In this document: positions 1-64,000 of the stretch, one piece after another
Numbering within the stretch: position 1 is the stretch's first letter
Layout of the letters: every line of letters starts with the position of its first letter
Source: a virus
Lineage: Duplodnaviria > Caudoviricetes
Length of the DNA stretch: 64,000 bases
IMG/VR virus record: IMGVR_UViG_3300021255_001866
Span: 25,314 to 89,313 of that record
Direction: 5' to 3' (one strand)
Notes under the pieces: generated by a model
What the model was told of the DNA's origin: nothing
Seen by the model: the letters and a program-made list of their open reading frames with translations, nothing else
Database searches by the model: none
Position numbers and translations under genes: made by a program

Positions 1-2
1 GA

Positions 3-317
3 GTAACTGGTGGCCGAAAAATTAGTGGTATTTATAAAATTACTTATAAAGAAACAGGAGAAGCATATATTGGAAAGACAACCGACTTTGCCACTCGTTG
101 GCAAAACCATTGTAAAACCGCTATTGGGCTTGAAGGGGCGGCGCGGGCAACTTTACACAATCGCTTGGGTCAAGATGGTCTTTGGAATTACACCTTCGAA
201 ATCCTCGAAGAAGTGGACAAAGATAATTTATCCTCACGTGAAGCATTTTATATTGATCTTTACGGAACAAAGTCGCAATTAAACATGAAGAGTGGAGATA
301 AAAATGGAACTTAGTAA
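3..317 (+). CDS. GIY-YIG nuclease domain protein, 5' end outside the window
   Basis: Frame 3 reads ISGIYKITYKETGEAYIGKT...RWQNH...FEILEEV...REAFYI, a GIY-YIG signature. Ends TAG-TAA (312-317). Missing from the ORF track. Confidence 0.75.
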
Positions 318-1338
318 GATACAGCAAGAAATAGTAAATACGAATAAACCATATGTTGCAGTCGTTGCGGCGGCCGCGGCCGGCAAGACGAGAGTATTAA
401 CAGAAAGAGTGCGGAAGATGTTAAAGGATGGGATTAATCCAAAGGACATCGCAGTAATTACATTTACTAATCTCGCCGCACAAGAGCTACAAGAACGACT
501 AGCCGGTGACTATAAGCCAGGAATCTATATTGGCACAATTCATGGCTTGGCCGCCTACTTTTTACGGCTTAATGGTGTGGATGTCGGAGAGATGGCTGAT
601 AAGAAAGAATTTGATGAGTTCTTTGAGATATTGCGGGCGCATCCGAATTATGTAAGGCATATTCCGCACATACTTCTTGATGAAGCTCAAGACACATCTC
701 CTAATGAATATGAGTTTATTTTTGATATGATTAGTCCAGATACTTTTTTTGTAGTAGGGGATTACAGGCAAGCAATCTATTCTTTTAAAGGCGCTGATCC
801 AGAATTGTTTGATAAGTTGATTACCGATCCAGGAGTATCGGTATATAGTTTAAATGAGAATTATCGAAATGGCGATAAAATATTAAAGTTTGCGAAAAAA
901 GTTCTTGGAAAGAAAAACTCAGTAGATGATTCTATTCCAATGCGGCAAGGTGGTATAGTTTGGGAAGGAGACGCAACACTTTCTAATCTAAAGAACTGGA
1001 TCAAAGAAACTGGGGAATATAAAGATTGGGCAGTTCTTTGTACAACGAATAAAATTATTCAAGAAGTGTGCGGTCTACTTGAAGCAAATGGAATACCAAC
1101 TATCACTTTTAAACAAGGTGAAGTAACAAAAGATCAACTTGAGAGTAATATGAATAGTAATAAAGTAAAGGTTTTAACATATCATTCTGCAAAAGGTTTG
1201 GAATTTCCATATGTTGCCGCTTGGAAACCAAAGAATTGGGGCGGAGATGAGACTGATAGAGTCAATTATGTTGGAGCTACACGAGCAAAAGATGTATTAC
1301 TTTGGATGAAAGAAAAAAAGAAGAGTAAGTGGTTTTAA
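304..1338 (+). CDS. Compact SF1 UvrD/Rep-like helicase
   Basis: Motifs AAAAAGKT, DEAQD, VGDYRQAIYSF, NYRNG, TYHSAKGLEF, YVGATRAK. ATG at 304 follows a GGAG RBS. Confidence 0.9.
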   Translation: MELSKIQQEIVNTNKPYVAVVAAAAAGKTRVLTERVRKMLKDGINPKDIAVITFTNLAAQELQERLAGDYKPGIYIGTIHGLAAYFLRLNGVDVGEMADKKEFDEFFEILRAHPNYVRHIPHILLDEAQDTSPNEYEFIFDMISPDTFFVVGDYRQAIYSFKGADPELFDKLITDPGVSVYSLNENYRNGDKILKFAKKVLGKKNSVDDSIPMRQGGIVWEGDATLSNLKNWIKETGEYKDWAVLCTTNKIIQEVCGLLEANGIPTITFKQGEVTKDQLESNMNSNKVKVLTYHSAKGLEFPYVAAWKPKNWGGDETDRVNYVGATRAKDVLLWMKEKKKSKWF

Positions 1339-1339
1339 C

Positions 1340-2368
1340 TTACTCTTCTTTTATTGTATCTTTATCTACCCAGCCAAATACATTTGATGTACTACCTAAT
1401 GTTTTTATTAGGTGGTAAGGGTGTTTTGCTGTATTTTTTATGATAGTAATACGTGCTTTACCTGGTGTTGCGTCTGAACCAGCGGCCGCGTTTGCTGTTG
1501 CATAATGCTTGCCGCCGAGAAATTCAATAATTGTACCAGTTTTTAAAGTAGTTTGAGAAGTGCTTGGTTTTGAATAAGGACCAAGCGCTTTTTGAATTGC
1601 GGCGAGTGTATCTGGGCCAGCTTCGCCATCTGCAAGAAGGTTGTGGTCTTGTTGGAATTTGTAGACGGCTTTGTAAGTGTTTTCACCAAAGTCTCCATCT
1701 GCACCATCTGGGCCGCAAGTATATCCAAGATGAATTAGGTCATTTTGGAGTTTTTTCACTTGTGCGCCGGTGTCACCACGACGAAGAATTGTTGTGGTGG
1801 TTGGGGATGGAGTGATGGGAATAGATGGTAAATCAATATCTGAGATGCTGTCGGCATATTGCCAGCGTGGCCGCCCATATCCTTGGATTTGTCCGTTGGA
1901 TTTGTTGTAAGAATGGCGTGAGACTTGGTCAGATGAATTACCTTCTATTGTAGTAATTTGATTACCGCTGACGGTTTCGACTATGCCGGTATGGCCGTAT
2001 GTGAAGAAGATTTGATCGCCGGGTTGTGGAGATCGTGTCCATTGATTTGCTTGCTGGTAGTAGCTTGCGGAATAGATACATCCGGCACCCGCGCTATTAA
2101 GTGGCTGGCATAGCATTTTCATTGCGGTTTCTTTGCCGAAGCACTTGTAGAAGAGCCAGTCAACAAATACATCACACCAAGCATATCCATTTTTTAGGCC
2201 GTTATAGAAGTTACTAAGCGAGTCAAGGTCGCGCGCATATTTGGTGTAGTTACCACCACCAGGATTTGCGGTTTTACTATCTAATTGGCTATTACTTGAT
2301 TTTTCGTGATAGCCAATTTCGTTTCTGGCGAGATTTAATACAGCATTAATTGCTTCTTGCTGAGTCAT
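1340..2368 (-). CDS. Endolysin: CHAP catalytic domain, peptidoglycan-binding domain and C-terminal SH3-like region
   Basis: CHAP motifs AWCDVFV and GHTGIVE...IEGN; PGBD motif LRRGDTG.QVKKLQ..L..LGY...DGDFG.NT..AV..FQ. Adjacent to holin-like genes. Confidence 0.9.
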   Translation of the reverse strand: MTQQEAINAVLNLARNEIGYHEKSSNSQLDSKTANPGGGNYTKYARDLDSLSNFYNGLKNGYAWCDVFVDWLFYKCFGKETAMKMLCQPLNSAGAGCIYSASYYQQANQWTRSPQPGDQIFFTYGHTGIVETVSGNQITTIEGNSSDQVSRHSYNKSNGQIQGYGRPRWQYADSISDIDLPSIPITPSPTTTTILRRGDTGAQVKKLQNDLIHLGYTCGPDGADGDFGENTYKAVYKFQQDHNLLADGEAGPDTLAAIQKALGPYSKPSTSQTTLKTGTIIEFLGGKHYATANAAAGSDATPGKARITIIKNTAKHPYHLIKTLGSTSNVFGWVDKDTIKEE

Positions 2369-2685
2369 TCGACATTAATTTCTTTGGAAACGTCGCAGAT
2401 CTTATCAATCATTTCTCCAACAACATCCCAATCAATTTCGTAATTTAATGTACTGGCCACGGCTTTGAGTTCATTAATAACCCATTCTTTCTTGTCGGCA
2501 CCTTTGTCAAACATAGTCTCGGCTTGAGACATAAGATTCATAACGAGTACGAGCATAGAACTCCAATTCTTTTCTTTTGCGTTCTTTTTGACGTATTCAA
2601 TTAATTTGACAACAAGTGGGACGAGGATCGCAATGCCGCTGAGTATAGAGATAATTGCTTGAATCCAGAAATTAAAATGTTCCAT
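2365..2685 (-). CDS. Putative holin (LL-H-like)
   Basis: N-terminal hydrophobic helix and GADKKEWV motif; overlaps the endolysin start. Confidence 0.65.
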   Translation of the reverse strand: MEHFNFWIQAIISILSGIAILVPLVVKLIEYVKKNAKEKNWSSMLVLVMNLMSQAETMFDKGADKKEWVINELKAVASTLNYEIDWDVVGEMIDKICDVSKEINVE

Positions 2686-2689
2686 TGAA

Positions 2690-2953
2690 TTATCCTCCGT
2701 TGTTCATTTCTTTCATTAATTCTTCTTGGTGCTTTTGGTCTTCGAGTTGCCATTCACGTTCACGATAGCGTTCTTTTGTAGATTTAATGAGTCCCATAAA
2801 GCCACATTCTCCAGTACAAGCTACGAAGAAGCAAGTACAAAGTGTATCTGGAATGGCACCGGTAATAAGATAGATGTATATCATTATTGCGGTGAAGATG
2901 AAGACAGAGATACCAATAAGGATTAAGATTGTATCCATTGTTTTTCTTTTCAT
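2690..2953 (-). CDS. Small two-TM membrane protein in the lysis cassette
   Basis: Two hydrophobic stretches and a charged C-terminus; directly upstream of the holin. Confidence 0.5.
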   Translation of the reverse strand: MKRKTMDTILILIGISVFIFTAIMIYIYLITGAIPDTLCTCFFVACTGECGFMGLIKSTKERYREREWQLEDQKHQEELMKEMNNGG

Positions 2954-3107
2954 GGAGTTTCACCTTCAGAAGAAAGTAAAAGAAATGTGGTTATATTATA
3001 GAGAAGTGATTTAAAGCGCTTTTAATCTTATAAATCTTTGTACTTCTCCTATTTTTCTCCACTTTTTATTGAAAACTAATACTCTCTTTTAGGAGGATTA
3101 AATTTTA

Positions 3108-5228
3108 ATGAGTGTTTTAAAAAGATATAACGGCACTACTTGGGAAATAGTCGGTCCAGAAATTACGTCCACTCGTTTCGATTCGATCGACGACATGATC
3201 GCGCCTGAGTATAGCCCGACTGAAACATATAATGTAGGCGACTACGTTGTACAAAGCGATCATTTATATAGATGTATAAGTACAATTGAGACTGCGGAAG
3301 AATGGACGCCAGAACACTGGACGGCAGCAAAAGTAGCCGATGAAGTTTCTGACTTAAATCGAGCATTAATGAAAGAAATTGTATCAACAAACTTTGCTGT
3401 TAATGGTGGAATACGTGCATCAACTGGTGAAGTTGTTTCTGGTTCTAATCGGCTGACAAGTGTTACTGCATTTTCTGGACAGGCATATTACTTCGTGAGG
3501 GCAATAAACGATTATTCGTTTTTCGTTTATGCTTGGGACGGCAACACATATTTAGGTTCATACCGAAATGGAGCATTTTCTCCAACTACAGGAGCAGAAA
3601 GTTTAACATCATTTCAGTTTATCAGATATCCTTCCTCATATCTATTTAAGTTAGTTGTAAAACGCCCGGGCGCCGAGACGATAGAGCTTTCCGAATCAAG
3701 TAATATTTTGTTTGTTGTTAATGCAATAAATCTTGACACTACATTAACGATATCAGGAGACGCGGCAGACGCAAAAGCTGTAGGAGATGCACTAGCATTA
3801 AAGGCAACAATTGCGGATGTTTTGAATTTTATGTATGCCGGGCGCGATTCATCGAGGGTAACCCCATTACCATTCGGGCACTACAGGACTAACGGGTTAT
3901 CTGCTGTTGATTTCAGGGAGATGCCGCTGAACACATATATATACTCGACGTTCGCCATGATTAAAACCGGCTTGTCAGATACGGGAATGCCAGATAACGA
4001 CTGGAGCGACAGCGATTATATATGTATGGTTCGCAATGCCGCTGGATTAGCAAATAGTAACGTGTCAATTATAACGCTATATAATTACACGAAAACGCGC
4101 ATGCTGACGATGTTGTATTTTGCGACAGCATCGACGAATAAATTCCGCTGGATTACAACAGGCGTAGTCAACAATAACGAAATTGAATATGTTATCAATC
4201 AATATGCGAATGAGTATAATGTGGCAGCATCGCCGAGCATAACGACGGATACGAATAATTATTTGCAGCCAAATGGCAGCACAGACATGGCCACGGCCAT
4301 AGTAACAATGCTCACACAGACGGGCGTGTGCAACCTTGCACCCGGTGACTTCTACGTTTCCGGCGTTGAAATGCCGAACGATACCATGATTCGTGGTAGC
4401 GGCTCAAAGACAAGGATTATTCTGCTCGATTCCGTTTCGGACGGGTATGCCGTCAAAATGGGGTCACGGTGCATTGTTGAAGATTGCTACATCCTGGGAC
4501 AGACTTCATCTTATTCACCCACTTCGACAATCGGAACACGGCACGGAATTTTGTGGCAAGGCACGGCAACACCGGAAACGATCACTTCAGATAAGCCGCT
4601 CCGTGGCACGATTTCAAATTGCTATATCAGCAACTTCTCCGGTGGTGGCATCTATTGCCAAGGAACCGGAACGGGTATCAGTAATTGCCTCAACGTTGTT
4701 AATGTTTTCGTGAACAATTGCGCCGTTGGCGTTTACATTCCGCTTCTCAGCGAATTTAACAGATTCACGAACGTTGATTGCCGTGGGTGCTATTACGGGA
4801 GCATCAACAACGGGGGGAACAACGTTTTCACGAACTGCGGATTTTCCAAGAATATCGTTGGGATCATGATTGACAACTCAAACGGTCAATCAACGAACAG
4901 CGCACACGGAACATACAACGGATGTGTTTTCAACCATTCCGGGGCAAGTAATGACGGGGTGGCCTTGAAACTGTTGGGGATTACTGCCCGTGAGATTTTT
5001 ACGGGATGCCAAATTTTCTTCGGTACGGTTGAGATTGAAAACAGTAAGGGCATTGTTATCAACGCCTGTAACTTTGGGAGCAATATTCCGATCAATATTA
5101 CAGGCGGCAAAACGGTGCTTTTCACCGGGTGCGTTTTCTCCGATGCTCCGACTATCACGGTTGAGAGCAACACGGACACCCATTTCGTGAACTGCTACAC
5201 CGGGGACGGGGTAGCAGTTGAACCGTGA
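3108..5228 (+). CDS. Tailspike-like receptor-binding protein with C-terminal right-handed beta-helix (pectate-lyase-like)
   Basis: N-terminal Y.VGDYV....LYRC...W repeat shared with 7631-10606. The C-terminus has G/N/C-rich beta-helix repeats (LAPGDFYVSGVEM...GSGSKTRI, ISNCYISNFSGGGIY). No TAG. Confidence 0.72.
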   Translation: MSVLKRYNGTTWEIVGPEITSTRFDSIDDMIAPEYSPTETYNVGDYVVQSDHLYRCISTIETAEEWTPEHWTAAKVADEVSDLNRALMKEIVSTNFAVNGGIRASTGEVVSGSNRLTSVTAFSGQAYYFVRAINDYSFFVYAWDGNTYLGSYRNGAFSPTTGAESLTSFQFIRYPSSYLFKLVVKRPGAETIELSESSNILFVVNAINLDTTLTISGDAADAKAVGDALALKATIADVLNFMYAGRDSSRVTPLPFGHYRTNGLSAVDFREMPLNTYIYSTFAMIKTGLSDTGMPDNDWSDSDYICMVRNAAGLANSNVSIITLYNYTKTRMLTMLYFATASTNKFRWITTGVVNNNEIEYVINQYANEYNVAASPSITTDTNNYLQPNGSTDMATAIVTMLTQTGVCNLAPGDFYVSGVEMPNDTMIRGSGSKTRIILLDSVSDGYAVKMGSRCIVEDCYILGQTSSYSPTSTIGTRHGILWQGTATPETITSDKPLRGTISNCYISNFSGGGIYCQGTGTGISNCLNVVNVFVNNCAVGVYIPLLSEFNRFTNVDCRGCYYGSINNGGNNVFTNCGFSKNIVGIMIDNSNGQSTNSAHGTYNGCVFNHSGASNDGVALKLLGITAREIFTGCQIFFGTVEIENSKGIVINACNFGSNIPINITGGKTVLFTGCVFSDAPTITVESNTDTHFVNCYTGDGVAVEP

Positions 5229-5481
5229 TTCTGATGTAAAGGACGTTTTAAAAAATAATCTTACAAAAATTTCTCCCGCAAAATTTCCAAATTTTTCTCC
5301 AATTTTATATAGCTCTTCTCCACTAGTTCTACTTAGTACTGTAAGGAAAAAGAGTTGAAATAAATGGCCCTTACACCCTAAACTGTTTAGCGGTTCAGTT
5401 TCTCGCTTTACACCCGCTTAAAATTATCAAAATTTTAAATAATCTATATCACAACTTTACTTAGTAGTGAAAGGAGTAGTA

Positions 5482-5940
5482 ATGGCTGGATATAATACAC
5501 CAAACTTAGGTTCTCTCCAACAACAGATCCAAGGACTTCAACAGCAATATCAAGCACTTACTGGACAAAATCAATTTATTCCTCAAGTTCCAGTACCTGT
5601 ACAAGTCCCGGTTCCTATTCCTTCCCGGCAAGTTCAATATGTAGAAGGTATGCAAGGCGCGAAGCTCTACCAAGATAATCTTCCATCTAATAGTTCTGAA
5701 ATAATTATGGATAAAGATGAAAACATCTTCTACATGGTTTCTAAAGATGCAAATGGAACACCTTCAAAACATATAACTCGCTGTCGTTTTGAAATAGACG
5801 AAACACCAGAAGAAGAGCCTACATTTTTAACTCGAAAAGACTTGGACGATTTCAAAGAAGAAATTCGTCAATTATTCGCAAGTCAATCTCAATCTCAAAA
5901 ACAAGTAACACTTAGTTCTAATGCCCCAAAGAAGGGCTAA
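5482..5940 (+). CDS. Q/P-rich hypothetical protein, gene 1 of a four-gene cassette
   Basis: Intact ORF with GGAG RBS; QYVEGMQGAK...MDKDENIFY pattern. Confidence 0.7.
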   Translation: MAGYNTPNLGSLQQQIQGLQQQYQALTGQNQFIPQVPVPVQVPVPIPSRQVQYVEGMQGAKLYQDNLPSNSSEIIMDKDENIFYMVSKDANGTPSKHITRCRFEIDETPEEEPTFLTRKDLDDFKEEIRQLFASQSQSQKQVTLSSNAPKKG

Positions 5941-5953
5941 AAAGGAGAATATA

Positions 5954-6262
5954 ATGAATAGTTTATTAGGTGGAATTGGAAATGCTTTTATGAATATGGC
6001 GCGCGGGCAATCTGCGATGCCAAAAATGGCGGCTACAGCTCAGCCGCAAATGCCTAATATTCTTATGCAAGCTATGGGCGCAGCACTTCGTGGAGAAGAT
6101 CCACATACTTTTATGCAGAACCTTGCGGCTCAGCATCCACAGCTCAAGTAGTATGATCTATCGAATTTACAACAAACCGCGCAGTAGGTATGTCAACAAA
6201 ATGGTGTTGATATGCAATCGGCCATTGATTAGATAGATAATATTACTTCTTCAATTACGTAA
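5954..6262 (+). CDS. Gln/Met-rich hypothetical protein with 3 in-frame TAG (cassette gene 2)
   Basis: Read-through gives ...QLK(Q)YDLSNLQQTAQ(Q)VCQQNGVDMQSAID(Q)IDNITSSIT then TAA at 6260. Confidence 0.7.
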
Positions 6263-6362
6263 TCACCATATAAGTAAAATCATGTAAGTAATATTATCTG
6301 ATGAACTTATATGGATTTTACTTATGTGTTGAAATTTATATATATTCGGAGGAATACTTGAA

Positions 6363-6893
6363 ATGAATGGTAATTCTACGAGTTCTTTCTTTGGATCTGA
6401 CTGGCTCGGTGCCTTTCTGATCATTGCTGTTCTGTTTGGTGGTTTTGGTGGCTTTGGCTTTGGTGGCCGTGGATATGGCCCTGGCAATTATGCCACTCCA
6501 GAGTATGTGCAGAGTGTTGTTAATAATCAGTCTACTCAGACCGGTCTTCGTGATATCCTTCTGTCTTCTGCTAATAACAATTATGAGACTGCCCAACTCA
6601 TTAACCAGCAGACCAACACCCTTCAGCAGCAGAATTATGCAAATCAGATTAACGTTGTTCAAGGCTTCAATGCTATCCAGCAAGCCATTTCGGCTCTCGG
6701 TTATCAGATGGATTCTTGCTGCTGCTCTATCAAGACTCAGATGCTCCAAGACAAGTACGAGCAGCTTGAAAATGCTTATCGTACCGCTCAAAATGATCTG
6801 TCTAATGCAGCACAGAGCCAGTATATTCTCAATGCGCTTGGCCGCTTCGTGGCATATCCACCGGCCGCAGCTACTATTGCTACTCAAGGCTAA
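6363..6893 (+). CDS. Gly-rich-membrane / Q-N-rich coiled-coil protein with CCC motif (cassette gene 3)
   Basis: WLGAFLIIAVLFGGFGGFGFGG followed by a Q/N-rich region with DSCCC; intact ORF with RBS. Confidence 0.75.
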   Translation: MNGNSTSSFFGSDWLGAFLIIAVLFGGFGGFGFGGRGYGPGNYATPEYVQSVVNNQSTQTGLRDILLSSANNNYETAQLINQQTNTLQQQNYANQINVVQGFNAIQQAISALGYQMDSCCCSIKTQMLQDKYEQLENAYRTAQNDLSNAAQSQYILNALGRFVAYPPAAATIATQG

Positions 6894-6955
6894 GGACTTG
6901 TGTAGTAGAAAGCGGGTAAGAAATTACCCGCTATTTTTTATAAGGAGAGATAAAG

Positions 6956-7267
6956 ATGAAAATTATTAAATGTTTAGAAGATTTTATTCATGAAGAGATT
7001 CATGATGGAGAGAAATATATTAAAAAGGCACTGGAGATTAGAGAAGAGTATCCAGAAGTGGCTGAAGTATTAAATATGCTAAGTGCGGAAGAGATGAAGC
7101 ATATGCAGATGCTTCATAATGCGGTTGTGAAGATTATTGAGAATTATCGGAGGGAAAAGGGAGAACCGCCTGCTGCGATGATGGCAGTGTATGAGTATCT
7201 GCATGAGAAGTATATTGAAGAAGCAAAAGAAGTTAAAGTTTTACAGTAGATGTATATGGAGAAATAA
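6956..7267 (+). CDS. Ferritin-like four-helix protein (cassette gene 4), 1 in-frame TAG
   Basis: Paired HEEIHD and EEMKH motifs; read-through of TAG 7247 adds QMYMEK before TAA. Confidence 0.65.
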
Positions 7268-7485
7268 GATTTAAAGAAGAATTGTGGTGCATATCCATGT
7301 CAAAAGACAGTGCTAAAGGAGATATGCAAGCGTCAGTTCGTGAGGGGGAGATTGACGCACTTAAAGAAAAATTTAAATTACTTCGACATATAAAAATAAT
7401 ACGTCAGACATATATGTCTGGCGTATTTTTACTACGTACTGGGCGGCCGGTCTATCGCTTGGCCGCATTCAACATATAAAATATA

Positions 7486-7511
7486 GGTAGAAAAGATAAC
7501 TTTTCTACCTA
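7486..7511. terminator. Bidirectional rho-independent terminator
   Basis: AGGTAGAAAAG-ATAA-CTTTTCTACCT between convergent genes. Confidence 0.7.
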
Positions 7512-7630
7512 TTGAAGTAATTTAAATTTTTCTTTTAATGTGTGACTGTTGTAGACCAAGGACGAGCGCAGGCACTTATCCTATCTAACTGAGCCACAGT
7601 TTGTTCTGTTTTTCTGACTTAAAGCGTCCT

Positions 7631-10606
7631 TTAACTAAGCATCTCTCTGAACCATCTGTACGTAACGTCGAGCCCTTTTGCAATCGCGTACGGCGCGCAA
7701 GACGATTCATCGTATTCCTGTACCTCCAAAAGTGCAGACGCTTTAGGATCATATGCTTTTCCGAAAAACCATGCATATGATTCTTCTACGTTCTCTCGGG
7801 CGCAAATTTTTCCATGGAGCGTTGTATGATCGATCGTTGATGTATTGTAATAATCGACCGGATCTCCATTTGTCCACGTAGTGTTTGCGTACCAAATTTT
7901 TGCCAGTTCATCAATCATGACGTTGAATTGGCTGCGCGTAGAAATCTTTTCTGCGGTAAAATATCCGAGAGAATACGAGCAATTATGCAGGTCAATATAA
8001 CAGTCTTTTGGATTATTGGCAAATCCATGAACTTGCATATAATCCGTGAGAGCTTTCGCTTCGCTTGCATATGTGGGGATAGTGAGCGTCGAATACGAGG
8101 GGTTGGTATTGTCGGTACATACACATTGCCTATTTGCATCATACAGTGGCAAATCTTCGTCTGGCACTTTCTGAGATCGGTCTGCATTATATGCCGCCGC
8201 AAGATAACGCCGATAATAGTCATAACTCCAGCGATCAAGGCATGGCACTATGCGATATTTTTTCCCTTTCAAAAATTCTGAATAAATTGTACCCGTCATA
8301 AATGCGCGTCTGAACATAGCATATAGGTTCCAGCAGGGGGATGCTTCTACGCCGTGGGTGCCCGCTGTTATATAGATAGTCGGGAGGTTGTCGTAAGTAA
8401 TATCTACGTTGCTCCCATAAGTCAGCTTGGGGTGTATATAATACGCTTTTACGGGTTTATAGTTTGCGCCGCTCGTATCTATAGAATATCCAATTGTTTC
8501 TCCCGCATCAATATATTGTGGATATTTAGCCTGTAATGCGTCCCATAGCGCGTACACAACATCGCTCGATATTGTCCTAAACCCGCCAGGATGATCACCC
8601 CAAGCTGTCGAGTTGCCGATTGTCACGCCGATTTCGCCGAGCGACGCAATCATTTCATCGTTTTCTTCCGATGGGACGTGCAAAAGGAAATCGCTATTTT
8701 GCCACGCATATTGTTGTGCGATCGTCGGAATGTTTGTGATAGTGCGCCATTCGTCAAACCGACCGCTGTCAATCATGATGTGACGTAACCAGATTTCGGT
8801 ATATCCGTTTGTAGCCAATACCTGATATACATGATTTGAGTTGTGTGTATTAAATACAGTCAGCAAACCGGTTGTATCAAATTGTTGCGGCTTGTTGAGC
8901 AAACTACGTCCAATAACAGTTGTTCCGATTCGCCATTGCCCCGGTTGGACATAATCGTTGAGATCGTCGCCAGATTCCACAGCGTCGTCTGTTATTGGGG
9001 ACAAATTAAATCTGCTTGCGATCTCCTGTTGCAATGCGGTTATCGTACTTCCTTGTGTTATTTCCTGCCACTCTTTGAAGTAGGTTCCGTTGTAATAGCG
9101 CACATATATCCCAACGCTATTCATCAAGCCTGTAGCATTGGCTATATATATCTGCACACAAGTAGACTTCGACGATGTATTTGATACGATAAGTTTGCCG
9201 CTACGAGCCAGCGGCATATTAGCAACAGTGTTCGCTATTTCCTGTGTATTCACGGCATACTCACCGGGAGAAGTATAATCGTTAAAATCATCGTTGGCTG
9301 CGACGCTATCCTTTGGAACAATGGTCTTCAGTGCTGAATCGGCAACTTGTTCCACCAAACGTAGATCAGCCTCTATGTCCTCGTTGCTTTCAGCGGATAG
9401 CATAATTGGATTTACAGTCTCATCAACGGTATGACTGGAATTAACCCTAAGGAGTACGTTTATTGCCGTAGCGTTTTCCGGCAGTGAGAAAGTTCCGTCA
9501 TTATAAAAATCATAATTACCGAGTGACGTACTTCCGTTGTATGGCGTAAATCTTAGCCGCACATTTGCGCTGCTGTACTGTACGTTATACGTTTTACCGG
9601 GGACAAATCCGGTTGGCAGCGGCACGGGGGCACCAACCGCACCAATCATGAAATTGAAGGCCGCTGAACTGGATGTGCTGCCCTGAACTCTACATTTTCC
9701 ATCCGCATCCCACTCCCAAGTAATCCCTGATTGTGTATAATCAACGCCGCGCGGCAAAAGGTTAACTGAATTATATTGGATTAAGACGTTCTTTACATCA
9801 CTTGTTTGGCGATTTAAGTTGCTTACATCATTTGCAAGCGCCACTTGTGTCCAATCATCTGGATCAAACGCCGGTGTAGCCACTCCACTATTATCAACTG
9901 CTTGAATACATCTATACAGATTATCATTATAAATACAATAATCCCCGACTGCATAAGTAGTTTTCGCCCCAAACAAATCACCAATCATATCGGTATCTGC
10001 TTCATTATCACGAACTCTTTGTAATTCTACTTCTAAAGTTGTTGCAGTAAAATGTGTCGCGTTCCATGCTGCTGCATTATGTGCAGTGGTACATCTATAA
10101 AGTGTTCTGGTAGTAATTCCATTCGCAGTAGTCGCGTAAAATACTAAATCTCCAACTCTATAGTCTACACTTGCGCTAAAGTCGCCAGTGATACACCCAT
10201 GCTCAACTTTGCGACTATCAACCGCATTTAATGCAGTTTTGGTGCCGCCGCTCTGTACAGCATTTGTACTTCCTAAAGTTGGTGCGGCATCTACATTATA
10301 AATTGGACTGTTTTCATCATTATCAATCCATAAATCCCCTACTCGTGGATTGGCTGGAGCGCTCGCTTGACTTGGTGGAATATCGAGTTTTCTATCTAAT
10401 TCTGCGCCCATATTTGTTTCTACAAAATGGGATGCATTCCATGCACCAGCCGCATGAGCAACTGTACATCTATATAATTTACCTTGGTAAGTGCAATAGT
10501 CCTTTACTTTGTAGGCGGTCGATGTATTAAACTCGACCGCCGTAAGTGGGACTCTTGCTGTTTCTTGACCTGGTAATGTTAAACTATGAAAAGTTTTCTC
10601 TGCCAT
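7631..10606 (-). CDS. Tail-associated protein: three CBM-like repeats, two knob-like repeats, C-terminal M14-type zinc peptidase domain
   Basis: Three Y.V.D....LYRC...W/F repeats; repeats DDFNDYTSPGEY and DDLNDYVQPGQW; IYITAGTHGVE, DANRQ and YIDLHN resemble M14 metallocarboxypeptidase motifs. No TAG. Confidence 0.7.
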   Translation of the reverse strand: MAEKTFHSLTLPGQETARVPLTAVEFNTSTAYKVKDYCTYQGKLYRCTVAHAAGAWNASHFVETNMGAELDRKLDIPPSQASAPANPRVGDLWIDNDENSPIYNVDAAPTLGSTNAVQSGGTKTALNAVDSRKVEHGCITGDFSASVDYRVGDLVFYATTANGITTRTLYRCTTAHNAAAWNATHFTATTLEVELQRVRDNEADTDMIGDLFGAKTTYAVGDYCIYNDNLYRCIQAVDNSGVATPAFDPDDWTQVALANDVSNLNRQTSDVKNVLIQYNSVNLLPRGVDYTQSGITWEWDADGKCRVQGSTSSSAAFNFMIGAVGAPVPLPTGFVPGKTYNVQYSSANVRLRFTPYNGSTSLGNYDFYNDGTFSLPENATAINVLLRVNSSHTVDETVNPIMLSAESNEDIEADLRLVEQVADSALKTIVPKDSVAANDDFNDYTSPGEYAVNTQEIANTVANMPLARSGKLIVSNTSSKSTCVQIYIANATGLMNSVGIYVRYYNGTYFKEWQEITQGSTITALQQEIASRFNLSPITDDAVESGDDLNDYVQPGQWRIGTTVIGRSLLNKPQQFDTTGLLTVFNTHNSNHVYQVLATNGYTEIWLRHIMIDSGRFDEWRTITNIPTIAQQYAWQNSDFLLHVPSEENDEMIASLGEIGVTIGNSTAWGDHPGGFRTISSDVVYALWDALQAKYPQYIDAGETIGYSIDTSGANYKPVKAYYIHPKLTYGSNVDITYDNLPTIYITAGTHGVEASPCWNLYAMFRRAFMTGTIYSEFLKGKKYRIVPCLDRWSYDYYRRYLAAAYNADRSQKVPDEDLPLYDANRQCVCTDNTNPSYSTLTIPTYASEAKALTDYMQVHGFANNPKDCYIDLHNCSYSLGYFTAEKISTRSQFNVMIDELAKIWYANTTWTNGDPVDYYNTSTIDHTTLHGKICARENVEESYAWFFGKAYDPKASALLEVQEYDESSCAPYAIAKGLDVTYRWFREMLS

Positions 10607-10620
10607 TAAATAAGTCCTCC

Positions 10621-12288
10621 TTAAGCAAGACTAATGGTTAAATCACCGTTATCATTTAAAAAATTCAATTTATTTTGTTTTTGAATAATAGAATTATTAA
10701 TTTTTAAACTACTCCAAGTTTTATTGTTCACTGTAGTACTATCATTAATAACTCCAGCATAGTCTGATGGAAATACAAAATCAAAGTAACATGTATCATC
10801 TACAATTCTAAGTGACACATTAAAAGCATTTCCTGAAGTAACATTACCTATAGCAAAGGTAGTGGCTTCAGCAGATACTCCACCAGTTGGCCCCATAATT
10901 GAATAAGTTGGCATCCATACTTCGCCGTTAGAACCATAGAATTTTAAATATCCATCTTGTGTAGTTTCAATATTAACAATATTTATACCACTTGGCCCTT
11001 GTGGTCCTTGTGGTCCTGTAGCTCCAGTGTCGCCTTTTGCACCAGTGTCACCCTTTGGTCCAGTTTGGCCAATGGCACCAGTAGCACCAGTATTTCCTCT
11101 TGGGATATCAAATTCAAAAATAAATTGTTTTTCTCTTGGCCTGTCTGCTTCTACTTCAGCATCAGTTGCCGTAATACGGACGGCCGCGTTTGTTCCAGGT
11201 TCAAGAGTGTTAACAGTTCTTACAGTGACATCATTAGAAATGCCAGTATAAATACCTCTAGGTATTCCCAGAGCGAAATCAAAGCTCTTCTATAAATTAC
11301 TTACTTCTCCACTTGCCGCTTGTCCTGGTACATCACGGACTTGTACACTTGCTGTTGGATCTTCAGTATATGGAAGTGGAGTTACACTAATAGTAGCATG
11401 TGGTTTAACGGATGGTAAAGTAAAATCAAAATGATATTTATTATTATCATCATTATAATCAGCCGTTACCTAAGCCGGTTTACCAGGATCTGCTGTAATA
11501 ACTGAACCAACAGACGCATTACCAAGAGCTTCCATATACCATTTTGCATTATTATGCCATGCCGGGTCTGCGAAAGATGCAGTAACTTGAATTAAGTCAC
11601 CACGGACTGGTGTACCTGTAATTGTAAAGCCTAACGCGATCATGTCAACAATACGGTTATTGTATCCATATTCCCAGCCATTGGTAGTATAAGTAAATGT
11701 ATATACAGTCACTTTATTAATAGTAGATGGATCTATATTATTTTTAAACGTTTCAAAGTTTAACGAAACATTAAGACCACTGGTATGGTAAATACTATAG
11801 GAATCTCCAAGTACATCTTCTGTACTTCTTTTTCCTTCGGCCCATGCTTGCGCGCTCTCGATAATACTACCAGCTTGGCCTACCATGTCGTAAAGATACC
11901 CGAATGCTTCTGACTCAAGCGCACCTTCAACAATATTTGGAGCGGCTTGAACATCAATTATAAAACTAACAGTACCAATACGTGTGGCGCCCGCCGTAAG
12001 AAGTATATCTGCGTAGCAACGACCAGAAGTCGATAAATCACTCGATGTAAAAGTGATTACTACTTTATGTTCGGATGGATATATATCTGCACTATTCCAT
12101 CCAGCTTGCCCATTGGGCTTACGAATACGATAAGACGCCGTGGCCGTTTCGGGTATCTGAAAAGGTTCGCCATTCTCTAAAATTGTTGCTGTTAGAGTAC
12201 GGCCAATATGATCACCCTACTTTGCACCAACGACAAGATAAGATGTATTCGTATTCAAATCTAGAGTTATGTCTTGATTATAGATCAT
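10621..12288 (-). CDS. BppU-type baseplate/tail protein with collagen-like repeat (555 aa, 3 in-frame TAG)
   Basis: One frame from ATG 12288 to TAA 10621, joining track fragments 11470-11886 and 10621-10914. Contains the BppU motif VGAK(TAG)GD, TAGs at 12217, 11470 and 11290, and Gly-X-Y repeats at about 10990-11095. Confidence 0.85.
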
Positions 12289-12481
12289 GGCTTGCCCTTG
12301 AAATGAAATAATTAGTTCTTTCGAGATTAAGTTGGGGTAGGGTGAGGAGATTATAAAATTGGGGTAATTTATAGAATTCTTTAATTACCAAGTCATTACT
12401 CTAAACTTTTTCCAAACTTCTCTTACTTCTAAATATCAGATGACCAAAAGTCTGATAATAATCTAAAGGAGGTATTTTTAT

Positions 12482-13105
12482 ATGGAAAATACCGATTTTA
12501 TTTTTGAACTCCCAGAAGATCTCTTCGATACGAAGCTTCCAAATAGCTTCTATTTAAAATATTATAATGACCTCAAAAATCGTATTATATGGATCAACGA
12601 AGAAATTACTGGTGATTTAACTCATGAGCTTACGCATTATATTATTCAATGGAATCGAGAAGACCGCAATATTTCGGAAATGGATCGCAAGCCAATAAAA
12701 CTTCTCTTTGATAGCCCCGGTGGGGAATTAGATGCGCAAGCTGCAATATGTAGTATGATTGAACTTTCAAAAACACCAGTTATTGGTATAGCCATCGGTA
12801 TGGTTGCTTCGGCCGCTTCTTATATATATCTTTCATGTCATGTGCGGCTGGCCCTAAAATCAAGCTACTTCATACTTCACAAAGGTAGTGCAAACCTTAC
12901 TGGTGATTTTGACAATATAATGAACTCTATTGATGACTACAAAAAAGAAATTGATAAGTTAGTCAACTTTATAATAGAGAAAAGTACCTATACGAAAGAA
13001 GAAGTAGAAGAGCATATCAAGAAAGACTGGTATGTTAGAGCGCCGCAAGCTGAAGAAAAAGGTTTAGTTGATGAAATCATCACAGATATTAATGTTTTTC
13101 TTTGA
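12482..13105 (+). CDS. clpP: ClpP-like protease subunit
   Basis: FDSPGG, GMVASAAS (catalytic Ser), ILHKGS (His). Confidence 0.85.
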   Translation: MENTDFIFELPEDLFDTKLPNSFYLKYYNDLKNRIIWINEEITGDLTHELTHYIIQWNREDRNISEMDRKPIKLLFDSPGGELDAQAAICSMIELSKTPVIGIAIGMVASAASYIYLSCHVRLALKSSYFILHKGSANLTGDFDNIMNSIDDYKKEIDKLVNFIIEKSTYTKEEVEEHIKKDWYVRAPQAEEKGLVDEIITDINVFL

Positions 13106-13115
13106 GGTGAACTAA

Positions 13116-13940
13116 GTGTATACTGGCTATAAAGAGTTTGTTTACTCTAACAATGATATGTCAAACTTCTACACAGATCCAAGCTTATTGGCTTCTCAAT
13201 TTAAAGAAAACGAATATCTTCTTATAAGTGATGCTGATGGTAAAGTAGTAGATAAATACTGTTTTCAAAACGGTCAATTTAGACAAGTTCGTTTTCCTAT
13301 GATTACCAATAAGTATTCTAAACCCATTAAACCGCGCAATGACCATCAAGTTTTAGCATTAGATTTACTTCAAGATAGAACTTCTAAAGTGAAAATTTTG
13401 CGTGGTGTATACGGAAGTGGTAAAGACTTCCTTATGCTTAATCAAGCACTTGAATTTGTTGAGAGTGGCCTATTCGAGAAAATCGTCTATATTCGCCCCA
13501 ACGTAACTGTCGCAAATGTTCCCGAAATTGGCTACTTAAAAGGAAGCGCCGAAGAAAAACTCGAATGGACTCTTGGCCCACTCTACGACAAGGTTGGCGG
13601 CAGAGATGGTATTCAACTTCTAATGGACAATGGACAATTAGAAATGGTTCCACTTCTCCATATACGCGGCCGCAGCTTTGACAACAGCATAATGTATGTA
13701 TGTGAAGCACAAAATATCACAAGCGAAATTGCAAAGCTCATTATAAGCCGTGCTGGAGAGAATACCGAGATCTGGTTAAACTCTGATACACACCAGGTTG
13801 ATCATAAAACCTATGAGAAAGATAATGGCATTACCAAAATGATTGATAAATTGAGTGGTAATAAATTATTTGGATATGTCTATCTACCAAAAACGGAGCG
13901 CGGGCCAGTTGCAGAATTGGCTACTCTGTTAGATGACTAA
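13116..13940 (+). CDS. phoH: PhoH-family ATPase
   Basis: GVYGSGKD, IRGRSF, CEAQN, IISRAGENT. Confidence 0.85.
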   Translation: MYTGYKEFVYSNNDMSNFYTDPSLLASQFKENEYLLISDADGKVVDKYCFQNGQFRQVRFPMITNKYSKPIKPRNDHQVLALDLLQDRTSKVKILRGVYGSGKDFLMLNQALEFVESGLFEKIVYIRPNVTVANVPEIGYLKGSAEEKLEWTLGPLYDKVGGRDGIQLLMDNGQLEMVPLLHIRGRSFDNSIMYVCEAQNITSEIAKLIISRAGENTEIWLNSDTHQVDHKTYEKDNGITKMIDKLSGNKLFGYVYLPKTERGPVAELATLLDD

Positions 13941-13941
13941 G

Positions 13942-13967
13942 TAGAGGGGCTTCTGCCCCTCTATTTT
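13942..13967 (+). terminator. Rho-independent terminator
   Basis: TAGAGGGGC-TTCT-GCCCCTCTA followed by TTTT. Confidence 0.75.
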
Positions 13968-13982
13968 ATAAAGGAGGAAGAA

Positions 13983-15728
13983 ATGGCACAAGCAAAAGTG
14001 AATATACCATATCCTCACACAAGCATTGAAAACCCTATTGCTTATAACTGGGGTAATGACGATAGTTGGGCTGGGCAGTTTTGGGAAAGAAGGCGGCAAG
14101 CCGTTATTTCAAAACTAACTGGGTCAAGAGTTAATTATGATGATAATCTTTAGGATTTACGCATATTGGGCGAACGCATGAAGGCATTGGGTGAAGCCGA
14201 AAGATAGAAAGAATTGAATTTATTACGCCGCGCGCTCCCAGATTTTGATTTTTCAAATATAGATGAGAATCAATTGATTCAAAAATTGAATGAAGTAATA
14301 CGTGGGAAGGAATAGTTTGAATTTGCTTTATAGAGAATTGAAGCGGCAATGAATCATGGTGGTACAATTGCAAAGACTACAAATGAACCATTCAAAGGTT
14401 TGGCGCCTTCTATGGCATCTGTTTTTCTTTCGTATTTAACTACAGAAATGGTAGCTGTCTTCAATTAGTTTGCATAGTAGTTAAATATTAATGATTCAGT
14501 TTCATAGTGGGATGTATATTTAGAATAGCATTTTAATGAAGCTGTAGATATTGCTATGCGAAAAATGTTAGAAGAATCACGTGTTGGTAAAGAAGTAGAT
14601 AAGATCTATGGAGATGCCGATCAATGGCGCGCAATTGGTGAAGCATATAGAATGTTAAAACCATTTCAAGATTAGTTTAAATCCATGTTAAGATCAAAAT
14701 TAAACTTAGATGAACTAAAAACTGCCTTTACTAATGGTGAAAATAGTGCTATATTAGCAAAAGCACAGCGTGGTAATAAACGAAGCGGTTTTAGCACATA
14801 TTTACGAAAAAATTTGAAATGGGATAAGCGTACTGCAAGTATTGGTGGTTCTGTTGCTGAGTATTTAAATACATTGATTGCTAATATGGTTCCAAAAGGC
14901 GGCACTATAACGGATAAGGCCACTGTTGTAGTTGAAGGTGAAAAAGTACGTACTGATACTGTAGGTGTATATCAATTTACAGTTGAGGGTGAATTTGATG
15001 CCGCTGAATTAGCAAATGATTTAAATAATGTACTTACAAGCGCGGGCGGCCTATCGGATGCCGCAGAAGGATTGCGAAATTTCTATAACAGAAATTTGAG
15101 AAATTTAAACGATACGTTTATAATATATACCAGTACGAAAAACTACTCTTTAGGTAGTGGTTTTAGTGGTTTTCATAATGGTAGTAATCTTCCTCTTAGA
15201 CGACTTCCAGAATATATTGATGCGGCCGGAATTAGTGCTGATGTAGGTCAAGATTTTGTTTATACTGCATATAATACACTTGAAAGTGCAGTGTTTGAAG
15301 ATGAACGTGAAGATATAAGGTAGAATATCGTCAATATTTTAACAAGCGCCGCCGCAAAGTTAATGTTTGATGATTGGCAAACAATCGGTGTTCCTAATGT
15401 AGGTGCGCAATCGATCCATGTATTTGATTTGGATGGTATTTCTATTCCAGCGAGCTTACTATTTATTAGACTTGGAACTGCTATGATGACGGCGGTTAAT
15501 GAAATGAAAACATGGGTATCTGTACGTGTTCACTTACCACATACTGTCTTGTATCACCCTGATGATTGGAAAACTTTTGGATCTACCAATGAAGACATTA
15601 AAAAGGGCATCTATCAAAAATGGGAAGAACAAGCAAAAATGGCGGAAAAGGAATCTGAATTTTCAGTGAAGTTTCTTTATAATTTTAAATCTTTGATGCG
15701 TTCTTTAATTAGCGGCGTTTCTATTTAA
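13983..15728 (+). CDS. Hypothetical 581-aa protein with 11 in-frame TAG
   Basis: AGGAGG RBS; one frame free of TAA/TGA from 13983 to 15728, joining track fragments 14685-15323 and 15363-15728. Confidence 0.8.
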
Positions 15729-15947
15729 ATTTGATTCTTTTAAAAAAATATAGTATAATAATTATAGAATAAAGAGTGATTGAATGAAGAAAATATAAGA
15801 TGAACTATAAGGGAAGGAACAAGAAATGACAACTATAACGTATTTTAAGGACTGGGATTTCTATAGAGTATGGGAGAATGGAAAAGTAAGATATTGTACG
15901 CTTGAAGAAGTTTTGTATATACTATCTACTAAAGAAGGAACTAAGAT

Positions 15948-16769
15948 ATGAAGTATATGGTTACAGGGGATTGTCATTCTGTTTTCACACGTTTTGCCAA
16001 TCTCCCCAAAGATGAAGAAATAGGTATGATAATTTTAGGAGATGCCGGTTTTAATTTCTACCTTAATAAAACTGATGCACGAAAGAAAAAAGAAGTTTCT
16101 GAAAACTATCCTAATATTACTTTTTATTGCGTACGCGGCAATCATGAAGCGCGGCCGCAAGATATTCCCAATATGAAACTCAAATATGATCCAGATGTGG
16201 ATGGAATGATCTATATGGAAGATGAATATCCCAATATTCGATACTTCAAAGATTATGGCATTTATACAATTAATGGATATGATTGTGCTGTAATTGGTGG
16301 CGCTTATTCTGTTGATAAATACTGGCGTCTTATGCGTGCTGGCATCACTTCTAAACTCGATAAAGACTATTATAACCCAAAAAAGACCGGATGGTTTTGG
16401 AATGAGCAGTTGACTGCGGAAGAGATGGATCGAGCAGCCGCATTGTTCAAAGGGCAGCACTTTAGTTTTGTCTTTTCGCATACTTGCCCTTTTGAGTGGG
16501 AGCCAAACGATCTTTTTCTTTCACAAGTAGATCAAACCACTGTTGATAAGTCTATGGAATTTTGGATGGATAAAATCAAAAATACTTTTGAAGGGGAAGT
16601 ATGGTTGTTCGCACACTTCCATGCTGATCGTATTGAGCGGCCGCACGTTGAAATGTATTATCATGATATGGAAGAACTCAATGAAATATATAATCGCTGG
16701 AAAAGATATGATGCTACCGGCGAACTTGAATGGCATTTGGTTAAAAGTCCGAATTTCTATATGACTTAA
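15948..16769 (+). CDS. Calcineurin-like metallophosphoesterase
   Basis: GDCH, GD, GNHE, SHTCP and AHFH motifs. Confidence 0.85.
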   Translation: MKYMVTGDCHSVFTRFANLPKDEEIGMIILGDAGFNFYLNKTDARKKKEVSENYPNITFYCVRGNHEARPQDIPNMKLKYDPDVDGMIYMEDEYPNIRYFKDYGIYTINGYDCAVIGGAYSVDKYWRLMRAGITSKLDKDYYNPKKTGWFWNEQLTAEEMDRAAALFKGQHFSFVFSHTCPFEWEPNDLFLSQVDQTTVDKSMEFWMDKIKNTFEGEVWLFAHFHADRIERPHVEMYYHDMEELNEIYNRWKRYDATGELEWHLVKSPNFYMT

Positions 16770-16772
16770 TTT

Positions 16773-16824
16773 TGACTTTTTAATAAATCTATAGTATAAT
16801 ATATATAGAAAATGAGAAAGGGAG
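16773..16824 (+). promoter_or_regulatory. Representative of a repeated sigmaA-like promoter/leader motif
   Basis: TTGA(T/C)T-N16/17-TATAAT-ATATATAGAAAAT(G/A)AGAAAGG; copies with -35 at about 16773, 18823, 20436, 21381, 24284, 26645, 27946, 29472, 34195, 37182 and 38379. Confidence 0.8.
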
Positions 16825-16831
16825 CTAAGAA

Positions 16832-17035
16832 ATGAGAGATCCTAAACGTATTCCACGTATCCTTCATGAAATTCAACGTGTATGGGAAGCCTTTCCCGAT
16901 TTGAGACTTGGACAACTTCTACTCGATGCTTATGATGATGCTCTTTATTATATCGAAGACGAAGATCTTGTACATGAACTACTAGAATTTGGATATAAAT
17001 ATGCAAAGGAGACCCTTGATGGCGAAAAGAGATAA
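16832..17035 (+). CDS. Small hypothetical phage protein
   Basis: MRDPKRI...VWEAFPDLRLGQLL; follows a promoter and RBS. Confidence 0.65.
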   Translation: MRDPKRIPRILHEIQRVWEAFPDLRLGQLLLDAYDDALYYIEDEDLVHELLEFGYKYAKETLDGEKR

Positions 17036-17167
17036 AAACCGTTCGTATAATGAATGGGAAGACGATTGGAAAGATCCCGAAGAAGAGCAGAAGAAGAAAC
17101 GTGAAAAAGAACGCCATGATCAGAGAACTCGTAAATATATGGCAGCAGATGATTGGGATGATATAGA

Positions 17168-17455
17168 ATGAAGAGAGTCGGACCGGAAGATATTATCCAG
17201 ATCAATGAAGCATATCTGGCATGTGGTACTTATAGTGGCGCGGCGGCAGCTACTGGATGGTCAGCTTCAACGGTAAAGAAATATGTTGATCCAAATTATA
17301 AAAGTCAACCAGTAATAACAGAAGATGAAGTTGATATTGAACTTCCACCGCTCTCTCAAGTTGCCGAATGGCTGCCGCCTTGGTATGATATTACTTGTTT
17401 GACGCCACAAGAAGAGAAAGAAATCAAACAGCTCTGGAAGGAGATGTTGGTGTGA
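17168..17455 (+). CDS. Small HTH-containing protein
   Basis: TYSGAAAATGWSASTVKKYV helix-turn-helix pattern. Confidence 0.55.
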   Translation: MKRVGPEDIIQINEAYLACGTYSGAAAATGWSASTVKKYVDPNYKSQPVITEDEVDIELPPLSQVAEWLPPWYDITCLTPQEEKEIKQLWKEMLV

Positions 17456-17766
17456 AAACCTATTTTGAATTTCGTGAGACAAGTAATAATGGTTGGACTA
17501 TTTGTCCAGTTCATAAAGAGTGGATTGGAGAAGATTTCTCAAAGCCGATAAAAGGTAGTTTTAATTTGTTAGCTTGTAGGGTGTCTGGACTTAGCTGGCC
17601 GCAATGGCTTCGGTATTGTCGTCAAAATGGTGCTTCTTTATATGGGAAGGGACATAAATATGTAGTGGCTGTATGGAGAGAACCGAATAAAGCTTTCCTT
17701 ACAAAACTTAACCAGCGGGCTAATGACCTTGCGAAGATTATTGATTTTAAGGAGTTGAATCTATAA
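17452..17766 (+). CDS. Hypothetical protein
   Basis: GTG start overlapping the upstream stop; intact ORF. Confidence 0.6.
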   Translation: MKTYFEFRETSNNGWTICPVHKEWIGEDFSKPIKGSFNLLACRVSGLSWPQWLRYCRQNGASLYGKGHKYVVAVWREPNKAFLTKLNQRANDLAKIIDFKELNL

Positions 17767-17900
17767 TGGATAAGCAGATCTTTAAGAAGACTGGCGAAGA
17801 ACTTCAAGAGTTTTTGAATTTTAGGAAGAGAGCCAATAGAGTACCAAGTAAGAAGGGTAAAGGTTCATATAATCGTAAAGATTTTAAGAAGGGAGAATAG
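17766..17900 (+). CDS. ArfA-like (alternative ribosome-rescue factor-like) 44-aa basic peptide
   Basis: MDKQIFKKTGEELQEFLNFRKRANRVPSKKGKGSYNRKDFKKGE carries the KKGKGSY.RK signature of ArfA; start overlaps the upstream stop (TAATG). Below the ORF-track size cutoff. Confidence 0.6.
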   Translation: MDKQIFKKTGEELQEFLNFRKRANRVPSKKGKGSYNRKDFKKGE

Positions 17901-17901
17901 G

Positions 17902-18114
17902 ATGGATGTAAAGCTATGCCCGAGATGTAATAAGTTGCCAAATATTAAGGTGAAGCATAAACTTAGATATATGTGTGTTATGAGTTGTGGTACACTTGGG
18001 TGCAAGTTGTATTATCCCATTATTACACTTGGTTTTAATAAAGAGAAGACAATGAAGAAGGCGGCCGAGCGATGGAATGCTGCGGTTGATAGATATGATG
18101 ATTTAGTTCTATAA
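17902..18114 (+). CDS. Zinc-ribbon protein (Lar-like)
   Basis: CPRC...CGTLGC and a C-terminal AAERWN. Confidence 0.55.
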   Translation: MDVKLCPRCNKLPNIKVKHKLRYMCVMSCGTLGCKLYYPIITLGFNKEKTMKKAAERWNAAVDRYDDLVL

Positions 18115-18129
18115 AGGAGAGTGATGTAA

Positions 18130-18617
18130 ATGTCCTTGAAGATTCTCTTCTTGGATGTTTAGCCCGAAAGGGCAAATAAGTAGATGGAGTATTAAATAAT
18201 AATCGAACTCGTACTGTAACATTCGATGGATGGCGTTTTGTTGATGATTATCTAGTTGAACGTTTAAAACAAATAATTGATGCCACGGGCGCCAAGATCG
18301 TATTAAGTTCTACATGGCGGGATGGTTGGAATAGAGAAGATGAGTCTAAGAATGAACCATTCTTTAACCAGCTCAGAGATAAACTCAAAGAGTATGGAAT
18401 GGAAATTTGGGATGCTCTTCCAATACCTGTGCGGTCAAGTCGTGGCATTGCTATTAATGAATGGTTTAAATTACATAAAGATTTAAGTATCGAATCTTTT
18501 GTAATTTTAGATGATTGGTATGACATGGGTATATATAGAGATTATCTTATTCAAACAAATGGCGGTATTGGCCTCACCGATGAAGATGTACAAGAAGCTA
18601 TTAATATGCTTAATTAA
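18130..18617 (+). CDS. HAD-family phosphatase (RNA-repair-like HAD) interrupted by a 23-nt coding gap at 18160-18182
   Basis: MSLKILFLDV (18130-18159) continues as DGVLN... from 18183 in another frame; later motifs IVLSSTWR and FVILDD are typical of this HAD family. Confidence 0.8.
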
Positions 18618-18630
18618 CAGGTGGTATAGA

Positions 18631-18813
18631 ATGACTATTATTGTTGAAGGCGATTTAAATCGTCTTAAAGAAATTAAACGATTTAATTGCCGTAAGTGTG
18701 GTTGTATTTTTGATGCTGAAAAAGAAGAGTATAAAGTATCAAGCCAGTATAACGAAGAATATTATTCGTGTATCTGTCCAACTTGCGGCAATAATGTGTA
18801 TATTCCGCACTAA
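18631..18813 (+). CDS. Small zinc-ribbon protein
   Basis: CRKCGC...CPTCG. Confidence 0.55.
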   Translation: MTIIVEGDLNRLKEIKRFNCRKCGCIFDAEKEEYKVSSQYNEEYYSCICPTCGNNVYIPH

Positions 18814-19162
18814 AGTAAAAATTTGATTTTTTCTGAATTTTAGTGTATACTATATATAGAAAATGAGAAAGGGGGATAAATAAAATGTACGATGATTTTG
18901 ATACCATGCAGCAAATTGAAGAAATTATTCCCGATGAATATGATGATTGGTGTCGTTGGGTATATGGTGGTGCTTATCGAGAAGAAGAAGATTAAATGAA
19001 AGAATTTTTATTTAAAGTTTCAACTTATCATTATGTTGCTGCTGAAAATCTTGATGAAGCATATGAGAAATTAGAAACAGAAATTATAAACGAATATGAT
19101 CATGTTGTAGATGTTGAAACACTTGATGAATATGAACTATAAGATTTAAAATAAGACATATA

Positions 19163-19231
19163 TTGGTTTGGTGTAGTGGAGATGCACGGCCTTCGCAAAG
19201 GGCAGGGATTAGTTCGATTCTAATAACTGAT
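19163..19231 (+). tRNA. Degenerate tRNA-Cys(GCA)-like gene
   Basis: T-arm ATTAG-TTCGATT-CTAAT and loop TC-GCA-AA; weak acceptor stem, no CCA. Confidence 0.45.
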
Positions 19232-19239
19232 AAAAATCC

Positions 19240-19880
19240 TGAGTCACAAGGAAGTAAAAGATATGTAGACGGTCGCTAGTGTGTAGAATTCTAGATGCGG
19301 TGTCACAAGCATAAATACCACACAACGAATTGATGGTTGTTTTAAGTAGTTTTTCTTCCTCGATATGAAAAAGGTCAAAGTTTAAGCGGCCAGCAACTGT
19401 CGCTATAAAAATAAGTTAATAAGCCAAAGATGAAGTAAGATGTTGGTTCGAATCCAATTCTGCCGAAAAGTGGCAGGTAGTTTAATTGGTAAAACGGCGA
19501 AGAATCTCAATTGGTGTCTCACACAATCCTTGTGGCGAGACAAGTGTGATAAGTCCAGTTACGGCGGTAGAGAAAGATACGCCACATCTATGCTCTACTT
19601 AAAAGGACGTGTAGGGTACCTCCACGTTGGTGCGTCTGGACGGAATTAGGAGCGCAAACTAATAAACCGAGAACTAACACCCGAGATAGTAAAAGCATAA
19701 TATAGCGTAAAAGCTTATTCATTCCTCTTCAAGTATAGAAGGCGGATACATTATCCGATACAACAGTACCTGGACGTGCACATAGAATTTCGGCCATAAT
19801 CGAGATGGAGGGAGCCGTGGAAGCGAATGAAGCTATCGAATTGATGTACTGGGGTGACGGGCAGTATAATCACACCGTCA
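19240..19880 (+). ncRNA. Candidate large structured ncRNA containing a circularly permuted tRNA-like module (19438-19500)
   Basis: No credible ORF; many hairpins; a T-arm, then a loop-closed acceptor stem, then a D-arm. Confidence 0.5.
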
Positions 19881-19884
19881 ATAT

Positions 19885-19961
19885 GCTCGGTTCGAATAAT
19901 AGGTCTAGTTCACGAGGCCTTCAATCTCGTAATAGAAGTTCGAGTCTCCTACCGAGTACCA
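19885..19961 (+). tRNA. tRNA-Glu(TTC), atypical C33
   Basis: Full cloverleaf GCTCGGT/ACCGAGT-A-CCA; loop CC-TTC-AA. Confidence 0.7.
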
Positions 19962-19989
19962 TAAAATGGAAATATAAGGAAATAGATAT

Positions 19990-20065
19990 GGCGGGTGGGA
20001 GGTTAGTATTTCAACCAGCCTCATAAGCTGGGTAAACCGACTGCAATTGTCGAGACCCGCAACCA
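19990..20065 (+). tRNA. tRNA-Met or Ile2 (CAT)
   Basis: CCAGC-CT-CAT-AA-GCTGG; G1.A72 mismatch; non-canonical T-loop TGCAATT; encoded CCA. Confidence 0.8.
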
Positions 20066-20203
20066 GTTACCATTTATTTCAACTCCTTTCTTTGATAAGA
20101 CTCACCTACGGGGAACCATCTCACTATTACTGACCAAAAGGTAATGGCGGCGGAGATGGCTGTGAGAAAATACGCTACCCTTTTTATTTAATTGGTAATT
20201 TAA

Positions 20204-20255
20204 AAGGCACATGCAGCAATTTTAGTGGGTAATCGCAAACCTTTTCGTGTCTTGT
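20204..20255 (+). ncRNA. CAGCAA-handle RNA copy A
   Basis: AAGGCAC-ATG-CAGCAA...GTGTCTT-GT terminal stem. Confidence 0.6.
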
Positions 20256-20672
20256 TTTTCTCTATATTCAAACGATGGCTTCTGAATTCCGAGGTCCACC
20301 ACTGCGTATCGAACGGTCAAAAAGCGCGGGAACTCCAGGGAAAGAACTCTGCGGATACGGGTTGTGCCGTGCAAGTTACCTCCTCAAGAGAAGGAAGACT
20401 ATTTTCCTTAGTAGTCTTCCTTCTTTCTTTTTATTTTGACTTTTTAGAAAATTTTTGGTATAATATATATAGAAAATAAGAAAGGGATAAATAAAATGAA
20501 GGTTTATTTGCTCATTCAAGACCAAGCTCTATGCGTACAAGGGTATGAAGTAGGCATAGAAAGCTATGTTTGCGGGGTATACTCCACGCGTCAGAAAGCA
20601 GCTAAGGCAATGTACGAAAAAGACGATGACCCTTATGTGGATTATCACATTATTGAGAAAGAGGTCGTATAA

Positions 20673-20855
20673 ATGACTCTTGTGGATATTAAAGATTTGA
20701 GGCTAAAAACTGGATGTTCTTTGGGGGATGCTCGCGAAGCAATTAAATATGCAGAAGAGCATGAAGAATGTACTCCTTTAGGATATTTAAAAGCTAAATA
20801 CTTTGCTGTTAAAATTGAGCCTTTTGAGAGAAAAGTGAGGTTGTTTTCAAAATGA
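20673..20855 (+). CDS. Small protein resembling the EF-Ts N-terminal / L7-L12 C-terminal helical motif
   Basis: IKDLRLKTGCSLGDAREAI aligns by eye with VKELRERTGAGMMDCKKAL. Confidence 0.45.
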   Translation: MTLVDIKDLRLKTGCSLGDAREAIKYAEEHEECTPLGYLKAKYFAVKIEPFERKVRLFSK

Positions 20856-21026
20856 ATTATGTTATAAGTGAAGAAAGGCTTAGAGAACTTCTTGAGGAAG
20901 AGGCTCGTTATATTGCTCTTGAAAATGGTGGAGTAGATAATTGGGAGTGGTATGGTGCATCAATTCAAGAATATCTTAGTTTGTGTGAAGTAAATTCTAT
21001 TTTTGAAATAGCAAAAGAAAGGATGA

Positions 21027-21344
21027 ATGAATTTGAAGCTCTGGATTGATGACGTGCGCCGGCCGCCTTCTACGGATTGGATTTGGATTAAAACAGTTAA
21101 AATGGCTAAATCTGTTATTTGGTACTATGAGCATCAATATCAGGATGATACTATTACGATTGACCTTGATCATGATGCCGGCGACTTTACCAAGGACGGT
21201 GGCGACTATATTGAGATTCTGAATTGGCTTGAACGCGAAGGCATTGTTGATACTGGGTACTTTTTTCATATTCATTCTATGAATGTAGTTGGAGTTCAAA
21301 ATATGCGCGCGATTATTCAGCGTAATGGATGGAGAGAGATCTAA
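21027..21344 (+). CDS. Cyclic-phosphate-processing receiver-like protein
   Basis: KLWIDDVR.PP, DLDHDAG and IHSMN.VG..NM motifs. Confidence 0.7.
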   Translation: MNLKLWIDDVRRPPSTDWIWIKTVKMAKSVIWYYEHQYQDDTITIDLDHDAGDFTKDGGDYIEILNWLEREGIVDTGYFFHIHSMNVVGVQNMRAIIQRNGWREI

Positions 21345-22961
21345 AGAGAACGCTTAATGTGTTCTCTTTTTATTTTATATTTGATTTTTTAGAAAATTTA
21401 TGCTATAATGTATATAGAAAATAAGAAAGGGGATAATAAAATGGCTTGGGAAAAGATGGCACATTTGATTGAAGTAAATTATGGTGGTCATGTTGATTGG
21501 GATGAAGAGTTTTTTGAGTGTCCCGAGTGCGGTGAGCCTATCTATAAATGTGATTGGCAAGAAGAAGACTATTTTATGGGACATCCGTATTATGGTACAT
21601 TTTATTGTCCGGTTTGTGAGAGTGTGATTGATTAAATGAAACATTATACAATTGAATTTGGTGAAGGGGCTTAAGTATGGCTGTGTACTTTAAAGGCATG
21701 GAGATGCCGAAGCGTTGTAGTGAATGCTTTTTCGCAAAGCTAAGCCCGACAGGAGAAAGCCTTATCTGTGACCGTATATTATCAAAAGTCCCATGGGATG
21801 AAAGGCCGTTTGATTGTCCTTTCAGCGAAGTTCAAGAACCACATGGGCGGCTGATTGATGCAGATGCACTACCAATAAGTACGGCTGTATCACTTGATGG
21901 GAAGCCCTATCAATATGTTCACATCGATAATATTAAAGCTGCTCCAACTATTATTTCAGCAAGTAAAGAGGGCGAGTGATGGAGCAGTTTTGTGGATGCT
22001 GGATGACTTATCCTAGATGCAAGGAAGATTGCTATTGGTATGAAGAATGGCAAGACATGGGAGCTCACATTCCATACTGTCGGTGTAAGAAAAGTGATTT
22101 TATTGAGCCAAAAGATTGTGAGAATTGTGAGCAATATCACAGCAAGTACAAACCTACAAACGCCGACCGCATCCGCGCCATGAGCGACGAGGAACTGGCT
22201 GGGTGGCTTGCAGATCATCCCGTAGTTTCGGAGTATGACGAAAACAATCCGCAACATAAAGCGTGGCTCGACTGGCTGAAAGAGGAGGCTGAGTAATGAC
22301 TAATGCCGACAAGATCAAGCAAATGAGCTTCGTTGAACTTACACAATTCCTTGCAGAAAATTTCGATTGCGAATGTTGCCCTGCGAAAGTCGGGGATGAT
22401 TGCCAATACTGTCTGCAAGCAGTTGCAGATTGGCTAAAGCAAGAAATAGATTAAATTTTAAGGAGGGCTGCGGCGTGTCTCGTTCATATAAAAAGCATCC
22501 ATATTGTACTGATGGTCATCGCCGCAGTACGAAGGAAACAAAACAGATTGCTAATCGTTGCGTGCGCCGCCGCAACAAACGGATAACTCTTGGATATTTA
22601 ACAAGAGAATCACGGTATAGAGACATTTTAACTCTTGATGGTATGTCATATAAGAAATTTTGGTGTTCTTGGGATATTCATGATTATATTAGTCGTTGGA
22701 CTAAAGCAGAAGCAATCCATGAATGGGAGCATCCACATTGGCAATATTGGGAATATAGAGATGAATGGTGGCATACTTGGGAAGAATATAAGACAAAAGA
22801 AGAAATGGAACAGTATTGGGCTAAGTGGTATAGGAGAAAGTAATGAAATTTGTATCTGATATAAAATATTGTCCAAAATGTGGTAGGCCTATGCATTTTA
22901 CTAATATTGGTACTTTTTATTATTGGATTTGTTTTATATGTATGGTGGAAGAGGATGAAAA

Positions 22962-23522
22962 ATGATTGAAGGGCTTTATAAATGTTTTGAACATTGGCAT
23001 AGAGAGGGTACGGTTTGGCTTTACAGTGACACCCATTTTAATGAAGATAGCGATATTCGTGTGGCATTTCCAAATCGCCCTTCTGCCGAAGAACAAATCA
23101 AACTAATTAATTCTAAGGTCGGCCGCAAGGATCATCTAATTCTTCTTGGAGATGTTGGAGACATTGAGTGCGCGCGAAAGCTCAGAGGACATAAGATTCT
23201 TATTAAGGGGAACCATGATAGTGGTCTTTCTAATTATGAAGATGTATTTGAAGAAGTATATGGCGGCCCGCTCATGATTGGAGAACGTATTATTTTGTCT
23301 CATGAGCCGCTGGCCATTAGCTGGGCTTTTAATATTCATGGGCATACTCATATGAGTACCTTTGATCGCCCTGGTCATCTTTGTGTATGTAGTGATGTAA
23401 TTCATTATATGCCTGTAAACTTTAATCAGTTTGTAAAGAGCGGCCGGCTCAAAGAAGTTATGTCACTGCATCGTTCTACGATTGATAAAGCAACAGAAAG
23501 AAAGCAGAAAAGGAGTAAGTAA
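22962..23522 (+). CDS. Calcineurin-like metallophosphoesterase
   Basis: SDTHF, LGD, GNHD, SHEP, IHGHTH. Confidence 0.85.
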   Translation: MIEGLYKCFEHWHREGTVWLYSDTHFNEDSDIRVAFPNRPSAEEQIKLINSKVGRKDHLILLGDVGDIECARKLRGHKILIKGNHDSGLSNYEDVFEEVYGGPLMIGERIILSHEPLAISWAFNIHGHTHMSTFDRPGHLCVCSDVIHYMPVNFNQFVKSGRLKEVMSLHRSTIDKATERKQKRSK

Positions 23523-23523
23523 T

Positions 23524-24294
23524 ATGGAACAAAGAATTGTGCGCCCAAATATGGCAGAACATTATTTTTTTTATAATATGAGTTTTCCTCCTTATCGGCA
23601 ATTTATGCTAGTACCCGTCGGTAGTTGGAATTATAATTGTGCAGATGAACATAGTGATGTAGATACTAAAGCAATCTTTGTTCCTTCTATTTATAATGTG
23701 ATTGAAGATAAATGTGAATCATATACTCATTTTCTTCAAAATGAAGAACATATTAGTTGCCATGATATTCGCAATTATATGAAAAGTCTTGTTAAAGGGA
23801 ATCCACAGTTTTTGGAAACTCTTTTTTCTAAATGGGGAGATTTAAATACTGGGTATTATGGAGAAGAAATTCACAATTTAATGTATATACGTGAAGATAT
23901 TGCACGTTGTAATCCAAATAATACTATGCGTGCACTTCTTGGTATGGCTGACCGCAACTATAAACTTTGTATGTCGCGGAGTGAAGAAGATCATCTTGGT
24001 AAATGGGTTTATCAACTTGTGCGCATTGAAGAGTGTATGAATAAGTATTGCCAAGGTAGAAGTTTTGAAGAATGTCTTCATACGGATAAACGTGATTTTT
24101 TACTTTCGTTAAAAAATAATGAATATAATAAAGAAGTATTAACTGCTAATGCAGAAGCTTTTATTATGCTTTGTCATAGTCATTATGATAGTTTTATCTT
24201 TATGAATAATAAAGAAGATAAATGGACTCAATATAAAGTAGAACAAATTGTAATGCAAGTGATGCGGAAATCCATTGAAAAATTTGATAAGTAA
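23524..24294 (+). CDS. Pol-beta superfamily nucleotidyltransferase (RlaP-like)
   Basis: GSWNY....EHSDVDTKAIFVP and LVKGNPQFLETLF; adjacent to the RNA ligase. Confidence 0.75.
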   Translation: MEQRIVRPNMAEHYFFYNMSFPPYRQFMLVPVGSWNYNCADEHSDVDTKAIFVPSIYNVIEDKCESYTHFLQNEEHISCHDIRNYMKSLVKGNPQFLETLFSKWGDLNTGYYGEEIHNLMYIREDIARCNPNNTMRALLGMADRNYKLCMSRSEEDHLGKWVYQLVRIEECMNKYCQGRSFEECLHTDKRDFLLSLKNNEYNKEVLTANAEAFIMLCHSHYDSFIFMNNKEDKWTQYKVEQIVMQVMRKSIEKFDK

Positions 24295-24549
24295 GTAATT
24301 TTATAGTATAATATATATAGAAAATAAGAAAGGGAGTAATAATAATGGAAAGAATGTTTTGCAAAGATGCTAATGCAATTGTTGCAGTTTATAAATTTGA
24401 TATGGCATCTGGCATGGCTCTTATTTACAATCCTTGGCTTGCTGAAAAACAGAATGGCAATGGATGGAAACAAGTGAAAATTTCTAAACTTATTCCTTTT
24501 GATCTTGAAAAAGAAGAGCTTCCTGAAAAATTTAGAAAGGAGTAATTAA

Positions 24550-25764
24550 ATGCTTAATAAGGATAATCAGAGAGAACTTTGTTATGTAGTGACTATTGAT
24601 GAAATTCGTCCTATTCCTAATTATGATCGTGTCGAGCATGCTCGTGTTGGTGGTTGGTGGGTGATTGTTCAGAAGGGTCAGTTTAACGTTGGCGATCCCG
24701 CGATTTATTTTGAGATTGACTCCAAGGTTCCGTCTGATAAGGAATGTTTTGCATTTCTTGAGAAGCGGAACTATAAGGTAAAAACGCTTCGTATGTGTAA
24801 GGTTATAAGCCAAGGGCTTCTTATGCACGCTGAAGATTTCGAATGGACTATTAATGAGTGGGGCGATGCGATTGTTGATGAAAAAGGCGATCGTCATTAT
24901 CCCATAGATGAGTCTCGTTTCCTTACCGAAAAACTTGGTGTAACTTATGCTGACGACGAAGATAATAAACGCAAAGCTCCTTCTGTAGATAAGTATAAAA
25001 AGATGGCTCAGCGGCATCCTAATATCTTTAAGAAGAAGTGGGCGCGCTGGCTGATGAAGCGTGAGTGGGGCCGGAAGTTGATGTTTGTATTCTTCGGTAA
25101 GAAGAAAGACAAAAAGAACGGCTGGCCTAGTTATATTGCACAAAAAACTGATGTTGAGAGAATCCAGAATTGTATATTTTTACTAAAAGATAAACAGCCT
25201 TATGTCGCCAGCGAAAAAGTCGACGGATCGAGCTTCTCCGCTATGGCTGAACGTGGAAAATTTAATAAGATTAAATATTATGTCTGTTCTCGTAATGTAG
25301 TCTTTGATACTCCTGATGCTCCTTGCTTCTATGATAGTAATATTTATTTTGAAGCTTGGAATAAGTATAATCTGAAAGAAATTATTACCAATATTCTTAA
25401 TGATTATAATCTTCCTAATGTTGCTATTCAAGCAGAGATTTATGGTGATGGAATTCAGAAGCGCAATTATTCTCTTCATAATGGAGAGCATCATATGGCA
25501 GTATTTCATATTGTTTCTAATGGTGTAAAGTTCCCTATGGATAAAACTGTAGAGATCTGTGAGAAATATGGACTTCCTCATGTTCCTATTGTAGATGACA
25601 ATTATATTCTTCCTGATACTATTGATGAACTTCAGACATATGTTGAAAACGCGCAGTCAATGATTGATGGAAAACCGCGCGAAGGCATTGTTTTTTATGA
25701 TAAGGAAACTGGTCAGCAATACTTTAAGTTTGTGTCTCCAGATTTTCTTCTTAAATTTCATTAA
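24550..25764 (+). CDS. ATP-dependent RNA ligase (Rnl2 / DRB0094-like) with N-terminal OB-fold
   Basis: EKVDGSS (motif I), QAEIYG, VFHI, REGIV and FKFVS; N-terminus with YFEIDS. Confidence 0.88.
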   Translation: MLNKDNQRELCYVVTIDEIRPIPNYDRVEHARVGGWWVIVQKGQFNVGDPAIYFEIDSKVPSDKECFAFLEKRNYKVKTLRMCKVISQGLLMHAEDFEWTINEWGDAIVDEKGDRHYPIDESRFLTEKLGVTYADDEDNKRKAPSVDKYKKMAQRHPNIFKKKWARWLMKREWGRKLMFVFFGKKKDKKNGWPSYIAQKTDVERIQNCIFLLKDKQPYVASEKVDGSSFSAMAERGKFNKIKYYVCSRNVVFDTPDAPCFYDSNIYFEAWNKYNLKEIITNILNDYNLPNVAIQAEIYGDGIQKRNYSLHNGEHHMAVFHIVSNGVKFPMDKTVEICEKYGLPHVPIVDDNYILPDTIDELQTYVENAQSMIDGKPREGIVFYDKETGQQYFKFVSPDFLLKFH

Positions 25765-25838
25765 TTTTCTATACTCTCTTAATCCAAAGATTACTTTATT
25801 TGGAAGATTAAGAGAGTATTTAAAATGGAGAGAAAATT

Positions 25839-26567
25839 ATGGGAAGTTTTATTGATTTAACTGGGAAAAATTTTGGTAGACTAACTGTAATAGAACGAAT
25901 ATATAAAAAAGGCAATGAATGGTATTGGAAGTGTTAGTGTTAGTGTGGAAATATATGTGAAGTTAGAGGAGTATCATTAAGAGAAGGTGCAACAAAATCA
26001 TGTGGATGCCTAAAGAAAGAAAAAGACAGATAGCCGAAAGGAAATGTAAAAGATGAAATTGGTAATAAATATGGACATTTAACTGTTATTGCACGCGCTG
26101 GAAGTAGTGGTGGACAAGCAATTTGGGAATGCGAATGTGATTGTGATGCAAAAACTCATATATTTGTATTAGGTAATAATTTAAGGCGTGGTCATACTCA
26201 ATCATGCGGATGTGATAGACGTTCTCACGGAGAAAAGAAAGTAGAACAGTTATTGAAAGAAAATAATATTTCTTATATCCAAGAGTATAAAGCTTTTAAA
26301 TTCTCATCAGGAATGTGGGCAAGATTTGATTTTTATGTAAATGATCAATATATTATAGAATATGATGGGGAAACACATTATCAAAGTAATAAACATGGTT
26401 GGCATAATGAAGAGCATTTATAGAAAACACAAGAACGTGATATAATTAAAAATCAATGGTGTAAGGATAATAATATTCCATTAATTAGAATTCCTTACAC
26501 TCACTTTGATGAATTATGTATAGATGATTTAATATTGGGGACTAGTAAGTTTGTGGTAAATGGGTAA
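25839..26567 (+). CDS. Putative homing endonuclease (Cys repeats plus Vsr/DUF559-like domain), 4 in-frame TAG
   Basis: DLTGKNFGRLTVI...WKC(Q)C(Q)CGN...SCGC repeated twice, then RFDFYV..IIEYDG.TH. Confidence 0.8.
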
Positions 26568-26909
26568 TTATCAGATATTCTGCGGTTGTTTCTGGATTGG
26601 AATAGTCATAATGGCAATTGTATATAAGGATGGAGAAAAGTAATTTGACTTTTCTCCATTTTTATATTATAATATATATAGAAAGTATGAAAGGGGATCT
26701 ATAAAATGACCGTTTATGAAAAGATTGATCGTGTTCTGAAACAGCATGAAAGCTATAAGTATTGTGAGCGATCATTGGATTCTATTGCTGACTATATTGA
26801 CTGGGCATGGAAGTGGCGAAAAATTAGTAGAGAAGAAATGGAGAACGCTGCGGATAGAGTTTGTGAGTTGTATGCGCGAGAATTAAAGAAGGAAAGGATT
26901 TAAGATTTG

Positions 26910-27416
26910 ATGGATAATAAAACTCTTTGGATTATGTGCGGGCCGCCAGCTTCGGGGAAAAGTTTTTATGCCACTCATACGTTACAGTGCGGCGCTGGCT
27001 GGAGTTATGTTTCGCGTGATATAATTCGATTCTCTATTGTGGGAGAAGAAGAAGAATATTTTTCACATGAAAAAGAAGTGTTTGATACTTTTGTTGAAAA
27101 TATTGTAGCCAGGCTTAATACTGAAGGTATTTATAACGTTATTGCTGATGCTACTCATTTGAATTGGGTTTCTCGTAGAAAACTTATTAAAGCAGTAGAA
27201 TATTATCTTGGTTTTGGTTTTCGAGATTTGAATATTATCCCGGTCTTTATGAATACTCCTATTGAAGTAATTGAAGAAAGAAATTCAAAACGGACTGGCC
27301 GCGAACGCGTACCAAGTAAAGTGTTGAGAGACATGAATTTTAATTATGAAGATCCCAAAACTGATCCTTATAATTATAATGGAATATTGTATGTAAATTA
27401 TTATGGAAGTGTATAA
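26910..27416 (+). CDS. P-loop kinase, polynucleotide-kinase-like
   Basis: GPPASGKS, VSRD.IR, DATHL...R, RN..R.GR..VP. Confidence 0.8.
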   Translation: MDNKTLWIMCGPPASGKSFYATHTLQCGAGWSYVSRDIIRFSIVGEEEEYFSHEKEVFDTFVENIVARLNTEGIYNVIADATHLNWVSRRKLIKAVEYYLGFGFRDLNIIPVFMNTPIEVIEERNSKRTGRERVPSKVLRDMNFNYEDPKTDPYNYNGILYVNYYGSV

Positions 27417-27949
27417 TGATATATCTAACTTCTGATTTTCATTTTGGTCATGACCGCGAGTTTATTTATGGTCCACGTGGATATAGTAATATATATGAAG
27501 AAGCAGAAGATCTAATTCAGAAATTTAATAGTGTTGTAACGTGGGAAGATACAGTCTATATTCTTGGTGATTGTATGCTGAATAATGATGAATTTGGACT
27601 AAAGTGTCTGCGACGGCTCAATGGATTTAAATATCTTATTGTAGGTAATCATGATACAATTGCACGAGTAATGAAGTACCAAGATAGTGGTATCTTTACG
27701 TCTATCGATTACGGCGGCCGCCTACATTATAATAACTGGACGTATCTACTTTCACATTATCCGCAGATCACAGAAAATTATCAAGATCGTCATAAGGTTA
27801 TAAGTCTTTGCGGCCATTCCCATACAAAAGATCCTTTTCTTCATTGGGATAATGGACTTATTTATCATGTTGAAGTAGATGCACATGATGGCTACCCAGT
27901 AAGTATAGACCAAATTGAAAGTGATATACGGAAGAAACTTAATATTTGA
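27416..27949 (+). CDS. Calcineurin-like metallophosphoesterase
   Basis: SDFHF, LGD, GNHD, SHYP, CGHSH; coupled to the kinase. Confidence 0.85.
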   Translation: MIYLTSDFHFGHDREFIYGPRGYSNIYEEAEDLIQKFNSVVTWEDTVYILGDCMLNNDEFGLKCLRRLNGFKYLIVGNHDTIARVMKYQDSGIFTSIDYGGRLHYNNWTYLLSHYPQITENYQDRHKVISLCGHSHTKDPFLHWDNGLIYHVEVDAHDGYPVSIDQIESDIRKKLNI

Positions 27950-28005
27950 TTTTCTTTTAATTTTATAGTATAATATATATAGAAAATGAGAAAGGAGAAA
28001 ATCAA

Positions 28006-28482
28006 ATGTCTTTTAAGTCTGAAGTTGTACAGTGGCTGTGTGATAATGGATTTTCAAATCTTGGCGTTGAATTGAATAGTGATTTTTGTTATTCAACTGG
28101 TGAAGATATTGATTTTAATTATGTTGGTGAATGTGTAATTAAAGTTGGTATAGATCACTTTGATGAAATTGATAAGTGGTTTGAGCAGTTTCTGTATGAA
28201 TATGGACTTGAATGGATGGATTTGGGACGAGTTCTTCCTTTTATTCATGAACTTGGACATCATAATACTGTCTATAATTTTAGTCATCTTGAACGTCTGA
28301 TGTTATATTATAGCAAATTTGGGATTTTCTTTAATGAAGGTGTGACTATTGAAGAAATGTTTAAGTATTGGGAAATGCCAGATGAATTTGCAGCTAACGT
28401 ATGGGCAGTAAATTTTATTAATAAGAATATTTCAGAAGTAGAGCGGCTGGTTAATATATTTTTGAAATATCAGATGATGTAA
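28006..28482 (+). CDS. Hypothetical protein with HExxH metallopeptidase-like motif
   Basis: IHELGHH...E..AN..A. Confidence 0.5.
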   Translation: MSFKSEVVQWLCDNGFSNLGVELNSDFCYSTGEDIDFNYVGECVIKVGIDHFDEIDKWFEQFLYEYGLEWMDLGRVLPFIHELGHHNTVYNFSHLERLMLYYSKFGIFFNEGVTIEEMFKYWEMPDEFAANVWAVNFINKNISEVERLVNIFLKYQMM

Positions 28483-28494
28483 GGGGTGAAAAAG

Positions 28495-28866
28495 ATGTTG
28501 CGGGATAAGAGAAGTGTTACTAATCGTAAGAAGTATCAAAGAGAAGTAAATAAAGTTGTAAGGAAATGGAATCAGTCTATTAAGAATGATTGGCTTTGGG
28601 CTGGCCGGTTTGTACTTCGTTAGCGCGCGGCATATTTTTGGCCCTTTGAAGATAAGAGTGGTGCAGAATTTAGCGTTTGGTTGGAATTTACTGATACTAA
28701 AACGGGTGCGAAAGAGATTAAGAATTTTCACAATTATAATCTTGAGTGGCATCTTGGTGAATGGCTGAACCGTTGTATTATTGAGTATTGGAAGGTATGG
28801 GACGAAAAGCCGAATCCGAATGAACAAGCGCGGGCGGCTGGCAGAAAACCAGAGGAGGTGTGGTAA
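28495..28866 (+). CDS. Hypothetical protein, 1 in-frame TAG
   Basis: ATG 28495 with RBS; GRFVLR(TAG 28621)RAAYF continues in frame with track fragment 28681-28866. Confidence 0.7.
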
Positions 28867-29256
28867 ATGGGTCTGGATAATGGTGTGATTGTACGTGGTG
28901 TAAAACGTAAAGATTTACCGCGGTTTATTAAATATCCTTTTGAAAAAGATTATAACGATGGTGTAGAAGTATGTTATTGGCGGAAGTGCTGGGGACTCCG
29001 TAACTGGTTTTTACAATTTGCTTTTCCTAATAGGCCAGCAAATGAGTGGGAATTTAAATGTGGAGTGGAAGAAATTACTTATCTTTGGCGTATTGTTATC
29101 CATTATTTAAAGAATCCCGAAGATTGGGACAATTCAATTTGGGATTTCAACGAGATCAAATCAACCCTTAAAGAGCAGAAGTGGAATCTTTTTTGGCTTA
29201 GAATCTGGATGAAACGACATCCAGATGTAGAGGTGATATTCTATGACAGCTATTAA
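28867..29256 (+). CDS. Conserved hypothetical phage protein
   Basis: MGLD...YWRK...YDSY pattern; intact ORF. Confidence 0.6.
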   Translation: MGLDNGVIVRGVKRKDLPRFIKYPFEKDYNDGVEVCYWRKCWGLRNWFLQFAFPNRPANEWEFKCGVEEITYLWRIVIHYLKNPEDWDNSIWDFNEIKSTLKEQKWNLFWLRIWMKRHPDVEVIFYDSY

Positions 29257-29519
29257 AATACCGATGCTGTTTAAGTATACAGTGGATTATTTTGATAATG
29301 ATTTAGACGAACCAGCAACCGAATCTGGTATAGTTGCGGCGCTTTCTTATGGCTCGGCCGCTGATTATGTAGTACATCTATATGGTTCTGATAATGTTGT
29401 TGGAATTGAACTCTATGAAACTATAATCTGTTTGAGTAAAGATGACTTAAAAGAGATATTCAAATAAAAATTTGATTTTCTTTTAATTTTATATTATAAT
29501 ATATATAGAAAGTGAGAGA

Positions 29520-30680
29520 GAAAAGATGCATTAAATGTCTCTTTTTTCTCCGAGTCGAGACACCCAATGGCCCTCGGTATTAAAACAGGGAGTTGACTTT
29601 TCAGATGGTCTGATATACACTTGAGTGGTTTCAACAAGGTAAACCAAATAGATCGTATATCCGCATCGTTTAAGGTAGGTTTAATCTGCGATAGTGATGG
29701 TAAAACCTCCAACTTTGCAAAGCGGTTTCGCTTGACCGCCCTGCGGGGAAATAAGATACAAATTTATAAAAGGCTTGAAAACCTGGCGGGACACCGCGAA
29801 GAGTTCCGTTCTTGTTGTCCGATGACAGACACTTGTCGAATAATAAAAAAAATTTAGAGTCATACAAAGAGGAATGCTGTGAGACGTGAGGGGATGCCTG
29901 AAGTAGACGAAACAGTATGTGTACAGCCTCCGAGAAGTTGGGCACGAGACTTCTAATATGTACAGTATAAACAAGTGAAAGCGACTTAATAGAAGCAACA
30001 ACACTCTATTAAGTGTCCACAAAGGAAGGTGGTTTGTTTAACAGTAGGGGAGTTGTCCCTGGCCGATCTCTAAAAGTTCTCACAGGTCCAAGTTGAAATG
30101 AGAAGAGTTTTGATATAGGACATATGGACCTACGGTCGGTATGGAGACGACAAACCCATGCGAATCCGCACAAAACAAAACTTGCGGGAGGCGAGAGTAG
30201 GTTAAGTTGGCGGTTATACACCTACTATTTTTTAATTACGCTATAAAGAAACGCCCCGAGGCCAGAGGAAGTAGCGCCCCTTAGTCGATTATAGAAACGG
30301 GTGAGGTATCCTGACACGACCAGGCTCTGCATTGTCTTTATAGTCTAATTAATTAAGAAGAATATAAAGATTTAGGTGCTCAAATGCTGTAATTAGTAGG
30401 TAGTTTTGAAATACACGGTTTGGTAGCTACAAGCCTCCTATTAAGAAGAATGAGTTAAATGGAGTTTGAAGAACAGCCTTATAAAATGGCGGTAGGCAAG
30501 CACAAAAAGCCGTGAAGAAAATAATGCTCAGGAAAAGGACACGAGGAGAGAGAACTCCCGAATGTCTACGATATGAAGCGCGAGTAGATGTACAATAACA
30601 TCTGTGCAACCTTGATGAGATGCGTGTGATTGAGTTGGTGCTGGGTTGAGACCGACTGACGACTGCACACCCGCCATTTA
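29520..30680 (+). ncRNA. Candidate large structured ncRNA region (one or several RNAs)
   Basis: About 1.15 kb downstream of a promoter, with no credible ORF and many hairpins (e.g. CTATAAAGA/TCTTTATAG at 30240-30342); runs into the tRNA array. Confidence 0.55.
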
Positions 30681-30683
30681 TAT

Positions 30684-30760
30684 ACCCCAGCAGCTCAGTT
30701 GGTTTGAGCGTCCGACTTATAATCGGGTGATCGTTGGTTCGAATCCAACTTGGGGTACCA
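30684..30760 (+). tRNA. tRNA-Ile(TAT)
   Basis: Canonical cloverleaf; TCCGA-CT-TAT-AA-TCGGG; A73; CCA. Confidence 0.9.
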
Positions 30761-30762
30761 TA

Positions 30763-30912
30763 AAGACAGTATTACAGCAAATTTGTTTTCTGAACAAGTT
30801 ATTAGAATTGATCTTGTTTTGCTTGAGATCTTTTAAGTGGCTGAGTTTATAGTGGTTCTAATTTTCAAAGCCTACCGGTTCAACGGTGTTAAAAAGGAAC
30901 TTACTGTCTTGT
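30763..30912 (+). ncRNA. CAGCAA-handle RNA copy B
   Basis: AAGACAGTA-TTA-CAGCAA...TACTGTCTT-GT. Confidence 0.65.
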
Positions 30913-30916
30913 ATAT

Positions 30917-31469
30917 GGCTCCGTAGTTCAGCAACGAAGAATACCTGACTGTGTAAGAATATTTTTGAATAGGTTGATAAAATGAACACCTCTCAACTAG
31001 GAAACATTGGAGAAGTACGTGTTTTAAGTGAATTTGTAAAATTAGGAATACCTTGTTATTTACCTTATGGTGATGGTAATAAATGCGATTTAATTGCAGA
31101 TTTTAATGGAAAACTTAATAAAATTCAAATTAAAACTACAGAAAAATTAAATATTAATGGAGCGATGGAGTGGAAAGTTACCAGACAAGAAGGATTTCAT
31201 GGAAATCGTGTCCAATATAATAAAGAAGATATAGACTATTTCGCTTTTTATTGTATAGAAACTGATATAGTTTGTTTAGTTCCATTTGATGAAAATTTTC
31301 CTAGTACAACTTTATCAATTCGTATGGATAATTATGTTGGTAATAGATTAAAAACCATGCGATTTGTAAAAGATTATCAAATTAGTAATTTTATTAATTC
31401 ATAAGGTCATACCTTATTTCTTACACCACACTCAGGAGGTCGTGGGAGCAAAGCCCACCGGAGTCGCCA
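30917..31469 (+). tRNA. tRNA-Asp(GTC) split by a 476-nt intron (30953-31428)
   Basis: Exons 30917-30952 and 31429-31469 join to give CCTGA-CT-GTC-AC-TCAGG; G73; CCA. Confidence 0.85.
30982..31404 (+). CDS. PD-(D/E)XK endonuclease inside the tRNA-Asp intron
   Basis: GNIGE...PYGD...DLIAD...KIQIKT...IDYFAFY, resembling intron-associated PD-(D/E)XK nucleases. Confidence 0.85.
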   Translation: MNTSQLGNIGEVRVLSEFVKLGIPCYLPYGDGNKCDLIADFNGKLNKIQIKTTEKLNINGAMEWKVTRQEGFHGNRVQYNKEDIDYFAFYCIETDIVCLVPFDENFPSTTLSIRMDNYVGNRLKTMRFVKDYQISNFINS

Positions 31470-31584
31470 ACTGAGGAGAGTAAGCGCTCGAATTGACGAG
31501 CTACTACACACGACAGGGTCAGTTGTGATTCTCCGCATAGGAGTAGTTGCCCTATGTACCTATATAAATAGCAACTGATTTTTT

Positions 31585-31663
31585 GGGGAATGGGACTGCT
31601 TGGAGTGGTCATCCGCCTTGCACGCGGAAAAACAGATGGGGTCGGTGCCCATATTCTCCACCA
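31585..31663 (+). tRNA. tRNA-Ala(TGC)
   Basis: TCCGC-CT-TGC-AC-GCGGA; G3.U70; CCA. Confidence 0.85.
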
Positions 31664-31665
31664 TA

Positions 31666-31757
31666 GAGATACATACAGCAATTATAAAATGGTTAAAGAA
31701 ATGTTCTGCTAAAACGTTATCGAAAAGGTTCAAATCCTTTAAATTTCTGTATCTCGT
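31666..31757 (+). ncRNA. CAGCAA-handle RNA copy C (contains a Ser-GCT anticodon arm and a T-arm)
   Basis: GAGATACA-TA-CAGCAA...ATGTT-CTGCTAA-AACGT...AAAGG-TTCAAAT-CCTTT...TGTATCTC-GT. Confidence 0.7.
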
Positions 31758-31770
31758 ATTAAAAATATAT

Positions 31771-31845
31771 TGCTCAGTAGCTCAGAGGCAGAGCGCACGC
31801 CTGTTAAGCGTGATGTCGAGATATCGTAATTCTCCTGGGCAGCCA
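31771..31845 (+). tRNA. tRNA-Asn(GTT)
   Basis: CACGC-CT-GTT-AA-GCGTG; G73; CCA. Confidence 0.88.
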
Positions 31846-31847
31846 TA

Positions 31848-31976
31848 AAGACGTATACAGCAAAATCTTCTTTAAGAAGGATATGGGTTCGATTCCCATA
31901 ATTGGAGTGCTCCAATTTAGCCAAACGGTAAGGCAACAGTCTGATAACTGTGAATAAAATCTTATATACGTCTTGT
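31848..31976 (+). ncRNA. CAGCAA-handle RNA copy D (permuted T-arm / acceptor / D-arm)
   Basis: 10-bp stem AAGACGTATA/TATACGTCTT; inside ATGGG-TTCGATT-CCCAT, AATTGGA-GTGC-TCCAATT, GCC-AAACGGTAA-GGC. Confidence 0.75.
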
Positions 31977-31982
31977 TAATAT

Positions 31983-32118
31983 GCGGGCGTGGTGGAATAG
32001 GTAGACACCACAGACGCTAGTGTCCAGTGACAATTAGCTGGGGCAGCACCAGTGTCTAGCACCATTAAAATCTGTTGGGTTTTAGCCCGTGCCGGTTCAA
32101 GTCCGGCCGCCCGCACCA
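31983..32118 (+). tRNA. tRNA-Leu(TAA) split by a 49-nt intron (32016-32064)
   Basis: Removing GCTAG...CTAGCACCA gives ACAGA-CT-TAA-AA-TCTGT with a long variable arm, A73 and CCA. Confidence 0.85.
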
Positions 32119-32313
32119 AAATAAAAGGAGAATAAAATGACAATTCATAGATGCGATTTGTGTGGAAAAGAAGTTGGCGTATGGTTTAGTATCACTGCTA
32201 AAATAGATTCTACTTATCAAGCGACAAATGTTTATGATTTACTAAAATATCAAGGTAATTATGATATTTGTAGTAAATGTTTTAAGAGTTTGATTGATGA
32301 AAGAGTTAAATAA

Positions 32314-32388
32314 GCGCCACTAGTTCAGAAGTAGAACACTTGCCTTTTAAGCAAGGAGTGCGGGGAGCATTACCCCGGTGGCGCACCA
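32314..32388 (+). tRNA. tRNA-Lys(TTT)
   Basis: CTTGC-CT-TTT-AA-GCAAG; T-loop AGCATTA; CCA. Confidence 0.88.
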
Positions 32389-32482
32389 GGTAGGTCGTGC
32401 AACTATTGTGTACGTAGGCGAACGATACGGCATAAATGGTAAAATGGAGTTCGAATGACGCACGATAAATCCCCTACCACCA
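32389..32482 (+). ncRNA. tRNA-like RNA with acceptor stem and ACCA end
   Basis: GGTAGG.../...CCTACC-A-CCA directly abutting tRNA-Lys; no standard anticodon arm. Confidence 0.5.
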
Positions 32483-32485
32483 TTT

Positions 32486-32573
32486 GCCGTCGTACCCTAA
32501 TGGTAAGGGCCTGGCCTTGAAAGCCATGAGTAGGTGAAAGTCTATCGGGGTTCGAATCCTCGCGGCGGCGCCA
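32486..32573 (+). tRNA. tRNA-Ser(TGA)
   Basis: Loop CT-TGA-AA, long variable arm, G73, CCA. Confidence 0.85.
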
Positions 32574-32582
32574 TTTAAATAA

Positions 32583-33132
32583 GCCGGAGTCCCATAGTGG
32601 TCAATTGGAACGGTTTTGTTTACTGAATTTATTTATTATGGATTTATTAAGTTCTAAGCAAAAAGGGAATTTAACTGAGCTACAATGTATTACTAGCTTT
32701 TATGAATTAGGGTATACTGTGTCAATTCCTTATGGAGAAAATTCCCGTTATGATTTTATTGCGGATATTCATGGAAAATTAATTAAAGTTCAAGTTAAAA
32801 CTTCTTCTGAGAAAGATGAAGGAAAAACTTTTGAATTTTCTTGTCGAAGCACTAGAGTAAACGCTCAAGGCAATATTTCTAGGCAATATACAGCAGATGA
32901 AATTGATTATTTCTGTACTTATTTTAAAAATTAGTGCTATTTAATACCTATTTCGGAATGTTCTAGATCTAAAAAACTTAGATTAGAAGCTCCTATTAAT
33001 AATCAAAAGGTGGGGATTAATATGGCAAAAGATTATGAATTAATAACCCAACTTAATAAATTAAAAGGATAAACATTGGTAAACAAAGCCGTCGCGCAAG
33101 CTTCGTGAGTTCGAATCTCACTTCCGGCTCCA
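32583..33132 (+). tRNA. Class II tRNA, most likely Ser(TGA), split by a 466-nt intron (32619-33084)
   Basis: Exons 32583-32618 and 33085-33132 give ACGGT-TT-TGA-AA-GCCGT; other registers would give TCA or TGT; U73 is atypical. Confidence 0.7.
32638..33072 (+). CDS. PD-(D/E)XK endonuclease inside the second tRNA intron, 1 in-frame TAG
   Basis: KGNLTE...PYGENSRYDFIAD...KVQVKT...IDYFCTY; TAG at 32932, TAA at 33070; paralog of 30982-31404. Confidence 0.85.
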
Positions 33133-33135
33133 TAT

Positions 33136-33211
33136 GCGGACGTGGTGTAATTGGTAACACAACAATCTCCAAAATTGTTAGATTTAGGTTCGAGTCCTAA
33201 CGGTCGTGCCA
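33136..33211 (+). tRNA. tRNA-Trp(CCA)
   Basis: ACAAT-CT-CCA-AA-ATTGT; G73; CCA. Confidence 0.88.
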
Positions 33212-33362
33212 TAAGAGTTAGTGTAAATGATATACGAAAAAAGAAGTCGCGAATCTTTACCAGTATATCAGTATTGAGGACTATCGCGCGAAAGTCTGAC
33301 TATATGTAAGCACGCCCCATGTGGATTGGGGTAGAGCAGTAGAAATCTGGCACTCTTAACCA
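33212..33362 (+). ncRNA. 151-nt tRNA-like RNA with acceptor stem and ACCA end
   Basis: TAAGAGT/ACTCTTA-A-CCA; T-loop-like CAG-TAGAAAT-CTG; about 100 nt of multibranched insert. Confidence 0.55.
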
Positions 33363-34239
33363 AGTAAGTGAGGAATAAGTAATTAGCTATAATTACTACT
33401 AGTTAAATTATGCGTAAAAGGATTAGCCTTTCCAGAAAAGTTTGTGCCTGCGCAAATGTAATGGTACTGGTTCCGATGCCACAGATCATGGTGCATAAGC
33501 CAGCTTTAATATTAGGAGTTATTATGGATAATCAGATTTATTGGTTTATTACTGTATTTAAAGAGTTTGATAAAAATTATGGTATTAAAGGTGCACGGAC
33601 TTGGGGCTTTTATTCTAACAAAGAAGATGCTCTTGATACATTAACTAATAATCGTACAGATCTTTGGGAACGTTGTTATGATTATGCAGTTCTTGAAGCA
33701 TATTATGAAGGTATTAGTGGTTATGATTTTGAAGAAGAGCATATTTTCTTTCAATATGATTATGTAGAAAATAAATATTATCCAATAGGATATGAGCCAG
33801 AAGAAGTAAAGCATTATGTAGGATTTGCAATTGGATAAAATGAAAAGTCGTAATTGTCCAAACTGCGGCGCGCCGTATGATATAAATGAATATAAATGTC
33901 CTTATTGCGGTACTTTATATCTTGATCTTTCAATGATTGATTTCGATAATCAAACTCCATTATTTCTTTCAATTAAACAACATGGAGTAATAATTACTCA
34001 AAAGGTTTTACCACAAACCGCAGCGTTTGAAATGAATGAAGATGTGGTTTATGCGACATCTGTTCGTGATGATAAGCTAATGAGTTTTCCTATTAGTAGA
34101 AATTTAGAAACAAATATTCAATTTATTGCCATTCCGATGAAGGATAATAATTTAGCATATATAAAAGGAACTTGAATTGCTCACCAAAGAAAATTTGATT
34201 TTTCTTTAAATTTATAATATAATATATACAGAAAGTTGA

Positions 34240-34311
34240 GAGACACAAACAGCAAATTATTTAACATCATTCTGAACTTTTAATTCTGAAAACTATGTTA
34301 ACGTGTCTCGT
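34240..34311 (+). ncRNA. CAGCAA-handle RNA copy E (contains a Lys-TTT anticodon-loop mimic)
   Basis: GAGACAC-AAA-CAGCAA...CTGAA-CTTTTAA-TTCTG...GTGTCTC-GT, directly after a promoter. Confidence 0.7.
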
Positions 34312-34317
34312 TTTTAT

Positions 34318-34393
34318 CTGGGTGTACGCCAACTGGTAGACGGCCGCATTTGGGATGCGGAGGATGGGTGTTCAAACCACCCCACTCAGGCCA
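34318..34393 (+). tRNA. tRNA-Pro(TGG)
   Basis: CCGCA-TT-TGG-GA-TGCGG; CCA. Confidence 0.88.
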
Positions 34394-34514
34394 TAGGCAC
34401 AAACAGCAAATTAAAGATTAAATCTTTATGTTACTGGTTCGAGTCCAGTTTTGCAAGCCATTAATTTTGCATATTGATCAAATGGTAGATCGGAAGAATT
34501 ATTATGTGCCTAGT
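34394..34514 (+). ncRNA. CAGCAA-handle RNA copy F (permuted tRNA with internal CCA)
   Basis: TAGGCACA/TGTGCCTA stem; inside ACTGG-TTCGAGT-CCAGT, TTTGCAA-G-CCA-TTAATT-TTGCATA, GATC-AAATGGTA-GATC. Confidence 0.75.
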
Positions 34515-34518
34515 ATAT

Positions 34519-34593
34519 AGCCGAGTCGTATAGCGGCCTGTACGTGCGGCTTTGACCCGCAAAGTGAAGGATCGACACCTTCCTCGGCTGCCA
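34519..34593 (+). tRNA. tRNA-Gln(TTG)
   Basis: TGCGG-CT-TTG-AC-CCGCA; G73; CCA. Confidence 0.88.
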
Positions 34594-35158
34594 AAAGGAG
34601 AGTAATGATGAAAGATACACATTGTATAGCTGGATGTACTTATCGCATCAACACAAAAGAAGATCTTGATAGAGTTCTTCAAACAGATTGTTTCCTCTTG
34701 ATAAAAACGTATTATGAAATAAAACCTTGGTGGAAGATTGTATTTAAGCACAAAATTCTGTATTATGAAGTAATGTGTATCAATTCAGTTACTATTTCTC
34801 TTGGAAATGGCCGGTGATATTACGAGTTAAGTCTCGGTCTTTCGTGGACAAAGTTAACAAAACCACGACGAAGATTCTCAAAATGCTAGGATAATGAGAA
34901 TTGGTTTATTAATTATTAATAACGGTATAATGAAGATAAAATGGTAAGTAGTTATGCCAAAAGAGATTGTTCCACCCAGATGATTGTGACAGGGGTGTGA
35001 TTACAGCAGAACTAGAGCTGGAGAATGATAAAAACTATATCAATCTTACTAATGAGTTCTGAGGGTTGGATATAAATCGAGGGAAATAGGTCTAAGTAGT
35101 GCAAGCGGAGCTTAGAAAGTAAGAACTTGTTAGGACATTTTTTAATAGGAGAGATAAT

Positions 35159-35503
35159 ATGGATAATTATTTAGCTAGTAAGTCTTAGCTTACAAATAAA
35201 ATATTAGATTGGGTTAAAGATATATAGAATATCGAATGGCAAATGGATCGTCTTTATAAGATTAATCTCTACTTACTGAGACGATATAAAGATGATTTAA
35301 TAAAAGAATTTAATATTGAAATTCCAGAAGGAGTTTTTAATGATCCGTGGTTTAAATTATTAGAAACCACTTTTAATCAAAAGATAGATAAAGAAGATGA
35401 AACACTAATTATATCTTTAATAACCTCAAAAATTGAGGAAGAAATGAAAAAGGAAATGCCAGATCCTTGGTATTGCTATGGATTTGGTGGAAAAGAAAAT
35501 TAA
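35159..35503 (+). CDS. Hypothetical protein, 2 in-frame TAG
   Basis: RBS GGAG; ATG 35159 is in frame with track fragment 35243-35503 through two TAGs. Confidence 0.6.
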
Positions 35504-35621
35504 CTACAGCTTTACTGAGAATTCCTTATTGGGAACGTGATAATTTAAGTTTAGAATTATTATTTAATAATAAGTATATTATATAACTACGGTCTTGACT
35601 AAGACTAAGAAGGAGAGTTTT

Positions 35622-37127
35622 ATGAATAATTTTATGAAGGCCCTTAAGAATGAGAATAACTTTGGTTATACTGAAAACGGCGCTGTTAAGAGAATGTCCA
35701 CAATGAGTGGTCTGCTTGACCTTTTTGGGATGGGTGCGGCCTATCGTAATCGTAGCGATACAGATTGTATTTTTCTTTTCCAGAAAGCATTTAAGGAGAA
35801 TCCAGTCTATGCGCTGAAGTGCCTTTTCTACATTCGTGATGTGCGCGGTGGCCAGGGTGAGCGTAGATTCTTCCGTGTTGTAACGAAGTGGTTGGCTGAT
35901 CATGAGACAGATGCGATGGCGCGCAATCTTCAGTATGTGCCCGAGTTTGGACGTTGGGATGATCTTTATGAGTTCGTCAATACCAAACTTGAAGCGGCAG
36001 CCTTCAAAGTAATGGAAAACCAGATTCGTCTGGATATCCAGTGCAAGACTCCTTCGCTTCTTGCGAAGTGGCTGAAGTCTGAGAATACTTCCAGTAAGGA
36101 TTCTCGTGCGCTTGCGAACAAGACTCGTATGGCATTCGGTCTTGATCATCGTCAGTATCGTAAGATGCTTTCGGCGCTTCGTGAGAGAATCAATGTGGTT
36201 GAGCGTCTTATGAGCGCTGGTAAGTGGGATGAAATCGAGTTCGATAAGATTCCTTCTAAGGCTGGTTTCCAGTATCGCAATGCTTTCGCGCGGCATGACA
36301 TTGAGCGTATGAAGTCTGAAAAGCAGGTTCGTACTTACGAAGATTTCATGAAGGATGAGAAGACTACGGTTAATGCCAAGGACCTTTATCCATATGAAGT
36401 CGTAGAAAAGGCTTATAACCTTACTCAGGGTGGTTATTGGAGTCCGCGTAAGAATGCCCCACTGGATAACACAGAGCGTCTTGCAGTTAATAAGTATTGG
36501 GATAATCTGAAGGATTATTTCAATGGCTGTTCTCTGGATGCACTTTGTATGATAGATACCAGTGCTTCTATGTGGGGTAGACCAATTCATGTTGCGATTT
36601 CTCTTGGGCTTTACGCTGCTGAGAGGGCGCGCGGGCCATTTGCTGGACACTATATCTCTTTCTCTCGTAGGCCACAGCTCGTAGCTACTGATGGTGTGGA
36701 TTTTGTCGATAAGGTCGAGCGCATTTATCGTACAAATATCTGTGAGAATACCAATATCGAAGCTGCTTTTGATATGCTTCTTGATACTGCTATCAAGAAT
36801 CGGTGTTCGCAGAGCGATCTTCCGAAGTCTATTGTGGTGATTTCCGATATGGAGTTCGATTATCAAGTCTCTACCAGTTGTAATGATAAAGAAACTCTTA
36901 TGGAAGGCATCCGTAGAAAGTGGCAGCGAAATGGTTATGAGATGCCAGAGCTCGTTTTCTGGAGTGTCGATAGCCGGCAAGACAATATCCCCATGAAGGT
37001 CGAAGGCGGCATTACAATGGTTAGTGGATTTAGTCCAGTAACTTTTGAGATGCTGATGAAGGGTAAAACCGGATATGATCTCATGATGGATAAGCTGAAT
37101 GAAGAGCGTTATGCTTGCATTCAGTAA
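35622..37127 (+). CDS. DUF2828-like protein (TROVE/Ro60-like helical domain plus vWA domain)
   Basis: TENGA, FYIRDVRGGQGERRFF, YVPEFGRWDDL, LAKWL; MIDAS motif DTSAS; ISDMEFD. Uses codons typical of highly expressed genes. Confidence 0.85.
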   Translation: MNNFMKALKNENNFGYTENGAVKRMSTMSGLLDLFGMGAAYRNRSDTDCIFLFQKAFKENPVYALKCLFYIRDVRGGQGERRFFRVVTKWLADHETDAMARNLQYVPEFGRWDDLYEFVNTKLEAAAFKVMENQIRLDIQCKTPSLLAKWLKSENTSSKDSRALANKTRMAFGLDHRQYRKMLSALRERINVVERLMSAGKWDEIEFDKIPSKAGFQYRNAFARHDIERMKSEKQVRTYEDFMKDEKTTVNAKDLYPYEVVEKAYNLTQGGYWSPRKNAPLDNTERLAVNKYWDNLKDYFNGCSLDALCMIDTSASMWGRPIHVAISLGLYAAERARGPFAGHYISFSRRPQLVATDGVDFVDKVERIYRTNICENTNIEAAFDMLLDTAIKNRCSQSDLPKSIVVISDMEFDYQVSTSCNDKETLMEGIRRKWQRNGYEMPELVFWSVDSRQDNIPMKVEGGITMVSGFSPVTFEMLMKGKTGYDLMMDKLNEERYACIQ

Positions 37128-38439
37128 TAACTAAGTATAATAAATAGAGAAGGTATCTCGCATATCTTCTCTATTTTTAATTTGATTTTTTAAAAATTTT
37201 ATGCTATAATATATATAGAAAATGAGAAAAGGAGATTAGAAAAATGTTTGCTTGGTATGTGCGTGGAAATAAAAATGATGTTGCTGAATATAGCGAAGAT
37301 GAAACCCTTCTGTGGGAACTGATGTACGAGCAGTTCATGGATTATTTTTATACTACCTTTAATCATTGTGTGAATCGTGAAGGAATGAGTATCGAAGATG
37401 CTCTTAATGATGCCGCGCGGCGTTCTAATCTGGAATATCTTGAAGATTATGTTGGTAAGGTAGATGAAATTCAGTAAATAGAAAGGATAATTTCATGTAT
37501 AAAGATGTAAGTATGGACTGGAAAGAAAAAATTTTTACTGGCATGAAATTCATTGTTGAAGGTTGTACAGAACCACATGGCAATTGTACGGGTTGTCCAT
37601 TTGAAGCTCTTTGTGATGAATTGGTGGCAATGTATTGGGATGTCAATAGTCCATATGGCGCTCCCGATACTTGGGACATTTAAGAAAGAAAAACAATGAT
37701 AAGAACTGTTATTCCATGTAATCGAATAAGAAAATATATTTGTGACCTTGAATCTTTCCAACAGCAGTATACAGAAGAATCTGAGCAGTATAAAGAGATT
37801 GGCAAGTAGATAGAAACTATACAGATAATGCTAGATTGTTTGCCGGCTGAGAAGATTTGAATTGTTAATTAAAGGAGAATAATAATGGTCAATTATAAAT
37901 CATTTAAGTTGCCCGGAAATGCAAAACTTAGAGTGCGCGCGGATAGTATTGTAGCGACAGTAAGCTCTAAAAAATCAGATTCGATTGAGTTGTTTGTAAA
38001 TGGTGTTGCCACTCCTTGGCATCTTCCCATCGAAGGCGCGCCTTCTAAGATTATCGACTACGTTTGGGAGCGGCATGAAATTGAAAAAGAAGAGGAGAAT
38101 GAGTAATGTATTACGCAAAAGTTAATTGGTATAACGACTACGACGAAAAAGATGTTATTAGTCATATGATGATTCCCGCCGCGGATTATAATGAAGCCAT
38201 GCAAGTGATTACTTCCAATTTTCGCTACATTAATTCTCTTGAGATGAAAGAAGTTGACATTGGTGAGTGTAAAATGATTTTTATTCCCGAGTCATGCGTC
38301 GAAGATGTAATTGCTGAAAATAATTCCTATTAAATAAGAATTATAGGAGAAAGAGTTTGAGTTCTTTCTCCTATAAATTTGCATTTTAAGAATTTTTATG
38401 ATATAATATATATAGAAAATGAGAGAAGGGAAGATTGAA

Positions 38440-39123
38440 ATGTTTGCTTTTGATATTAACCAAGTTGAAGAAGCGCGGCGGATTGTAGAAGATCTGCAGT
38501 TCCCAGAAGAGTTCGGATCAATTGATGATGTTGATATTGATTCTATGCTCAATACCGAAGATGATTATACTATTGACAGCGGCGTATCGAAGCTGGTTAT
38601 TAACATTGATAAATTTCCTTTTGTCATTAAAATTCCTTTTCGTGGACAGTGGCTTGAAATGGATAGTGAGTATGATGACGAAGATACAGAGCTAAATTTC
38701 TGTCCGTTTTATGGCGCGATGCCTTGTGGCCAGTGTGATAATTATTGTGCCGATGAACTTCAGAAGACGCGCGCGGTACAAGAAGCTGGATTTGGCGAGT
38801 TCGTGCCGGAAATGATGTATCTTTGTACAGTTGATGGTTTGGATATTTTTATTCAAGAAAAGGTGAAAGAGCAGTTTTGCTCTCGTAATTCTATTCATAC
38901 CACCGAAGATTCTTTTAATCGTGCAAAACGTATTCGTAGCCCTTTTGAGAGCGAGTGGTTGGCACTGGTTATTGATTGCTATGGTGAAGATGAGTGGGCC
39001 GCTTTCTCCGAATGGGTTAAATCAGAAGAACCAGAAATTTTTAGCGATTGTCATACTGGTAACTATGGAATTAGAATGGATGGAACGCCGGTTATCTTTG
39101 ATATAAGTGGGTTTAGAGATTAA
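38440..39123 (+). CDS. Protein-kinase-like fold protein
   Basis: GVSKLV, VIKIP, IQEKV, DCHTGNYG (catalytic loop) and IFDISG (Mg-binding loop). Confidence 0.7.
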   Translation: MFAFDINQVEEARRIVEDLQFPEEFGSIDDVDIDSMLNTEDDYTIDSGVSKLVINIDKFPFVIKIPFRGQWLEMDSEYDDEDTELNFCPFYGAMPCGQCDNYCADELQKTRAVQEAGFGEFVPEMMYLCTVDGLDIFIQEKVKEQFCSRNSIHTTEDSFNRAKRIRSPFESEWLALVIDCYGEDEWAAFSEWVKSEEPEIFSDCHTGNYGIRMDGTPVIFDISGFRD

Positions 39124-40083
39124 GGAGAAATTATGGATTCAAATGTTGCTGTAATTATTTTATTTATGGTTGTGATAGTATATGTGTATGCTACAAGTAA
39201 TAATAGGTGGCGGCATTAATGTATATTGTCACATAGATTTCTGATTCTAATGCGCGGCCTTGTCCATTTTGTAATTCGGTAGTAATTTTGGTATCACAAG
39301 TAAAATTTGATAAAGCAGAAGATGAAGGTTATAAAATAATGTGTAATTGCGGATGGGCTGGCCGCGTTCTACGTAAATGGAGTAGTAATAAAATGAAGTT
39401 GATAGATAAATGGAATAATTTAATTCAAGAAGGAGAGTTTATTGAATAACATTTGGCTTTTAATAAGTATTGTTTTTTTAAGTATTTCTATTGTACTGAA
39501 CATAGGTTCTAAAAAATAAAAGAAGAGTAATAGATTTCTCCATTACTCAACTATAATTTTATCGAATATATTTACATTAATCCACTTATTCTGCGCGCCA
39601 TCAAACATAAGTATTTGATTATTAATTGGATCATATACCCCAACGTCCCTTAATCCAGCAAGTGAAGTGAGCATAACGTCAATCATGTCACGAAGAATGT
39701 TCGGATTTGAATTTTCTGGAGTATGTAAAATATAATCAATAACTTCGCTCATGCTCATTGTTATCACCTCTTGAATGTAAGTAGTGAAAATTTGCAATCT
39801 GTCTATTTTTATGGTATAATTAGTATATAAAATGGTAGGAGAAGTAATGGAGAAACGATATTTCTATCCAGGGCCAACCGAAGTTCAATATTTATACGAT
39901 GGTATTTGGAGTAAAGGAATTGCATATCGTGAAGTTGTGATTGATCTTTATAGTGGCCAGCCGCGAGCTATTGAATTAATTTATATAGAAGCTGAGAAAA
40001 TGGGAATTCCAGAAGAAGCTGCGATTATAGAAAAGTGTGAATGGATAAATATTCTGGAATTTTTAAATAGTTGAATTAAATAT

Positions 40084-40159
40084 ACCCCCATAGTATAATG
40101 GTTAGTACAGGAGGCTCTAACCCTCTAGGTCTTGGTTCAATTCCGAAGTGGGGGCGCCA
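40084..40159 (+). tRNA. Amber-suppressor tRNA (anticodon CTA), probably Gln-inserting
   Basis: GGAGG-CT-CTA-AC-CCTCT (anticodon 40117-40119); D-stem GTAT/GTAC; 1.72 mismatch; G73; encoded CCA. Confidence 0.92.
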
Positions 40160-40184
40160 AATATTTAGACAGGAGTTGATTATA

Positions 40185-40829
40185 TTGGCATACGTCTATA
40201 AAATTATAAATGATATAAATGATAAAGTATATATAGGGTTAACTTATTATAGTATTTAGTCTCGTTGGCAAATACATTTAAAAGATAGAAAGAGATTTGA
40301 ATGTAAGGATAGGCCATTATATCGAGCTATGAATAAATATGGTATAGATCATTTTTTAATTTAGGAAATTGAAGAATGTTCAGATGAAGTAGTAAATGAA
40401 CGAGAAAAATATTGGATACAATTTTATAATAGTTATTATGATGGATATAATGCTACATTTGGTGGAGAAGGACGGAGAGAATATGACGCTTTAATTTTTG
40501 TTGAAGATTATTAGATTGGTTTAAATGAAACAGAAATTGCAAGTAAGTATAAGTGTGATATGACTACTGTAAGGAGAGCCCTTAATCTTTATAATATTTA
40601 TCCAGATAAGGAATAGCGAAAACGTGTGAAAGAATTGTATGGTAAAAAATGTTGTGGTATTAAAGATGGTATAAGTATTGAGTTTTTAACCATGATGGAT
40701 GCAGCACGTTTTATTAAAGATAATAATTTATCGTGTGATACTCTTGCGGGGATTCAAGCGCATATTGGGCATGTGTGTAATGGTAAAAGAAAAACTGCCT
40801 ATGGTTATAAATGGCAATATATAAATTAA
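40185..40829 (+). CDS. GIY-YIG homing endonuclease with NUMOD-like C-terminus, 4 in-frame TAG
   Basis: TTG start after AGGAG; AYVYKI.N.IN.KVYIG...GYNATFGGEG...CNGKRKTAYGYKW. Confidence 0.85.
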
Positions 40830-41421
40830 TTGCTATTGAAGGAAGTGGTATAGATAGCAAGAACACGAGCTTGGCGCAGATATAAAGATTATACAAAAGC
40901 AAAGCGTAAACGTCATATCGACTATTTAATCTATGGCGCTCATTCGTATTGGTATCCTTGGTATCATAATCTCCACCAATATTCAAAAAATAAAATCCAT
41001 TGTAGTTGTTCTATGTGTCGCCGCAAGACACGTAATAAGAGAGCGGCCGCCTTCTACAGTGGTTCGTATAATCCAACTCGTATGGATCGCCGCAGATTTG
41101 ATTCGATGGCCGCCGATTTAAAAACAATAGGAGAATTAACTAAAGAAATGAAATACGTAAAATTTTATCTTGATAACGGATACGGTGGGACTCAAATTGA
41201 TTACGCGTCTTTTGAAAATGAAGTATCCGAAGATGAAATTGATGAAATGCTGACAGAATTGGCAGAAGATAATGCAGAAGCTTTTGAGTATCTTGCTATG
41301 GATGGTGGTGAATGGGCATCTGATGAAGAGCAAGAAGAATACTATGAAAATGCTTCTACTTATTGTACATGGGCATATGTAACTGAAGAAGAATATTATG
41401 ATGAAATCTAAAGGAGATAAA

Positions 41422-41757
41422 ATGTTTACTAATTATCGGTTTATTGTGACCCCTACTAAAGTTATTGCGCTTTCGTCATTCGCCGGCCGCACTGTACGTG
41501 GTGTAGCTAAGTGCCACCCCGGGGATAGTTTTGATGAAGAGTTCGGTAAGAAACTCGCGGCAGCTCGTTGTAATAAGAAAATTGCAGAAAAGCGTTATGC
41601 TCGCGCGCAGTCTGAGTATGAACAGATGTGTAAAGAGTTTGAAGTTTTTAATGCAAAGGCGCATAAAACGTGCGAATACTTAAGAGATGCGTATACGCGT
41701 AATAAAGAAGCGGCGCAACTCGTTGAAGACATCAGGAGTGAGTTGGGTGATCGTTAA
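41422..41757 (+). CDS. Conserved hypothetical phage protein
   Basis: VRGVAKCHPGDSFDEEFGKKLAAARC; RBS present. Confidence 0.65.
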   Translation: MFTNYRFIVTPTKVIALSSFAGRTVRGVAKCHPGDSFDEEFGKKLAAARCNKKIAEKRYARAQSEYEQMCKEFEVFNAKAHKTCEYLRDAYTRNKEAAQLVEDIRSELGDR

Positions 41758-42109
41758 AGAGCTAAAGTAGATTATATCGAATTATATCGGTTTAGATAAT
41801 GCGTAGGTATATGTCGAAATTCCAATGGGAGAAAACGTATATATTCAAAAACCAGTAGAAAGCCTTCGTATTGAATAGACTTCTTTAAATACATATTGTA
41901 TAATAGCGGGATTAAATGGCGGCGAGTCTAATGAATGACTCAGCCGCCTTCAACATTTTCTAGAAAATTTTTTTCTGCAAAATTTCACCAAAATTGCAGA
42001 GTTATTTTTCAGAAAGTCTACATAAAAACAAAAAGATAGGGAATTAAAAATATTATTTATATAGGGCTATTAGATAGATAGCCCCGAAACAGCTTCAACC
42101 TAATCGCGT

Positions 42110-42832
42110 CCAACGTATAAGTAATACTTCTAAGTATACATCTAAGTATTATTTCTAAGTAATACGTATAAGTAATACTTCTAAGTAGTACGTATAAGTA
42201 GTACGTATATATAGTACGTTTACGTAATACGTCTAAGTAATACGGAATGGAGCCCCACCCACTGCGCCACTACATCTACGTTTTTACGTCTAAGTACTAC
42301 GTCTAAGTATTACATATAAGTAATACTTATACGAATACTTCTACGTATATCGGGAACTGCCGCGCTCAATCCACTACGTATATACTTCTACGTAGAAATT
42401 TTTACGTAAAAATAGTGGGGCATTTTGTCGGAAACATGGAGCCGGCATAGGAAAAGGGATTTTAGAGTAGTTTTTATATATAGATTGGGATGATTTGTCT
42501 CTTTGAAAGATAAGATGTCTTTTTGAAAGATAAGATGTCTCTGGCACCAAATGCAAATAATATCAAATTTTATATATTATATAATTTTAGTACTTATACG
42601 TAATACGTATAAGTATATATTATAATATACGTAATATTTTGGGAAAATTTTGGGCAGTGAAAAATTTTGCAAAAACCCTTATAATATATTATATAATATT
42701 TCCTCCAAATCTACGCTTTTATTATACCATGGATTTTCTCTTTTGTCAAATTTTCACTTTCGAATTTTCACTTCGACGTATTACTTATAAGTATAAAAAT
42801 ACGTACTACTTATAAGTAGTACGTATACGTAT
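42110..42832. repeat. Iteron-like degenerate repeats and palindromes (origin-like region)
   Basis: Tandem about-11-bp units (ACGTATAAGTA / ACTTCTAAGTA / ACGTCTAAGTA); perfect 28-bp palindrome at 42799-42826; non-coding, between convergent gene blocks. Confidence 0.7.
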
Positions 42833-42850
42833 GGCGGAATGCCTATTGGA

Positions 42851-43222
42851 TTAGATCTTGACGTAGCCGCGCTGGGTTCCCTTGCCGGGGATCTTCACGT
42901 CGACCTTACCGACCATGCCGCACTCAACGAGCGGGCGCAGAAGAGACGGGACGGACGCCGGCTTCACGGTCTCGGTAAGACCAGCTTCTTCGATGAGCAT
43001 CGAAGCGGTCTTCGGGTTCTCGCTGTCACCCATCACTTCGAAAAGGGCATCGCGGAGCGGGGCCTTGGCGGCCTGCTTCTCAGCGGCCTTCTCAGCGCTC
43101 TTCACACGGCGGCTTTCGGCCTGCTTGTCGAGCTTCTCGATGGCATCTGCGGCGTGGGCGCGCATTTCGTCGGTGATCTCAGTTCCGTTGATGATTGCAT
43201 TGTAAAGTTCACGAGTAGTCAT
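42851..43222 (-). CDS. MTTRE-family small basic protein with C-terminal winged helix (paralog 1)
   Basis: MTTRELY...KLD...R..K; wHTH-like KTASMLIEE...VPSLLRPLVECGMVGK. Confidence 0.7.
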   Translation of the reverse strand: MTTRELYNAIINGTEITDEMRAHAADAIEKLDKQAESRRVKSAEKAAEKQAAKAPLRDALFEVMGDSENPKTASMLIEEAGLTETVKPASVPSLLRPLVECGMVGKVDVKIPGKGTQRGYVKI

Positions 43223-43357
43223 AAGTTTACCTCTTTCTGGCGTTGGTCGCCACCCGAAATTAATTTTTTTATTAGGGAGAGAGTTTAGAAGTTCTTTCTC
43301 TCTCACTTTCTGTATATATTATACTATAAATTTTCGGATTTTTCAAACTTTTCGGGG

Positions 43358-43681
43358 TTAATTTTTGGATTTTTTGGATTTTTCTTTAGCTTTTTCAGAC
43401 TTTTCGGCAGCTTTTGCGCGCCGTTCAGCTGCAGCTTCACGTTTCATGCGGTATTCTTCTGCAAGTGCGTAGCCGTCGTTTCCTTCGGATTCGTCGGAGA
43501 CTTTTGGGATAATTACGGAAAATTTCACCCAGCGGCCTTCGCCTTCGCAATCGGTGGTAGGAATCATGAGTGTGCCAGCAGCAGTCCAGCAAACGTCTAC
43601 ATCATATTTCTCGCTCAGAAATTTTGCGAGATCATTTGTAAATTCAGAACGCAGCTTGTCAGTGATGTTTTTCTGAGTCAT
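43358..43681 (-). CDS. Small protein with Lys/Ala/Glu-rich tail (paralog family 2)
   Basis: Similar layout to 45146-45496: an E.E.W/F.V motif followed by a charged tail. Confidence 0.6.
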   Translation of the reverse strand: MTQKNITDKLRSEFTNDLAKFLSEKYDVDVCWTAAGTLMIPTTDCEGEGRWVKFSVIIPKVSDESEGNDGYALAEEYRMKREAAAERRAKAAEKSEKAKEKSKKSKN

Positions 43682-44310
43682 AAAATCAATCTCCTTTATT
43701 TTATTTTCTATAAATATTATACCATAAAATTTCTGTTTTGTCAAGAGAAATTTCACTGGTAAAATTAACAAAATTTTTGTCAAATTTTTGCATCTTTTTG
43801 TGAAAATTGACGAATGGATTCCCAGCTCCCAGCTCAGCTGCGGCGCAGCTGCAGCTCATAGGTAAAACGCAGCTCCCAGCTGCTATGGAAAATCAAAATT
43901 TGACACAAGTTAAAATTTGGATGTGCGGGAAAAGAGACAAAATTTGACAAAAATGGAATTTAGACGTCATACGTCTAAATAAAAAATCTGATCAGTTTAC
44001 ACTGATCAGTTCAACTCTTGCGTATTCATCATCATAAGTTTTTCGGTAAAAATTTTCGTATTTTATACGATTTTCTTCTGCTTCTTCTTTACTATATACC
44101 CACCTATTAAATTTTCCATCAAGTGGAACACCTTGCCACGGTTCCTGGAAATGTACTGCATAATTTGCAACCATTTTTATCTCCTCCTTTAGTGTCTTTA
44201 TGATATCACATTTTTAGGAAAAAAGCAAGAGTACAGTTTAGACGTAGTACGTCTAAATAAATTCGTAGAAAAAGTAACAGATCGGTGTCGGTCTGTTACA
44301 ATTTGTTTCT

Positions 44311-44976
44311 TTACTTAGCAAATGCCTCTTTTCTCATTTTCTTGTGCTGTGCCATGCATTTGACGAAGATTTCTTTTTCAATTAGCACATCCTCGAGGCC
44401 GGTGTGATCTTCAATGAAGTCGTTGTTGTGCTTAATATAGCGGTAGAGGATTTCTGCAGTAGCCCGGACACGTCCGCGTACCATGTAATCATTGTCCTGA
44501 CAGAACTTGATGTAGGTTTTCTGTTTGCAGATGGTGTCTTGCGCCATCTTCAGAGTATCCCACAGGGGAATGCCATAGGGGAGAAAATAACGGCTCTTGG
44601 ACTTGGTGACATAGCGCAGGGTGTAGTTGGTAGAGCGATAGTCGAAGCGGGCGTTGTGGGCGATAATCGCTTTGACATTGTACTTCTTGCAGAGGTCAGC
44701 CACGTGGCGTTTGGCGGTGTAGATGGACACGATCTTACGCTTGCCTGCGGCGATCTGAGCCTCATACATGGGGCGCTTTTCGGCGTAATACGCCGTATTG
44801 AAGAGCTGACGATCAGCACAGAACACGTCATAGATAACGAAGCTGAAAGTCTCGTACACGTTGCCCTGACGGTCATGGATACAGCCGCCCAGGTCATACA
44901 TCATAGGATCGTCGAGGCCGTTGGCGGTCTCCGTGTCAATGGTCAGATAATAGTTCTTGCGCTTGTCAATAGTCAT
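44311..44976 (-). CDS. DEDDh 3'-5' exonuclease (paralog 1)
   Basis: IDTET, AHNARFD, HTGLED. Confidence 0.85.
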   Translation of the reverse strand: MTIDKRKNYYLTIDTETANGLDDPMMYDLGGCIHDRQGNVYETFSFVIYDVFCADRQLFNTAYYAEKRPMYEAQIAAGKRKIVSIYTAKRHVADLCKKYNVKAIIAHNARFDYRSTNYTLRYVTKSKSRYFLPYGIPLWDTLKMAQDTICKQKTYIKFCQDNDYMVRGRVRATAEILYRYIKHNNDFIEDHTGLEDVLIEKEIFVKCMAQHKKMRKEAFAK

Positions 44977-45145
44977 AGGTAAATACCTCATTTCATAGTG
45001 TCAAGTAGGTTTGACTTCTCTCCCTCACTTGCAAGCATAGTATACTATGGAATCGGGAAAACGTCAATACCCATATTTAGACGTTGCACGTCTAAAATAT
45101 ATTTTGGAGAAATTGTAACATTTCTGTTACAATCTCTCCGTTTTG

Positions 45146-45496
45146 TTACTCTTCCGTAACCTCGGCTTCCTTGGCGGCTTTTGCGGCGGCCTTCTCGGCT
45201 TCCTTCGCCGCCCTGGCCGCTTTCTTTTCGGCGGCGGCCTTCTCACGTTCGGCCTTCTTTTCGGCCTTCTCCTGGAGCTTCGCGGTGTAGTCCAGGCGCT
45301 CCTGGTAGCACTCGTCAGAATCCTTCTTGACGACCTTCGCCGTCACTTCGACAAATCCTTCCTCGCCCTCGAACACAATCGGGAAGTTGAGCGTGTTGGA
45401 ATTAATCATTCCAACATCCTCGCCCTGGGCGCTCAGGAAGTCGAACAGACGACCGATAACGGCGGAACGGACAGAATTAGCAAGTGCAAGTTTCAT
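45146..45496 (-). CDS. Small protein with Lys/Ala/Glu-rich tail (paralog family 2)
   Basis: EGEEGFVEV...AEKKAEREKAAAEKKAA. Confidence 0.6.
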   Translation of the reverse strand: MKLALANSVRSAVIGRLFDFLSAQGEDVGMINSNTLNFPIVFEGEEGFVEVTAKVVKKDSDECYQERLDYTAKLQEKAEKKAEREKAAAEKKAARAAKEAEKAAAKAAKEAEVTEE

Positions 45497-46104
45497 GGGG
45501 CAATCTCCTTTCAAATTCGGGACTCTTTCGTTCCCTTCAGTGTCTATAATATACCACAAAATCCGGGAAAATGCAATACCTCGATTTAGACGTTATACGT
45601 CTAATTTTTAATGGAAGTTGTTAAACTTCCATAATTAACTCTGCGTTAACTAATTTAACACGTTCATCAGAATTGAAATCATAAATTTCACCAGTATCAA
45701 GACGAACTGCGTTAATGTTGTCTTCATCAATTGAGTCTATTTGATTTATTTTTAGATATGCGCAGTTGTTAAAAAGGAAAACGTCTCCTGCATCAAGATT
45801 ATAAAAAGCAGTTGTCCCATCATTATGTTTTTTAGTAATTTTCATTTTTTCTCCTTTTCTTTTTGTAATTATAATACATTATAATTTGATTGGTTTGTCA
45901 AGGGGTTTTAAAAACTTTTTTCGGATTATTTTACACCGACCATTAACTCTCAAAGGAGTGGCTCTCTTTCGCTCGCCGTTCTTATCTCCCCTTGACAATT
46001 ATTATTATATCAGATTTTTCTGAAATTGCAAGAGTGTGTTTTAGACGTTATACGTCTAAATAATATTTTGGGGAAAGATTACATTTTGTAATCTTTCCTT
46101 TTTG

Positions 46105-46854
46105 TTACCGGAGTGTAATTTCTGTCTTTTCTTTGTTAATTCTGATTTTAGAATAATCAAAGTAATAATCAATTTGTTCTTGTGTTCTAATATGAAGTGT
46201 TTTTTCCTGGAGTTTTTCGATTGAACGAAGTGTTTTGTATTCGCCCTCAAGTTTTGCGCCTGAGATAATGCACTGCCTCAGAATCTCTGCCTCGATTTCG
46301 GAATCATTCAGTGCGGTATGTGCTTCAATGAATTCTGTATCATTGAAGATAAACCTATAAACGGTTTCGGCGGTGGAAGAGTAATTGCCTGTTTCGGTAT
46401 AATAACCGTATTCATCACAAAATCGCTTGTATTCATCATTGATAAGGAACTGATGAACATAACCGCGAATATCTTTCACGGGGACGGTATCAAAAGGATT
46501 GTTGCACTTGTACCAATCACAATTGAAATTGAAAACCTTTTCATCAAAGGAAGAGTTATAAGCAAAAGCAACCTCAACCTGGTAGTTGCGAAAGTCCCTG
46601 ATCATCTGCTGGCAGATATAACCGAACTTGTCCATGATAGTTGTGCGCGCCCGCATGGCCACAACATACAGGGGACGCTTGTCCGCATAATAAGCGGAAG
46701 AGAATAGAGGCAGATTATGCCAAACTTGTTCTACAACATAGGAGCGGCGGCAGAGGGTAGACCAGTCCTCGGTATCAATCACAACATAGCCAATATTGTA
46801 GCAAAAGGGCTTGTCAAGAGACGTGGTTTCAGTGTCGAATACGCAGATTTTCAT
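46105..46854 (-). CDS. DEDDh 3'-5' exonuclease (paralog 2)
   Basis: FDTET, AYNSSFD, HTALND. Confidence 0.85.
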   Translation of the reverse strand: MKICVFDTETTSLDKPFCYNIGYVVIDTEDWSTLCRRSYVVEQVWHNLPLFSSAYYADKRPLYVVAMRARTTIMDKFGYICQQMIRDFRNYQVEVAFAYNSSFDEKVFNFNCDWYKCNNPFDTVPVKDIRGYVHQFLINDEYKRFCDEYGYYTETGNYSSTAETVYRFIFNDTEFIEAHTALNDSEIEAEILRQCIISGAKLEGEYKTLRSIEKLQEKTLHIRTQEQIDYYFDYSKIRINKEKTEITLR

Positions 46855-47021
46855 GATAAAATTCCTTTCTTTCGTTCAGGGGACTTACCTTCGTTTTCCC
46901 TTCTGACATTATGAATTATACCACATTTTAGGCAAAAGTCAATATGCGTATTTAGACGTGTGACGTCTAAATATGATTTTACGGAAAAAGTGTTACATTT
47001 CTGTAACACTTCTGTTTCTTT

Positions 47022-47453
47022 TTAGAGATTTTTGAGAACCTCAAAAATTTCTTTTTCCGTGTATGCTCCCTCGCCCCAGGATTCCCTGTTGTGTTTTTCG
47101 TCATCAAAAAGGATTCCTTGCCCGAAAAGCTCCTTCGGTGTTCCATATGGAAGAATCTCAATCTTTGAGAACTTGACTGACTTGAGATGAGTTTCGAGCC
47201 ACTGAATTTTGACCTTTGTAACTTCTCTATTGTACTCAGCAGAGCCGCCGCGGCTTGTCCATGAAATCACGTTTACGCTGTAGCCATCACGGATGAGGCG
47301 GTTGAGGATTCGTGCCAGTCTCTGAAGATTCACGAGCGGGCGCGCCTCAGCATATGGCCGCACATCTTCGTGCAGTAAGTCCTCAAGCCAACCATCTACG
47401 CCGTAAAGATCGGCAATAGTGCCGTCCATATCGAAATAAATCGCCTTGTTCAT
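47022..47453 (-). CDS. HAD-superfamily 5'-nucleotidase-like protein
   Basis: YFDMDGTIAD...ILFDD. Confidence 0.75.
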   Translation of the reverse strand: MNKAIYFDMDGTIADLYGVDGWLEDLLHEDVRPYAEARPLVNLQRLARILNRLIRDGYSVNVISWTSRGGSAEYNREVTKVKIQWLETHLKSVKFSKIEILPYGTPKELFGQGILFDDEKHNRESWGEGAYTEKEIFEVLKNL

Positions 47454-47891
47454 TTTTGTGTACCCCTTTCTCTATCGTGACTAAAGTATACCACAATTTG
47501 CGGAAAAATGCAATACTCTTATTTAGACGTCATACGTCTAAATTTTATTTTGGGGAAATTATTCCCCGAAACTTTCAAGATAATCAGCAACGTCATCAAA
47601 CCATGAGCCAATATCGTCCAAATTGCCATCTTTCTGGTGTTGAAAATCTATAAAAATCATATCATCTTGTGCCATTTCGCGAAAGATTCCCTGAACGGTT
47701 TTGATTGCGGTTTTCTCTTGCTCGCTAAGTTTAATGCAATGACAAATTTTCATTTGTTTTATCTCCTTTCTTATTGTGTCTATAATATATCATAAATTTT
47801 GGGAATTGTCAAACTTATTTTTAGACGTGTAACGTCTAAATCAAATAAAAATGGCAAAACGGTAACATTTCTGTTACCGTCTGCCATTTGG

Positions 47892-48245
47892 TTACGCTTC
47901 GGCGGGATAAGTGTATACCACCTTGCGCGCCTTGTCGATTTTGGCCTCGGCCTTGATGACCGTGCCATCCGCCACAAGGCCCTTGCACGCGGCGGTCACC
48001 TGGGACGGCGTGGCTCCGATTGTCTCCGCGATGGCGTCACGAGTGAAGGACTCACCCCGACGGTCACACAGGAAGTCAAGGACGGCCTGGACGCGTTCCT
48101 TAGCGGCCTTCTGCTCCTTGGTTTCGGTGGTCTTGCGTTTGGCGTTGCGGGCATCGAGCTTGTCGATGAGGATGCGGGAAGCCTCATCCATGTCAGCGGA
48201 GATATGAGCGTCAAGAACGGCCTGGAAGTATTCGCGAGTAGTCAT
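47892..48245 (-). CDS. MTTRE-family winged-helix protein (paralog 2)
   Basis: MTTREYF...TRDAIAETIGATPSQVTAACKGLVADG. Confidence 0.75.
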   Translation of the reverse strand: MTTREYFQAVLDAHISADMDEASRILIDKLDARNAKRKTTETKEQKAAKERVQAVLDFLCDRRGESFTRDAIAETIGATPSQVTAACKGLVADGTVIKAEAKIDKARKVVYTYPAEA

Positions 48246-48448
48246 TTTGGGAATCCTTTCTGCGCGTTTGCGCGATGGTGTCGGTCACCGCCCTATTTTT
48301 TAGATTTTCTCTGTTCCCCTTGGAACGATTATATATTACCACAAATTTCTGAAAAATGCAATAGTTCGCCAGATCCGTTTTTAGACGTTATACGTCTAAA
48401 TTATGCCATAAGGGAAAGAGTTACAGATTGTAACTCTTTCCCATTGGG

Positions 48449-48796
48449 TTATGCGGCGAGAGAGTAGAGAACCTTGCGAGACTTGCCAACCTTGCCCTCA
48501 GACTTAGTGACAACCCCGGCCTCAACCCACGGCTTGCAAGCGGCAGTGACCTGCGCCGGCGTGATGCCCAACTGTGCGGCAATGCCGTCACGGTCAACAA
48601 CCTCGTTCGGGTTGCTCTTGAAGAAGTTCAGAACCGCCTCACGGCGAGCCTGCGCCTCCAGCTTGTCCTTGGTGTCCGTGCTCTTGCGCTTTTCGTTCCG
48701 AGCGTCAAGAGCGGCAATCAGCTCCTGGGCTTTCGTGGTCAGCTCGTCAGAAACCTGAGCCTCAGCGATAGCAACATAGAATTCACGAGTCGTCAT
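48449..48796 (-). CDS. MTTRE-family winged-helix protein (paralog 3)
   Basis: MTTREFY...DRDGIAAQLGITPAQVTAACKPWVEAG. Confidence 0.75.
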   Translation of the reverse strand: MTTREFYVAIAEAQVSDELTTKAQELIAALDARNEKRKSTDTKDKLEAQARREAVLNFFKSNPNEVVDRDGIAAQLGITPAQVTAACKPWVEAGVVTKSEGKVGKSRKVLYSLAA

Positions 48797-51700
48797 AGTA
48801 GGTATCCTTTCTGCACCATAGTGCCACGGCGTTTGGTCGCCACCCTTATTTTGTTTTGTCCCTTTCCCTTGGGACAATTGTATAATACCACATCTTGCCC
48901 GAAATTGCAATACCCCTATTTAGACGTTATACGTCTAAAAACTGCACCGATGGCTCAGTAATCAAACTGAGCCATTACTTCGGTGTTGCCCTCTAAGGCG
49001 GCTTCGAGAATATCGGCCGAGGACGTGTAGGCGGACTCAAAGCCATGGTGGAGCCAGCTTCTGTATGAATCGCTGGATGGGTCCTTGTCGATCTCGGCTT
49101 GCCAACGTGCGGCACGGGCGCGGATAATGCGTAATGCTTCACGGATGTTTTCTTCGTTCATTTTGAGAACCTCCTCAAATCTCTTTCTTGATTCTGGTAT
49201 CATTATACCACTTTTTTCGGAAAAGTCAATATGGTGGTTTAGACATGATACGTCTAATTTTAACTGCGGGAGAATTAATCTTCTCCCGCGCATGAACTGC
49301 AATAGCATTGATAATCGTCATCAATTAGTGCTGACGGTGCTGCCATCGTCATACCACAACAAGTGCAAGCCACAATCATTGGAATACCATTTTCAGAAAA
49401 CCAACTTCCGGGAATCGAATCGCGTGGCATTTCCAGACCATACTCGTCTTTTATAAAATTTTTGAAAGTCTTCATTTTAGGAACCTCCATATTTTATTTT
49501 CCTTTCGGTGAGTATATATTACTATATTTTTGGAAAAATGTCAATCCCACTTTTTAGACGTTTTACGTCTAAACTAAATTTTCGGAAAAATCGAGGGAAG
49601 AAATCTTCCCTCAGTTTCTACTATGAAATTTTAGAAGAAATTAATGAGAAGGAAGTAGTCACAGAAAATTTCTCCGGTTTCCTCAGACACAAACCTCAGT
49701 TGGGTTTCGTTCTCAAAGTAGTAAACCTGCATGTTGTGATTCTGGTGATACACATAATGCGTTGTGTAAAAATCGTTGATGGCGGCCATGCGTGCGGCAG
49801 ACTCTGTATCATATGGTGCCCCAACATAAGTCTGTGTTCTTTCAGGGTTATTACTTCCCTCTTCTTTGACTATGATAACTTTCATTTGGTGTTCCTCCTT
49901 ATCTTTGATGATATAAGTATACCACTGATTTATTAATCTGTCAATCGCATATTTAGACGTGATACGTCTAAATAGTCGTCACTTCCGAAGAAGTGACATT
50001 TTGTTACCAACCGAAGTCGAAACGGTCTTCCCAGAAACAAAACATTTGGCATTCTGTAACGCCAATTGAAAAGTCGGCGTCTTCTGTCCATTGAAATTCT
50101 ACTTCCATTTCTACTTCTTCTTTTGTATCGAAAAAATGCTTTTCAATACGCCCGTCATTAAATTCGATAATTAATTCAAACATTTTTAGTACCTCCGTTA
50201 TTTTTTATTCCCTTGGAACGATTATAGTATACTACTTTCGGGAAAATTTGTCAACGTCATATTTAGACGCAATACGTCTAAAAATACTTTTGTGAAAAAA
50301 TGGCGGGACTACCTGGAGGTATAGTAGTTGCCCGCCCCGTCGTATCAATTTTAGAGTTTTGGGAAGTAGTTGGTGGCATTGCCATGCGCCCGCGTCTTAC
50401 AGTCATCCTTTCCAACTTTTATCTGGTGATCTCATTTCCCTTTCGGTACTTTTTCCATTTCTTGAACCTTGACTTCCCTTAACTGTCTATAATATACCAT
50501 AAATTCCGGGAAACGTCAATAGTCTAATTTAGACGCAATACGTCTAAATCGGAATATCGGGAAATTATTTTTCCCGATAACCGTGTTCAATTTCCCAAAA
50601 ATAATCGTCGTTTTCCCTCTGATTTCGGGAAATCTCATCTTCACATTTCTTTGTAAACCAAATCAAAAGAATGATTACCAAAATTACTAAAATTCCCCAA
50701 CTAATCGGATTATCCATCATTTGCAGCTTCCTTTCTGATTTTCTATATATATTATACCACGAATTTTAGGAAATTTCAAGCCGCAGCTCACAGCTTCTCA
50801 GCTCGCAGCTGCCAATTCCGGAAAAATCCGGTCCGGGCACCATGTCACAGGACTCGATGCGGTTCCCCGTCCAGAATCAGGACTGCGGCTTCCCTTCCCC
50901 AACTGACGAGGATATTATAGCATACTTTTCGGGAAAACACAATACCTTGAGTTAGACGTTGTACGTCTAACACAATATATTGTGGTTAAACGGGACTAAC
51001 TGCGATACGTCTAAATAATTTAGACGGAACACGTCTAAATTTTGGGAATGATTGATAAACAGTGTTAATCAATTGATACGTCTAAATTTTTTTGGGAAGG
51101 ATACGTCTAAATTTTTTCGGAATTGGTTAAATAAGTCTAACTTTTGGAAAAAGAGAAAAGCCTCGCCTCTGGAGAAGCGAGGCCCGAAAATTTTTCCTCC
51201 TTAGATTGCTTTCAAGTCATACGCCTGTCCGCAGGTTAGAAGGTCCGCTTTTTCGATTGCCTCGGCAAAAGACGAGGCAGGAAATACCTCAATATATTCC
51301 CGGTCCTGGCCACAAAATTTTATCATGTACATAATTTTCCCTCCTCAATTAGTTGAAGGGCTTTTCAGCCCCTCATATCGTAGTGAAATGTGTATCTGTC
51401 GAGATGCTCACAATACAGTTTAAGGTATCTGAAATCCATTTCATAGTTCATGATTTCAGCGATACGATACAGGCCGAGGCCGCAGGCCCTGTATAGTTCA
51501 ACGGCCGTCTTTCTTCCTGCAAGCCTTACTTTCTTATCTCTGATTTTATCAGCATAAGCAAGTATAGCCTCTTCAGAATTCATATCAATCTTATCTCTCA
51601 ACAGGAAGTTGTACGTCCTAACAGAAAAGGTTGCTAACATTGTTTCATCCTCCTTAATTGTTTATTAAGTGGAGGGCCTTAGCCCTCCACGATACCTGCC

Positions 51701-51878
51701 GGAGCGCTGAACTCATTGTTCAGCGCCTCAAGCATTGCCTCGGCCTCGGCCTCAAGCCTGCGCCCTTCGTCTTCCATGCCACAGCGATAACATACGGTGG
51801 CCTCATACCGCTTCCATACAATAGTGTTCAATGTTTCGATGTACATTTTTTATACCTCCTTTATATTGTCGAGGGGCT

Positions 51879-52403
51879 TTATTCGAGCCCCTCAAAATCG
51901 TCCTCAGTGTACACCGTGCCAGGCTCATAGGGAATCGGCCAATCAAGTAGCCATTCGAACCACTTTTTGGAAGATACCTGAATTGCCTCCTCGGGGTTTT
52001 TTCCGTTCGTGCTTTTCGTAGCTCCGAACCTGTCGAGGGCTGCGAGGAAAACTTCAGTTGGAATGAGGACAGGGTCTATCTCTCTGTATTCGTCCCAGGC
52101 CTCTGTATTCTTGCCTGCTTTGTGCTTTTGCGTGAACTGCAGGCGGTAAATAACGAAACGAGGCGCGCCTTTCATGCGGAGGGAAGCAATCCTGCCTCCG
52201 TTCGTCTTAACCTCCGCCCTGACATTGCCTTTGCCGAGGCGAATATAAACATCGGCCTCGCCCTGCTTGCTAACTCTTGTCTTGTGAGAGCCTGCCGAGG
52301 CGCATTCCAATTCGAAAATACGTCCTTCAGCGCCTTGATCGTGGTCTTTGTTGGCATAATGCCTCGCAATTTCAGCCTGTCTTTTCTTTTCATAAGTTGT
52401 CAT
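51879..52403 (-). CDS. First gene of the leftward early block; possible PD-(D/E)XK nuclease
   Basis: GRIFE...ADVYIRLGKGNVRAEVKT resembles E...D...ExK; GGAGGT RBS. Confidence 0.45.
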   Translation of the reverse strand: MTTYEKKRQAEIARHYANKDHDQGAEGRIFELECASAGSHKTRVSKQGEADVYIRLGKGNVRAEVKTNGGRIASLRMKGAPRFVIYRLQFTQKHKAGKNTEAWDEYREIDPVLIPTEVFLAALDRFGATKSTNGKNPEEAIQVSSKKWFEWLLDWPIPYEPGTVYTEDDFEGLE

Positions 52404-52987
52404 AATAGTTACCTCCATAAATCAAATTTGTAGCTTGCTTTGTTTGCTTGCCCTTAGACGCTTGCTTTTGACGGCGGCCACCTTAGACAGAGGCTTTTCC
52501 TGCGGTATTCAATTTTGACGGTTTATACTGTTTGTTACCGAATTGTAACAAGTCCAGTCGTTACAATACAGGGCATTCTCTACCCGATTACGGCCTGCGT
52601 ACCCGCTCAATTAATGCAGGTTCTTTATCTACCGTGACTACAATATAGCACATATAAAAACGAATTGCAAGCATTAATTTTCATTTTTAGACGTTTCTAT
52701 GTTAATTTGTTAAACTTGCACAAAAACAAGGCCGGGGTACTTGTGGGAATTGTGCATTTTGCCGACGCCCGATTTTCGCCGGCCTAGCATCATAATTTTA
52801 CGAAATCAATTTTTCAATTTCATAGTTTTACGAAACCAAAATCCCAACTCCATAGTTTTCTTCCCGAAATTTGACTTTTTTATCCCGCTGTGATATAATA
52901 TAAGCATAAGGGGAAAAATTACATAGGAGAGTGTATACGTATATTTCTTTCCCCGCTGTTTACTACGTATACCTTGTACGTTAAAGT

Positions 52988-54349
52988 TTGCCACGCAATA
53001 GATTACGTCTAGACTTCTCACTTGAAACCACATCCGAACGTCTAGCATTTTTAGACTCCTATCTTCCAACTATTAAATTTGAACCAGACGACCATGAGAT
53101 CGAGACACTCTCAGACTATATATTATGGGGCAAAAATAAAGATGGCCTAAACGCCCAACAAGAAGGCATTACCACCATCAAAGAATGGGCACCATCCCAA
53201 GTTGACTCCATCGAAGGGCTCATCGAACAACCCGGCTTTTAGGAGACTCGCCTAAAATCTCTTGAAGGCACCCACTACAGCGCCCGCCGCGTTGTCTTCG
53301 ACCGCAAGAAAGCTCTTCAAGAAGCCGAAAACAACCCAACTTTAACATAGATTTTTAAGGACTTATTTAAATAGATAGATACAATTGAAATCACAATTAA
53401 CTACTATGATCTCCAAAAAGGAAAACGAAAAACGCCACCGCGCGCAAAACTTCTAAGTCAATTCACTACAGAAGAACAACAACACCTTCAAGATAAAGCC
53501 GCGGCCCTAACATAGAGATAGTACTTAAAGATGCGCCACCGCCTCGTAGAATTGCGCACGGAGCAATATACATACCGCGATAGTGTCATCAACACTATAA
53601 TGCCGCACCCTACAAACGACTTTACCGAATCCAAAATCTACGAACACGAAAAAGACATCGAAATCTTACCTTTTGGAGTTCATGACGGTACAGAATGGGG
53701 CGACAAGGTCTTCAGCCTCGAACCAGACCCCAACAAATTCACCGAATCAGATTTACGGCGAGTCACTCAACTCTTATGGAAAGAAAAAAATACCGAGCGC
53801 GCCCTCAACTTTGAGAATCCAGATCATATTTTAATATTATATCGGTAGTACCATGAGTTAGAGCTGGCCGCACAAAGAGATCCAAAACAGCACTATAGTA
53901 GAGCCGCCGGCATTTTTATGACACTTAAGTATTATGAAAAGCTTGCGAAGTTAGATGATAAATAGCGCGATATCCTATATATGAAACGCAATAAATTTTA
54001 GAATGTAGATATTGCGGCGTACATCAACAATAAGTACAACACAACCTATAATGATAATTATATTTCAACAATCTATAGACAGAAAGTATTACCAATGGTA
54101 GCATAGGCAGCAACTCTACATTATAAGATAATGTAGAATATATTCTATCCAGAAGAATTTAAGAAATGTAGAGACTGCGGCCGGCTGTTGTGGAGATCCG
54201 CAGACTTCTTTATGCGGCAGCGCAAAGCACCAGATGGATTCGCACCACGCTGTAAAGCATGTTCGAGAATTAGACGCAGAGAGGAGAGACGAAGAAATGC
54301 AGTTACAAGAATCATTACTAGAGCAGATCGTGAAAATGGAGCCACTTGA
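52988..54349 (+). CDS. Hypothetical 453-aa protein with C-terminal HTH and Cys zinc finger, 10 in-frame TAG
   Basis: One frame free of TAA/TGA until 54347; NVDIAAYINNKY and CRDCG...CKAC. Confidence 0.75.
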
Positions 54350-54584
54350 GTTCATGGGTTTAGCAAAGTTACTTGGGGTAAGAGTTATGGAAGAATAGGC
54401 TAGTAATGACTCGGCCGCCGACAACGATAAACCCCAACTCAAACCACGTTCTTTCACGGATGTTTTAGATGATGTAATGAAGAAATTTACGAATTTGAAT
54501 AGGACAAAAAAAAGAGAGATTATAAAACTGGTGAAGAAGTCCAACTCTATAAAGCGGGGTGGAATGGATGCCAGTAATACCTAA
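54297..54584 (+). CDS. Hypothetical protein, 1 in-frame TAG
   Basis: MEPLEFMGLAKLLGV...; overlaps both neighbours in operon fashion. Confidence 0.6.
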
Positions 54585-55578
54585 AATTAATAATTAGATG
54601 GCGGCCGGCTCATCTAAACGCTGTGAGAAATGCGGCCGCCTATTGCCACTTTCCTAGTTCTCTATAAGCCACAGCCAATTTTATCCAGACCACCGATTAC
54701 CACTGTGCAACGGTTGCATAGCCGAAATAATAGACGCCGGGGGTAATAACTGGGAAATTGTAGATAAGGTATGTCAATGGGCAGATATACCTTTTGTAGT
54801 AAAAGAATGGGAACGAGTATAGGAGATAACTTTACCAACCGAAACTTGGGCGACTTATGCGAAGATTTTTGCAGATTAGGAATATGAAGGATTAGGTTGG
54901 GGGCATTATTATCAGTAGTATAAGAGATTAAAAGAGACTGGATTAATTGAAGAAGAAATACCTCAACTGCGCGAGCGCCATTATGCTGAGTTGCGCCGCA
55001 AGTGGGGTGAAAACTATGATGATGAAGAGCTCAATCATCTAGAAGATTTATATCGCGGCCTTATGAATACACAAAATATAAGCGGCGCGCTATAGATTGA
55101 CCAAGCACAAAAACTCTGTAAGTTATCTTTAGAGATAGATAATAGAATACGCGCTGGAGACAAAGAAGTTGATAAGTTCATGTCTTCGTATGATAAGATT
55201 ATAAAGAGTGCTGAGTTTACACCGAAGAACGCGAAAAATGCGACTGACTTTGATAGCTTTGCGGAAGTTGCATATTGGCTTGAAAAGCACGGAAAGATTA
55301 ACAAGTTCTATGATGATGTTACGCGCGATGTCATAGATGAATCTCTAAAGAATATTGAGAATTATAATTAGCGGCTTTATATAAATGAAGGCGGAATTGG
55401 AGAAGAGATATCTCAACGTTTGAGCGCGCTCAAGGCAGCTAATACTATAGAGTAGAGTAGTGGAATATACGACGTTTAGCCCAACTTTAATCCAGATGAA
55501 TATGATAATGATGCTTATATAATTGATGGCGAACAAGATGAATTTGATCCTGGTGGTGATACAAATGGCAGTTATTGA
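54568..55578 (+). CDS. Zinc-finger protein upstream of the terminase (possible small terminase), 9 in-frame TAG
   Basis: CEKCG...CNGC, then WGENY..EEL..LE.LY; one frame to TGA 55576. Confidence 0.7.
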
Positions 55579-58500
55579 ATTGCTGAATCCAGATTCGCTA
55601 TAGTTCAGTACCCAAGAAAGACTTTATCATGATGGTATTGAATTAGAAAAAGGAGTTGTAATTACTCCTTATTTCTTAGAGAAGAATTAGGATTTTCTTT
55701 AGGAGTGCTTTTAGATATTTAGCGTTTATCCAGATGTATTTTTGGATTTAATCACTCCTTAGAATTCTAATTTTACTCTATTTCCTTATCAACGTATATT
55801 TCTGCGCGCGTGCATGAGATATACTTCTATATATATTACCGCGGCCCGTGCAACTTCAAAGACTTTTTTGTCAATACTGGCAAAGTATTTATAGTGTGTG
55901 TTTTTACCAAACCATGTTGGATCTATTGTTGCTCCTAATAAGGCGCAGGCCGCAAAAATTAGTAAGTAGAAAATTCAAGAGATATGGCGTATTTGGCCGC
56001 TCTTGAAGAATGAGTTAGAGCCTGGTATGAGCGATGGAGTCCACGCAAATTTCGGAAAAGACTATGTTGAATTGTTCTTTAAAAACGGCGCGCGGCTTAC
56101 AGTTGTCGGCGCGCTGGATTCTGATCGTGGACTTCGTACTCATGCCACTCTTATTGACGAAGCACGTGACCAAGATGGCGATGCAATTAACGAAATTGTT
56201 TTGCCGCAAATGAACGTATCTCGTCGTATGGATAATGGATTGATTAATCCTTATGAAAAGATTAATACTCAAGTAATATATGCTACTTCTGCTGGTACAA
56301 AAGCTTCCTTCGCTTAATCAATAGAGACTCATAGGCGAAGTAAAACCCGGTGAACCCAAAATGGGGTGTGGTAATTTATTACTGCTAATAGTGAAGCTTA
56401 ATTGTAACGCTATGCCAAGCCACTTATATGTGGAAGGTTCAGAGACTATCGAAAACACTATTATAATAGGAAGTGAGTAGAGTAGGTATGAGTGAGAAAC
56501 TTATATCGAAGCGCCGGGATTCAATTTATTAAAGTATAAATGCTAATTTCTACTTATTTGCGTAAGGCAAAATAATAGAAAATTGGAGGTTAGCATGGAA
56601 CTTTGGAAAGATATAATAAATGCAAGTAATTATGAAGTATCTAATTATGGTTAGATTCGTAACAAAACAACTAAATATATATTAAAAGGTAGAATATGTA
56701 AAACTGGCTACTATTAGGTTTCTATAAAACTTGATAGTACTGGGAAATTTACTAATTAGTATATACATAGACTTGTTGCTATTGCTTGGATACCAAATGA
56801 AGATAACAAACCAAGCGTAAACCATAAAGATGGTGATAAAAGTAATAATTGTGTTGATAATTTAGAATGGATGACATATACTGAATAGTAGGCACATCGT
56901 ACAGAACAATTAGGTAAGAAAAATATTGGTTCTCCAAAGAAGGTTGGGCAATATAATAAAGACGGTACATTAATTCATATTTTTAGTTCTGTTGAAGAAG
57001 CGGCTGCCAGTTTTGGTAAAAGTCGAGTTAATATTGATAATGCCATTCATCATAAGAAAAATCAACAATCTGCATATGGTTATATTTGGAAATATATTGA
57101 ATAAGAAATAGTCCAAGAATAAAAGTATGAGGCTTTGATAGATACTTTTGAAAAAGCAATAATTGATCCAAAATCTAGTTTCTGTATAGGACTTGATTAT
57201 CGCATCCCCGCCATGCACGGACTTATTGACCCAACGTATGTTCGTAATCTCAAACTCTCACCTTCTTATAATGAAACTACGTTCGCGGCTGAATATCTCG
57301 GTATGTGGTTGGGTGGTAGTGATGAATCTTGGTTTGATTATTCTAAACTTACAAAGTATCGAAAAATTAAAAATCCAGAGTGGACACAAAAGTTTAGAGC
57401 AGATAAAAACGTTTTCTACTTAATTTCAGTCGATGTAGGTAGACTTCACGACCAAACCGTAGCATGTATATGGCGCGTTAATATTCGTGATAATAAATAC
57501 TATGGAACGCTTGTAAATTTATTTGTCCTTGGACGCCAAGCTGAGACTAAAACCTTTGTACAATAGGCTATTGATTTAAAAAAGTTGATTGAAATATATC
57601 AACCACGCGAAGTCGTAATTGATTGCAATGGCTTGGGTGGATTTAACGCTCAAGTAAAATCCCTTTAATTGCTGGAAAACCCTAACGTATAGACGAGGGC
57701 AATCAGCAGCGAAGACTTAAGAAAAAGACACTTTTATTGGAGGTGTATATATGGAAAAGAAACTAATTACTATTTGTAAGTATCCATTACGTTATAATTA
57801 CTATGTTACAGATGATGGGTAGGTTTGGAGTCAACGAACCAATAAGTTTTTAAAGCAACATAAAGATAAAGATGGTTATATGAAAGTTAGATTATGTTGT
57901 TCAGACTTAGAGCCAGGTAAAACCCATACGTTTTCTGTTCATAGATTAATAATGGAAAATTTTAAACCGATTACAAATATGAATAACTTACAAGTTAATC
58001 ATATTGATGGAGATAAAACAAATAATTGTTTACATAATCTCGAGTGGGTGACTTGTGAAGAAAATATTCATCATGCTATTGAAAATGGATTACGAGCAAG
58101 AGTAAATGGCGCTGCAAAATTAACACCGGAGCAAGTAAAAGAAATTTATATTCGTGGAAATAATGGCGAACGAAATGTAGATTTATCTGAAGAATATGGT
58201 GTACATCCAGACATAATTGGTAAAATTAAAAATGGTAAAATGTGGCGTGAAGTTACTTCTAATCTTAAGTAACGTTCAACGACTAGTCGAAAGACGTAGA
58301 TTCAAGCGAATCGAAATGGGGGATATCGAAAGATAAAGATATAGTCTTATCTATATGGAAACATATAGCAGTTCATAAGAGAACGCATACGAACTAGCGA
58401 CTCGTATGGAAAATAATGGTTGGCTTGGCAGACGAAATGATTCGTACTTAGTTAGATGAAAATGGTAACGAAATCTCGGCCTATGGATTTTTTAATAATG

Positions 58501-58955
58501 ATGATTATAAAAAAGTTCAACCGAAGGACGCACCACAAATTCTCTATTCTTTGAAAGCCAATGGCCCCTTAAATTCAAAAATTCATGGTAATGCCTACTC
58601 TCGTATTAACGGCGGCATGGTACGATTCTTAATTAGTGAACAAGAAGCTCGTGCAGATCTTCTTGCAACTAAAGCTGGATAGAAGATGAAAACAGAAGAT
58701 CGTATTAAACGACTAATGCCGCATGAACTTACAACAAAGTTATTTGAAGAAATGTCTAACTTACGGTTAAAGAAAAGTGGACTTGATATAGTACTTGAAT
58801 AGATGAATCCTAGGTTTCCGAAAGATAAATATTCGGCATTTGCCTATGGCTTATGGCGAATTAAGGAAATAGAAGAAGAAAACTATAAAAAAGTAGTACG
58901 TCGGGGAAATGGAAAAACACGTTAGTTAATTTTCTTTACTGGAGGACAGAATTAA
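55565..58955 (+). CDS. terL: Terminase large subunit, join(55565-56314, 57126-57638, 58419-58955), 599 aa, 12 in-frame TAG
   Basis: Walker A AARATSKT, Walker B LIDEA, YATSAG, RNase H-like SVDVGR, VIDCNGLG|VGLAD, KDKYSA; splicing restores the frame at both junctions. Confidence 0.92.
56315..57125 (+). mobile_element. Group I intron 1 in terL
   Basis: 5' exon ends in U and the intron ends in G; R-like GTTCAGAGACTA and S-like AAGAAATAGTCC; encloses an HNH ORF. Confidence 0.88.
56595..57104 (+). CDS. NUMOD4-HNH-NUMOD1 homing endonuclease, 5 in-frame TAG
   Basis: WKDI...YEVSNYG(Q)IR...HRLVA..W...VNHKDGDKSNN...NLEW. Confidence 0.88.
57639..58418 (+). mobile_element. Group I intron 2 in terL
   Basis: U|...G| splice junctions; P AATTGCTGGAAA, Q AATCAGCAG, R GTTCAACGACTA, S AAGATATAGTCT. 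Confidence 0.92.
57751..58272 (+). CDS. HNH homing endonuclease, 1 in-frame TAG
   Basis: DDG(Q)VWS...VHRL...VNHIDGDKTNN.L.NLEW; GGAGGT RBS. Confidence 0.88.
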
Positions 58956-58956
58956 A

Positions 58957-60450
58957 ATGGGAGAGACAAATAAACTTAATGATTTGACTACTTTCAAAAA
59001 GGCTTTTAGCGATATGATTGCTAAAAGCAAAGACTCTTGGAATAGTTCTTTCGGTTATTCATTGGCGGGCCGCCGTCTACGTGAATATACAAAAGAAGAA
59101 GTTGAACAAATCATTAATTCTACTGACGCGCGGCGTCAAATAGAACTTTCTCGTAATTTCTTCTTTAAAGATGGTTTTTATAAGCGCATTTTATTTTATT
59201 ATGGTACTCTTTTAAAATATATAGGTATATTGATCCCTAATCCAAGTGCGGGCAATGAACTCTCCACCCCCTATATAAAGAAAAGATATAATAACGCGCT
59301 GGACTATCTCGATATGATGAATTTACCAGAGTTATTAACTCGTTTTTCAATGCGTGCTCTCATAGATGGTTGTTATTACGGTGTGCTCCAGAATGTAAGC
59401 AAAAGTGATTTTGTTATTTTAGATTTACCAACAGAATATTGCCGTTCAAATTTCCGTGATTTTCATGGAAATGATATAATTGAATTTAATGTTCTTTATT
59501 TTAATACTATAGTAGATGAAGATATTAGAAAACAAGCATTAAAAGTATATCCCAAAGTTGTGGCAGATCATTATCGTAGATATAAGAAAAGTCAAGTAAA
59601 ATCACCTTGGGTTAGAATTCCTTCTGATTTAGGTTTTTGTTTTTCTTTATCTGATGATAATAGGCCTATCTTTTTAGATTTAATTCCGGCCGCGATGGAT
59701 TACGATGAAGCAGTTGATATTAATCGTGAACGCGACTTGGAAGAGATTCGTAAAATAATTGTTCAAAAGATTCCACATTTACAAGATGGTATGCTTTTAT
59801 TTGAGCCAGATGAAGCTCAAGTGATGCACGAAGGTGCAGTTGGAATGATGAAAGGAAACAAAAATATAAGCGTATTAACGACTTATGCAGATGTTGACTC
59901 AGTTGTCTCCAATACTGCTTCTGAAGCATCTACCAATTCACTTGAAAAGAGTTTATAGAATATGTATGCAAATGTTGGCGTTAGCGGATAGCTGTTCGCG
60001 CCAACTGGTAGTCAAGCACTCTTAATTTCTATCCGCAACGATATTGCATTAATGATGATATTAGGGAATAAATATTCTCGTTTTCTCACATTTATTCTAA
60101 ATTCTTTATTTGCTAATTCTAATATTACATTTAGGTATCGAGTTCTTGCCGTTTCTTATTATGATACAAGTGAGTTTATTACCGATTCCTTTAAACTTGC
60201 ACAAAGTGGATATAGTTATCTACTTCCGGCACTTGGAGTTGGAATAACGCAGAGAGATCTCTTGAATCTGAAAGATTTGGAGAATGAAGGGCTTAAACTT
60301 ATGGATAAATTAATTCCACTCTCATCTGCTTATACGTAGGCTGCGGGCACTGGTAAGGTTGGTCGTCCAGAGTTGCCAGCAGATCAGAAGTCTTAGAAGA
60401 CGATTTAGAATGAACAAGCATTAGATAATGATGGAGGCTCAAATGGATAA
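58957..60450 (+). CDS. Portal protein (497 aa, 5 in-frame TAG)
   Basis: Follows terL; read-through gives a C-terminal PLSSAYT(Q)...GRPELP..QKS(Q)KTI(Q)N tail. Confidence 0.82.
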
Positions 60451-61804
60451 AACATTATGCGAGTTTTCTGTAGAAATTTATGGAGAACTGAATCAGTATA
60501 ATGAAGTTTTGAGCAAGGCAAGATGTAGAATCTTTTATAAATATGAAAATCGTAATGGCACTTATATTACTGATGAGTTTGCAGACAAGCTTTTGAGTTC
60601 TCTTTCATATGTTCCAGTAAAGGGAATCTACCAAGGCGAAGATTATACTGATCATGGTCAATAGCGTGATCAAGGGCGTATTTATGGTATAGTTCCAGAA
60701 AACCCCAATGTCTCTTGGGAAGACTTCTTAGATGACGATGGAATTACAAGAACTTATGCTTGTACTGATGTTTTGATTTTTACTGCGCTTTATAAAGAAG
60801 CTAATAAAATCATTGGAAAAAGTCAATCTATGGAACTTTATGCTCCATCTTTAAAGTATCATGAGGCCATTATTCATAATAAGCGCTATGTCGTGTTTGA
60901 TGATGGTTGTTTCTTAGGATTATAGGTCTTAGGAGATAATGTAGAACCTTGCTTTGAAGGGGCTTCATTCTATACTTTACAGAGCACAATAGAATATGCT
61001 ATTAATTAGATAAAACAATACGGAGGTACTAAAATGCCTAAGATTAATTTTAAACTGTCTGATGATCAAAAGTTCAGTGCAATTTGGGCTTTATTGAATC
61101 CAGAGTTTAACGAAGAAGGCAATTGGACCGTGCAATACGGTATTTCCGCCGTTTACGATGATTACGCGCTGGCCGTCAATTATGAAACCGGCGATATGAA
61201 TCGTGTTTATTATAAAAAGGACGATAGCAATGATATGGTCGAACTTGGCGAAATTGTTAAGTGCTATATTGTTGATGTGAATGAGCAAGAGAAGAATACT
61301 CTTGATACTCTGCGCGCCCTTAACGGTGAGACTTATGAGTTGGTTAGTGATGTGCTGACTAATGCTCAGGAGAATTTTGAAAAAGTTTCTGAATTTTCCA
61401 CCAAAATTGAAGAGTTAAATAATACTGTGTCTACATTAGAGACAGAGAAAAGTGATGCTAACGCAAAGATCGAAGAGTATACTACTCAACTCGATACGGC
61501 TAATGGCACGATTAATTCTTTAAATGAAGAGTTAAATTCTTTAAAGGAATATAAGCTTGGTATTGAAACTAAGCAGAAGGAAGCTGTTATTAATGAGTAC
61601 ACTGAGCATCTGCCTGAAGAGGTTCTGGAAACTTATCGTAAGAAGATCTCTGAATATGATGCCGAAGAGCTTGATATGCGGCTTGCTTATGAGCTGAAAA
61701 AGAATAACTCGTCTATCTTCACTAAAAATAGTGATGAGGGCTTCGTCCCCAAAGACACCCAGACTGATGGGTTAACCGCTATTTTATCAAAATATAAAAA
61801 GTAA
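60443..61804 (+). CDS. Prohead protease-scaffold fusion (3 in-frame TAG); internal start at 61034 for the scaffold
   Basis: NRNG..I...F, SQSMEL, FLGL(Q)VLGD.VEPCFEGA, in frame with the acidic coiled-coil ORF 61034-61804, which has its own GGAGGT RBS. Confidence 0.78.
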
Positions 61805-61820
61805 TTAGGAGGCTATTTAA

Positions 61821-62381
61821 ATGGCTAGAATGGTTATTGATGGTTTCGGTCAAGTCGAACTTAACAATGTCGCATTCCGTCGTGATGGCCGCATTGAGGC
61901 CCAGTGCGCTCTTGATACTGCTGCTTTTACCAGTCAGGTTCCTGCCGAGAATGGTATGATTCTTCGTGTTAAGAAAGCAGAGCACAAGATCACTTTCGCG
62001 GATGCTTCTGCCGAAAACCAACTTTACGCTTTAAATTATACTTCTGAGCATATGTACGACGAGCGCAAGCCCGGTCTGAAGAATTTCAGCCTGTCTGCTC
62101 AGAAAAATGAGATTGGTCAGGACTTTTATCCTCGTGTTGGATACCTTGCTGCTGGCGACCTTTGGACTACTAACTGCATTGATCTTGGTACTTATGCCAA
62201 TGTTTCTGCTGTTCAGTCTGCACTTGCTTCTGGTACTGTTGTGTACGCCGCTGTTGGTACTCAAGGCGCTGCGGTTCTTGGTTCTACCGCTCCTTCGGTT
62301 GGTCCTGTGATCCAAGTTATTAAAAAGACTACAATGCCTGATGGTCAGGATGCATTCCAGCTTCAGGTTCTGAAGGTTTAA
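61821..62381 (+). CDS. Capsid-associated structural protein (decoration-like)
   Basis: Between scaffold and major capsid gene; ENGMIL motif; highly biased codons; no TAG. Confidence 0.6.
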   Translation: MARMVIDGFGQVELNNVAFRRDGRIEAQCALDTAAFTSQVPAENGMILRVKKAEHKITFADASAENQLYALNYTSEHMYDERKPGLKNFSLSAQKNEIGQDFYPRVGYLAAGDLWTTNCIDLGTYANVSAVQSALASGTVVYAAVGTQGAAVLGSTAPSVGPVIQVIKKTTMPDGQDAFQLQVLKV

Positions 62382-62400
62382 TTTAGGAGGGTAAATTATT

Positions 62401-63450
62401 ATGACGCTTAATGAATTAAGAGAACTTGCCCTTCACGCCGTTAAGGGTACTGCTCCTGATACCTTCAGTGTTGAGAACGTCAATGACGCTTTTGCTGATG
62501 GTTTAAAGGAGTTTGCTGGTTCTTATAACCAGTTCATGAAGAATCGTTATGATCTCTATGATATTATCATTGAGTCTATTGATGAAATTCTTCCTCGTGA
62601 TGTTATGGCTGCAATTGGCCAGTTTGCTGAAGTGCAGACTGTTGCTCAAGGCCAGAAAGCTATGTTTAAGAAAAAGCTCGGCCGCGCCCGTGCCAAAAAA
62701 TTCCTCACTCAGGTTGGTCTGAGTGGTGTTTATGAGACATTCCGTCTCGATAGTGAGACTTTCGAGCTTGGTGCTCATGCCGTTGGTGGCGGCGCCACAA
62801 TCGACTTCGAGCGTATGCTTGATGGTGCTGAGTCTCTCGCTGAAGTTGTTGGTATTGTGACCGAAGGTCTTACCAATGCTGTGTATGTTGAAGTCGAACG
62901 TGCTCTGGTTGCGGCTTATGATAATATGCCTGCTACCAATAAGTACAAGGGTGCTTGGAGCGCTGATGAAATGGTCAAGCTTATGAATATTGTTCGTGCT
63001 TATGGCCAGCCAGTTATCTTTGCTTGCCCTGAGTTCATTGCTAAGATGGGCGCTGACGCTATCGTTCCAGTTCTGGCTAATGACACTACAAAAGTGGCCC
63101 AAGGAATTTATAGTCCTAAAGATATTGATGCTATCCATGATCAAGGATTTATTAATGTGTTCCGTGGTGCTACTGTGGTTCAGATTCCTCAGTCTTTTGT
63201 TGATGAAACTAACAAAGAGACTTATGTTGACCCCAGCCGTGCTTATGTGTTCCCAGCCGGCGCTGAGAAAGTTGTAAAGGTTGTTCTTGAAGGCTCTACT
63301 CAGATCCGTGATCATGAGAACAAGGATAACTCTATGGAAGTCTATGCATGGAAGAAGATGGGTTGCGCCATTCTGCATCACAACAATTGGTGCATCTATT
63401 GGAACTCTAGCATTGCCGATACTTCGTCTAAGGACATCTACGGTTATTAA
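62401..63450 (+). CDS. Major capsid protein
   Basis: Position after protease, scaffold and decoration genes; 349 aa; highly biased codons; followed by a terminator. Confidence 0.82.
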   Translation: MTLNELRELALHAVKGTAPDTFSVENVNDAFADGLKEFAGSYNQFMKNRYDLYDIIIESIDEILPRDVMAAIGQFAEVQTVAQGQKAMFKKKLGRARAKKFLTQVGLSGVYETFRLDSETFELGAHAVGGGATIDFERMLDGAESLAEVVGIVTEGLTNAVYVEVERALVAAYDNMPATNKYKGAWSADEMVKLMNIVRAYGQPVIFACPEFIAKMGADAIVPVLANDTTKVAQGIYSPKDIDAIHDQGFINVFRGATVVQIPQSFVDETNKETYVDPSRAYVFPAGAEKVVKVVLEGSTQIRDHENKDNSMEVYAWKKMGCAILHHNNWCIYWNSSIADTSSKDIYGY

Positions 63451-63463
63451 TATATAAACCTTA

Positions 63464-63497
63464 TTAAAGGGAAGGGATAATTCCCTTCCCCTTATTT
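63464..63497 (+). terminator. Rho-independent terminator after the major capsid gene
   Basis: AAGGGAAGGGA-TAAT-TCCCTTCCCCTT followed by ATTTT. Confidence 0.75.
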
Positions 63498-63528
63498 TAA
63501 ATTTTAGGAGTAAAAAGGAGAAAAGATT

Positions 63529-64000
63529 ATGTCAGATAAAGTAAAAATTATTAGTGCCTTTGATGGCCGTTGTGGCATTGACAATAGTGATTTACACATT
63601 TCACGTCGTTGGCCTGCACGTGGTTCTCATGTCATGCTAGATCGTAATGTGGTTGAAGAACTTATGTATGATGATGCTTTTAAAAATATGGTTGAAGACG
63701 GTACTTTATATATCGAAGATTTTGAATTAAAGAAGGAATTGGGTATCGAGCCAGAAGATGCAAAAACCCCGACAATTATTTATCTTGGAGATAAAGAACT
63801 TGAGCGTTACTGGAAGGTCATGCCGCTTTCGCAGTTTAAAGTTGAAGTTAAAAACTTAAAGAAAGCACAATTAGATTCATTAGTTGATTATGCTATGAAG
63901 CATGGCGATGATGGTAGTATTCCTAAGGCTAATTTCTTAACTGAGATTAGTGGACGTAATGTTTTAAAGGGGATTGAATTAAGAAAAAGCGTGGAGGGAT
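63529..64000 (+). CDS. Hypothetical head-region protein, truncated by the window end
   Basis: ATG after AGGAG; the frame stays open to 64000. Confidence 0.65.
   Translation, partial: MSDKVKIISAFDGRCGIDNSDLHISRRWPARGSHVMLDRNVVEELMYDDAFKNMVEDGTLYIEDFELKKELGIEPEDAKTPTIIYLGDKELERYWKVMPLSQFKVEVKNLKKAQLDSLVDYAMKHGDDGSIPKANFLTEISGRNVLKGIELRKSVEG

Follow-up and report, generated by a model that had tools for sequence, protein, structure and literature searches.

A conserved minimal ArfA-like gene upstream of the tRNA array in a TAG-recoding phage

We analysed a 64,000-nucleotide stretch (hereafter, the window) of an 89-kb IMG/VR record from a rumen or gut phage, estimated to be 73% complete, and concluded that the open reading frame (ORF) at 17766–17900 is a real, conserved gene under purifying selection. 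The encoded peptide is very probably homologous to the ArfA family, of which it would be a distant member rather than a chance likeness. On balance, and by homology with E. coli ArfA, we favour the reading that this is a phage gene for a minimal ArfA-family peptide giving RF2-dependent rescue of ribosomes. Its relatives form a divergent minimal ArfA branch that is nearly confined to large phages of the gut and rumen; many of these recode TAG, and many have the gene within their tRNA arrays.

Selection on the gene and its relation to ArfA

Comparison of the gene with its relatives indicated that dS was saturated (above 1.3) and dN was only 0.17–0.27. Two near-identical pairs gave dN of 0 to 0.03 at dS of 0.33 to 1.06. 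The frame, its amber stop and the ten-residue tail that would follow read-through (QDGCKAMPEM), all described in a first-pass annotation made from the letters alone, were confirmed in the sequence (Table 1).

PF03889 (ArfA) was the only Pfam match of the window protein (E = 5.8e-4; 19.7 bits, under the curated gathering score of 25.5), and a search of NCBIfam with this protein gave no match. Among the aligned relatives, 22 of 24 matched PF03889 at E ≤ 0.01, the best at 4.2e-6. When homologues were clustered at 90% identity, 11 of the 81 clusters carried a precomputed PF03889 domain and 2 were named ArfA by JGI; an exhaustive profile search yielded 321 family clusters at 50% identity. The family profile was also compared with the PDB, where the top matches were six distinct E. 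coli ArfA chain sequences (E about 1e-3) and the next match had an E value of 0.044. The first-pass annotation had noted the ArfA likeness, and HMM comparison supported it as homology: hhalign of the family against short ArfAs annotated with PF03889 gave a probability of 97.8% (E = 1e-12), and E. coli ArfA, taken from NC_000913.3, matched the family at 90.8% (E = 1.2e-6), with E. coli residues 17–54 placed on window residues 11–44. The likeness also exceeded that of shuffled Lys-rich peptides: with an HMM of the PF03889-annotated short ArfAs, the real peptide scored 35.0 bits, and the best of 20,000 shuffled peptides with its Lys-rich composition reached 15.1. Searches of deposited phage genomes with blastn and tblastn gave no match, where the low-complexity filter may hide the peptide.

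The E. coli motif LFRQRVEKNKKGKGSYMRK, quoted in the first-pass annotation, was read directly in NC_000913.3. The residues kept from E. coli ArfA in the alignment were F25, R26, R28, K33–Y39, R41, and K42. KKGKGSY.R was invariant in the 24-sequence family alignment and identical to E. coli residues 33–39 and 41. In the N-terminal segment, E. coli E17, L19, F25, R26, and R28 had counterparts, and A18 aligned with Glu; the hhalign match did not extend to window residues 1–10. The C-terminal end of the phage protein fell at the position of E. coli R48, window residues 11–44 being aligned with E. coli 17–48.

Genomic setting and distribution

The features around the gene are collected in Table 1. 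The TAATG overlap with the upstream small ORF, which had no significant family match, suggests translational coupling. On the other side, the Shine-Dalgarno sequence of the downstream gene, GGGAG, lies inside the codons for KKGE, the last codons of the ArfA-like gene, and the possible read-through tail overlaps the start of that next gene in a different frame. In the window, the gene directly 3′ is a Lar-like restriction-alleviation zinc-ribbon gene, which also matched phrog_599 (E = 0.0085); among relatives the downstream gene differs (Lar-like, HAD phosphatase, and others) and the junction of Shine-Dalgarno sequence, stop, and ATG is kept. No terminator-like site was found on the plus strand from the putative promoter to 19459, so the ArfA-like gene may be co-transcribed with the tRNA-Cys gene at 19161. 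A search of the record for a second copy of the ArfA-like gene found none.

Table 1 Features of the window around the ArfA-like gene and in the tRNA array.
Feature	Position	Strand	Remarks
Putative sigma-70-like promoter	16772–16800	+	TTGACT-17-TATAAT; consensus match only, 11/12; best upstream of the small-gene operon
Upstream small ORF	17395–17766	+	Start at 17395 or 17452; TAA stop overlaps the ATG of the ArfA-like gene (TAATG)
Shine-Dalgarno sequence	17749–17754	+	AAGGAG, 11 nt before the ATG at 17766; read from the sequence
ArfA-like gene	17766–17900	+	44 codons and TAG stop; peptide MDKQIFKKTGEELQEFLNFRKRANRVPSKKGKGSYNRKDFKKGE
Amber (TAG) stop of the ArfA-like gene	17898–17900	+	Between the Shine-Dalgarno sequence of the downstream gene and the ATG of that gene
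Possible read-through tail	17901–17930	+	After TAG (Q), nine sense codons (DGCKAMPEM) and TAA at 17928–17930
Lar-like zinc-ribbon gene	17902–18114	+	70 aa; PF14354, E = 1.1e-5, 26.0 bits, under the cut-off of 28.6
tRNA-Cys	19161–19233	+	ARAGORN; first gene of the tRNA array, 1260 nt 3′ of the ArfA-like gene
Suppressor tRNA, CTA anticodon	40085–40155	+	Would read TAG; ARAGORN label tRNA-Pyl (cta)

In bacteria, arfA is expressed from an mRNA without a stop codon, which RNase III cleavage or premature termination generates (PMC6299226, PMC8327144). Unlike E. coli arfA, the window gene has no internal hairpin, RNase III site, or terminator, and hence we consider that arfA-type non-stop control is lacking in this copy. 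The 3′ end of the gene showed no stable RNA structure or hairpin (z = −0.10) and no terminator, which does not support the idea of the first-pass annotation that its ending echoes the tail-controlled regulation of ArfA.

The window phage recodes TAG, as the first-pass annotation had supposed: its portal gene contains 5 in-frame TAGs, other late genes contain as many as 10, and the window also encodes a tRNA whose anticodon is CTA. A 581-codon frame at 13983–15728, which contains 11 in-frame TAGs and matched no PHROG, adjoins ClpP-like (12482–13105) and PhoH-like (13116–13940) genes. As this TAG-rich frame sits among TAG-free genes, code-15 genes are interleaved with standard-code ones. The tRNA array comprises 11 ARAGORN tRNA calls from 19161 to 40155. 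Between tRNA-Cys and tRNA-Glu, positions 19420–19524 gave a sub-threshold Rfam match to YrlA (Y-RNA-like; 30.5 bits, E = 0.0012, where the gathering score is 69). Release-factor genes (PF00472) were found neither in the window's record nor in 5 relatives, and the tmRNA search of the record returned only tRNA-like fragments below the threshold.

The family was identified at 61 IMG/VR loci, mostly in phage contigs of 90–400 kb. Bacterial genome collections gave 16 matches, all but one in MAG contigs that were mostly binned as Bacillota. In sampled Clostridia, the family model matched 4 of 300 genomes (two matches were strong, both in MAGs), and PF03889 gave 2 weak matches in 201 sampled genomes of Bacilli. 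Since the loci are mostly phage contigs and the bacterial matches are few and nearly all in MAG contigs, the family is essentially phage-borne. The host phylum is probably not proteobacteria, judging from the Bacillota bins and the strong use of Shine-Dalgarno sequences. One look-alike was observed in the chromosome of Cytobacillus sp. FJAT-54145 (L077:4929–5075), a 48-aa ORF ending in KPSKKGKGSYNRKDAKRVAF with a PF03889 score of 22.1 bits. We rejected it as a sign of a cellular Bacillota family because none of 120 other genomes sampled from the family of this bacterium contained it; it is sporadic and possibly acquired. The phage gene is accessory: among complete close portal relatives, it was present in G001 and G257 and absent in G253, G254, and G255.

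The surroundings of the gene in its relatives support a role in translation. A same-strand tRNA gene was found within 2 kb at about half of the family loci, and at many loci a tRNA starts between 17 nt upstream and 23 nt downstream of the last nucleotide of the stop codon. In the clade with KHK-type tails, the ArfA-like gene lies inside the tRNA array. The tRNA begins 2–5 nt past the stop at L017, L018, L031, L040–42, L043, L047, L072, and L073. A conserved TGTGCT TAA TAT ending, which gives a C-terminal Cys-Ala, was observed at L017, L040, and L047 (about 10100–10160) and at L072 and L073, with tRNA-Glu 3–5 nt after it. L033, L034, L036, and L038 end in TGTGCG TAG, followed by tRNA-Val 20–23 nt later.

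At four loci, the ArfA-like frame has no stop of its own (L007:10001–10213, L015:10001–10208, L019:10001–10220, and L027:9953–10210). These frames enter the next tRNA (Gly, Pro, His, and Gly, respectively) by 15–17 nt and meet a TAA in its D-arm. An RNase P cut in L007, L015, and L019 would leave a non-stop message and a product of about 45–48 aa, close in size to the window protein; the product of L027 would be about 45 or 60 aa, depending on the start codon. By analogy with the bacterial gene, tRNA 5′ processing could replace RNase III cleavage or early termination in these phages.

Two further arrangements were observed. In L026 (9983–10879), a phage tmRNA (10534–10879, tag DNNYFDSHMAA) lies 400 nt 3′ of the ArfA-like gene within a 32-gene tRNA/tmRNA array, and one phage thus carries both rescue routes. 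The 115-kb relative G029 has two ArfA-like paralogues, one of the FKRGE type and a divergent one of the KGRG/KHK type (L132 and L134:1477–1659; L133:1486–1650). The divergent paralogue is followed by a conserved Cys-rich ORF, which is present in G252 as well.

TAG recoding and the amber stop

The gene lies in TAG-free early regions, so the local ORF coverage around it is uninformative on recoding, and in-frame TAGs in the portal gene were used instead. By this test, which gives a lower bound and covers records with a portal match only, 21 of 33 carrier records had in-frame TAGs and 12 had none. The ArfA-like gene is absent from G255, a close relative that is complete and recoded. Of the 40 loci scanned, 8 had a suppressor tRNA with a CTA anticodon within the 20-kb locus of the gene, in most cases as part of the same array of tRNA genes. 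We concluded that the presence of the gene is only partially linked, and not tied, to TAG-recoded genomes. Co-occurrence with code-15 phages, a check named in the first-pass annotation, was thus partial.

A survey of recoded phages described suppressor tRNAs, aminoacyl-tRNA synthetases, and RF2 as the gene sets of code change and mentioned neither ArfA nor rescue (bioRxiv 10.1101/2021.08.26.457843). In RF1-free E. coli, ribosomes stalled at UAG are resolved by tmRNA, ArfA, and ArfB; when termination at UAG fails, proteins ending in UAG are destroyed through tmRNA tagging, which also blocks viruses that contain UAG, and deletion of tmRNA restores virus growth (PMC6207430). Because tagging destroys UAG-ending proteins, tag-free release would spare the phage, a consideration that we offer as rationale only.

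Across the family, the stops of 62 IMG/VR versions were about 15 TAG, 28 TAA, and 19 TGA, and among the carriers sorted by the portal test the stop was TAG in 5 of the 22 recoded ones, counting the window, and in 4 of the 12 non-recoded ones. The amber stop is thus neither a family rule nor tied to recoding. A different picture was obtained for the window's own clade (tail FKKG...), whose versions were gathered by DNA pattern scans of viral and metagenome collections: 115 unique DNA versions comprised 46 TAG (40%), 46 TAA, and 23 TGA, whereas only 70 of 1263 neighbouring ORFs at the same loci (5.5%) ended in TAG, an odds ratio of 11.4 that is not corrected for relatedness. After single-linkage clustering at 75–80% DNA identity, 7–8 of 32–36 clusters were purely TAG (p about 1e-3), and the signal was lost at 70%. 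Terminal TAGs elsewhere in the window are very rare, and the one at 17898–17900 is among very few credible ones. The TAG excess in the window's clade is real, and the amber ending is not neutral, given its frequency among clade versions and neighbours.

The sequence beyond the stop is not conserved. The read-through tails of relatives range from 1 to 24 aa and are unrelated in sequence, five of them being a single residue. The recurrent Asp of the tail is the G-ATG of the next gene read out of frame, and MPEM is its CPRC zinc motif read out of frame; substitutions in the overlap are synonymous in the frame of the next gene and not in that of the tail. An acidic start of the tail was considered as a sign of selection and rejected, as it arises from the same out-of-frame ATG. 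Two designed isoforms, which the first-pass annotation had assigned to different stages of infection, are unsupported because the tail is conserved in neither length nor sequence.

A wider idea, which we put forward tentatively and consider rather doubtful, is that phage ArfA-like genes are purposely built with conditional termination, so that their output would report the state of both termination and trans-translation in the infected cell. The amber stop would serve this in the window's clade, and stopless frames running into a tRNA would serve it in another, the RNase P cut there being comparable to RNase III for bacterial arfA.

Proposed function and comparison with known systems

In RF2-dependent rescue by the window peptide, the basic tail KKGKGSYNRKDFKK would enter only an unoccupied mRNA entry channel, namely, that of a ribosome that has reached the 3′ end of a message that is broken or lacks a stop. 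F-R-x-R and the short helix at the N-terminus would then keep host RF2 in its active shape, and the nascent peptide would be cut from the tRNA with neither a stop codon nor a tmRNA degradation tag. The 44-aa form would be produced while RF1 reads TAG; after the suppressor tRNA comes into play, read-through would yield a by-product of 54 aa whose tail is not under selection. The 44-aa form is probably made constitutively, since it has the size of processed ArfA and the gene has no arfA hairpin. The standard-code small-gene operon leads into the tRNA array, which would fit a toolkit that keeps host ribosomes usable while messages and tRNAs are damaged or reprogrammed. Ribosome binding, RF2 recruitment, and expression timing are what we infer from the homology with ArfA. 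To our knowledge, ArfA is not known in Bacillota. ArfA has been treated as a back-up factor of Gram-negative bacteria, and rescue factors have been reported to be non-interchangeable between species (PMC8327144). With hosts that are probably not proteobacteria, this counts against RF2-dependent rescue, as do the Pfam score under the cut-off, the lack of an NCBIfam match, the first 10 residues that fall outside the hhalign match, the Glu aligned with A18, and the negative search for release-factor genes in the record and 5 relatives.

Alternatively, an ArfA-derived peptide may dock in the empty mRNA channel with another output. It might recruit RF1, or RF1 and RF2, in the manner of ArfT; or it might simply occupy non-stop ribosomes and thereby keep host tmRNA–SmpB from tagging and destroying phage proteins. 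This alternative would be consistent with several points: only the channel-binding tail and F-R-x-R are common to ArfA, the N-terminal segment being different; a KGKGS-like tail can accompany the use of RF1, as ArfT shows (PMC6299226); tmRNA deletion restores virus growth upon failure of UAG termination (PMC6207430); and few sampled genomes of Bacilli (2 weak matches among 201) or Clostridia (4 among 300) carry a cellular ArfA-like gene. However, the ArfA-homologous segment starts at E. coli residue 17 and includes more than the tail, blocking alone would leave ribosomes trapped instead of freed, and the partner is hypothetical; we regard this alternative as unlikely. Far more improbable is that the frame is a chance Lys-rich ORF or encodes a generic basic peptide that binds nucleic acids and has nothing to do with ribosome rescue. 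The protein is indeed very short, of low complexity, and under the Pfam cut-off, but the shuffle test, the profile–profile matches, purifying selection, the 321 clusters, the invariant KKGKGSY.R, and the tRNA-array setting all argue for a genuine ArfA-like gene.

The amber stop invites a further alternative, in which it acts as a switch: RF1 would give the 44-aa form early, and a suppressor tRNA would later give a 54-aa form of different activity or stability, with read-through ribosomes that might cover the start of the next gene. The excess of TAG over the neighbouring ORFs, the purely TAG clusters, and the rarity of other terminal TAGs in the genome would agree with a switch, as would the retention of TAG in all lineages with saturated dS. 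Against it, TAG, TAA, and TGA are freely exchanged among close relatives, TAG is found in non-recoded as well as recoded carriers, the tails are unrelated and sometimes one residue long, the overlapping next gene explains their recurring letters, and substitutions in the overlap are silent in its frame and not in that of the tail. We consider such a switch quite improbable and retain RF2-dependent rescue, with the longer form as a by-product, as our reading of the gene.

If RF2-dependent rescue is correct, phages bring their own tag-free ribosome rescue. This would bear on failed termination in code-switching phages, on withstanding RNA-cutting defences, and on whether ArfA can work with the RF2 of Gram-positive hosts. 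The amber-stop excess provides a testable handle on the use of TAG in the early genes of recoding phages.

Among known systems, E. coli ArfA (YhdL; PDB 5MDV, 5MGP, 5U4I, 5H5U, and 7OJ0) is likewise a small basic peptide with F-R-x-R followed by KKGKGSYxRK. Mature ArfA has 52–55 aa, and its KGKGS motif binds the empty mRNA channel (PMC6299226). The length of the window protein corresponds to this processed, active form; it is six residues shorter at the N-terminus, has two extra residues between F-R-x-R and KGKGSY, and lacks the hydrophobic C-terminal tail. Furthermore, it is phage-borne, and its hosts are probably non-proteobacterial.

Phage ArfA genes have been annotated as gp30 of pelagiphage HTVC027P (PMC12753301) and g10 of Citromicrobium phage RXM (PMC8953757), neither paper mentioning a tRNA-array or code-15 context. 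We found no functional study of phage ArfA in the literature, nor any mention of its occurrence in gut phages, its place in tRNA arrays, or an amber stop. Both annotated proteins are phage-encoded PF03889 proteins of about 43–55 aa, as in the window's family, and the short INPIAR-type ArfAs (alignment A2) match that family at 97.8% probability. In contrast, HTVC027P and RXM are phages of Alphaproteobacteria, and their N-terminal segment reads INPIAR where the window's family has KKTGEELQ.

No sequence relation of the window protein to BrfA of B. subtilis or ArfT of Francisella was detected, as NCBIfam gave no match and ArfA was the sole Pfam match. Their mode of action is nevertheless similar: each detects an unoccupied mRNA channel through a small basic tail and brings in a release factor (PMC8327144, PMC6299226). 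BrfA, which is made from non-stop mRNA, is the known solution in a Gram-positive host, and ArfT uses RF1 or RF2.

Follow-up and report, generated by a model that had tools for sequence, protein, structure and literature searches.

A HAD_SAK_2 phosphatase gene of a TAG-recoded phage is split by a 23-nt coding gap that, judged from the gene and its relatives, probably derives from a mobile endonuclease cassette whose target-disrupting insertion is skipped by ribosome hopping. The gene is located in a 64-kb stretch of DNA, hereafter the window, which constitutes the last part of an 89-kb IMG/VR virus record obtained from ruminant gut samples. In this gene and its relatives we observe the gap, a set of gap variants, a link between gapped genes and a homing-endonuclease gene, hairpins at the gap, and a downstream reading frame that is both intact and under constraint. 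If hopping does take place, these sites would constitute an independent bypass system that involves a different gene and a different nuclease family than the system known from phage T4.

A 23-nt gap in a phosphatase gene

The HAD open reading frame starts with an ATG at position 18130 and, as with all features described here, is on the plus strand. Its first part consists of ten codons (18130-18159) that code for MSLKILFLDV, which includes the nucleophile Asp of motif I, and ends with the Val codon GTT (18157-18159), the candidate take-off codon. A TAG stop codon (18160-18162) follows immediately and opens a gap of 23 nt (18160-18182) that ends with a second Val codon, GTA (18180-18182), the candidate landing codon. 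The second part of the gene (18183-18617) comprises 144 codons plus a stop, with the open frame extending over 18183-18614 and the stop codon at 18615-18617, so that the DxDGV motif of the phosphatase is divided by the gap. The gap itself contains a predicted GCCC-GAAA-GGGC tetraloop hairpin (18162-18173) that begins in the stop codon and is a candidate A-site hairpin. By analogy with T4, two further elements may also have a role. A Shine-Dalgarno-like GAAAGG (18166-18171) precedes the landing codon by 8 nt, and the 3' portion of the gap is an A/U-rich AAATAA (18174-18179) that includes a TAA (18177-18179) in the frame of the second part. Upstream, a 5' stem-loop (18127-18161) is predicted that has an outer stem of 8-9 bp and an inner stem of 5 bp and that ends at the take-off codon.

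Four IMG/VR relatives, with proteins that are 86-89% identical, have GAT GTT and GAY GGT as contiguous codons and lack exactly positions 18160-18182. An initial annotation of this DNA had described a 23-nt gap splitting a HAD motif; each of its features is present at its position, and the four gapless relatives make the boundaries exact. The same 23 nt are also found in other assemblies, identically in L011 and with a single A-to-G change in L012, and contigs from two runs of other studies, one of sheep gut and one of bovine gut, bridge the gap without an indel. None of the variable positions listed for the contigs of these runs falls between 18107 and 18214. Independent assemblies thus bear out the reality of the 23 nt, which the initial annotation had left to confirmation. 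The 23-mer occurs as a single copy in the window (0 expected by chance), the 12-nt hairpin sequence is present once in the 89-kb record, and a search of IMG/VR with the 21-nt gap core gave no match. Consequently, the gap is not a dispersed mini-element of the byp type. A megablast search of deposited phage genomes with positions 17000-19200 also gave no match.

Conventional decoding of the window sequence does not restore the motif. A -1 shift runs into the TAA at 18177-18179, and this in-frame stop directly before GTA, confirmed as first described, rules out a simple frameshift in the window. If TAG is instead read as sense, translation ends at a TAA at 18193-18195, which is the dead end that had been proposed; the corresponding frames of the sister forms described below end after a few codons.

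Six gap forms in related phages

Additional gapped genes were found via short HAD ORFs, via searches for neighbouring endonucleases and via a survey of 80 IMG/VR HAD loci. Together with the window they comprise six gap forms, which are written here with the take-off codon first and with a slash before the codon at which reading would resume. The 23-nt form, GTT-TAG...GTA / GAT, is that of the window, L011 and L012. The commonest is a 5-nt form, ATT-TAG-TY / GAY, which is present in L010, L013, L027, L164-167, L185-189 and L195/196; the subfamily consisting of L185-L189 and L195/L196 is only 58% identical to the window protein. The remaining forms are a 7-nt gap in L168 (GTT-TAGC-GTC / GAT), a 4-nt gap with TGA as the stop in L169 (GAT-T-GAC / GGA), a 7-nt gap in L242 (GAT-TAGT-GAT / GGT) and a second type of 5-nt gap in L283 (GAT-TA-GAT / GGG).

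All six forms have a stop codon, either TAG or TGA, directly 3' of the last in-frame codon, and in all six DxDGV is restored solely by exact skipping of the gap. The gap-final triplet is synonymous with the take-off codon in five of the six (Val/Val twice and Asp/Asp three times), with GTT/GTA in the window and GTT/GTC, GAT/GAC and twice GAT/GAT in sister forms, and it is near-cognate in the sixth (ATT versus GTY). By our own arithmetic, a random insert would exhibit both an initial stop and a matching last triplet in a few cases per thousand for each form. Gap lengths are 2, 2, 1, 1, 1 and 2 modulo 3 in the six forms, and therefore no single frameshift can explain all of them. Individual shifts likewise give the wrong product. 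For example, in the common 5-nt form a -1 shift produces FLDILVDGV and a +2 shift FLDIVDGV, both with loss of the DxD spacing; a +1 shift in L168 produces DVSVDGV, where this spacing is also lost, and in L169 it produces DIDDGV, which has one residue too many. Exact-pattern scans of IMG/VR and of JGI metagenomes for the take-off region returned, among the matches listed, nearly exclusively chance matches in unrelated genes, with L027 as the sole new gapped gene.

Association with a homing-endonuclease gene

A gene of 276-284 residues that encodes GIY-YIG, NUMOD1 and I-HmuI-like NUMOD domains is located directly upstream of gapped HAD genes in five lineages (L166/L167, L168, L169, L242 and L283) and in contig P0124. 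The HAD gene is gapped at every locus that has such an upstream GIY-YIG neighbour, and the endonucleases are 41-72% identical to each other. Among the 80 IMG/VR loci surveyed, both of the two HAD genes adjacent to a homing-endonuclease gene are gapped versus 1 of the 78 others (Fisher p=9.5e-4). In L168 the endonuclease gene constitutes a clean insertion of ~0.9 kb between the upstream gene and the HAD gene when compared with L206 and L203. A second scan based on the endonuclease recovered mostly unrelated GIY-YIG genes, with L283 alone being informative.

The window locus itself is without an endonuclease gene. It does have a cassette leader, TATAAAGGAGAGTGATG (18110-18126), which contains the Shine-Dalgarno sequence (18114-18121) and which over its ~17 nt matches the 3' end of the L166 GIY-YIG gene, final codons plus stop, without a difference. 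This identity indicates that the leader is probably the remnant of a lost endonuclease gene, and the most likely ancestor of the window allele is a cassette from which the nuclease gene was lost while its last ~17 nt stayed in place together with the gap. A Lar-like gene located upstream in L164 and L027 ends in the same K-G-E-stop. Five other GIY-YIG-like genes are present elsewhere in the record that contains the window. The initial annotation had proposed a programmed hop, and comparative data strongly support hopping as the probable reading; what that proposal missed is the origin of the gap, with its GIY-YIG cassette and its sister forms of 4-7 nt.

RNA structure at the gap

In each of the 12 gapped alleles that were folded, which represent six sequence-independent groups, the 40 nt that end at the take-off codon have a predicted folding energy between -9.5 and -12.2 kcal/mol. 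The same region of 41 distinct intact HAD genes has a median of -3.6 and a minimum of -10.0 (Mann-Whitney p=1e-7), although one intact allele, L197, also has the 5' hairpin. The 5' arm of this hairpin comes from extra N-terminal codons (SL, SM, GI, KSR or TNIKKR) that are not present in typical family members, with the exception of L168 where it comes from upstream sequence, and the 3' arm is the sequence that codes for F-L-D. In window-type alleles the start codon is buried in the hairpin, whereas in other gap forms it is located outside. When window-type and L185-type alleles are considered together, 96.6% of cells are paired in the 5' hairpin, and a covariation test of these alleles found five one-sided variable pairs and no compensatory changes; the sequences are therefore consistent with the structure but do not prove it by covariation.

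The two hairpins of the window, the 5' one and the tetraloop one, are directly adjacent, and the fold of the entire 72 nt has a z of -3.6. The take-off codon pairs in the 5' stem and not in the predicted GCCC-GAAA-GGGC hairpin. Hairpins of the tetraloop type are absent from the short sister forms, L168 excepted.

Proposed mechanism of gap skipping

We infer hopping itself, immunity at the target site and the role of each signal by analogy with the T4 system. According to this model a free-standing GIY-YIG/NUMOD gene would insert just 5' of phage HAD_SAK_2 phosphatase genes and would bring with it a short insertion into the DNA that codes for the conserved FLD(V/I)DGV motif. By analogy with MobA, this insertion probably destroys the target of the cassette's own nuclease. 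In the window, a ribosome would reach the gap with peptidyl-tRNA-Val on GUU (18157-18159) and with its A site occupied by a slow UAG that the GCCC-GAAA-GGGC hairpin partly masks. The tRNA anticodon would then unpair from GUU and the mRNA would slide forward, pulled by the 5' hairpin as it re-forms behind the ribosome at the mRNA exit, with GAAAGG (18166-18171) perhaps guiding the slide by pairing with the anti-Shine-Dalgarno. Re-pairing of the tRNA on GUA (18180-18182) would allow decoding to restart at GAU 18183 and so give a product that reads ...ILFLDV-DGVLN.... The predicted tryptic junction peptide of this product, which would have 154 residues, is ILFLDVDGVLNNNR.

Several points argue against hopping. 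Take-off would come when the nascent chain has just 10 residues, which makes a nascent-peptide signal of the T4 type (14-30 residues) impossible, and short peptidyl-tRNAs are prone to drop-off. A single tRNA-Val would have to read both GUU and GUA, although a U34-modified tRNA-Val usually reads both codons. The commonest 5-nt form, with take-off from Ile and landing on GUY, needs a G-U pair at the first position. In this TAG-recoded phage a suppressor tRNA would additionally divert ribosomes into the dead-end frame. Finally, E. coli constructs support unprogrammed stop-hops with low efficiency (PMC5009743; 10.1101/2022.08.31.505936).

Relation to the altered genetic code

That this phage uses TAG as a sense codon is evident from many long ORFs at 40-62 kb and from the ORF at 13983-15728, which need 4-11 in-frame TAG codons to be read as sense. 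In-frame TAG codons are also present in the nuclease genes of L166 (six), L168 and L242. The nuclease genes of L169 and L283 have no in-frame stops, their gaps use TGA (L169) and TAG (L283), and from their sequences these two phages probably use the standard code. The cassettes of L169 and L283, whose phages are probably not recoded, indicate that the cassette type is independent of recoding and that an amber switch is not its reason for existing. The initial annotation had viewed the gap as an "amber-sensing switch"; this purpose is not supported, since phages that probably use the standard code carry the same type of cassette with either TAG or TGA.

It is plausible that the suppressor tRNA competes with the hop in this TAG-recoded phage, as a side effect that is possibly exploited. 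A stronger version holds that the hop is gated by the code change of the phage, with the gap being both the immunity mark of a selfish element and a temporal switch. Early on, UAG would be a slow stop that promotes hopping and the RNA-repair phosphatase would be made. Later, an amber suppressor tRNA with anticodon CUA (40085-40155), the possible competitor of the hop, would accumulate so that UAG becomes sense, ribosomes enter the dead-end frame that closes at 18193-18195 and the enzyme is turned off. The six in-frame TAG codons of the L166 endonuclease would, according to this version, mean that the nuclease is made only late. We regard this combined role of the gap as doubtful.

Constraint on gapped alleles and alternative explanations

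The second part of the window gene matches Pfam HAD_SAK_2 (PF18143) from profile position 7 to the end (E 1e-21; 78 bits versus a cut-off of 27.5), and also matches PHROG 1818. An intact relative matches the same profile from position 1, with ILFLDV occupying positions 1-6; thus part 1 supplies exactly the missing strand together with the nucleophile Asp, and the two parts jointly span profile positions 1-139. Part 1 keeps coding for K-(I/V)-x-F-L-D-(I/V) in the gapped alleles, with subfamilies differing mostly by synonymous changes and conservative replacements. The SSTWR and (I/L)DD motifs are likewise conserved across these alleles, and DxD is present only if the gap is skipped.

The main rival of hopping is that the insertion is a scar of immunity or repair in a dead gene. 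The insertion would protect the DNA while inactivating a dispensable phosphatase, and the gapped alleles would be either young or refreshed by recombination. Several observations fit such a history. On the gene tree gapped alleles are intermingled with intact ones, L195 and L197 are a near-identical pair whose essential difference is a pure 5-nt insertion of ATTTA, and a single sample (run X3) holds both gapped and intact alleles. The tree and the L195/L197 pair indicate that the gap has often been gained, lost or transferred. The differences between the window and L011 are concentrated toward the 3' end of the HAD gene, a distribution that resembles a recombination patch.

The pseudogene decay that the initial annotation had named as an outcome against hopping is not seen in these alleles. 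All 14 distinct gapped alleles have a full-length downstream ORF and none has a second lesion, despite dS values of up to 1.8; for example, L185 and L195 have a pS of 0.48. Pairwise dN/dS is 0.07-0.19 among gapped alleles and 0.09-0.16 among intact alleles. Sister pairs that have a gap in common exhibit dN/dS values of 0.09-0.13 (P<1e-4 against neutrality), with 9 synonymous and 3 non-synonymous differences between the window and L011, 17 and 7 between L166 and L167, and 44 and 22 between L185 and L195. Part of this purifying selection may predate the gap, and the selection argument alone is not decisive. A scar also leaves unexplained why an initial stop and a final matched triplet are present in 6 of 6 forms, and why a strong hairpin is located at the take-off codon in gapped genes and not in intact ones. 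We judge a protective scar to be an unlikely explanation, albeit the most serious competitor of ribosome hopping.

Removal of the gap at the RNA level, either as a mini-intron or through splicing or editing in trans, would also reconstitute the motif. This is highly improbable. A Rfam search of 16500-20500 at a relaxed threshold detected no intron or other RNA family at the gap, no known intron comes anywhere near the 4-7 nt of the sister forms, and codon matching is a signature of translation and not of splicing. There is similarly very little probability that the ten-codon ORF is a leader peptide or uORF that is followed by a truncated, non-catalytic HAD protein, which would lack the nucleophile Asp and start at a non-canonical codon. 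The start codon that is sequestered in the 5' hairpin of window-type alleles could possibly be regulatory and so fit a leader, but it is outside of the hairpin in other gap forms. Furthermore, the resume frame has no ATG, GTG or TTG before codon 73, TAA directly precedes GTA, and the mini-ORF always codes for exactly those residues that are missing from the family. The N-terminus predicted for the hop product is MSLKILFLDVDGV. A sequencing or assembly artefact is refuted by L011, L012 and the two contig sets from other studies that carry the 23 nt, and its probability is negligible.

Comparison with known recoding systems

To our knowledge, natural programmed bypass is established only for T4 gene 60 and its homologues, which are topoisomerase genes, and for the mitochondrial byps of one yeast lineage. 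The window locus resembles T4 gene 60 in having a gap in a conserved enzyme motif, matched codons with UAG directly after take-off, a predicted tetraloop hairpin over the stop codon, a 5' stem-loop before take-off, and a Shine-Dalgarno-like element and A/U-rich sequence before the landing codon. In both systems a homing-endonuclease gene is located directly upstream, here in the relatives, and some copies have no nuclease.

The T4 mobA/gene 60 cassette pairs a homing endonuclease with a protective gap. Take-off and landing codons match at this gap, which also has UAG, one hairpin at take-off, a stem-loop on the 5' side, a Shine-Dalgarno-like element and a 3' part that is A/U-rich (10.1101/2022.08.31.505936; PMC5009743). 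For MobA the insertion has been shown to protect the DNA of the cassette from its own nuclease, and the T4 family likewise has copies that keep the gap without the nuclease (10.1101/2022.08.31.505936). Topoisomerase genes were the sole location of bypass cassettes in the work of Manning and Atkins, who called the cassette unique (10.1101/2022.08.31.505936), and a 2016 review of recoding knew of no natural short stop-hops (PMC5009743).

There are also clear differences between the two systems. The host gene encodes a HAD_SAK_2 phosphatase instead of a topoisomerase and is not split in two, the nuclease is of the GIY-YIG/NUMOD type instead of the HNH type of MobA, and the gap has 23 nt, or 4-7 nt in the sister forms, where that of T4 has about 50 nt. 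Take-off would occur at codon 10, which leaves no room for a long nascent-peptide signal, and the codons GUU and GUA are synonymous and not identical. Because its host gene is HAD_SAK_2 and the nuclease of its relatives is GIY-YIG, the locus is an analogue of the MobA/gene 60 cassette and not a member of that family. Among the six forms, it is the window copy that carries the most T4-like gap.

The 4-7-nt forms are more like the synthetic stop-hops of E. coli, in which peptidyl-tRNA leaves the codon before a slow stop and re-pairs a few bases 3'. The synthetic events are unprogrammed and inefficient, whereas the sites described here are natural, conserved and equipped with a dedicated 5' hairpin. 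A second comparison is with the non-coding byp inserts in essential mitochondrial genes of Magnusiomyces capitatus, which are 27-55 nt long, have their origin in a mobile element and are passed over by the ribosome from one matched codon to the next. Byps exist as many dispersed copies that resemble GC clusters, while the gap in the window is unique in its genome and in IMG/VR and is associated with a single target gene and a single endonuclease. The programmed +1 frameshift of prfB (RF2) at CUU UGA C likewise involves an A-site stop codon, which prompts the P-site tRNA to re-pair. GAU UGA C in L169 is similar to this site, but a +1 shift gives the wrong motif spacing there and the wrong spacing or a stop in the other forms. 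The endonucleases themselves are like the Seg endonucleases of T4-like phages, with which they share GIY-YIG, NUMOD1 and I-HmuI-like NUMOD domains, insertion between genes and presence/absence polymorphism; we know of no Seg element that carries a coding gap in a neighbouring gene.

The gaps form a natural series, 4 to 23 nt in length, which separates signals that are common to all forms, namely the stop codon, the matched triplet and the hairpin behind the ribosome, from those that are confined to the long gap, namely the candidate A-site hairpin (L168 excepted), the internal Shine-Dalgarno-like element and the A/U-rich tract. The system is additionally small enough for direct reporter tests. 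The gaps also have an effect on annotation, as gene callers render gapped genes as truncated "HAD" proteins of 72-126 residues. The appearance of a gapped gene is exhibited by 4 of 7 "shorter" matches and by ~20 of the 120 matches listed.

Gapped and intact alleles of the HAD phosphatase gene

Both the gapped and the intact HAD alleles were recovered from one gut sample (sequencing run X3; window 18183), where the intact allele is seen as a loose end (...ATGAAGATACTTTTTCTTGATGTT) joined at window 18183. Because a single sample holds both, the two forms circulate together. In the intact allele of one relative (L197:2140-2160), the ILDDW motif has a TGG-to-TAG change at its Trp codon, which all relatives keep as Trp. 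Either the change is a nonsense mutation, or it hints at the residue inserted by the suppressor.

Genes upstream of the HAD gene

Directly upstream of the HAD gene lies a gene (window 17902-18114) for a 70-residue zinc-ribbon protein that resembles the Lar restriction-alleviation protein, with a Pfam match (E 1.1e-5) just under the cut-off. In one contig from run X1, about 160 nt of this gene is swapped for unrelated sequence. In two relatives with a 5-nt HAD gap, this upstream Lar-like zinc-finger gene terminates in K-G-E-stop (L164:2735-2750 and L027:895-912), and the bases coding this terminus are identical to the 3' end of the GIY-YIG nuclease gene of a third relative, L166. The terminus in L164 and L027 looks like a fusion remaining after nuclease deletion.

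Two genes upstream of HAD, a 44-residue ORF (window 17766-17900) weakly matches ArfA, alternative ribosome-rescue factor A (Pfam E 5.8e-4), scoring 19.7 bits where the cut-off is 25.5. Since the phage is TAG-recoded, a possible ribosome-rescue mimic close to the proposed hop site might bear on the fate of stalled ribosomes. A 581-codon ORF (window 13983-15728), located approximately 2 kb upstream of the HAD gene, has 11 in-frame TAG codons to be read as sense, and no Pfam match was found for it; the genes surrounding it are otherwise TAG-free.

Further GIY-YIG ORFs and a candidate YrlA-like RNA

Additional GIY-YIG endonuclease-like ORFs containing in-frame TAG codons occur at window 30-284, 56934-57107 and 40098-40829 (match at 40188-40649). 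The last is the best match to the L166 nuclease among them (45% identical), and its start falls within or beside the amber suppressor tRNA gene (40085-40155). A non-coding stretch flanked by tRNA-Cys on one side and tRNA-Glu on the other contains a candidate member of the Y RNA-like family YrlA (window 19420-19524), a weak Rfam match (30.5 bits against a gathering score of 69; E 8.5e-4) whose position fits the RNA-repair context of HAD_SAK_2.

What the first reader, a model, noticed from the sequence alone, without database searches (positions are those of the whole stretch)
30917..33132. Three tRNAs split in the anticodon loop by introns whose ends mimic a tRNA acceptor stem
Seen: the tRNA-Asp intron 30953-31428 is GTAAGAA...TTCTTAC-A-CCA, a perfect 7-bp stem plus discriminator plus CCA. 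The tRNA-Leu intron 32016-32064 is GCTAG...CTAGC-A-CCA (49 nt, no ORF). The tRNA-Ser-like intron 32619-33084 is TTTACTGA...TTGGTAAA-C, a stem plus one unpaired base. The two long introns are almost entirely a PD-(D/E)XK ORF with only about 12-30 nt of flank, sit between anticodon positions 35 and 36, and do not end in G. They therefore cannot be group I introns, and I could not draw a bulge-helix-bulge motif. Known: a stem with 3' RCCA is a minimal bacterial RNase P substrate cut 5' of the first stem base; RNase Z cuts after the discriminator of CCA-less precursors; both leave 3'-OH and 5'-P ends that Rnl2-type ligases join. Inference: a new intron type that is excised by posing as a tRNA and sealed by the phage ligase, with endonuclease-bearing versions spreading by homing.
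Basis: partly seen in the sequence, partly recalled or inferred. Interest (0 to 1): 0.92.

Follow-up and report, generated by a model that had tools for sequence, protein, structure and literature searches.

The report
Ribozyme-less tRNA-mimic introns in phage tRNAs
Three tRNA genes of an uncultured rumen phage are each split in the anticodon loop by an insert with no self-splicing RNA, whose ends fold into a helix with a short 3' tail like the end of a tRNA; two inserts carry a homing-endonuclease gene, so this is probably a barely described, protein-dependent kind of phage tRNA intron, but splicing itself has not been shown.

Summary
Insert-less alleles fix the borders at 30953-31428 (tRNA-Asp GUC, 476 nt), 32016-32064 (tRNA-Leu UAA, 49 nt) and 32620-33085 (466 nt).

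Each insert starts at the first base of a terminal helix. The 3' tails are 7 bp + ACCA, 5 bp + ACCA and 7 bp + ACA. The ACA tail is not a discriminator. It is the reverse complement of the anticodon, a rule kept in 12 related inserts (GUA in a tRNA-Val UAC).

Both long inserts encode I-Ssp6803I-family homing endonucleases (PF11645). No group I, group II or small ribozyme is detectable, no bulge-helix-bulge can be drawn, and the phage record has no EndA, RNase Z or RtcB. It does carry an Rnl5-type RNA ligase plus kinase and phosphoesterase end-healing genes.

Relatives hold bona fide tRNA-shaped inserts and classical group I introns in the same tRNA-Leu.

Best reading (0.45): mobile introns cut by host tRNA-end enzymes and resealed by the phage ligase. 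No RNA evidence was obtained. 'Not spliced' (0.32) remains open.

The scan has found this class before on other DNA. In print I found only the 'enigmatic introns' of Lak phages.

The parts
30917..30952 (+). tRNA-Asp(GUC) exon 1, ends ...CCTGA-CTGT (position 35)
   Evidence: ARAGORN; syntenic empty allele L007
30953..31428 (+). 476-nt insert in tRNA-Asp. P1 5' strand is 30953-30959 (GTAAGAA). A 7-bp hairpin at 31401-31417 abuts the P1 3' strand at 31418-31424 (TTCTTAC). The tail ACCA is 31425-31428.
   Evidence: variant with tail GCCA in L110-112
30982..31404 (+). Homing endonuclease ORF (140 aa), PD-(D/E)XK, I-Ssp6803I family
   Evidence: PF11645 E 1.6e-21; 284 homologs
31429..31469 (+). tRNA-Asp exon 2 (CAC-TCAGG...GCCA)
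31983..32015 (+). tRNA-Leu(UAA) exon 1, ends at C32
32016..32064 (+). 49-nt ORF-less insert: GCTAG...CTAGC + ACCA
   Evidence: identical copy in L007/L089
32065..32118 (+). tRNA-Leu exon 2 (TTAAAA-TCTGT...ACCA)
32583..32619 (+). tRNA-Thr-type (UGU, long variable region) exon 1, ends ...TTTGT (position 36)
32620..33085 (+). 466-nt insert. P1 is TTACTGA (32620-32626) / TTGGTAA (33076-33082). The tail ACA (33083-33085) is complementary to the anticodon UGU. P2 is TTTAT/ATAAA.
32638..33072 (+). Homing endonuclease ORF (144 aa) with an in-frame TAG at 32932-32934 read as Gln
   Evidence: PF11645 E 3.4e-31; PDB 2OST E 2.6e-10; Gln at this position in the L082 homolog
33086..33132 (+). tRNA-Thr-type exon 2 (AA-GCCGT...TCCA)
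24550..25764 (+). RNA ligase: N-terminal OB fold plus adenylyltransferase, Rnl5-like. Candidate sealing enzyme.
   Evidence: PF21189 and PF09414; Naegleria RNA ligase 5e-19
26907..27416 (+). P-loop polynucleotide-kinase-like protein (AAA_33)
27416..27949 (+). Metallophosphoesterase (candidate 3'-end healing). A second one lies at 22962-23522.
23482..24294 (+). RlaP, a nucleotidyltransferase of RNA-repair operons
21027..21344 (+). cREC_REC 'cyclic-phosphate processing' receiver domain protein
   Evidence: PF20274 E 1e-15

Best explanation
These are mobile, ribozyme-less introns of phage tRNA genes.

The transcript of each insert closes on itself in a terminal helix that begins at the first intron base and leaves a 3-4 nt 3' tail. 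For the Asp and Leu inserts this copies a tRNA acceptor end (helix + RCCA; in Asp with a stacked hairpin).

Proposed steps:
1. Host RNase P cuts at the 5' border.
2. A 3'-end endonuclease cuts after the tail.
3. The two halves stay held together by the acceptor and anticodon stems as a tRNA nicked in its anticodon loop.
4. The phage RNA-repair enzymes (Rnl5-like ligase, with kinase and phosphoesterase if the ends need healing) reseal it.

The I-Ssp6803I-type endonucleases spread the long versions into empty tRNA genes by homing.

Shown: borders, end structures with covariation, endonuclease family, empty alleles, absence of ribozymes, presence of ligase and healing genes.

Inferred: every RNA step (both cuts, the enzymes, the ligation).
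For: - Exact borders come from empty alleles. Removing the inserts gives clean Asp(GUC), Leu(UAA) and Thr(UGU) cloverleafs.
- Flush helices are unlikely by chance.
- RCCA tails: ACCA twice here; GCCA in L110-112, with the helix and hairpin stem kept; 7 bp + GCCA in the L039 tRNA-Ile intron, which scores as tRNA (31.4 bits). L004 has a full nested tRNA (45.8 bits). The window's own tRNA-Ile is the empty ortholog of the L039 gene.
- In 12 distinct relatives of the third insert, P1 keeps pairing through compensatory and G.U changes, so the constraint is on RNA, not DNA repeats. The tail tracks the anticodon (ACA/UGU, GUA/UAC). Every interrupted tRNA keeps a fully paired anticodon stem of different sequence.
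- The window's Asp allele differs from the empty L007 allele only by two compensatory pairs in the anticodon stem.
- The ORF-less inserts have no selfish drive, yet the Leu one is 49/49 identical in a second phage whose flanks differ by about 5-8%.
- These are the only Asp, Leu and Thr genes in the 89-kb record.
- The ligase and healing cassette lies 5-9 kb upstream.
- No ribozyme was found, with positive controls for group I in relatives.
Against: - There is no RNA evidence. The joined forms occur in DNA or in contigs with a different downstream flank, so they are empty alleles.
- The third insert lacks CCA, and its tail and the bases before its 5' border are base-paired, a poor RNase P/RNase Z substrate.
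- A cut exactly after CCA is not what canonical RNase Z does. I recall it only for Thermotoga RNase Z and E. coli RNase BN, and did not check this here.
- Rnl5 ligases are known as duplex-nick sealers, not anticodon-loop sealers (from memory).
- EFP01, with a related insert, encodes RtcB and no ATP-dependent RNA ligase. This points to 2',3'-cyclic-P/5'-OH ends.
- Related endonuclease genes also sit free-standing next to tRNA-Asp, or in a decayed tRNA-Asp, so they do not need a spliced host gene.
- An earlier check in this scan priced 'proteins join the halves' at 14/100 for a similar insert.
Confidence: 0.45

Rival explanations
1. The inserts are not spliced. They are selfish endonuclease cassettes (and their ORF-less remnants or tRNA-like riders) that knock out dispensable phage tRNA genes. 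The conserved end structures serve the cassette itself, for example to release and stabilise the endonuclease mRNA from the polycistronic tRNA transcript via RNase P or another nuclease.
For: - No spliced RNA was seen.
- Empty and filled alleles coexist in one sample.
- heg1 homologs sit free-standing upstream of an intact tRNA-Asp (L113-115). In L116-118 they sit inside a tRNA-Asp that has lost its anticodon arm but kept acceptor, D and T arms plus GCCA.
- L106 has the same insert in what looks like a bare anticodon-arm mimic.
- Repeated homing into fresh alleles could explain intact exons.
- An earlier scan check gave low odds to the joining step.
Against: - ORF-less inserts (49 nt here; 68 and 71 nt in relatives) have no drive, yet are kept inside otherwise perfect tRNAs.
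- The tail covaries with the exon's anticodon, which is hard to explain if the exon is discarded.
- The interrupted genes are the sole Asp, Leu and Thr genes of the record.
- Compensatory changes occur in the anticodon stem of interrupted alleles.
Confidence: 0.32
2. The inserts are spliced, but by an unidentified endonuclease that leaves 2',3'-cyclic phosphate and 5'-OH ends, recognising the helix and tail. The ends are then healed by the phage kinase and phosphoesterases and sealed by the ligase (heal-and-seal, as in T4 tRNA repair or yeast Trl1), or joined directly by RtcB in phages such as EFP01.
For: - The window phage has a full healing set: kinase, two to three metallophosphoesterases, a cREC cyclic-phosphate domain and RlaP.
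- EFP01 carries RtcB (198 bits) and no Rnl.
- The third insert forms a continuous rod, unlike a tRNA end.
Against: - No candidate nuclease was found: no EndA and no BHB geometry.
- The healing cassette is equally explained as defence against host anticodon nucleases.
- True tRNA-shaped inserts in relatives would be cut by RNase P anyway.
Confidence: 0.15
3. The inserts self-splice through an unrecognised small ribozyme.
For: None positive. The only ground is that the end structures are conserved.
Against: - No Rfam family matches, even at E up to 5.
- Only 31-53 nt of non-coding sequence remain in the long inserts, and the short one is 49 nt in total.
- The borders lack the group I U/G rule.
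- The fold of the 49-nt insert is no more stable than shuffled sequence (z 0.13).
Confidence: 0.03

Closest known systems
Group I intron of the Synechocystis PCC 6803 tRNA-fMet gene encoding I-Ssp6803I (PDB 2OST; PMC3384342)
   Same: A mobile insert in a tRNA anticodon loop that carries a PD-(D/E)XK homing endonuclease of the same Pfam family (PF11645). That enzyme targets the pseudo-palindromic anticodon-arm DNA.
   Different: There is no ribozyme core (Rfam negative). Only 31-53 nt are non-coding, and there is no U...G border rule. Relatives of this phage do carry true group I introns in tRNA-Leu(UAA), but at 34|35 rather than 32|33.
'Enigmatic' tRNA introns of Lak megaphages (Devoto et al. 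2019, PMC6784885)
   Same: Phage tRNA genes of TAG-recoded gut phages interrupted in the anticodon loop. One intron in tRNA-Thr(TGT) 'itself may encode a tRNA'. Sequences are identical across cohorts, and borders were fixed by alleles with and without the insert.
   Different: That paper gives no end rule, no endonuclease-bearing versions, no link to RNA ligase and no mechanism. Here there are RCCA-ended and anticodon-paired types, two of them with homing endonucleases.
Archaeal/eukaryal tRNA splicing (bulge-helix-bulge, EndA, RtcB or Trl1)
   Same: A protein-dependent cut-and-rejoin route in the anticodon loop. Some archaeal introns carry homing endonucleases. The heal-and-seal chemistry matches the phage's kinase, phosphoesterase and ligase set.
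   Different: No 3-4-3 bulge-helix-bulge can be drawn, the positions vary (32|33, 35|36, 36|37), and there is no EndA in the record.
Phage T4 tRNA repair (PrrC-nicked tRNA-Lys healed by Pnkp, sealed by Rnl1); recalled knowledge
   Same: A phage kinase/phosphatase plus RNA ligase reseal a tRNA broken in the anticodon loop.
   Different: In T4 the break is made by a host defence nuclease and nothing is removed. Here a segment would have to be excised first, and the ligase is Rnl5-like.
Minimal RNase P substrates (helix + 3' RCCA, external guide sequences), and RNase Z/BN cutting after CCA in Thermotoga and E. coli; recalled knowledge
   Same: A 7-bp helix with 3' RCCA starting at the cleavage site (Asp, Leu; L039 Ile).
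   Different: The third insert has ACA paired to the exon. The Leu helix is only 5 bp. None of this was tested enzymatically.

Membership tests
Group I intron | Conserved catalytic core (P3-P9; Rfam RF00028) | tested here: not met
   No hit at the gathering score or at E up to 5. The positive control works on relatives' tRNA-Leu introns, 62.8 and 50 bits.
Group I intron | 5' exon ends in U paired to G; intron ends in G | tested here: not met
   The introns end in A (ACCA, ACCA, ACA). Leu exon 1 ends in C.
Group II intron | Six-domain ribozyme with domain V, several hundred nt of non-coding RNA | tested here: not met
   No Rfam hit. Non-coding sequence is 49-53 nt or less.
Bulge-helix-bulge (archaeal-type) intron | Two 3-nt bulges separated by a 4-bp helix carrying the splice sites | tested here: not met
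   Checked by inspection with the verified borders. Asp gives a 2x5 internal loop beside the helix, and the third insert gives a continuous rod.
Bulge-helix-bulge (archaeal-type) intron | Splicing endonuclease EndA available | tested here: not met
   PF01974 is absent from the 89-kb record, while the control rings in 4 archaea. The host is unknown and the record is 73% complete.
I-Ssp6803I family homing endonuclease (PF11645) | Sequence membership and catalytic D...QxK motif | tested here: met
   77 and 108 bits against a 26-bit cut-off. The 2OST alignment covers the YD..D and VQVK motifs.
I-Ssp6803I family homing endonuclease (PF11645) | Presence/absence polymorphism at the same site (homing) | tested here: met
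   Empty alleles were found. DNA cleavage activity was not tested.
tRNA acceptor-end mimic (RNase P-type substrate) | Helix of about 7 bp starting at the cut site | tested here: met
   Asp 7 bp, third insert 7 bp (2 G.U), Leu only 5 bp.
tRNA acceptor-end mimic (RNase P-type substrate) | 3' RCCA tail, unpaired | tested here: inconclusive
   Asp and Leu have ACCA, and in Asp the first two tail bases can pair with exon 1. The third insert has ACA fully paired to the anticodon.
tRNA acceptor-end mimic (RNase P-type substrate) | T-arm-like hairpin stacked on the helix | tested here: inconclusive
   Asp has a 7-bp hairpin directly abutting the 3' strand, but with a 3-nt loop, not a T loop. The third insert has none. 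The Leu fold is ambiguous.
tRNA acceptor-end mimic (RNase P-type substrate) | Cleavage by RNase P / RNase Z | not testable with these tools
   This needs enzyme assays.
Lak-type 'enigmatic' phage tRNA introns | Anticodon-loop insert in a phage tRNA, no known ribozyme, may fold as a tRNA, empty alleles exist | tested here: met
   the paper was read.

The most novel reading that the evidence does not exclude
This is a further class of intron. The insert poses as a tRNA end, so the cell's own tRNA-maturation nucleases excise it. A phage RNA-repair ligase then rejoins the tRNA. Endonuclease-bearing copies spread by homing, which would make tRNA-processing enzymes a splicing machine in bacteria and their viruses.
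Probability: 0.3. Interest if true: 0.9.

Novelty: new variant of a known kind. Interest (0 to 1): 0.8.

Why it matters
As far as I know and could find in the papers searched, every tRNA intron described in bacteria and phages is a self-splicing group I intron. Protein-dependent tRNA splicing is held to be an archaeal and eukaryal trait.

This window gives three verified, ribozyme-less inserts in one tRNA array. They are of two structural types, and they sit beside a complete RNA heal-and-seal gene set. A cultured phage (Enterococcus phage EFP01) has a related insert.

That makes testable the question of whether tRNA-end enzymes plus a repair ligase can act as a splicing system. It also bears on why large phages carry RNA ligases. 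If the inserts are not spliced, they show instead a widespread family of homing endonucleases that switch phage tRNA genes off.

Tried and rejected
- Group I, group II and small-ribozyme searches of the inserts: nothing found.
- BHB drawing with the verified borders: not possible.
- RNase III: the offsets of the two cuts are 4, 4 and 3 nt (1 nt in L082/EFP01), not the 2-nt stagger of RNase III.
- DNA transposon with terminal inverted repeats: rejected, because the helices keep G.U pairs and compensatory changes.
- Val(CAC) reading of the first tRNA (ARAGORN), and Ser(UGA) or Asn(GUU) readings of the third: rejected by the empty alleles.
- Phage-encoded EndA, RNase Z-like and RtcB: absent from the record. 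Twenty further ORFs scanned in Pfam gave no nuclease candidate.
- RNA runs X19 and X20 had almost no cover of the three genes and no joints. X17 is labelled metatranscriptomic but behaves like DNA, and its joined Asp contigs continue into a different downstream flank. There is therefore no evidence for or against splicing.
- Searches for variants of the 49-nt Leu insert in IMG/VR and JGI metagenomes found only the L007 phage plus one chance match.
- An exon pattern for Asp found nothing in IMG/VR.
- A nested-tRNA scan with ARAGORN over the loci found none.
- Paper searches for a described mechanism found none.
- The idea that the intron endonuclease itself cuts the RNA rod that mimics its DNA site was considered. 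It is kept only as a long shot, since it is a metal-dependent DNA enzyme family and the ORF-less inserts would need it in trans.
Full report
**Setting**

The window is bases 25314-89313 of an 89-kb IMG/VR virus record, estimated 73% complete.
- Its nearest relatives are uncultured phages of 60-240 kb, found through the RNA ligase.
- Runs that hold it are animal-gut and bovine/sheep gut metagenomes.
- Reading TAG as Gln opens many frames, and a tRNA with anticodon CUA lies at 40085.

**The observation**

ARAGORN with introns allowed finds three interrupted tRNAs. Rfam's tRNA model spans the Leu gene with its insert. Automatic junctions were ambiguous (Val or Asp; Asn, Ser or Thr), so I fixed them with insert-less alleles.
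- **Leu.** Seven IMG/VR orthologs read CAGAC|TTAAAATCTGT. The insert is therefore exactly 32016-32064.
- **Asp.** L007 has 93-95% identical flanks and the same gene order, and carries an uninterrupted tRNA-Asp reading CTGT|CAC. A joint 30952|31429 also occurs in run X17. The insert is 30953-31428.
- **Third gene.** Joints 32619|33086 occur in X17 and in the DNA run X1. The insert is 32620-33085 and the loop is TTTGTAA.
- After removal, all three fold as clean Asp(GUC), Leu(UAA) and Thr(UGU).
For the third he was one base off, which changes the anticodon, the position (36|37) and the end structure.

**The ends**
- Asp: GTAAGAA/TTCTTAC (7 bp) + ACCA. A 7-bp hairpin directly abuts the 3' strand.
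- Leu: GCTAG/CTAGC (5 bp) + ACCA.
- Third: TTACTGA/TTGGTAA (7 bp, two G.U) + ACA.
- A helix flush with the 5' end and a tail of at most 4 nt is found in 0.7%, 5% and 0.8% of random window segments of equal length. A terminal CCA has p about 0.009.

**What the inserts carry**

The two long inserts are nearly all ORF, with 29+24 and 18+13 nt of flank.
- Both ORFs belong to PF11645, the family of I-Ssp6803I.
- The best solved match is 2OST, with the catalytic D and QxK motifs aligned.
- I-Ssp6803I is a tetrameric homing endonuclease that reads the pseudo-palindromic anticodon-arm DNA of a tRNA gene (PMC3384342).
- The second ORF has an in-frame TAG where a homolog has Gln.

**What they are not**
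- No group I, group II or small ribozyme is found at gathering or relaxed thresholds. The same tool does find group I introns in the orthologous tRNA-Leu of relatives, at 34|35.
- No bulge-helix-bulge can be drawn.
- The record has no EndA, RNase Z-like protein or RtcB.

**Relatives show two designs**

*Type A* ends in RCCA.
- L110-112 hold the same Asp insert (endonuclease 94% identical). The tail is GCCA, the helix is unchanged, the hairpin loop is changed, and the exon anticodon stem differs by two compensatory pairs.
- L039 has a 71-nt insert in tRNA-Ile(UAU): TATGGCG/CGCCATA + GCCA. It scores as a tRNA (31.4 bits). The window's own tRNA-Ile is its empty ortholog.
- L004 has a complete tRNA (45.8 bits) following the same Ile exon 1.
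- L024 has a cloverleaf-shaped 68-nt insert in tRNA-Asn (z -3.0).

*Type B* is the family of the third insert. There are 12 distinct examples from rumen, human-gut and other metagenomes.
- All lie at 36|37 of tRNA-Thr(UGU), or of tRNA-Val(UAC) in one case.
- P1 is 7 bp, with compensatory and G.U changes.
- An A/CA internal loop is followed by a second helix.
- The 3-nt tail is the reverse complement of the anticodon (ACA, with ATA and TCA variants; GUA for UAC).
- Together with U32/U33 and A37/A38, this makes one rod continuous with the anticodon stem.
- Every host tRNA keeps a fully paired anticodon stem of different sequence.

Earlier agents of this scan described both designs on other DNA. 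I reached the same rules from this window's relatives.

**Mobility**
- Filled and empty alleles coexist.
- heg1 homologs also occur free-standing just upstream of an intact tRNA-Asp (L113-115).
- They also occur inside a tRNA-Asp that has lost its anticodon arm but kept its top half and GCCA (L116-118).

**Candidate rejoining enzymes**

Five to nine kb upstream lie the following genes:
- a cREC cyclic-phosphate domain protein;
- two metallophosphoesterases;
- RlaP;
- an RNA ligase with an N-terminal OB fold, closest to Naegleria RNA ligase (Rnl5);
- a P-loop kinase.

This is the chemistry of T4 tRNA repair. Enterococcus phage EFP01, a cultured phage, has a related endonuclease insert in tRNA-Asp (CTGT|...G|CAA). 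It encodes RtcB but no ATP-dependent RNA ligase.

**Mechanism**

I commit to protein-dependent splicing guided by the intron's own end structure, at confidence 0.45.
- For type A, RNase P cutting at the 5' border is close to unavoidable for the tRNA-shaped members, and plausible for helix + RCCA.
- The 3' cut after CCA and the ligation are inferred.
- For type B the tRNA-end model fits poorly, because the tail and the exon end are paired and there is no CCA.
- The healing genes here, and RtcB in EFP01, leave room for a nuclease that makes cyclic-phosphate ends (0.15).
- The main rival is that nothing is rejoined and the structures serve the endonuclease mRNA (0.32). Against this rival stand the ORF-less inserts, the tail-anticodon covariation, the sole-copy status of the three genes and the compensatory exon changes.
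- No RNA evidence could be obtained. True RNA runs barely cover the genes, and the joined contigs are DNA alleles of relatives.

**Literature**

Devoto et al. 2019 report 'enigmatic' introns in Lak phage tRNAs, one of which may encode a tRNA, with borders corrected by empty alleles. They give no mechanism. Seven other searches found nothing closer.

I therefore file this as a new variant of a barely described kind. The mechanism, if shown, would be new.

Noticed in passing
window 30763-30912, 31666-31757, 31848-31976; 35595-37127: Stem + ACAGCAA elements sit between the tRNAs. One holds a permuted tRNA-like module and gets a sub-threshold YrlA hit (20.4 bits); L085 has one at 33.7 bits. A Ro60-like gene (DUF2828/DUF7788 + vWA) lies downstream. 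These look like phage Y RNAs with a Ro partner, as another first-reader note says.
   Followed up: partly
window 32932-32934; 40085-40155; 40098-40829: An in-frame TAG in the second endonuclease ORF aligns with Gln in a homolog, so its translation needs the phage suppressor tRNA(CUA). That tRNA gene is overlapped or followed by a GIY-YIG endonuclease ORF.
   Followed up: partly
window 31429-31469, 31585-31663, 31771-31845, 32314-32388: Several array tRNAs (Asp, Ala, Asn, Lys) have T loops without the usual TTCRA motif (for example AGCAAAG, AGCATTA, ATCGTAA) and D loops without GG. Their elbow would be atypical.
   Followed up: no
L116-L118 (about 330-470 and 820-870 of L116): An endonuclease gene 78% identical to the Asp-insert ORF replaces the whole anticodon arm of a tRNA-Asp-like gene. 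That gene keeps its acceptor, D and T arms and GCCA, so this is a tRNA-shaped carrier of an mRNA.
   Followed up: partly
L106 640-1200: A type B insert sits in a 9-bp hairpin with the loop TTTGT|AA that does not seem to belong to a full tRNA (judged by eye).
   Followed up: no
L084, L085, L092, L093: The orthologous tRNA-Leu(UAA) of related phages carries classical group I introns at U34|A35, one with an ORF-sized extension (L085). The same gene therefore hosts two unrelated insert types.
   Followed up: partly
L024 1882-2465; L039 1918-2029; L092 2850-2956: ROOL RNA (328 bits) and drum RNAs lie in the tRNA arrays of related phages.
   Followed up: no
L082 14586-14684: A 99-nt tRNA with the anticodon loop CTCTAAA (CUA, amber suppressor) and a long variable arm. 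ARAGORN misreads it as intron-bearing or as having a 4-base anticodon.
   Followed up: no
window 16000-24000: Long open frames in this stretch increase more when TGA is read as sense than when TAG is. The cause was not examined and could be chance in AT-rich DNA.
   Followed up: no
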